This document shows positions 1 to 23,456 of a stretch of 23,456 bases of DNA, piece by piece. The first letter of the stretch is position 1. Every line of letters starts with the position of its first letter. Where the stretch lies: the IMG/VR virus record IMGVR_UViG_3300028602_000008. The stretch is one strand, 5' to 3'. Position numbers and translations under genes: made by a program. Source of the stretch: an uncultured virus (IMG/VR IMGVR_UViG_3300028602_000008). Lineage: Duplodnaviria > Heunggongvirae > Uroviricota > Caudoviricetes. The notes beneath the pieces were generated by a model. That model saw nothing but the letters and a program-made list of their open reading frames with translations. It was not told the origin of the DNA and made no database searches.

Positions 1-225
1 TGTGGATTCCAGTTTTTTCATGGCTGCAGCCAGATTTACTGATATTGCAGGTGCTGATGTTTTAATGGTGGTTGTTTGCGTAGGCGCTGTCGTTTTGAAA
101 GTTAATGTTTTGGTAGTTGTTGGCGTGCTAACTGTTGACCTGGAGGAGCTGCTTGAAGGAAAAGCGGATTGTGCTATCGAGGATACCGCTCCAGATTTAA
201 AAGATAGCGTCTTAAAAGTTGCCAT
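1..225 (-). CDS. Ser/Thr-rich protein, N-terminal part only (runs off the window start)
   Basis: Read manually: ATG at 225, MATFKTLSFKSGAVSSIAQSAFPSSSSSRSTVSTPTTTKTLTFKTTAPTQTTTIKTSAPAISVNLAAAMKKLEST, open to base 1. It is preceded by AAGGAG and abuts the stop of the upstream small ORF (TAAATG). Confidence 0.7.
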   Translation of the reverse strand, partial: MATFKTLSFKSGAVSSIAQSAFPSSSSSRSTVSTPTTTKTLTFKTTAPTQTTTIKTSAPAISVNLAAAMKKLEST

Positions 226-327
226 TTATTTTTTCTCCTTTTTGAGCCTCAGTAAGGCGGCCTGTAGTTCCTTATCGATCTGATCCTTGGTTTTCCGAGC
301 GCGTTCCTGCAGAGATTTCTCATCCAT
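226..327 (-). CDS. small basic helical protein (33 aa)
   Basis: Read manually: MDEKSLQERARKTKDQIDKELQAALLRLKKEKK*. An SD-like GAAGTGA lies upstream and the stop directly abuts the next ATG. Confidence 0.55.
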   Translation of the reverse strand: MDEKSLQERARKTKDQIDKELQAALLRLKKEKK

Positions 328-467
328 TCGTGATCACTTCACTATTAAATATGCCTAAGATCTATAAATAGAAGCAGCCTATGTATGTAGTATGCAAATT
401 GTAGTTCCCTGTGGGCCGGTGGAAGTTGTCGTACTCCCGCTGTTGAGAGATTATGGAGGTGAACCGG
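328..467. promoter_or_regulatory. divergent promoter region with SD for the nuclease gene
   Basis: AT-rich gap between divergent genes. CTATAAATA at 362-370 reads TATTTATAG on the minus strand. The archaeal-type SD GGAGGTGA is at 455-462, 5 nt before ATG 468. Confidence 0.5.
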
Positions 468-1691
468 ATGCCAGAACTAGATACAACGGACCTGAGCTAC
501 CCAGTAAACGAGAGTGATATCCTCGCCATAGATAACAAGATAGATGCTTTGGCGAGACAATGGCTTGTCAGAGTACAAACCAACTTCTGGCAGTTCGATG
601 CAGCCGTTAGAACCAGGGTTACGTGGTTTAATGAGCAACATTACAATCCTCTGAGAGTTTACGAAGGTATTTTGCCTCATTATGCGGCTCTGTTAGCTGA
701 TTTGAACAACTTTAAGAAGTTTCTGGATGACAATAGTTTTCCATTAACAAGTTCGTACTATCAATACTATGAAGCATATGCTCTTTATTACGCAGGTTAT
801 GCTGACGTAGCAAAGCCCCCGGCATTGGTTCAGGAGGATTTGGATCGGGGTACTATCATAGGTATTTGTGAAAAGGTTGATGACGGGGATACTTTGTTTG
901 TTGGTGGGAAAGAAGTACGGATGGTGGGCATCAACAGCCAAGAGAAAGGAACATTTTCAGGTGGTGGCGCTGCGACTACCCGACTGAGGGAATTGGCCGA
1001 AGGTAAGATGGTAACGGTCTACTTTGATCCTTACACGCCCCTTGAGATGTACCGTAGAGTCCTGGGCGCAGTCTACCTGGGGGATGGAAGTCGCGAAGCG
1101 CTTTACCTGAGACCGGATTGGAAGAAATTGTTCTTGAATTATATAATGGTTGACGAATGCCTAGCAGAACCAACTGATAAGGGCAGGAACAATTTTGTTG
1201 ACCCGTATGAATTCAAAGCGGCCTGGGCGAAATGCAAGATAGCCGACACTCCGAACCTGGCCAGGCTCACTATTAAGAGCAATCCAACTCATGCCAGGAT
1301 TTACGTGGATGGTAAAGCAGTGCCCAAAGTTACACCCGACTGGGTAGACATGTCGCCTGGCACCCATCACATCGTAATTGCGGCAGATGGTTGCAGTGCC
1401 TGGCACGAGGATGTAGATGTAAACTACGGTGACAATAAGTTTTTCAGAAAGCTTCTGCCGTTACCGATAGCCGTCGGAGTCCTAAACATCTTTACAGACC
1501 CGGAAGATTGCGACATAATCATAAACGATATGCCGCAAGGTTTGGCACCCCTAATCGGAGTTCAGATGTTGGCAACAACACCTGTAGTTATCACAGCTTT
1601 GAAGGAAGGATTTGAACCAAAAACGGTTAGCGTATTGCCTTTAGCGGGTAGGTATATTGATATCAAGTTTGACCCGCTTGAAAAAGTTTAA
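468..1691 (+). CDS. thermonuclease (SNase-like) domain fused to two PEGA domains
   Basis: SNase motifs KVDDGDT, VRMVGINSQE, EMYRRVLG and LNYIMVDECLA. PEGA-like repeats LTIKSNPTHARIYVDGK...TP...PGTHHIVI and LNIFTDPEDCDIIIND...ALKEGFEP. The start was moved from 453 to 468 on the SD. Confidence 0.8.
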   Translation: MPELDTTDLSYPVNESDILAIDNKIDALARQWLVRVQTNFWQFDAAVRTRVTWFNEQHYNPLRVYEGILPHYAALLADLNNFKKFLDDNSFPLTSSYYQYYEAYALYYAGYADVAKPPALVQEDLDRGTIIGICEKVDDGDTLFVGGKEVRMVGINSQEKGTFSGGGAATTRLRELAEGKMVTVYFDPYTPLEMYRRVLGAVYLGDGSREALYLRPDWKKLFLNYIMVDECLAEPTDKGRNNFVDPYEFKAAWAKCKIADTPNLARLTIKSNPTHARIYVDGKAVPKVTPDWVDMSPGTHHIVIAADGCSAWHEDVDVNYGDNKFFRKLLPLPIAVGVLNIFTDPEDCDIIINDMPQGLAPLIGVQMLATTPVVITALKEGFEPKTVSVLPLAGRYIDIKFDPLEKV

Positions 1692-1701
1692 ATAGGTTAA
1701 A

Positions 1702-1902
1702 GACAACGTAGGAAGTGCATCTCACCTTTGCTGACGGGGTGAATGCAGTTGTCGGGAATCGCCAAAAATATCGCCTCAAAGCAACCGGCGTGTGTGGTGT
1801 TCCATGCGCCGGTATCATTACCATCATCATTTCTCCGAGAAACAGGCCTGTAATGGCGGCATCGAACAAATCGTATGATGGGGAGATGGAGAGGTTCTCT
1901 CC
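1702..1902 (+). ncRNA. candidate structured RNA or DNA element (series of hairpins)
   Basis: Stems seen: 1702-1707/1748-1753 enclosing 1716-1726/1738-1747; 1784-1794/1803-1813; 1821-1827/1875-1881; 1888-1893/1897-1902. G-U pairs favour the + strand. No family was recognised. Confidence 0.35.
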
Positions 1903-1911
1903 CTTTCATAG

Positions 1912-2304
1912 TTACAGTGACAAAGGCAAAATAGCTGCTTTACCATCTGATTTTATGATTTTTAGGATGCGGCCGATTTCAGTAAGATCTACCCCATCGC
2001 CATTCAAGATGAGTAGGATCCCTTTACCAAGAATGATGTCTTTTGAAATCGAATAGACTGTGATGGGATGGTTGCTACTCTCCGTTGTTGCAATGCTGGT
2101 TTCTATAAAACCCTCTTTAACCATATTGCTGAGATGCTTTTTGAACCGGTTGAGCTTTTTCAGTCGATCTTTGTTATCATCCTTTCCATCTTCACCACTC
2201 TCGATTCCGTAGATCTCACGTACAAGATCAGTAAGGGATTGACATCCCCTTAGATCTAAAAGTTCTATTGCCTTCAGGTCCTCCGGATTTATTTTCCAAA
2301 CCAT
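1912..2304 (-). CDS. winged helix-turn-helix DNA-binding protein
   Basis: Pattern DLKAIELLDLRGCQSLTDLVREIYG...RFKKHLSNMVKEGFIETS...PITVYSIS fits three helices plus a beta wing. GAGGA lies upstream of the ATG. Confidence 0.7.
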   Translation of the reverse strand: MVWKINPEDLKAIELLDLRGCQSLTDLVREIYGIESGEDGKDDNKDRLKKLNRFKKHLSNMVKEGFIETSIATTESSNHPITVYSISKDIILGKGILLILNGDGVDLTEIGRILKIIKSDGKAAILPLSL

Positions 2305-2313
2305 GGTATTTCC

Positions 2314-3144
2314 TCACGAAAACGTTGTTGGTAACGGGATAGCAGCCATTGCTTCCTCGATGGTCTGATACTCCCCTCGGTACAATCCGGCAGCCACTTT
2401 CATTTTGTATTTTTGAGCAGTACCGGCTAGCTGCGGGCTTGCGCCAATCTCATGGCAGAATTCTAACCAGGCATTAGCTTTTTTAGATTTTTTATCATCT
2501 GGTTTAGCCTTTACTACATCTCGTGTAAAACCAGCCGTCATGAAATTTTCATCTATGATGTTAACTGTTTCAGCAAGTAATCGCTCTAATTCACTTTCAC
2601 ATCCAGTTCGCCCCTGGCTGCACAGGGTTTGGGTATATGCACTATGTGTAAGTATCAAGTCTGCATCGTCAGTACATAGGCTACAGTCTACTGAATCTTT
2701 CTTTTCTTGCAGCATCAATTCATCCAATCTCTGCAGCTCTCCGTCTTTAATCATTTCTGCGCCGGTTAGATATATATCAACTTTTGCCAACGCTTGTTTT
2801 GTAAGTTGGGGATCGACATCTTGCACCTTTACATAACCTGAAACGCGGGTTGGCTCAAAAGATGGTTGTACAACAGATGGTCTCCATGGTTGTCTTTTGT
2901 AGTGCTCCAAATAAGCCTTAGACACGAAAAAGGCACACCCGCACATTTGGTCTTCCGGGGCTCGATTAGGGTCCGTGATCCTTGTAATAGAATCCTCACA
3001 GGGGCAGGTGGGGGCATGATGACAAGGACATTGGCCTTCGTTTTCGGCCAGGGTTTGCGCCCATTCCTCCGGGGTTGTTCTGGAGTGGATCTCGAAGCCA
3101 TGTTCGTTCGCGAATGCGATAAGTTCCTGAGCTTTATCGGGCAT
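2314..3144 (-). CDS. multidomain protein with N-terminal ferredoxin:thioredoxin reductase catalytic-subunit-like domain
   Basis: CPC (aa 39-41), CPC (47-49) and CGC-AFFV (68-74) follow an FANEHGFEI helix, matching the FTR CPC/CPC/CHC-xLF pattern. There is a central C154/C157/C175/C182 set and a basic helical C-terminus. Confidence 0.65.
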   Translation of the reverse strand: MPDKAQELIAFANEHGFEIHSRTTPEEWAQTLAENEGQCPCHHAPTCPCEDSITRITDPNRAPEDQMCGCAFFVSKAYLEHYKRQPWRPSVVQPSFEPTRVSGYVKVQDVDPQLTKQALAKVDIYLTGAEMIKDGELQRLDELMLQEKKDSVDCSLCTDDADLILTHSAYTQTLCSQGRTGCESELERLLAETVNIIDENFMTAGFTRDVVKAKPDDKKSKKANAWLEFCHEIGASPQLAGTAQKYKMKVAAGLYRGEYQTIEEAMAAIPLPTTFS

Positions 3145-3573
3145 TTAGATCCCTTGTTCCAGCCTAAGTATCTTGATGACCTTGGAGGTATTCTCTGATA
3201 GGACTTTGCCTTCGGCTTCTTGTTTTTCGGCCCACTTTATTAGTGCGGCTGAGTTGGCTGCATTGTGAGCGATGGCATAGTCAATCTCAGCCTTGATAAA
3301 GGCATCAGGATCTGGAGCGCTTTCGATTGCTATCAAGATGACTTCTTCTGCTGATTTTATATCTTTGATCGTGCGAGCCATGTTATCCATTTCAGTTCTG
3401 CACGCAGATTTTGCATCTGGATCTGGCAAAAATTCACATGCGGCGCGGGTGGAGTTCCATGCAGCCATGATATTGGGTAATAAGCAAGGCAAACATAGTT
3501 TATTATTTTCTTCCAAGGGAGCTTTTGCTTGATCTGCTGTACCAGGGGTTACGGGGGTTTTATTTTCATCCAT
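3145..3573 (-). CDS. hypothetical helical protein with CxxC...C...C motif
   Basis: 142-aa ORF with GAGGT upstream. Its stop abuts the next ATG. Cys at 27, 30, 46 and 58. Confidence 0.75.
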   Translation of the reverse strand: MDENKTPVTPGTADQAKAPLEENNKLCLPCLLPNIMAAWNSTRAACEFLPDPDAKSACRTEMDNMARTIKDIKSAEEVILIAIESAPDPDAFIKAEIDYAIAHNAANSAALIKWAEKQEAEGKVLSENTSKVIKILRLEQGI

Positions 3574-3585
3574 AGTATTAACCTC

Positions 3586-4020
3586 TCATCTCTTGATATA
3601 ATACTGTTTTCTCAAACTCGGTATGTCCATTGAATCTACGAGTCGTGCATTTCCTGTCATGATGGCATTTACCAATTTGACAAGCACCGAGTCTGGAAAA
3701 ACGACGACTTCTATCTCTCCTCGGGCCATAAGGTCCATCATTTCTGCTATGATTGATTCTTTTCGTACATTGTCTGGCAAATTAGGATCAGCCTCTCCTC
3801 TGCGAACCATGCGATCCGCGATTAGGTGGTAACGAGCTGACCAAGCGGCTTCGTAACTATTAGTTGCTGTCAGTACGTCAAATACTGTCTTGTCGTCATG
3901 AAATAGTCTACGATGGTTCGGGCCCTCGCCTGAGAGAATATCCATAACCTGGTGGACATCTGGAAATTTACGTCCTATCATAATATCATCGATATTGAAG
4001 TGTATTTCATGCTGAGGCAT
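3586..4020 (-). CDS. putative metal-binding hydrolase (His/Asp motifs, DUF6915-like pattern)
   Basis: HEIH, VHQVMD, HRRLFHD and YHLIAD occur in order. GGAGG lies upstream. The family resemblance is from memory only. Confidence 0.5.
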   Translation of the reverse strand: MPQHEIHFNIDDIMIGRKFPDVHQVMDILSGEGPNHRRLFHDDKTVFDVLTATNSYEAAWSARYHLIADRMVRRGEADPNLPDNVRKESIIAEMMDLMARGEIEVVVFPDSVLVKLVNAIMTGNARLVDSMDIPSLRKQYYIKR

Positions 4021-4243
4021 CAGAGTCCTCCGTAGATAACTCTTTCATAGTGGCTAACAAACTCTTAGTGGTAAAGGCAATGCAGAAGGTCACAAAAGCG
4101 TATTCTGAGTCTTTTTTCGATAGGCCGCAACTGTGTGCGAATAATGATGCTCGTTTTATCCGATCCATTTCTTCGACAGGAGCACCTCCCTTTAGAACTC
4201 TGGTTTGATGCGCTACTTGTTGGTGTTCCTTCCACATATGCAT
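4007..4243 (-). CDS. hypothetical protein (78 aa)
   Basis: Fills the gap between the divergent promoter and the leftward operon, overlapping the next gene by 14 nt. The start is uncertain. Confidence 0.5.
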   Translation of the reverse strand: MHMWKEHQQVAHQTRVLKGGAPVEEMDRIKRASLFAHSCGLSKKDSEYAFVTFCIAFTTKSLLATMKELSTEDSDASA

Positions 4244-4260
4244 ACAATCATGCGCATACC

Positions 4261-4283
4261 TTTATATAGATTTCCTATATAAG
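4261..4283. promoter_or_regulatory. overlapping divergent TATA boxes forming an inverted repeat
   Basis: TTATATAG (4262-4269), ATTTC, CTATATAA (4275-4282). The plus-strand TTTATATA ends 24 nt before ATG 4292, which is leaderless-type spacing. Confidence 0.6.
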
Positions 4284-4291
4284 TGACGGGT

Positions 4292-5470
4292 ATGAAAAGA
4301 ACAAATCCCGGCCGTCCACCCGCAGACGAAGTACATACCGAAGCTGCAAAACAGGTACTGGATGCCAATAAAATCGTCGGTAGTGACAAAACCGATGAAC
4401 TATTGAATCGAGCTAACGAAATGCTGGCAAACACCGCAAAGTCCACATTACTGGATGCAGCAAACCTTAGTGCAAAGAAAGCCGTGGTTCTGGCCAAGCG
4501 AGAATTAAGAGAGGCTCAGGAGGAAGAATCTGATGTTACCCCAAGGGGTGGGAATTTTAAGATAAACGGCATGTCTGCTGACGATATTCGCACCATGGCC
4601 GAAAGTCTGCCAGAAGCACAACGCGAATCTTTTATTAGACAGGCGCTGGGCATGCCGACTGGTGGAAATCCGATGTTAGGAGCATTTCTGCAAAATAAGA
4701 GTCAACCTCAGGCAGTTGCACCCATTGAACATTCTGGTCCGATGACCTTGAGTGAGGCTTTACAGTCCATGATGGGTCTCATGACAATGCAGATGACAGC
4801 CCAACAGGCCAGAGCGGAAGAATGGAGACAACAGCAGGAGTTTGAACGTCAAGCTCACGAACGTCGTTTGGAAGAGATTAGAGCAGCTCGGGGGGAGGTG
4901 CAGCAGCAGGGGCCAAGTCCAGAAGTGGAAGCTCTAAAATTGCAGATGGATTTTTACAAAGACACCATTAAGGAGCATCAGGCACTTATCAAGGAAATGG
5001 CTGCCAATAAGCCCACTGATGCTGTCGATCAGATGAGAAAAGAGAATTTCGAGCTGACTAAAAGCATCCTCGAAGGCCAGAAGGCTCAGATGGAAGAGAA
5101 AGTTCGCAGCATGGAGGCCAGGCTGGGCGATGCAAACCGCAATACAATGAACCTGGGTGAGCTTATCAAGGCAGCCAATGCCAATGGCGCAAATCTACAC
5201 CAGGGCGACTCCACGGACCTGCAGGTAGCAAATGACCATGAGTTTAAAATGAAACAGTTAGAGATACAAGAAAACAGAATAATCAACGAAACGAATGCTA
5301 GACAAGCAGAAGCAGCAGCCCGTCAAGCAGAGGCTGAGAGAACAGTTGAAACTGTGAAAACATTGGCTGCAACTTTAGGAACTGCGTTAGTGCAAAGTCG
5401 ACTGGCCCCGAAAAAAGATCTGGCGACATCCAATCCCCTCATTCAGAAGATTGCTGGGGCAGTGCAATGA
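4292..5470 (+). CDS. Gln/Glu/Met-rich coiled-coil protein
   Basis: 392 aa from ATG 4292 (the track start is GTG 4283). Long heptad-like helical runs and a mildly hydrophobic C-terminal helix. ATGA overlap with the next gene. Confidence 0.8.
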   Translation: MKRTNPGRPPADEVHTEAAKQVLDANKIVGSDKTDELLNRANEMLANTAKSTLLDAANLSAKKAVVLAKRELREAQEEESDVTPRGGNFKINGMSADDIRTMAESLPEAQRESFIRQALGMPTGGNPMLGAFLQNKSQPQAVAPIEHSGPMTLSEALQSMMGLMTMQMTAQQARAEEWRQQQEFERQAHERRLEEIRAARGEVQQQGPSPEVEALKLQMDFYKDTIKEHQALIKEMAANKPTDAVDQMRKENFELTKSILEGQKAQMEEKVRSMEARLGDANRNTMNLGELIKAANANGANLHQGDSTDLQVANDHEFKMKQLEIQENRIINETNARQAEAAARQAEAERTVETVKTLAATLGTALVQSRLAPKKDLATSNPLIQKIAGAVQ

Positions 5471-5826
5471 CCTTAGAACGATTGGATGCGATCTTGGAAA
5501 CATACAAGGTAATGGCAGATGACATTGCAGATGACAACACGGCAAAAGCGATGTTAAATCAATCTATGGTAGTTGGAATTGATGGGACCGTGGCAATAGT
5601 TACCCATTCCAATACATGGATTACGTCGCTTTCCTTTCTACAGTCTGCCATTAATGACATACCCGTAACAGCCAACCAGGAAATAGCATTAATGGTTTTA
5701 AAGGTCGCTAACGAGCTGTGGCCAACATTTATATCCGCTGCAGGCCAGAGTACTAAGAAGACAAATCATATCGCTGGAATTCTAACCAAGCTAATTCAGG
5801 AGATAAGAGATGCCCCTACCAGTTGA
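5467..5826 (+). CDS. hypothetical protein (119 aa)
   Basis: Coupled to the upstream gene by an ATGA overlap and overlaps the downstream gene. Confidence 0.7.
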   Translation: MTLERLDAILETYKVMADDIADDNTAKAMLNQSMVVGIDGTVAIVTHSNTWITSLSFLQSAINDIPVTANQEIALMVLKVANELWPTFISAAGQSTKKTNHIAGILTKLIQEIRDAPTS

Positions 5827-6736
5827 AAATATCATAGATGAGAAATACGGTGTTAATGGACCATTTCGGGTCTATCAGGTACCAGAAGGTCAAGGTTTAG
5901 AGGAACAGGCAAGGCCGGATTTCCGGCAGCCCATTAGTTTTGACGGAAACGATATGCCGCTGGTATATTTGCAGCTTACAAAGAATCCGTTGACTAACAA
6001 ATTTGTGCCGTATGCGGTATATTACGATGCCAGTCAATATACAGATGATCAGATTCTGTCAATACCAACTCTAGGGGAGCTGGGAACGAAATGTTCCTAT
6101 TGTCAAGCCAGAAACGATGCATCTAAGGCCTTGGGTATCCCGGACACACCAATCCAGAAGGGTGTTGAAGCCCTGCAGAACATGCAGAGACCAGTCCAGC
6201 AACCATCCCCCCAGAACACGGACTTGGTTCCCTATGGGGGCCAGGGTGATAACTGGTCGTCAGAGCCCATGGGTCAGTCCGAGAGGCAGCCCGATAGATA
6301 TATGGATGTCGGAAATATTATAACGCCTAAGTTTATTCCGGCAGCCATTGATGTTTTCTCTAAGGTCTTCTGTGAGCCATTCGGAGAAGCTATCCTGAAA
6401 ATTGGCATGGCCGGCTTGGCCAGCATAGCTGCAGGATGGGCGTCGGAGGGAGGCACCCAGGCCGCATGGCGCAAGATTTCTGAGGACATTGTTCGGGACT
6501 ACAAGGTTTGCCCAACTGATATTCCCAGGATCCAGCAGAATGTCATGGCCATGAAAGAGGCTCTGATGAAGGATAAAGCCAACATCCTGGGTGCGATGTC
6601 GGCAGGCACATTCAAGTCCTTTGGCCAGGTCGCTAAGGAACATGGTTTTGAAGTCTCCGGTCAGGCTAGCCTGTCTGGCAGAGCTTCGGTAGCCGTTACA
6701 CCTCTCAGGAGAGGCCCAGGAAGGGCCATTGATTGA
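5810..6736 (+). CDS. hypothetical protein with CxxC and an amphipathic Gly/Ala segment
   Basis: 308 aa with AGGAG upstream. Contains KCSYC, a Pro/Gln linker and the segment ILKIGMAGLASIAAGW. Confidence 0.75.
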   Translation: MPLPVENIIDEKYGVNGPFRVYQVPEGQGLEEQARPDFRQPISFDGNDMPLVYLQLTKNPLTNKFVPYAVYYDASQYTDDQILSIPTLGELGTKCSYCQARNDASKALGIPDTPIQKGVEALQNMQRPVQQPSPQNTDLVPYGGQGDNWSSEPMGQSERQPDRYMDVGNIITPKFIPAAIDVFSKVFCEPFGEAILKIGMAGLASIAAGWASEGGTQAAWRKISEDIVRDYKVCPTDIPRIQQNVMAMKEALMKDKANILGAMSAGTFKSFGQVAKEHGFEVSGQASLSGRASVAVTPLRRGPGRAID

Positions 6737-6737
6737 G

Positions 6738-6956
6738 ATGGGTGCTCCTGAATTACAAAAGGCTGTGAAGTTGCTTCGAGAGAAGCAGCTTTTCCCAGCT
6801 AAAATTCGAGATGCTCAGAGCCTGGTTGTTGCCAGTGGCCACAGAATAAATGAAATAGGTGTTGCGTTATACTATGCAGAAAAGGGAGATACCCGTAATG
6901 CGAGTTTAAATGCTGGTAAAGCAGCAGATGCAATTACTAGGCTGTTGGGCCAATAA
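6738..6956 (+). CDS. small helical hypothetical protein (72 aa)
   Basis: ATG 1 nt after the upstream TGA. Its TAA abuts the stop of the convergent RHH gene. Confidence 0.65.
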   Translation: MGAPELQKAVKLLREKQLFPAKIRDAQSLVVASGHRINEIGVALYYAEKGDTRNASLNAGKAADAITRLLGQ

Positions 6957-7121
6957 TTACTCGACTGCGGGTTTCTGTCTTGTTTTTTGGGATACTGGGT
7001 GTTCCAATTTCCATTTTGTTATTAAGTTGCGAACTACGGCGCTGGCTGTCGTTCCTTCCTGTCTGCATCTTATTATGAACTCGTCTTTATCAAATTCATC
7101 CATTTTTATTACCAATGACAT
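6957..7121 (-). CDS. ribbon-helix-helix (CopG/Arc/MetJ-like) regulator, 54 aa
   Basis: Not in the track; read manually: MSLVIKMDEFDKDEFIIRCRQEGTTASAVVRNLITKWKLEHPVSQKTRQKPAVE*. It shows a beta strand, helix A, a G-x-T-x-S turn and helix B (VVRxLI). Confidence 0.8.
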   Translation of the reverse strand: MSLVIKMDEFDKDEFIIRCRQEGTTASAVVRNLITKWKLEHPVSQKTRQKPAVE

Positions 7122-7246
7122 GGTATATACAGTGATATTTCAATACTTATAGTTGTCTATAAACTAACATTGTTATATTTCTATACATGCATATTTATAG
7201 GTGTTACTATGTAGATAAGTATCAATCAAATTGTAGAGGTATTGCA
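7122..7246. promoter_or_regulatory. divergent promoter/operator region between the RHH and capsid genes
   Basis: AT-rich. Inverted repeats TTATAG-TTGT-CTATAA (7147-7162) and TAACA-T-TGTTA (7165-7175). TTTATA at 7194-7199 and SD GAGGT at 7236-7240. Confidence 0.55.
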
Positions 7247-8428
7247 ATGGTACAAGGATATGGCAGAAGGGTAATCAATTTTAAGTTCCCCTTTTCGGTA
7301 ACGGCCACCACCCCCGGTGCGTCCGTACAGTGCGGAGACGATCCCGCATATGTTTATGAAGTCGGTCTGGAGCGATACTCCAAGCCCTGGGAATGCGCAC
7401 CCGACATGGTTGCTGAGCTAGAAGGTATCGAGATCATCGGCCCAGTGGACGCTTTTGGTGTCAGAGTCCCGATTAAAAGAGTTGCCCCGGTTATCGCCGG
7501 TAACGATATCGGTGAGAACATTTCTCTGAATGAGCACATGTGCCCCACTCTGAGAGATGGCGCACCCGAGTTAGGCTATCCGTTCAGGGATAGACAGACT
7601 TGCACCAACTTCGGCAAGGCCCTTCTGATGGGTGGAGATGCATCCACTACTTCCGTCAAGATTGGTCCGGGCGAAACTCTGAACTTCAAGGTCGAGTTCC
7701 CCACTCTGGCCCATGGCGGCGACGCAGCTATCGTCAACGACATGGAAATCAAGGCTCACATTGCCTTTGCCAAGGGACAGGATCAGATGCTGAATGCTCT
7801 GAAGGCCAGCTCGTCTGCTGAAATCAGCGCTGCAGCCAATTCTTCCCAGATTCGGCAGCTCGCGATTCTCGGTGATCTTGAGATCGCTGATGTAATTGGT
7901 GCCCAGACTATTGATAGGTCCGTCCCAGCTACGATGGATGAATGGTCCAGCTTGAACATGGGTCAGAACTCCGATGATCCTCAGATCAAGCGTATCATGA
8001 TCTATTCCAAGAACAATCAGCCCACAACTCCCAACCAGGAGATGGAGCTGGTAAGGGATGGTCAGTATGTTCAGGTACCTTTCCAGAACATGCGCTGGAC
8101 TTCCACTGAGAAGAGCTTCTTCCGGTTCACCCATTGCGGTGTCATCCCCCACCCGAACATGTTCCAGCTCAAGTTCGAGAAGGGCAACAGCCGGTACCCC
8201 ATGGTGTTCAACTGTGAGACCGTTGACAACCCGTTCATCATGCCTCAGAAGAGGTTGGTTGCAGACGTATCCTACGGTGGCCCAACTGAACTCGCCAGGG
8301 CATATACCCTGATGAAGGAGATCGGCGCTGTCAAGATCACCGATAACGGTGTAGCCATTCCCGCCTGGGCCGCTGGCGTCAGGGGATTCGAGATCGCTCT
8401 CTGGGGATACCAGTACACTCTCAAGTAA
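7247..8428 (+). CDS. probable major capsid protein (double jelly-roll fold inferred)
   Basis: 393 aa from the SD-supported ATG 7247. Strongest codon bias in the window (ATC, GTC, TTC, AAG, GAG, AAC). Two beta-rich halves joined by a helical linker. Heads the structural module. Confidence 0.6.
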   Translation: MVQGYGRRVINFKFPFSVTATTPGASVQCGDDPAYVYEVGLERYSKPWECAPDMVAELEGIEIIGPVDAFGVRVPIKRVAPVIAGNDIGENISLNEHMCPTLRDGAPELGYPFRDRQTCTNFGKALLMGGDASTTSVKIGPGETLNFKVEFPTLAHGGDAAIVNDMEIKAHIAFAKGQDQMLNALKASSSAEISAAANSSQIRQLAILGDLEIADVIGAQTIDRSVPATMDEWSSLNMGQNSDDPQIKRIMIYSKNNQPTTPNQEMELVRDGQYVQVPFQNMRWTSTEKSFFRFTHCGVIPHPNMFQLKFEKGNSRYPMVFNCETVDNPFIMPQKRLVADVSYGGPTELARAYTLMKEIGAVKITDNGVAIPAWAAGVRGFEIALWGYQYTLK

Positions 8429-8442
8429 AGGTAGGTGAAACA

Positions 8443-9216
8443 ATGCAACTAATATTTCCAATAGGTGACGTACCCCTGTCAACAATTCAGGGAGCATCCG
8501 ATTATTGGGTAAGACTCCCCAGAGGAGCTAAGCCCATAAGAAATATGTACACCGCAGGAACTCCGGCCATCACTGATGGTTATGGCGTCCTGATGGAGTC
8601 CATGAAGATTGACCAGTCCCAGGTTCTCAATGCCTGTGAGGTCGCTTGGGGCGTGGATGTAGATGGAGATATCGTAATTGTAGCTGATCCGGTAGACTTC
8701 AAGGTTGGAACCAACTCTCTGCAGTTTACTATTGCCGCAGGCGCTACTGCCGGTGATACTGCATCTGTAGCTGCTGCGTTCAACGTCACAAACTTCACTC
8801 ATCTGGAGTTCTGGATCAAGAGCAACATCGCCATGGCTGCCGGCTCGCTGACCCTCATCCTTGGTCTGACTAAGGGCGGTACCCCTGTGGCTGCCTGTCT
8901 CACCCCGGCACTGGTTGCTGGCGTCTGGAAGCATTGCAGAGTGCCTCTCGTGTTCACCCTGATAGGCTATGCCGCAAACTGCACACATCTCACTCTGAAC
9001 TATACCGTGGATGTGGGCGCTTGCGTCGTGCATCTGGATGATGTCAAGGCAGTAACTCTGGCGAGATCGGTCGAAGCTCTCAAGGTAGATCAGTTCATCG
9101 AGGATGATACCTACTTTGCCCTGAGTGCCGGCCTTGAGAATGACGACTGCAAGACAGGTCGTATTCTTATCGTCAACTACGAGACTCCTGAAGAAGAGTC
9201 CCGCTGCAGCAATTAA
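8443..9216 (+). CDS. probable abundant virion protein with a galactose-binding-like (CBM) domain
   Basis: AGGTGA SD and the same codon bias as the upstream gene. Motifs DFKVGTNSLQF, THLEFWIKS, AGVWKHCRVPL and VHLDDVK. Confidence 0.6.
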   Translation: MQLIFPIGDVPLSTIQGASDYWVRLPRGAKPIRNMYTAGTPAITDGYGVLMESMKIDQSQVLNACEVAWGVDVDGDIVIVADPVDFKVGTNSLQFTIAAGATAGDTASVAAAFNVTNFTHLEFWIKSNIAMAAGSLTLILGLTKGGTPVAACLTPALVAGVWKHCRVPLVFTLIGYAANCTHLTLNYTVDVGACVVHLDDVKAVTLARSVEALKVDQFIEDDTYFALSAGLENDDCKTGRILIVNYETPEEESRCSN

Positions 9217-9249
9217 GGAGACCCAACGGTCTCCCATATCTCCATTTTT
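9217..9249. terminator. hairpin with pyrimidine/T tail between convergent genes
   Basis: GGAGACC-CAAC-GGTCTCC (9217-9234) lies immediately after the TAA and is followed by CATATCTCCATTTTT. Confidence 0.65.
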
Positions 9250-9475
9250 AAGAGTCTTTCAAAAAAGATAATGTGCTTCTGATATCTTCCATTAGCTTAT
9301 TGATATCCATGTTCTTGTCAATTTTAGGCGGGAAGATTATCAACACGCCATGATTCAGTATTTGCATTTGCGAGCCATGTTCTATATGATTTACATGACA
9401 CCATGGCTTAGGCAACGTGATTCTCATCGATGACCCCCCCGTTTGGGTGGCCTGTACGATCCCCAATAAAGGCAT
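9248..9475 (-). CDS. AbrB/MazE/SpoVT-family DNA-binding protein
   Basis: QTGGSSMRITLPKPW...IEHGSQM...LIIFP is the archaeal AbrB-type swapped-hairpin motif. TTAAATA lies about 25 nt upstream on the minus strand. Confidence 0.8.
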   Translation of the reverse strand: MPLLGIVQATQTGGSSMRITLPKPWCHVNHIEHGSQMQILNHGVLIIFPPKIDKNMDINKLMEDIRSTLSFLKDS

Positions 9476-9602
9476 GCTAGATAGTTAAGATGTTTAAGGT
9501 ATTTAACATATTGTACGAAAAAGAATTATTCACATGGCCTTATTGCACATCTTTAACATATGTAAGCTACGTTTTTATAATCAGATTTTATATATTACCC
9601 CC
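9476..9602. promoter_or_regulatory. divergent promoter region with a 10-bp direct repeat
   Basis: TTTAACATAT occurs at 9502-9511 and 9552-9561. TTTTTATAA (9572-9580) ends 23 nt before ATG 9603. Confidence 0.5.
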
Positions 9603-10673
9603 ATGTCATTCGTAAAGCCAGGATACGCTCAGTGCCCCGTGGAAATACTCCCCGAGGTACAGGTTGATCAGGTTACTGTGGGTGGCGCAGAAATCGCAAG
9701 CTACAGCAACTATGGAAAGAGACTATTGGAAATCAGGAACTTGGTATCTTCAAGGCCTGCAGCTAATCCAATCGAAACCATCATCCACACGGATATTGGT
9801 GGTGAAGCCCAGAAGCTCTACAGCGCAGCTCAGCACAGCGTTCGAGTAGATCTAATCGAGGGTGCTGGAAACAAGGTCATGGCCAGGGACTATGCAACCA
9901 TCCAGCAAAAGAGCATAGGCGGTCCAGAAGCCAACATTATCAATCGTTGGCACTTGGTAGTCCGAAACTACAATCTGCTGGATCTTTTCCGTGTAGGAGT
10001 CAAACCTGAAAATGCTCTGACCATGATCGAACCACGTCTGGTTGATGCTGACAGAACTCGCATTCTCGAAGCCGCAAACATACTGGAACGCAGCATTACA
10101 GGCAACCTACCAGTTCACCAGGACCTGCTGAATCCAGCCGTGGAGGAGCAGTTTGAGACGATCAAAGAGGTAGATCGACAGATTCCCGCCCTAGCGGCAG
10201 TCACCGGCAGCCATATCCTTGGTGGCCAGGCGATATCAGTTCCCGCGGGCTACATTGCCGTGGTCTTAGGTTTCGCTGTAGATTCTCAGCAGGTCGTTTT
10301 AAACCTGGCTGGTGGTGCAGGGCCTTTCAACTGTTGCTTCATGTATTTCTCCAAAGACGATCTTGAGAATTACGTCAGGATGGATGCTGCGGGCATGCCA
10401 AACGGCATGGGTGGAGCTGCAGGAACCATTGATTTCGACATGAGATGCTTTATCCCAGTCACCAAAAAGTTCCAGCTCCAGATCGTGAATAACCACGCGA
10501 TTAGTCCCGTTGCAGCCAATCTTCGAGTTAGAATGAGATACGGCCTGAGGAAAAAGACATTAGTAGACCATGAGAAGTGGGGAATCCCCTACTCCACCAG
10601 CGAGGAAGCCGCCGCTGTTGCATTACTGGAGAAATACAAGATCAAGGATGCAGTTTACATTGGCGAGCAGTAA
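9603..10673 (+). CDS. probable second (minor) capsid protein, two beta-rich domains
   Basis: 356 aa from ATG 9603 (the track's extension lies in AT-rich promoter DNA). Beta-helix-beta layout and size are similar to 7247-8428. Confidence 0.45.
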   Translation: MSFVKPGYAQCPVEILPEVQVDQVTVGGAEIASYSNYGKRLLEIRNLVSSRPAANPIETIIHTDIGGEAQKLYSAAQHSVRVDLIEGAGNKVMARDYATIQQKSIGGPEANIINRWHLVVRNYNLLDLFRVGVKPENALTMIEPRLVDADRTRILEAANILERSITGNLPVHQDLLNPAVEEQFETIKEVDRQIPALAAVTGSHILGGQAISVPAGYIAVVLGFAVDSQQVVLNLAGGAGPFNCCFMYFSKDDLENYVRMDAAGMPNGMGGAAGTIDFDMRCFIPVTKKFQLQIVNNHAISPVAANLRVRMRYGLRKKTLVDHEKWGIPYSTSEEAAAVALLEKYKIKDAVYIGEQ

Positions 10674-10682
10674 GGAGCGAAC

Positions 10683-11054
10683 ATGCCAATCTACAGACAT
10701 GTTCAATTTTCAATCTTCCGCAAGGCCTTTGGTGGGGCATTTGACGCGGGATTGCAAAAATATGACATCATGAACGGGGATTCATCTCAGTCTGGACTTG
10801 GTGTACCCGCCAAGTCTATTACGATCTTGAATCATGGGCCGGGAATTGTCTATTATCAGATTAGTTCTAACGGTAGTGATTTGGGGGTTGTAGATGGGAT
10901 TGATTCTGGTCAGGGTAAAGTGTTCCAACCACAGGAGAGTGTCTACACGGCCCAAATATCGCTTTATACGGATAACGCAGGCACATTATTTTCGCTAATA
11001 GCAACTCCTGGTGAATGGACAGATGAAGAGCTGCTGGAGATCCTCGGAGGCTAA
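10683..11054 (+). CDS. small all-beta protein, penton/vertex-like single jelly roll (inferred)
   Basis: 123 aa with AGGAG upstream. PAKSITILNHGPGIVYYQISSNG...IDSGQGKVF...QISLYTD...FSLIA reads as consecutive beta strands. It sits just before the spike genes. Confidence 0.5.
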   Translation: MPIYRHVQFSIFRKAFGGAFDAGLQKYDIMNGDSSQSGLGVPAKSITILNHGPGIVYYQISSNGSDLGVVDGIDSGQGKVFQPQESVYTAQISLYTDNAGTLFSLIATPGEWTDEELLEILGG

Positions 11055-11056
11055 AA

Positions 11057-12085
11057 ATGCCACTCATGGTAATGCTTTCGATTAAAACTGATGTGGATAG
11101 CCTTTACCTCAGCCGTGATGCAGGTGGAACTTTATTTGTCGATGGGGCATTTGCGAGCGCTTCAGACACCAATGACGGGTTTTCCGCCACTTCACCCAAG
11201 CTTACCATCATGGGTGCAATCAATGCTGCAGGGCCAGGCTGGAAGGTCAAGATCGCCCCCGGCACCTATCCGGAGAATGTGATCGTGCCCCCAGGCTATG
11301 ACGGGATCCAGATTCAAGGCCGGGCCAGGGATGGTCCCAACAAAACAAGCATCGCACCAGCCACGGGTAGAGCCATATCTATTACTTGCGGGTATGCCGA
11401 AGTATCCTATCTGGAAGTCGTTGATACAGCCCCGGCCGTTGGCGATCTCCACAACACCTGCATTTACGCTACAGGTTACGGGCATACGATTCACAACATT
11501 GCCCTGTCAGGTGTAAGTGCTGGTTGCTGGGGAATTTGGTACCATGATGTCGATTATGGACTGATCCATGATTGCTATCTTGACGGAACATATAATATTT
11601 CCGGAATAGGTGTCTTCATTGGTGACGATTCCGTTGGCTGCAGGATCTTCCACAACTACATCACCCGCTGGGGTAGTGGAACTGGTAGCGGCTTAGGAAA
11701 TAACGGCTATGGCATTGGTCGTCACATCAATGCACAGCGCCTGGTTGTCGAAGAAAACGATATCATAGACAACTTCGTTGGTGTTTACATGTACCCGCCA
11801 GGTGCAACTGATATTGAAGGTGACTACGTAGGTCATAATAATTTCATGGAGAATGCCAGCTACGATGTTTATGATGAGCATGACTATCCAACATCAGCTA
11901 ACATAGTAGACGAGAATTTCTATGGATACACGGCTGGATTAGTGCCTTGGTATCTCGATTCCGATGGTGACAACATTGCTGACTACATAGTCAGATGCGG
12001 TCCCACGAATCGGGATAAGCATCCCCTCCCAAGTCCATTTAGCTGGAAGAACGGTAAGGGTAATGCTCGTGTTGGAGTGATTTAA
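11057..12085 (+). CDS. right-handed parallel beta-helix (pectin lyase-like, NosD/CASH) protein
   Basis: N-cap SDTNDGFSATSPKLTIMGAINAA...IAPGTYPENV, PbH1-like turns (IHDC, IFHN, VEEN, VGHNNF) and C-terminal DSDGDNIAD...DKHPLPSP. Confidence 0.8.
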   Translation: MPLMVMLSIKTDVDSLYLSRDAGGTLFVDGAFASASDTNDGFSATSPKLTIMGAINAAGPGWKVKIAPGTYPENVIVPPGYDGIQIQGRARDGPNKTSIAPATGRAISITCGYAEVSYLEVVDTAPAVGDLHNTCIYATGYGHTIHNIALSGVSAGCWGIWYHDVDYGLIHDCYLDGTYNISGIGVFIGDDSVGCRIFHNYITRWGSGTGSGLGNNGYGIGRHINAQRLVVEENDIIDNFVGVYMYPPGATDIEGDYVGHNNFMENASYDVYDEHDYPTSANIVDENFYGYTAGLVPWYLDSDGDNIADYIVRCGPTNRDKHPLPSPFSWKNGKGNARVGVI

Positions 12086-12086
12086 G

Positions 12087-12200
12087 ATGTATAAACCAAA
12101 GATCACCCAGAAGGGGGAGATCCCAGGGGATCTCTCATTGCCCAAACCTGCAACGATTTCAATCGAAGAAAAGGAAAAGAAGGAGGATGATACTGAATGA
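12087..12200 (+). CDS. small charged protein (37 aa)
   Basis: Read manually: MYKPKITQKGEIPGDLSLPKPATISIEEKEKKEDDTE*. SD GGAGTGA at 12074-12080. It fills the gap exactly and overlaps the next gene by ATGA. Confidence 0.55.
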   Translation: MYKPKITQKGEIPGDLSLPKPATISIEEKEKKEDDTE

Positions 12201-13630
12201 ATGGGATTGACAGATTCTCGTTTCACCCATCTGGCATAATCCTCTTTGACAATTTCCGAGGGGCAGCCATAGGTGCTATCTGGGGTACTGCAGTCGAAGT
12301 AGGAACCCTAATTACCATCGGGGCAGGCTACGTCAAGTTTGCCCATGCGGGAGCTGCAGTTGCAGGCCTTTCCATCCTACCATTTGGTCGAAACTTCGGT
12401 GTTCAAACCTCATTCGAGGCCGACATCCAAGCCGTGGCCGGCGTGGGCATGGTCAACCTCAACAGTGGCATCAGACTTTATGCCAATGTAGATAACTGGA
12501 TCCAGCTCGGGCCTTACATCGCAGGTGCAGAAACCCATGCCATCGCTCTCACCTACTCAGTTGATGGTGTCACAGGATCAGCACATCTACTTTCGGGAGC
12601 TGTTGACGATTTGGTTCGCAGAGTACGTCTTACTGTACTTGAAAACCATGTCGTAGCTTATGTCAATGGCATTCGTATGTATGATGTGGCTTTCACTGAC
12701 GCCAATAGGGATCTTGTAGACTACGCTTTCCAGCTCGTAACCGGGACTACGGCTCCTGCTGACGTACTGGATGTACGTTTTAGTAACATCAAGATCAGTA
12801 ATACGGTAGCTGAGCCAGAACCCTATCCAGCCAGGTTCAAAGGAACTATTTCCCTGCCAGACACAACTCCAGTGAACTTATCCTTCCCTGCATCTGAAAA
12901 TGGGGAAACGTTCGAGTTGGTACTGGGTGCTAATCTGGGCGAAGGTTACATGCCTTATGCCTATACCCATGATGTTGCACCAGAAACATATACTGATATT
13001 ACAGCCGCCTGTAATAACTTGACCACTGGTGACATCGTACTGCTCCCAGCCGTTCCAGCAAACGGAGATGCAGTATATTTTGGTGCTGACGAAAAGTTCT
13101 GGTGCATCGATGTCTACATGGATGGTGGTGTCAATAATACAGATAACGTCTTTGCCATCCAATATTGGGATGGTGATTCATGGGAAGATATTCCTGGTGT
13201 TACGGACGGTACCAATGGAGGGACTGCTGGCAGAACATTCTATCAAAACGGTAGGATATATTTCAGCCCACCTGCTGGCTGGGCTACTGTATCAACTGGT
13301 GCATACTTGGTTAGAATGGTCGTAACCACATTTGGAGTAGACGTTCCTAAGGCAACCCACATCCAGCTCGGATTTGATGCAGGCAGCTACTTCGATCAAC
13401 ATGCAGCGTTCTTGAGCATGCTTATGGTCAAGATGAAGCGGAGCTTCCCAGTGGCCGGTTATACCAGGTTCTACAGCGATGCAATGCCTTACTTGCAATG
13501 CTTGGGCGAACGGAACGTGGATATCAATGGTTGGAGATGTGAAGGCAACGCACAGGTTTCCTTTGAATTATCAGCCACTCCTACCAAAACGGTGACCATA
13601 GAGTATTTCGGATTCACCAGGAGGCTTTGA
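12197..13630 (+). CDS. multidomain beta-sandwich spike/adhesin (ConA-like N-terminal domain)
   Basis: LFDNF...W start and VRLTVLENHVVAYVNG...VRFSNIKI end of a ConA-like domain. A later module contains GDAVYFG...IQYWDGDSW...VTDGT. GGAGG upstream. Confidence 0.6.
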   Translation: MNGIDRFSFHPSGIILFDNFRGAAIGAIWGTAVEVGTLITIGAGYVKFAHAGAAVAGLSILPFGRNFGVQTSFEADIQAVAGVGMVNLNSGIRLYANVDNWIQLGPYIAGAETHAIALTYSVDGVTGSAHLLSGAVDDLVRRVRLTVLENHVVAYVNGIRMYDVAFTDANRDLVDYAFQLVTGTTAPADVLDVRFSNIKISNTVAEPEPYPARFKGTISLPDTTPVNLSFPASENGETFELVLGANLGEGYMPYAYTHDVAPETYTDITAACNNLTTGDIVLLPAVPANGDAVYFGADEKFWCIDVYMDGGVNNTDNVFAIQYWDGDSWEDIPGVTDGTNGGTAGRTFYQNGRIYFSPPAGWATVSTGAYLVRMVVTTFGVDVPKATHIQLGFDAGSYFDQHAAFLSMLMVKMKRSFPVAGYTRFYSDAMPYLQCLGERNVDINGWRCEGNAQVSFELSATPTKTVTIEYFGFTRRL

Positions 13631-15372
13631 TGGCTATAGCCAAATCGATCAACACCATTAAGTTAGATCCCCTGGGTGCCCGGAGAATCGACGAAACCTA
13701 CTACATCGGGAATCAAAGTGATCTGGTTGGCAGCCAGATCATTAACGTCCATCCGGCTGTAGCACTGGAAAAAAATATCTCTCTTATCAATGCCGTTTCC
13801 ATCTACGACCAGGGCGGAAACCTCATGAGCAAATGGTCTGAGGCTAAAAACCTTAATCTCGGAAGTTCTCAGCTTTGGACAAAACTTAATGGCGTTACTT
13901 CAACCAATGCCCTACGAGTTTTAACGATTCTGGGTGACTGGTATCAGTATTTCAACAAATTCGATGACGCTGGCACGTTTGGCCATGATCCAAATCAGGT
14001 TAACAGCCAGGGAGACGGATCAAAAAAAGTAGTCACAGGAATCGGATCAGCAAACATCACACTGGCAACTGATGCCGTCTTTGATACGGTGACTGATCTT
14101 TGGGGACCTTTTGCCATTTATCCACAACATGGAGGACACATATACATTACACTAACAGGCGTATATTATGTTGTTATGGCTATAAAATATAATGGTTCTA
14201 CATTGGCCTGTGCGATTTATGGTAAATCAATAGATGGGGGATTGAATTGGACATGGACGGCACTTGATACGAGTAATACCCACCGACAGTCAGATATTTC
14301 TTTCGCCGTTGATAAATTTGGCGATCTACATTTCGTTTGGAGGGAAAATGTAAGCAGTACTGTTGAGCATGTCAAATATCGAAAATTAACCGTTTCAACA
14401 GGTACCTTAGGTACAGTAGCGTACGTAAATATTGATGTCCTCCACCACAATTATGCCCCATGCATTCAGACACACATAGATGGACAAAAAATATGTGTAT
14501 GTTGGTGCGGGGATGGCTTTGGAGCAAGACCCGCAGATGCAAATATCTGTCTCCGAGTCCGAAATGCGGATGGAACCTGGGAATCAATCCAAAATATAAC
14601 TACTGATGGCGGAACTGGGTCAGATTTTTATTACAACGGTTGCTCAATTGATTACGACAGCAACGGCTACCGACACGTTTTAGCTTATACTGAAAATAGT
14701 GCGTTAACAAAAGCTAATTTACTTTACTTTCGGGAAACCGGTGCTGGGTTTAGTGCGCCAGTTAAAATAAATTCCGATGGCGCAGATTCCGATCATATGA
14801 ACCATTATTCTAAAATCTTGATAAATAAGAATAATGACGCCATAGTTGCATATGATATTGGTACCATGGGTGACATTAATCCGCTTTACATCAAAAGGAT
14901 CGTTGAAGGCACCCCCGGAACCAGAACCCTGGTAGAAGCCGGAGGCGCGGGAATCGGTGGAACATTACCACAAGTCCAACTGGATAGCTATAACCGCGTA
15001 GTTATTGTATACATGAGCGGTGGTAACTCGTATGGATATCGTATTTTATCTCCCACCTTTACCGTAATAGGCCCAAGATACGAGATTTATAAGGTAGCAG
15101 CAGGAAATACTCTAAGTTTCTTCCACATACCTTGGGGTATTCCACCAGTAATGAACGGTATCAATCCGAACATCATCCAACAGGGCATAATTATGCTATC
15201 ATCAGCTATAAAAGATGCCACTCCGGAAAAAACGGACATCAGTATCCTGTTGCAGGGCAACTGCGTATTGGGTGCTCCGGTGCTGCCTTCCGCAATGATC
15301 AAGTATACTTATAACATACGAGGGGCCATTAATAGGTCCAAATTCAATTCCGGATTTAATCCATCAATTTGA
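13630..15372 (+). CDS. BNR/sialidase-like beta-propeller protein
   Basis: Asp-box SIDGGLNW (14227-14250) and repeated blades (AVDKFGDLHFVW, DYDSNGYRHVLA, QLDSYNRVVIVY). TGATG overlap puts the start at 13630. Confidence 0.7.
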   Translation: MAIAKSINTIKLDPLGARRIDETYYIGNQSDLVGSQIINVHPAVALEKNISLINAVSIYDQGGNLMSKWSEAKNLNLGSSQLWTKLNGVTSTNALRVLTILGDWYQYFNKFDDAGTFGHDPNQVNSQGDGSKKVVTGIGSANITLATDAVFDTVTDLWGPFAIYPQHGGHIYITLTGVYYVVMAIKYNGSTLACAIYGKSIDGGLNWTWTALDTSNTHRQSDISFAVDKFGDLHFVWRENVSSTVEHVKYRKLTVSTGTLGTVAYVNIDVLHHNYAPCIQTHIDGQKICVCWCGDGFGARPADANICLRVRNADGTWESIQNITTDGGTGSDFYYNGCSIDYDSNGYRHVLAYTENSALTKANLLYFRETGAGFSAPVKINSDGADSDHMNHYSKILINKNNDAIVAYDIGTMGDINPLYIKRIVEGTPGTRTLVEAGGAGIGGTLPQVQLDSYNRVVIVYMSGGNSYGYRILSPTFTVIGPRYEIYKVAAGNTLSFFHIPWGIPPVMNGINPNIIQQGIIMLSSAIKDATPEKTDISILLQGNCVLGAPVLPSAMIKYTYNIRGAINRSKFNSGFNPSI

Positions 15373-15382
15373 GGTCTACAAA

Positions 15383-15823
15383 ATGCCCCTTGATATCGAT
15401 CCGACACAGATAACTGAGAAGAATGTTCCTCAAGTACTGGGTGCTATCGTGGTAGAATTACAGAACATGAATCGCAAACTCGACGAACATGCTATTGAAA
15501 TGGAGTCAAGACTAAATGAAAAAATTAATGTGCTGGCTAATCGAGTCGCTAGTATCGAGGAGAATCGAGCTGCAAATCCAAATTGTCAAATGCATTTAAT
15601 CGAAATAGGTAGAATAGATGCTATCGAAAAGACTCTAAAACTCCATGACACTTTGTTTTGGACACCTTTGTTGGTAACCAAAGAGGATATTCTTCCCTTT
15701 ATGTGGAAGTACAAATACATCGTAGCCGGGGTTACAGCCATCCTGACAGCATGGCTGGCCATCACAGATTGGGCGGTACGCGCCATACAGTGGGGATTAG
15801 TACCGCCAGGTGGAGTACCTTAA
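15383..15823 (+). CDS. coiled-coil protein with a C-terminal transmembrane segment
   Basis: Heptad N-terminal half and hydrophobic YIVAGVTAILTAWLAITDWAV. GAGGT upstream. Confidence 0.7.
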   Translation: MPLDIDPTQITEKNVPQVLGAIVVELQNMNRKLDEHAIEMESRLNEKINVLANRVASIEENRAANPNCQMHLIEIGRIDAIEKTLKLHDTLFWTPLLVTKEDILPFMWKYKYIVAGVTAILTAWLAITDWAVRAIQWGLVPPGGVP

Positions 15824-15848
15824 TATATAAATGTAGGAGATACAAGAT

Positions 15849-16022
15849 ATGATTCGCCCAATCGAGAGAGCGCCCAGGTGGCGCTGGCAAACCATGATTG
15901 ATGATAGAGACCGCCAATGGTTAGATGGAGATCAATCTCTCTATTTTAACCGTATAATGGATCTAGGTCAACCTATTGAAGATAGTGATGCAGCAACCAA
16001 AAAGTATGTAGATGACTCCACC
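15849..16022 (+). repeat. 58-codon N-terminal module, copy 1 of 3 (others at 18181-18354 and 21715-21888)
   Basis: Ungapped alignment by hand gives 47/58 aa identity with copy 3 and 40/58 with copy 2. Confidence 0.95.
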
Positions 16023-17480
16023 CAATCTGTCCTTATAGGAGCCCCAGACCATATTCCCAAAATTCAGGCCGATGGATCTGGTCTGGAAGACTCAGGTGCT
16101 GGAATCTCTGATTTCGAGATAGCCGGTGCCGTTGCTGCCCACACGGTAGCTATTGACCATAGTTTCTTGGCGGATCCTTTTGATATGACAGCCAGGGCTG
16201 CAGATTTCGTCCTTACCTGGGATGATGTTCATGGCAAGTGGATAGCTGCAGCCGCGCCTGGTGCCACTGGTGGTGAAGCAAATACAGCAGACAATATTGG
16301 TACTCACGGTATTGGAGTTTATGCTTCTAAAGTAGCTGCAGAACTTCAATTCCGAAATATAGTGGCCGGCAGCCCAAAAGTTACAGTTACGGCCGGTGCT
16401 TCGGGTGCAGAAACAATTGAAATTGATGTTGATCCAGCCAATATAGAATTAAGTGCGCTTGGGGATGTTGATTTAGCCGGCGTCACAGGAGCTTACGTAC
16501 TGACTTGGGTTGAGGGAGATGGAACCTGGCAGCCTAAAGAAGCCCCCGGTGCATCTGCTGAAGGCGCTACAGGTCCTATGGGTTTGACTGGTCCTACTGG
16601 CCCCATGGGTGCTACCGGCCCAGGCGTTGGTGCATCAGGTGCCACGGGAGCTGCAGGAGCTACTGGTGCCACAGGTCCAGCCGGCGCAACAGGTGCAGGC
16701 CTTACAGGTGCAACGGGAGCTACAGGATTAACAGGCCCGACAGGCCCTGCCGGAGCAGGTACTACAGGCGCAACGGGAGCTACAGGCTTAACCGGTCCAG
16801 CCGGAAGTACAGGTCCAACGGGTCCAGTCGGAGCAACAGGAGCTGCATCCTCAGGAGCTGGAGCTGCTTTCTGGTCAGATGTACCGGGAACCCCAACCAG
16901 GGTAAGCAATACACAGTTCACCATCACCGATGCAGGTAACGCTGGTCTCTACGACTTGAGCTTAGGCGTTGGAACCCTGTTGAAATGGCTGTCCTCGGGC
17001 GGTGATTTCTGTGTTGCTAGGGTTACTTCAGCAACTTACGGGTCTAACGTTGTAACCGTAAACCTCGTCGGATCAACACTGGCTGCAGGGTTTACCAACA
17101 TGCAGTACTGCCTAATGCTCTGTCCGTTTGAGCAAATCCTAATACCCGGATCACAGAGCGTTGCCAATGGGGTAGGCAAAACTTGGTGGGCTGCTCAGGC
17201 CTTCTATCCGATCTCATGTGATGGCCACGTAACCACAGCCGGAGTGACTAATGCCACAACCTGGGACCTCAATGACGATGGTACGACCCTCTTCGGCGGA
17301 ACATGTTGTAGCATTGCCAGCACGGCCGTAGTAACCCTAAATACCCCGGCTGGATCTCCTGCGACACCAGTTGCAGCCGGTAGTGCTGTCACTGCAGATT
17401 GTACAGCCATCAGCACTACCCCCCCGATAGATGCCTATCTCTATCTCTACTACATGCCGCTGGCGTGGAGGTACCGATGA
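15849..17480 (+). CDS. virion fibre 1 (shared N-terminal module, short collagen stalk, C-terminal beta domains)
   Basis: MIRP...RWRWQ...[11 protein letters not shown]-terminus, VLTW repeats, a GGEANTA...FRNI module and about 95 aa of Gly-X-Y. Confidence 0.8.
16563..16847 (+). repeat. collagen-like Gly-X-Y (mostly Gly-Ala/Pro-Thr) repeat, short
   Basis: GAT/GPT/GLT triplets with GxG interruptions. Confidence 0.95.
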
Positions 17481-18180
17481 GCATTGGCCAATTTGGGATA
17501 ATGGGCGGTTTAGTCGCCGCCTACCATTTAAATGCAGATGCAAATGATTTTAGTGGAAACGCTCGGCACGGAACGGGTACAGATATTAACTACGATCCAG
17601 TCACCGGTATTTTAGGTCCCGGCGCTAAATTTAACGGATCCTCGTCAAAGGTAACACTTCCCGCAGCATTATGGACTCTCGCGGCAAATGCTGAATTGTC
17701 AATAGCTGTCGTAATCCAATTACCAGCATCGTCTCCCGGAATACAACCAATCCTGGCACGAGGCCAAGTTCAAGAGAGCGGCGACTACTACGGATTTTGT
17801 TTAGGTGTGAATGCAAACTCGATTTATTATCAGCGAGGCTGTGGATACAGTACATTATATTCGATGTCTGCAACCATGGCCTTCGAATCCTCTAAACGAT
17901 ATCTGATAGGCTTGACCTATGCTCATACCACCACAGGCTACGCTACTCTGTATTGCATTCCTCTGTTTGCGGGTACGAAGATGTCTCAAGGAACCGCTGA
18001 TATGTGGAAAGGGGATGTATCAATTTCCGCACCATATGATCAAGGTTTGAACCTAGGAGCAAACCTCAGAAATACTGCAAATCAGTATTGCGGATTGACT
18101 ATGAACGAATTTCTGCTTTTTAACAAGATACTACCGATGAAATGGTACGTTGATTATGCGGCTTATCTTAGGGGGTTCAA

Positions 18181-18184
<4 letters not shown>
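17477..18184 (+). CDS. LamG/concanavalin A-like domain protein, copy 1
   Basis: [22 protein letters not shown]...GAKFNGSSS...[11 protein letters not shown]. The start at 17477 is supported by an ATGA overlap and alignment with the paralogue. Confidence 0.85.
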
Positions 18185-20939
<2,755 letters not shown>

Positions 20940-20943
<4 letters not shown>

Positions 20944-21671
20944 CATTAGGACAAAAGGGAGCCATGGCCAATTTGGCCTTTGGCTACCATTTAAATGCAA
21001 ATTCAAACGATTTTGCAGGAGGTTTGGTCCAAGATGGAGTAGATACCAATATAACATATGATGCAGCTAATGGTATTCTTGGCCCGGCTGCATCTTTTAA
21101 TGGATCTTCAAGTAAAATTTATTTAGGTTCGAGTGACATAACTACCCCTGTAACCAATGGATCATTCTCCATAATATGTCTTTTTCGAGTGCCTGCAAGT
21201 TTTTCCGTATTCCCTATCATTAGCAGAGGACTTGTTCAAGCTTCAGGATTAACATTTTATGGTATGGATATTTCCATCAATGCTTCAACAGGAATAGCAT
21301 TTTCTCGTTATATCGGAAACACGACGGTATATAATTCAACTTCAGGAAATTATACGTTTAATTCAGGCACAACGTACCTGATAGCTATTACTTATAACCT
21401 AACAACTGGTGCCAACGTATTTTACATTTACCCATTACGTCCTGGTGGAGCAAGTCTGATTGCTAATGGAGCCACACAAAGCAAACTAATAAACATAGCC
21501 TTCCATGCGTCTTATGATGAAGGTTACCATTTTGGAGCAAGATTACGGGCTATATCTCCAATTTGGGGTAAAGGGTTTCTCGGAGAAGTTTTAATATTCA
21601 ATGACATAAGAACTGCTAATTGGATCAACATGTACGCAGCACAACTTAGAGGACTTTTGGATTGGGAGTAA
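20940..21671 (+). CDS. LamG/concanavalin A-like domain protein, copy 2
   Basis: [11 protein letters not shown]...[15 protein letters not shown]...GEVLIFND...YAAQLRG aligns with 17477-18184. ATGA overlap with fibre 2. Confidence 0.85.
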
Positions 21672-21708
21672 TTTCTCCCAAACCCTTAGATATTAAGAGG
21701 TCTTTATT

Positions 21709-23456
21709 ATGACCATGATTCGTCCAATTTCAAGAATGCTTCGGTGGCGCTGGCAAACTGTCATCGACGATAAAGACCGTATCTGGTTAGATGGAGATCA
21801 GTCATGCTATTTTAATCGGCTCATGGATCTCGCGCAACCTATTGAAGACAACGACGCAGCGACTAAACGATATGTAGATGACTCCACAGAAGCGACCGTA
21901 ATAGGTAATCCAGGAAATTTACCTGTCATCGATCCAGATGGGAGCGGTCTTCATGATTCATTAACATCACTTTCAGATTTCGAGGCTGCCGGAACTACCG
22001 CACTCCATATAATCACCCCAGGTGCTCATTTGGCATATGCCCCAGCTCACTATGCACGATCCAATATGTGGTGCAGCGTAGGGTTAGTGAATGCCGCCGA
22101 TAGAAGGTCTGTGAAAACTCCGAATCGAGTAACAGTAAATATAAATGAAATTGGATACGAACAAGTTGGGTCGTTGGTATTTGATCTTGACCTTCCAGCT
22201 TCCTGGGATACGATTGCCGGGACAAACTATTCAGTGGCCGCTAACCGTGCTGGAAAGGACTTTTATATATATAGTTGTCAACCAATAGCTGGCAACGTAC
22301 CAGTTTTCGTGATCTCGGCAGCCAAAACTTTCCCAAGTGGCTATGATGCTGTTAATAGCCGTAGAATTGTTCAATTCCATTGTATATGCCTAAGCGCTGG
22401 AGCAATAGCTGGACATCAACTAACTGGATTAATCACAGGTGATATCCTGCCAAGATCATTCCAGGATATCGAACATAGACCAAAAGCCGGTTTCATAGAT
22501 GGTATAGTTTGGGGAGGCGTTACAGATTTCGATATCTTGAATTACGCACCAGTTTGGAAGGCTATCTATATGGCTTCAGGAACTGGGGTCAACACTGCAT
22601 CCATCTTCGGTGCTGCGGCTTCAGCCACGCGAGATTGGAACGCATTTGTTGATGACTTTGGTAAGATTGGTTGCAGGATGATGGATGATGCAGAATTTCA
22701 AGTATTGTGTGCAGGTGTTGAAGAAGAAGTCAACATTGCTGGTTCTGCGAATCCAATAACGACAGGTGGACATGTTAGCACCACTGGTAGGCGACATTTG
22801 TCAAATATCGGCACAGAAGATGACATCGGAGTCTGGTGGCAATGGTTGTCCACCCAGTCGTTCCGAGTAGATTTCGATGGTTCTGTAATGGCGGCTGCAA
22901 AGACTGTTAACATTATCCATGCTGCCGCGCCTGGTGGTAATCCGGTCTATGTAGACTACGATAATGATGGTACTCCATATCTCTGTTGTACCATGGCTAC
23001 CACCACAGTTGATAAGTGGGTTGCATTTTCAACTACCCATAAGGTTTTAATCAAGCATCTTGCAGCCATCCCCGCGACTGCTGTACAGCTATACTTCGAT
23101 GAAGATGCCACACAGCCAAATCGATTGCTGGCTGCAGTTCCTCATCTAAAGAATGTCTATGTCGCAGTTCAACCTAATGCTGGTTATAAACTGCAGATAA
23201 CCTATAATGCGGCTCCCGGAACACCAGGCGTTGCTGTAAACTTCGATGATGGGGCCGATCAACGTTTGGAGTTCATTTCTCCGACATCTGCAACGGGTGT
23301 TATGGATATGGCTTTGGATGCGATCGCTTGGGCATACTACAATTTGGCAGGAACAGTTGGATCGTTGTACATGCAAGGAACGCTAGGCGACGTTAAGCTG
23401 CTCGGCGGCGGCGTTTGGAATAATGCGTCGCGTGCCGGGTCACGGGCGCGTCATGC
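21709..23456 (+). CDS. virion fibre 3: Mtd-like C-type-lectin-fold receptor-binding protein and probable DGR target (3' end truncated)
   Basis: Translated manually in frame +1 with no stop over 582 codons (start 21709 or 21715). The shared N-terminal module is followed by AGKDFYIY, FPSGY..NSRRI..FHCIC, GDILP.S..D..HRP, TTGGH...GRRHLSNIGTEDDIGVWWQW and GDVKLLGGGVWNNASRAGSRAR. Confidence 0.85.
   Translation, partial: MTMIRPISRMLRWRWQTVIDDKDRIWLDGDQSCYFNRLMDLAQPIEDNDAATKRYVDDSTEATVIGNPGNLPVIDPDGSGLHDSLTSLSDFEAAGTTALHIITPGAHLAYAPAHYARSNMWCSVGLVNAADRRSVKTPNRVTVNINEIGYEQVGSLVFDLDLPASWDTIAGTNYSVAANRAGKDFYIYSCQPIAGNVPVFVISAAKTFPSGYDAVNSRRIVQFHCICLSAGAIAGHQLTGLITGDILPRSFQDIEHRPKAGFIDGIVWGGVTDFDILNYAPVWKAIYMASGTGVNTASIFGAAASATRDWNAFVDDFGKIGCRMMDDAEFQVLCAGVEEEVNIAGSANPITTGGHVSTTGRRHLSNIGTEDDIGVWWQWLSTQSFRVDFDGSVMAAAKTVNIIHAAAPGGNPVYVDYDNDGTPYLCCTMATTTVDKWVAFSTTHKVLIKHLAAIPATAVQLYFDEDATQPNRLLAAVPHLKNVYVAVQPNAGYKLQITYNAAPGTPGVAVNFDDGADQRLEFISPTSATGVMDMALDAIAWAYYNLAGTVGSLYMQGTLGDVKLLGGGVWNNASRAGSRARH
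23386..23456 (+). other. candidate DGR variable region, 5' part
   Basis: 48/71 G+C. Scaffold codons are almost A-free and are interspersed with NNT codons (GTT, AAT, AAT, CGT, CAT) in the GGxW...GSR.R motif. Confidence 0.7.

Follow-up and report, generated by a model that had tools for sequence, protein, structure and literature searches.

A 393-residue protein with a predicted double jelly-roll fold as the probable major capsid protein of uncultured viruses with large genomes

Introduction

The window analysed here is a 23,456-nucleotide stretch of DNA from an uncultured virus (IMG/VR IMGVR_UViG_3300028602_000008), whose record is classified in the Caudoviricetes (Duplodnaviria; Heunggongvirae; Uroviricota). 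One gene of the window encodes a 393-aa protein that an earlier note on this DNA described as a probable divergent double jelly-roll (DJR) major capsid protein (MCP) of a tailless virus. The locus raises the question of whether this protein builds the shell of a virus that is labelled as tailed, or whether it has another role in the virion or at the host surface. The gene model, the predicted fold, the conservation of the gene and its neighbours, and the packaging and capsid genes of related genomes are considered here in that order.

Gene model and upstream region

The start of the DJR gene was placed at position 7247, and not at 7187, because 12 close homologues of the protein (58–93% identity) begin at that Met. 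Six of the 12 homologues are exactly 393 aa long, with an MVxGxGR start. A longer frame that opens at 7187 is unsupported, as both the starts and the lengths of the homologues point to 7247, and these two features bear out the gene boundaries that had been proposed. Two ORFs run on the minus strand over the DJR gene and its neighbour, at 7571–8497 (308 aa) and 8479–9237 (252 aa). Both antisense ORFs coincide with a GC3-rich coding strand and are most likely non-genes.

The intergenic gap in front of the DJR gene (Table 1) features two hairpin-plus-T-run sites, at 6959–6972 and 6987–7007, a TATA-like TTTATA at 7194–7199, and a GAGGT that is located 7 nt before the ATG. The TTTATA hexamer occurs 18 times in the window compared to 12.9 ± 3.7 expected, and 14 of 100 shuffles reach 18, which determined that the hexamer is not enriched across the window. 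The gene had been credited with its own promoter. The elements of the gap fit a separate transcription start, and a separate promoter in front of the DJR gene, with its function read from the sequence, is plausible.

Table 1. Features of the window, with positions counted from its first nucleotide
Feature	Position	Strand	Remarks
395-aa Q/E/A/K-rich protein	4283–5470	+	starts the co-directional block; 42–53% identity in 7 loci
Two conserved genes, 119 aa and 308 aa	5467–6736	+	after the 395-aa gene and before the DJR gene
Upstream intergenic gap	6957–7246	+	290 bp, AT-rich; sequence read and scans
DJR gene	7247–8428	+	393 aa
N-terminal jelly roll	7247–7777	+	residues 1–177, predicted model
Helical linker	7778–7840	+	residues 178–198, predicted model
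C-terminal jelly roll	7841–8425	+	residues 199–393, predicted model
257-aa protein	8443–9216	+	directly 3' of the DJR gene
356-aa protein	9603–10673	+	58–70% identity in 7 loci
123-aa conserved protein	10683–11054	+	56–69% identity in 7 loci
342-aa protein	11057–12085	+	DUF1565 (PF07602), E 1.7e-5; TIGR04247, E 1.8e-7, below the TIGR04247 cut-off
Fibre 1	15849–17480	+	collagen-like Gly-X-Y shaft (PF01391); PHROG tail-fibre families; distinct C-terminal head
Fibre 2	18181–20943	+	920 aa; long collagen-like shaft (PF01391, E 4e-48)
Fibre/receptor-binding protein 3	21709–23454	+	runs off the window; PF21916, E 5.7e-11; phrog_11262, E 1e-25

Predicted fold and protein family

The 393-aa protein has no match in Pfam, PHROGs, or NCBIfam, and a tblastn search against 50,697 GenBank phage records found no match. 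An exhaustive HMMER search placed the protein in a family with 52 representative clusters at E ≤1e-3, 30 at 1e-10, and 16 at 1e-30. The members of this family are 330–413 aa long and have the motifs NxxxTTxN and DNGTSIPAW in common. The family profile found only 2 further proteins in a large protein database, and the distant family proteins P0013 and P0049 found nothing among viral contigs when used as single queries. Links between profiles were tested by HMMER searches and one hhalign pair. None of 42 family members matches the Pfam models of P3, of other capsid proteins, or of DUF2961 at E up to 1, and the P3 families PF09018 and PF25514 do not match the DJR protein. The family profile found nothing relevant among PDB sequences, and hhalign gave a probability of 0.3% for the DJR family and PRD1 P3 (a single pair).

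AlphaFold2 used with 64 diverse sequences gave a model with a pLDDT of 92.4 and a pTM of 0.91, and the model obtained with 13 close homologues had a pLDDT of 39.8 and was discarded. The strands of the confident model span residues 5–176 and 201–391, and the helices between them span residues 178–186 and 191–198. This model bears out the two beta-rich halves and the helical linker that had been described from the sequence. The most conserved family motifs are located in the C-terminal jelly roll, with NxxxTTxN at about residue 256 and DNGxxIPAW at about residue 366. The predicted model is a single chain with tandem jelly-roll β-sandwiches, and both domains match solved DJR MCPs. The Z scores of the model put GH172/DUF2961 enzymes level with capsid proteins. 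Foldseek matches are weak, with a best E of 4.6e-4 in PDB and TM values of 0.24–0.38. Language-model features from the Atlas are an independent line that points the same way, and they gave 0.93–0.94 against clusters in which 11–36% of the members carry PRD1 P3 Pfam families. As far as the predicted model can tell, it is almost certain that the 393-aa protein has a DJR fold.

Conservation, codon usage, and gene order

Seven IMG/VR contigs of 44–77 kb carry the DJR gene with the gene order kept. Among the genes of the region, the DJR gene has the highest conservation in these 7 loci, with 75–86% identity compared to 36–73% for 16 other matched genes. Additionally, of the 24 window ORFs it has the most biased codon usage, with an Nc of 44.6 and a GC3 of 0.637, compared to Nc 46.6–61 and GC3 0.27–0.55 for the other 23. 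The codon bias had been called extreme; it is the strongest in the window by both measures, however, the word overstates it. All 8 full-context relatives of the gene are found on viral contigs, where they adjoin fibre and replication genes.

A co-directional block of genes on the plus strand runs from 4283 to the end of the window. The DJR gene had been placed first in a 16-kb structural module. It is the first gene after the intergenic gap, however, the syntenic block starts earlier, at 4283. A membrane segment is predicted for few ORFs of the module. A search for tRNA genes found none in the window or in the relatives G001 and G004, which are described below.

Neighbouring genes and fibres

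The 395-aa protein that starts the block looks helical by eye, it has no family in Pfam or PHROGs, and it is a candidate scaffold or tape-measure-like protein based on its sequence. The 119-aa and 308-aa proteins have no family in Pfam or PHROGs. The 257-aa gene has the second-strongest codon bias of the window and is duplicated in G001, and its product has no family in Pfam or PHROGs and nothing meaningful in PDB. In the archaeal-type relatives, and also in G004, a distant bacterial-virus relative, the 356-aa gene is found together with the DJR gene. Searches of Pfam, PHROGs, NCBIfam, and PDB placed the 356-aa protein in no known family, and its Atlas matches are unnamed clusters only; the protein is a candidate second capsid component. 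An hhalign comparison of the DJR family with the 356-aa and 257-aa families found no relation.

The 123-aa protein is near the PRD1 penton protein P31 in size (126 aa), and it is, as a speculation, a candidate vertex protein. The 123-aa and 257-aa proteins have no sequence similarity to P31, to the DJR protein, or to PDB entries, and no penton protein was recognised by sequence among these two neighbours. The 342-aa protein is probably virion-associated and is predicted to bind or cleave glycans. Searches of PDB with the 553-aa and 490-aa proteins found nothing meaningful.

The three fibre genes have an N-terminal domain of ~60 aa in common (MIRPxxRxxRWRWQ...KKYVDD), and only the first ~60 residues of the fibres are conserved across the 7 loci. 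Two of the fibres are located in duplicated cassettes, each with a ~240-aa partner (17474–18184 and 20940–21671), and the DNA stretches of the cassettes are 71–76% identical. In one wastewater run, DNA contigs feature many skips and back-joints in the collagen-like repeats (16255–20300), a pattern that suggests length variation among strains or collapse in the assembly. The last gene of the window has an Mtd second domain. The Mtd fold is a target of diversity-generating retroelements. No reverse transcriptase was found in the window, where the Mtd-like gene is cut by the window end, or among 62 scanned G001 ORFs.

The related genomes G001 and G004

G001 is a 77,180-bp relative that is rated 100% complete and features an exact 123-bp terminal direct repeat, which may reflect a circular or permuted genome. 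The replication genes of G001 include a primase-helicase and, each with an intein, a family-B polymerase and an XPD-like helicase. The genome also encodes a dCMP deaminase, a thymidylate-synthase-like protein, a radical-SAM enzyme, HNH endonucleases, and an AAA_24/Sak4-like ATPase. Selfish elements are frequent in G001. The inteins, in the helicase and the family-B polymerase, lie within 15503–18097 and 21106–24732. An HNH homing endonuclease gene (46519–47328, minus strand) is located just upstream of the DJR gene in G001, where the window has only intergenic DNA. A gene for MC1, an archaeal chromatin protein, is located at 60857–61291 (L011:3857–4291, minus strand; PF05854, E 1.3e-16) and adjoins the AAA_24 ATPase gene. 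The MC1 homologue may condense the G001 genome, and an MC1-like DNA-condensing protein has reportedly been described in mimivirus in a preprint.

The largest unexplained gene of the virus is a giant ORF that encodes 2,862 aa in G001 (31054–39642), and the window starts inside its N-terminus (1–225, minus strand). The giant ORF features a PEGA domain at its C-terminus, a stretch that matches DUF4197, and a stretch with a sub-threshold match to Phage_portal. The window also encodes a 412-aa protein (453–1691) with a nuclease-like stretch (phrog_452 endonuclease, E 4.5e-5) and a PEGA domain (E 8.7e-10), and G001 has two SNase/PEGA-type genes like this one, on either side of the giant ORF.

An extended motif pattern led to G004 (L019–L021), a 42.4-kb viral contig with 62% GC and a DJR homologue that is 46% identical to cluster P0047 (E 3e-100) and matches the family profile with an E of 2e-72. 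The contig L014, retrieved with a degenerate DNGTSIPAW pattern, is an unrelated tailed phage; this chance match was dropped from all counts. G004 encodes two lysins (Amidase_3 and glucosaminidase), a protein with an SLH domain, a pol III beta clamp, an integrase, and beta-propeller proteins, and it is, as judged by this gene content, a temperate bacterial virus. The record is rated ~90% complete and is without end repeats.

The gene that adjoins the DJR gene of G004 has weak homology to the 356-aa gene of the window (blastp E 9e-5), with conserved motifs all along the alignment of the two. Because this G004 neighbour is a 356-aa homologue, the DJR gene and a gene for a ~300–356-aa protein travel together across the bacterial-archaeal divide. 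Such co-travel would be the behaviour expected of two shell components. An XPD-like helicase (phrog_2488) is found in G004 as in G001, and so is an AAA_24 ATPase, which is a hint of a replication core that is common across the lineage.

Search for packaging and capsid genes

Pfam and PHROG searches of 21 window ORFs found no portal, connector, tail tube, tape measure, or baseplate family, and the claim that the module has no recognisable gene of these kinds held. In G001, 62 ORFs of at least 100 aa were scanned against Pfam, the PHROG scan covered 59 of these, and no true match to a terminase, portal, or HK97 protein was found. PHROG terminase matches in G001 fall on the helicase intein (residues 32–399) and were rejected. 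None of these three proteins was found among 49 ORFs of the ~90% complete G004 record with Pfam and PHROGs. Tailed-phage hallmark genes are normally easy to detect in bacterial phages.

Six-frame searches found no match that reached the cut-off to Terminase_6N (PF03237) in 3 genomes, and none to TerL_ATPase (PF03354) or Phage_capsid (PF05065) in 4 genomes. Terminase_3 (PF04466) gave one sub-threshold match inside the PolB ORF, with 13.3 bits compared to a cut-off of 23.2. This stretch and the Phage_portal stretch of the giant ORF read as noise at the sequence level, yet both were counted against the capsid reading. In three related genomes that are rated complete (70–77 kb), a terminase, portal, or HK97 capsid gene is undetectable. 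A terminase, portal, or tail gene elsewhere on the contig had been named as evidence against a tailless virus, and no terminase, portal, or HK97 match reached the cut-off in 3–4 related genomes at the sensitivity of HMMER, which sets the limit on these absences.

An FtsK/HerA-type ATPase for packaging had also been proposed as a check, and none was found in the 4 genomes. FtsK_SpoIIIE (PF01580) matches none of the 4 genomes in the six-frame searches, and no such Pfam or PHROG match occurs among the 62, 59, and 49 ORFs scanned. The ORFs with a Walker A motif are helicases and the AAA_24/Sak4-like protein only, and the latter is located among replication and recombination genes in G001 and G004. 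The available text of PMC10848233 describes the FtsK-HerA packaging ATPase as present "in most cases" in DJR viruses. The missing ATPase weakens the capsid reading, however, it does not exclude it, because some DJR viruses, FLiP-like ones included, are without a packaging ATPase according to the part of PMC8812541 that was accessible.

The strongest alternative is that these genomes belong to divergent tailed or podovirus-like Duplodnaviria, whose HK97, portal, and terminase proteins are too divergent for HMMER, and that the DJR protein is an abundant accessory virion protein with a role in decoration, in a baseplate, or in receptor binding. This alternative is rather unlikely. All three fibre genes of the module match PHROG families with a tail-fibre or tail-protein label, however, collagen-like vertex spikes occur in PRD1 too. 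The 2,862-aa ORF and a genome of 70–77 kb with terminal repeats are, as we take it, reminiscent of N4-like podoviruses, and the giant ORF contains the Phage_portal (PF04860) stretch. That stretch reaches 14–16 bits (15.8 in the six-frame search and 14.3 on the cut-out segment) compared to a cut-off of 39.1, covers 55 of 321 profile positions, is found in 1 of 4 genomes, and is matched by no PHROG portal family at E up to 0.5. The Atlas clusters nearest to the DJR protein are mostly labelled Uroviricota, the BFVD matches of the model include tail-fibre and minor tail proteins, and several proteins of 300–560 aa have no fold assignment; however, a Walker A and Walker B pair is found in no unassigned ORF. 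Of the tailed-phage genes, that of the terminase large subunit is the easiest to detect, and no terminase at or above cut-off was found in the 4 genomes, one of which is a bacterial virus. Additionally, the highest conservation and codon bias belong to the DJR gene and not to another gene.

Comparison with known double jelly-roll proteins

The predicted model is similar to PRD1 P3 and STIV B345 in that two jelly-roll β-sandwiches and a short helical linker are found in one chain. The DJR protein has no sequence or profile similarity to P3 of PRD1/PR772 (Tectiviridae). PRD1 features a 15-kb genome with the P9 packaging ATPase beside P3, a polymerase that is protein-primed, and numerous small membrane proteins, whereas the genomes described here are 70–77 kb, with no such ATPase detected and few predicted membrane proteins. 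B345 of STIV (Turriviridae, archaeal) also has no sequence similarity to the DJR protein. STIV is a ~17-kb virus of hyperthermophilic Sulfolobus, whereas the DJR family comes from mesophilic wastewater and landfill and includes a bacterial-virus member. PM2 P2, FLiP, phiCjT23, and PBCV-1 Vp54 gave lower scores and have no sequence similarity to the DJR protein; the chains of the PM2 P2, FLiP, and phiCjT23 MCPs are 239–310 residues long, and that of PBCV-1 Vp54 is 401–435 residues long.

The DJR MCPs of ANME-1 viruses (Coyopavirales: Chaacviridae, Ixchelviridae) were recognised only by AlphaFold-type modelling, as stated in the portion of PMC9894754 at hand, and the family described here resembles them as a DJR protein of archaeal type without sequence similarity to known MCPs. 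The same portion of PMC9894754 gives these viruses linear genomes of 10–11 kb, a protein-primed PolB, and a hydrothermal vent habitat, and it is by this description that the DJR family is set apart from them. Prokaryotic DJR viruses are described as small in the accessible text of PMC10848233.

The model is also close to the DJR fold of GH172/DUF2961 cellular glycosidases (8ic8, 8ah3, 4kq7, 7v1v), and the protein could in principle be a virion-associated or auxiliary trimeric DJR glycosidase of this type, which acts on host surface glycans and is not part of the shell. This explanation shares the level Z scores with the capsid reading, however, at E up to 1, PF11175 (GH172/DUF2961) matches none of 42 family members, and it also does not match the window protein. 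The context of GH172/DUF2961 is carbohydrate metabolism, whereas the context of the DJR gene is viral, and DUF2961 is found in cells and not in viruses or beside viral genes in the part of PMC8812541 consulted. A glycosidase role is improbable. It is very improbable that the prediction misleads, that is, that the protein has another β-sandwich arrangement and that the DJR matches reflect common two-sandwich packing only.

Host and habitat

The window stretch was found in metagenome runs of 13 studies, mostly of wastewater, with landfill, aquatic, and bioreactor samples in addition. No run is listed as RNA on its record, and two runs that were guessed to be RNA gave short, patchy contigs on which a ranking of genes is impossible. 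Archaeal-style TATA-like boxes precede several transcription units of the window, at 4261, 7194, and 9574/9587. These boxes and the MC1 gene of G001 are the only basis for an archaeal host; the virus probably infects an archaeon that lives in anaerobic waste systems, and a methanogen is a reasonable guess. Two 13.5-kb contigs (L015 and L016) with a DJR gene that is 76–77% identical are found in MAG bins labelled Acholeplasmataceae and Saccharibacteria. They are probably mis-binned viral contigs and were not taken as evidence for a bacterial host.

Proposed virion and implications

The 393-aa protein is probably the major capsid protein of a tail-less DJR virus lineage with large genomes, and the earlier reading of a divergent DJR MCP is supported. 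The capsid role is assigned because the gene has the highest conservation and the strongest codon bias, because the module bears fibres, and because no rival capsid genes are detectable. There is evidence against this role in the lack of an ATPase and a penton protein, in genomes of 42–77 kb, which greatly exceed those of known prokaryotic DJR viruses, and in the structural tie with enzyme-type DJR proteins.

In the virion that is proposed, the DJR protein would form the shell of an icosahedral dsDNA virus that has fibres but no tail and a genome of ~70–77 kb. Three DJR chains would assemble into a pseudo-hexagonal capsomer, and the capsomers would tile the icosahedral shell, as expected from the behaviour of the family. 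The particle would measure ~85–100 nm for a genome of 70–77 kb. Gene order and conservation suggest that the 356-aa protein may be a second shell or cement component, that one small beta-rich neighbour may be the vertex protein, and that the 395-aa Q/E/A/K-rich protein may serve as a scaffold or size ruler. The three fibres would be interchangeable at one site of the virion, with receptor-binding heads that differ, one of which is Mtd-like. A single attachment site is proposed because the ~60-residue N-terminal domain is common to all three.

A tentative reading, a little short of probable, is that the DJR family marks an undescribed lineage of 42–77 kb with archaeal and bacterial hosts, its own replication genes, and collagenous fibres, and without the FtsK-HerA ATPase. 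Viruses of this lineage would replicate with their own family-B polymerase, primase-helicase, and nucleotide-metabolism genes, they would carry adenovirus- or PRD1-like fibres at the vertices, and their genomes would be several-fold larger than those of known prokaryotic members. The DJR capsid principle would be kept in a genome whose type and size have no described counterpart among prokaryotic members. To our knowledge, large DJR viruses are known only from eukaryotes, and the bacterial and archaeal ones are small. The literature searched, as far as its text was available, describes no prokaryotic DJR virus of such genome size, which is not proof of absence.

If the lineage reading is true, a prokaryotic DJR lineage with genomes of 42–77 kb and complex replication modules would fill this size gap. 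The missing FtsK-HerA ATPase would then imply that a large DJR capsid is filled in another way, and how such a capsid is filled without the hallmark ATPase would become a concrete question. The candidate capsid protein stands at an equal structural distance from viral MCPs and the cellular GH172/DUF2961 enzymes, so on this reading it could branch close to the root of DJR capsid evolution. The labelling of the nearest Atlas clusters, mostly as tailed viruses, is a reason for caution in automated virus taxonomy. The DJR family is widespread in metagenome runs of wastewater, landfill, and related studies. The virome of anaerobic, methane-producing systems is sparse, and the viruses of this family would bring a major virus type to it.

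Follow-up and report, generated by a model that had tools for sequence, protein, structure and literature searches.

The last 59 bases of the window, by which we mean the whole 23,456-nt stretch of viral DNA analysed here, are very probably the first part of a variable repeat (VR) belonging to a diversity-generating retroelement (DGR), lying where a tailed-virus gene for an Mtd-like tail fibre comes to its 3' end. Neither a reverse transcriptase (RT) nor a template repeat (TR) was found within the window. A second copy of the stretch is likewise absent from it (none within 3 mismatches of 23407–23427), and no repeat family touches the stub. A fitting template was found in a relative, contig L004 of a metagenome. 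The features discussed below are the following; columns refer to an alignment of the window's protein with five close homologues.

21709..23456, plus strand: target gene for a predicted Mtd-like tail-fibre (receptor-binding) protein, 582 codons, 3' end cut by the window end
23398..23456, plus strand: variable repeat, first 59 bases; aligned with L004, L002 and L003, 23398 is the column where their TR/VR homology begins
23404..23412, plus strand: GGC GGC GGC (G566–G568); the TRs of L004 and L003 read AGC AGC AGC
23413..23415, plus strand: variable codon GTT (V569), AAT in the L004 TR; column V/L/H/F/G/Y; 23414 is C in run X5
23419..23424, plus strand: variable codons AAT AAT (N571, N572), the same as AAT AAT in the L004 TR
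23428..23433, plus strand: variable codons TCG (S574; TR ACG) and CGT (R575; TR AAT), columns S/A/A/A/E/A and R/N/D/D/A/F
23442..23448, plus strand: three further template-adenine sites; 23442 has kept its A (TCA), 23444 is G (TR CAG, VR CGG) and 23448 is G
23452..23454, plus strand: variable codon CAT (H582), AAT in the L004 TR; column H/A/H/S/D/Y

The frame that carries the variable stub at its 3' end appears in the ORF list as 21709–23454 on the plus strand. Full-length homologues from L004, P0002 and P0003 comprise 601 residues and are 88–89% identical to the window's protein. The protein matches the Pfam family PF21916 (mtd_2nd) at residues 172–250 with an E-value of 5.7e-11 and 43.2 bits (Pfam gathering score 24.6). 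This family is present in 120 of the 120 homologues listed. A further match was obtained to the tail protein phrog_11262 (E 1e-25). Searches with the single sequence gave no match in the PDB and none in NCBIfam. A family profile of 26 sequences, in turn, matched six distinct PDB sequences with E-values from 3.5e-19 to 2e-17, and all the chains concerned are Mtd of a Bordetella phage (1yu0–1yu4, 2iou; best E 3.5e-19). In a second stretch of the profile, the VR-coded tail is aligned with Mtd residues 321–376.

An AF2 model of the 601-residue L004 protein (mean pLDDT 60.7) gave five Foldseek matches at E ≤ 1e-3, all of them Mtd entries, with TM-scores of 0.35–0.38 on the target. Residues 539–595 of the L004 protein, i.e. 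the VR-coded part, have pLDDT values below 50, so the VR residues cannot be placed on the fold. The model contains a confidently predicted, inserted β-rich domain of about 150 residues (approximately residues 390–535). An N-terminal module of about 110 residues is common to the target and the neighbouring collagen-like fibre gene. Judged by the family match together with the profile and modelled-fold similarity to solved Mtd, the target is an Mtd-like phage receptor-binding protein. The stub would then occupy the 3' end of a target gene whose putative variable domain is of the C-type-lectin type, the homology to Mtd including the VR-coded tail.

The base composition of the contig end was analysed with respect to a sequence-only reading of the window, which had proposed a footprint of adenine-specific mutagenesis starting at 23386. 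The G+C jump it described is present: positions 23386–23456 consist of G29 C19 T14 A9, that is 48 G+C in 71 bases (0.68) compared with 0.46 in the rest of the gene. The single codon ending in A that it had counted among 23 is TCA (23440), versus 150 A-ending codons out of 559 upstream (Fisher p=0.014). If only codons of four-fold boxes are considered, 1 of 17 ends in A in this stretch versus 100 of 283 in the rest of the gene (p=0.015). The codons GCA, GGA, ACA and CCA, which were said to be frequent elsewhere in the gene, occur there 19, 16, 13 and 16 times (64 in total). The scaffold from 23398 onwards was correctly described as nearly free of A: the 59 bases contain six (23419, 23420, 23422, 23423, 23442 and 23453), four of which belong to two AAT codons. 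The proposed start has to be corrected, since the repeat proper begins at 23398 (CTGCTC...) and the first 12 bases of the footprint lie upstream of the TR/VR homology of the relatives. Among all 71-base segments of the contig 1.2% reach 48 G+C and 0.9% hold 9 A or fewer, and no 71-base segment of the gene upstream of 23386 is as extreme (maximum G+C 42, minimum A 11). Segments of 23 codons with at most one A-ending codon account for 4 of 560 across the gene. Taken alone, the composition signal is real but modest (p about 0.01). It becomes conclusive through homology and through the templates of the relatives.

To locate the template we used a degenerate search over 23398–23456, in which each position could be either the window base or A. 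Exactly one stretch in metagenome_contigs matched this pattern, and it is the TR of L004. This TR is a non-coding repeat 176 bases downstream in L004, situated between the gene for the 88% identical protein and the RT. It contains 17 A in the 59 bases that match the stub. Compared with window positions 23398–23456 it shows 11 differences, all at TR adenines, and no non-adenine difference, a distribution that holds by construction because the search pattern permitted adenine differences only. The weight of this search lies in the existence of any match and in its location where a TR is expected. The template comes from a relative whose DNA is about 78% identical (upstream of the VR, 701/900 in all and 152/300 at third codon positions). 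The same 59-base stretch of the L004 TR was absent from viral_contigs, as were the degenerate pattern and an exact 54-mer across the border between gene and VR. A search of genome_contigs with the target alignment returned 11 pattern matches, none of which was confirmed. Against the TRs of other relatives the stub has six (L003) and 14 (L002) non-adenine mismatches.

A comparison of the two variable repeats leads to the same assignment. Wherever the TR has a base other than A, the window and the L004 VR agree (42 of 42 positions), and their eight differences all fall on TR-adenine sites. Identity at third codon positions is 17/17 in the VR versus 152/300 upstream (Fisher p=1.7e-5). The test proposed in the sequence-only reading, a near-copy with mismatches only at template adenines, was passed on the closest relative found, L004, and the DGR variable-repeat reading is supported. 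All five codons that had been named as variable (GTT 23413, AAT 23419, AAT 23422, CGT 23431 and CAT 23452) are AAT in the L004 TR, while the scaffold codons are adenine-poor. The A/T ambiguity predicted for the template also turned out right, as TCG at 23428 corresponds to ACG. The predicted template 50-mer agrees with the L004 TR at 46 of 50 positions (counted by eye). At the remaining four a G had been predicted and the template has an A: AGC AGC for GGC GGC, CAG for CGG and GCA for GCG. It follows from these four misses, TR adenines that read G in the VR, that the template has more adenines than one VR copy reveals.

In the protein alignment with the five close homologues, the six template-adenine codons are the sole variable columns of the tail, which is otherwise invariant among the six proteins (...LLGGG.W..A..AGSRAR.). 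The columns at N571 and N572 read N/N/A/G/Y/N and N/T/T/G/Y/A. The three adenine sites of AGC AGC AGC, which the sequence-only reading had not foreseen, are G in every VR linked to the L004 and L003 templates, and the change from GCA in the TR to GCG in the VR at 23448 is synonymous.

The full cassette in the order target, VR, TR and RT was observed in four relatives, namely vir525, L002, L003 and L004. Their VRs are about 113 bases long and end a few codons before the stop. Mismatches between TR and VR fall on TR adenines in 23 of 23 cases for L004, 27 of 27 for L002, 25 of 25 and 24 of 25 for L003, and 14 of 18 for vir525. In L001–L004 the RT starts about 100–240 bases after the TR. The RTs of the relatives belong to RVT_1 (Pfam) and match phrog_1423 at E 3.6e-120. 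Their best PDB match is the 328-residue chain 8ub7_A (E 1e-50), which we take to be the BPP-1 RT. Group II and retron RTs follow far behind at E 3e-16 or worse, and none of the NCBIfam cut-offs for group II, retron or Drt RTs is reached. The motifs IGNxxSQ and YxDD are invariant across 26 RTs; IGxxxSQ is a mark of DGR RTs. The two repeats of L004 diverge beyond ...GTC(G/A)C(G/A)GA, where the VR has G and the TR has A. By its sequence this end looks like an IMH/IMH* boundary, an element at the 3' ends of VR and TR with a putative function here in directing homing.

Contigs assembled from other sequencing runs were compared with the window, and the comparison is one of contigs between samples. 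A contig from run X5, among the best-supported matches listed, differs from the window by eight letters over 493 bases (22959–23451). Its version of the repeat deviates at 23414, at 23419 (G), and at 23452 and 23453 (the last two by eye), all of them TR-adenine sites; since the best-supported matches are listed, more VR differences in X5 may exist. Beyond 23451 the 30 letters shown of this contig fit the L004 TR with five differences, all at TR adenines (by eye). A contig from run X2 stops at 23410. Runs X1 and X4 gave no usable contig spanning 23398–23456 among the best-supported matches listed.

Three other explanations were considered for the stub. One needs no retroelement at all and treats the G+C-rich, A-poor stretch as a conserved Gly/Ala/Arg-rich motif of a lectin fold combined with codon choice. 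The peptide is in fact conserved and rich in these three residues, and the composition test alone yields p about 0.014. Amino-acid constraint, however, fails to account for the complete identity at third positions in the VR versus about half of them upstream (17/17 and 152/300). In addition, the variation is limited to exactly those codons for which a non-coding downstream repeat of the relative has AAT or ACG, and an RT adjoins this repeat. Being already contradicted by the relatives, such an explanation is very improbable. The last 59 bases might alternatively have arisen at the contig end by a mis-join, or by the collapse of VR and TR reads into a mixture. Assemblies do break here (the window at 23456, the X2 contig at 23410), and the rise in X4 depth from 5 (23352–23410) to 19 (23411–23456) fits piled-up short contigs of related repeats. 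The reading frame is nevertheless unbroken, and the alignment between the stub and the VRs of the relatives keeps step at every codon. Moreover, the independent X5 contig bridges 22959–23451 and continues in register, and the stub is A-poor like a VR, whereas the same 59 bases of the L004 TR are A-rich. We therefore give an assembly artefact next to no weight.

The stub could also be a relic, written by a past DGR in a genome that has since lost or silenced its TR and RT, so that the sequence is now frozen. This would agree with 23.4 kb of DNA devoid of a TR or RT. The repeat of vir525 has four non-adenine mismatches and a 3-base indel at its 5' end, which indicates that decay does occur in this family. 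In 4 of 4 relatives with downstream sequence, however, TR and RT directly follow the target gene, and the window stops before this point. Despite a divergence of about 22% around it, the stub has no non-adenine difference from the TR of the relative, as imposed by the search pattern that retrieved it. A near-identical contig from another sample, finally, has a different version of the VR at template-adenine sites. A relic is on this evidence improbable, and we retain the assignment of 23398–23456 as the start of a DGR variable repeat in its Mtd-like target gene.

By analogy with the relatives, the following arrangement and mechanism can be proposed for the virus. The DNA missing beyond 23456 would complete the VR and supply the stop codon. 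Some 60 bases after the stop a TR of about 113 bases would begin, followed after about 125 bases by a DGR-type RT and then by a 95-codon ORF overlapping the RT stop. We infer that a TR and an RT belonging to this genome lie downstream and are active. In the reaction cycle the TR would be transcribed and copied by the RT into cDNA with misreading of template adenines, and the cDNA would replace the VR. In this way the AAY-derived codons for the receptor-binding face of the fibre tip would be rewritten, while the adenine-free scaffold codons would stay fixed.

The stretch is an ordinary example of the well-known DGR mechanism, one more tail-fibre target in an environmental tailed virus. Like Mtd of BPP-1, the target is a tail-fibre receptor-binding protein, as far as family and fold predictions go, with the VR at the extreme 3' end of its gene, and the VR-coded motif GG.W....GSR aligns with that of Mtd. 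The similarity is remote, because a single-sequence search found no PDB relative, and Mtd lacks the inserted domain and the N-terminal module mentioned above (about 150 and 110 residues). The adenine-only differences between TR and VR in the relatives correspond to those described for BPP-1 in the available text of two papers (PMC3240598, PMC5703328). The relatives differ from the BPP-1 DGR in having no avd in the interval between target and RT and, instead, an ORF of 95 aa that overlaps the RT stop. The ORFs flanking the RT in L002 and L004 had no match to any Pfam, NCBIfam or PDB family, Avd included; this accessory protein occurs in most but not all DGRs. The absence of Avd does not exclude membership in the DGRs, since the paper by Wu et al. 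(2018, Nucleic Acids Res, PMC5758913), in its accessible part, reports DGR lineages that have no avd, besides the four accessory classes avd, HRDC, MSL and CH1. The order target-VR, TR and RT on one strand with no avd resembles 'Architecture A1' (core TR-RT) as given in that part of the paper.

The sole match in the phage collection is Caudoviricetes sp. vir525 (BK063673.1), with the entry 'Methanosarcinales' in its host field. Its protein is 51% identical over residues 114–418 and 61% identical over the tail. The cassette of vir525 consists of the tail protein, TR, reverse transcriptase and then the 95-aa ORF. It differs in a shorter protein of 385 residues, without the N-terminal module and the inserted domain, and in a TR without adenines in the GGC-GGC-GGC region. 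A DGR has been reported in an archaeal virus, an ANME-1 virus (Paul et al. 2015, Nat Commun, PMC4372165, in the text available). If the host label of vir525 carries over, the virus studied here would possibly be another methane-cycle archaeal virus with a DGR. The closest cassettes carry conflicting MAG labels (Bacteroides, Methanosaeta, Saccharibacteria). Window positions 1–20000 gave no match in the three MAGs behind L006, L016 and L005. Matches at E ≤ 0.01 occurred in 20 of the 392 genomes searched from the class of G001; the strongest were collagen-like repeat DNA, and no spacer-like match to positions 1–20000 was found. A 32-base match (5506–5537), present in three genomes, was considered as a CRISPR spacer and discarded: tandem or direct repeats are absent around it, so it is not part of a CRISPR array.

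In 68 of 80 loci, drawn from many bacterial and archaeal MAGs, an RT lies no more than 150 bases from the 95-aa ORF and on its strand. Two gene orders occur: the RT followed by the small ORF, or TR, small ORF and RT. The protein is predicted to be β-rich with an OB-like order of strand-strand-strand-helix-strand-strand, unlike a helical bundle. It gave no Foldseek match at E ≤ 1e-3, and no Pfam match below E 0.02 was obtained for any of 25 members; the best PDB profile match has an E-value of 0.23. Sequence comparison did not bear out an Atlas lead to Phi29_Phage_SSB (one cluster, 44% of members, score 0.93). By description the ORF fits none of the four accessory classes in the available part of PMC5758913 (CH1, for instance, is acidic and has 160–169 residues); it may be one of the 'PAG1-4' candidates of that paper.

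A further observation concerns the template adenines, which appear to fall into two classes. Those in AA pairs appear as all four bases in the VR. Isolated adenines are almost always G in the VR, third codon positions included (18 G, 1 A, 1 T). Such a pattern would point to A-to-G copying or editing that depends on context, rather than to random misincorporation with selection acting afterwards. Neither the RT-coupled 95-aa protein nor the two adenine classes were found described in the literature available, including the accessible text of PMC5758913. One tentative idea, which we consider doubtful, is that of an Avd-less DGR lineage with a new 95-aa accessory factor in the place of Avd and with two classes of template adenines. 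The protein would perhaps bind the cDNA or the TR RNA.

Such regions are hard to assemble because of this repeat, and it is here that the assembly of the window broke. An A-depleted, NNT-punctuated footprint at the contig end sufficed to predict the template, which was recovered from a relative at 46 of 50 positions; template adenines that are always G in the VR are invisible to this approach when one VR copy is used. On this showing, the VR alone may suffice to recognise a truncated DGR target and to retrieve its partner contigs. If the coupling of the 95-aa protein to the RT and the G-only behaviour of isolated adenines hold, they would bear on how Avd-less DGRs function and on the sequence context of adenine mutagenesis.

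We assigned the ORF at the right end of the window to a family of tail-fibre proteins related to Mtd, the major tropism determinant of Bordetella phage. The stretch 23386–23456 is the open 3' end of this truncated gene.

21709–23454, + strand: tail-fibre gene with open 3' end, 582 codons; very probably the target of a diversity-generating retroelement (DGR)
~22860–23330, + strand: inserted domain (residues ~385–540 of ORF 21709–23454), inside the region homologous to the Mtd C-terminal domain

The ORF matched the Pfam family mtd_2nd (second domain of Bordetella phage major tropism determinant, E = 5.7e-11) as well as PHROG 11262, 'tail protein'. Scoring of 8000 candidates yielded 383 protein-database relatives at E ≤ 1e-5; PF21916 is present in all 120 of those listed, two of which have the source name 'phage major tropism determinant'. 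A 26-member family profile matched six distinct sequences in the PDB, every one Mtd (best E 3.5e-19), and a weaker second stretch of this match aligned the tail coded by the variable repeat (VR) with Mtd residues 321–376. The AF2 model of the full-length protein of L004, a relative's contig with a DGR cassette, is poor (pLDDT 60.7, below 50 across the VR-coded part); with this poor model, Foldseek returned only five Mtd entries at E ≤ 1e-3. Compared with Mtd and with Caudoviricetes sp. vir525 (BK063673.1), the window protein has an additional N-terminal module, common to the adjacent collagen-like fibre gene 18181–20943, and an inserted β-rich domain of ~150 aa. The homology of the target to Mtd is remote, and it carries additional domains. 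Most homologues, L002 and L004 among them, have the inserted domain, which is modelled confidently as β-rich (pLDDT ~86–93); vir525 and both targets of L003 lack it (L002 and L003 are further relatives' contigs).

The sequence-only reading had taken the composition of 23386–23456 as a DGR footprint. A recount in the ORF frame bore out its figures of 48/71 G+C (G29 C19 T14 A9) and 1 of 23 complete codons ending in A (TCA at 23440); the remainder of the gene has 0.46 G+C and 150/559 A-ending codons (Fisher p = 0.014 for the codons). For four-fold codon boxes the A-ending share is 1/17 in the stretch and 100/283 elsewhere in the gene (p = 0.015); GCA, GGA, ACA and CCA make up 64 codons outside it. 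From 23398 on, 6 of 59 bases are A, four of them within two AAT codons. Equally G+C-rich 71-base windows amount to 1.2% contig-wide and to none inside the gene upstream of 23386, and 4 of the gene's 560 23-codon windows have at most one A-ending codon. Composition alone is a modest statistical signal. The five NNT codons named as variable (GTT 23413, AAT 23419, AAT 23422, CGT 23431 and CAT 23452) do read that way.

Window 23398–23456, the first 59 bases of the probable VR (the stub), served as an IUPAC pattern. 'Own base or A' was permitted at most non-A positions, because the template of a true VR would equal the VR except where the template has A. The pattern had no match in viral_contigs and matched exactly one stretch in metagenome_contigs, on L004. 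This contig belongs to a close yet distinct relative, with a 601-aa protein 88% identical to that of the window, ~78% DNA identity and a common gene order over ~10 kb. The matched stretch is the template repeat (TR) of L004 and not its VR. It begins 176 bases downstream of the start of the L004 VR, and from there it is 240 bases to the beginning of the reverse transcriptase (RT). Stub and TR differ at 11 positions and nowhere else, all 11 being A in the TR by construction of the pattern.

23404, 23407, 23410, 23413, 23414, 23428, 23431, 23432, 23444, 23448, 23452: stub positions differing from the L004 TR, which has A

The real test is the existence of such a sequence at the expected template location; the adenine-only count is built into the pattern. 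The predicted near-copy, mismatched only at template adenines, exists in a relative. As controls, the stub has 6 non-adenine mismatches to the L003 TR and 14 to the L002 TR, and across 84 loci no other stretch fitted it with fewer than 6. All five codons named as variable are AAT in the L004 TR, and TCG 23428 is ACG there, as the predicted (A/T) allowed. The proposed 50-mer template agreed by eye at 46 of 50 bases. It missed four template adenines (AGC AGC, CAG and GCA in the TR; G in the window), since isolated adenines reading G are invisible in one VR copy.

We compared 27 TR/VR pairs from 20 loci (L001–L006 and 14 further), which are not independent, since their templates are related and one template may serve several VRs. 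In these non-independent pairs, the VR has A 172, G 117, T 77 and C 61 times opposite template adenines that stand in AA pairs, and G 134, A 54, T 14 and C 11 times opposite isolated ones; G is the outcome for 134/213 isolated versus 117/427 paired adenines. Isolated adenines at third codon positions read G 18 times, A once and T once. The window positions concerned, reading G, are 23404, 23407, 23410, 23444 and 23448. Protein-level selection alone hardly explains these two classes.

Other evidence for overwriting came from third codon positions. Over the 900 bases preceding the VR, window and L004 share 152 of 300 third positions, whereas the stub and the L004 VR, where the TR is not A, agree at 17/17 third positions and 42/42 positions overall (p = 1.7e-5). 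The 8 differences between the two VRs all lie at template-adenine sites. Both observations are expected if a conserved template has overwritten the VR again and again, but not from amino-acid constraint. Aligned with five close homologues, the tail shows the pattern ...LLGGG.W..A..AGSRAR. and varies solely at residues 569, 571, 572, 574, 575 and 582 (codons 23413, 23419, 23422, 23428, 23431 and 23452). We regard a composition effect arising without a retroelement as very improbable.

Parts of the window occur in twenty public runs, which belong to 10 studies of landfill, wastewater, sludge and aquatic metagenomes. For four of these runs, contigs were compared with the window on best-supported rows only, a comparison of samples and not of molecules. 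One contig of run X5 spans 22959–23451 and departs from the window at 8 of 493 bases; at 23414 it has C, at 23419 G. Past 23451, its first 30 letters differ by eye from the L004 TR at 5 positions, all TR adenines, including 23452 and 23453; a contig of run X2 ends at 23410. An assembly artefact is the least credible explanation of all. The window itself ends 59 bases into the repeat; no RT family was matched among its ORFs scanned, and no second copy of the stretch was found within it. That the VR is a frozen relic is unlikely, if less so than the other two alternatives. The stub is very probably the start of the VR of a standard DGR, an assignment that draws on the observed footprint, the protein family, the relatives' cassettes and the way the TR of a relative matches the stub. 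We infer that the window's genome has its own TR and RT and that these are active.

A phage-collection search with the target had vir525 as its sole match. Downstream of its 'tail protein' gene lie first a repeat with 80% identity to the 3' end of that gene, then an annotated reverse transcriptase. The IMG/VR contigs L002 and L003 (60–63% protein identity) share this layout, L003 with two target genes for one template.

L003 745–2076 and 2175–3251: adjacent Mtd-like target genes; both VRs fit the single TR

Template adenines account for 27/27 TR/VR mismatches in L002, 25/25 and 24/25 in L003 and 14/18 in vir525, whose repeat also has a 3-base indel at its 5' end. All 23 differences between the L004 VR and its own TR are at adenines. 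The relatives' RTs match RVT_1 and, in the PDB, chain 8ub7_A (328 aa, E 1e-50), with group II intron and retron RTs far behind. The PDB tool labels this chain 'Reverse transcriptase' only; we take it to be the Bordetella phage DGR RT. With the NCBIfam models of group II, retron and Drt RTs, these RTs stay under all cut-offs, and IGNxxSQ and YxDD are invariant across 26 of them. The order target-TR-RT of the relatives, lacking the accessory gene avd, is the Architecture A1 of Wu et al. (PMC5758913).

A conserved 95-codon ORF overlaps the RT stop in L004, L002, L003 and vir525.

L004 1829–2116, − strand: 95-aa ORF, overlaps DGR RT stop
L002 8770–9057: 95-aa ORF, overlaps DGR RT stop
L003 4530–4823: 95-aa ORF, overlaps DGR RT stop
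L001 14405–14692: 95-aa ORF, overlaps DGR RT stop

It matched no Pfam, NCBIfam or PDB family. It is predicted to be β-rich: its AF2 model (pLDDT 72.5) has the order strand-strand-strand-helix-strand-strand, typical of OB folds; Foldseek found nothing at E ≤ 1e-3, and the Atlas gave one cluster as a lead, with Phi29_Phage_SSB in 44% of members. An RT hit was also present at 78 of 80 genome loci encoding a relative; at 68 of the 80 the RT lies ≤150 bases away on the same strand, with the small ORF upstream in 50 and downstream in 18. Adenine-only TR/VR pairs were found at 20/77 loci when the TR was sought just upstream of the RT, and at 23/51 loci with the other gene order, mostly TR, small ORF, RT. 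In the literature searched, no accessory protein of this kind was described. We propose it as a candidate accessory factor for DGRs that lack avd.

Overall, the window resembles the part of a tailed-virus genome that codes for structural proteins, here including collagen-repeat fibres. It contains two copies of a tandem module, a ~250-aa protein of no known family followed by a fibre gene.

17399–18184 and 20940–21671: ~250-aa paralogues, no known family; paralogy seen as a repeat
18181–20943 and 21709–23456: fibre genes of the tandem module (ORF list, Pfam)

Both fibre genes share an N-terminal module of ~55 aa (MIRP..RWRWQ..IW..G.QSC.FNRLMDL); the second is the Mtd-like DGR target, and in the first there are long collagen repeats (Pfam Collagen, E 4e-48). 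Collagen-like Gly-X-Y fibres at 15849–17480 and 18181–20943 are the source of nearly all repeat families of the window, and cause its G+C peaks at 16–17 kb and 19–20 kb and most of its weak DNA matches to archaeal genomes. At the left end, ORF 453–1691, which precedes a block of minus-strand genes, contains a PEGA domain (E 8.7e-10) and weakly matches a PHROG endonuclease.

The vir525 record gives Methanosarcinales as host. MAG labels of the nearest cassettes conflict (Bacteroides, Methanosaeta, Saccharibacteria), and more distant target homologues, among the matches listed, lie in MAGs labelled Smithella, Geobacter and Bacilli. No spacer-like match to the window was found among 392 genomes from the class to which the Methanosaeta MAG (G001) belongs. 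A 32-base match (5506–5537, 91% identity) occurs at the same window position in three genomes of this class; we rejected these as CRISPR spacers for want of surrounding repeats, and the match is probably a conserved gene segment or chance.

The DGR target of the window belongs to an already known kind of system. The TR would be transcribed, and the RT would make a cDNA in which template adenines are misread; the Bordetella RT misreads ~40% of adenines (PMC5703328). This cDNA would then substitute for the VR and so diversify the receptor-binding tip of the fibre.
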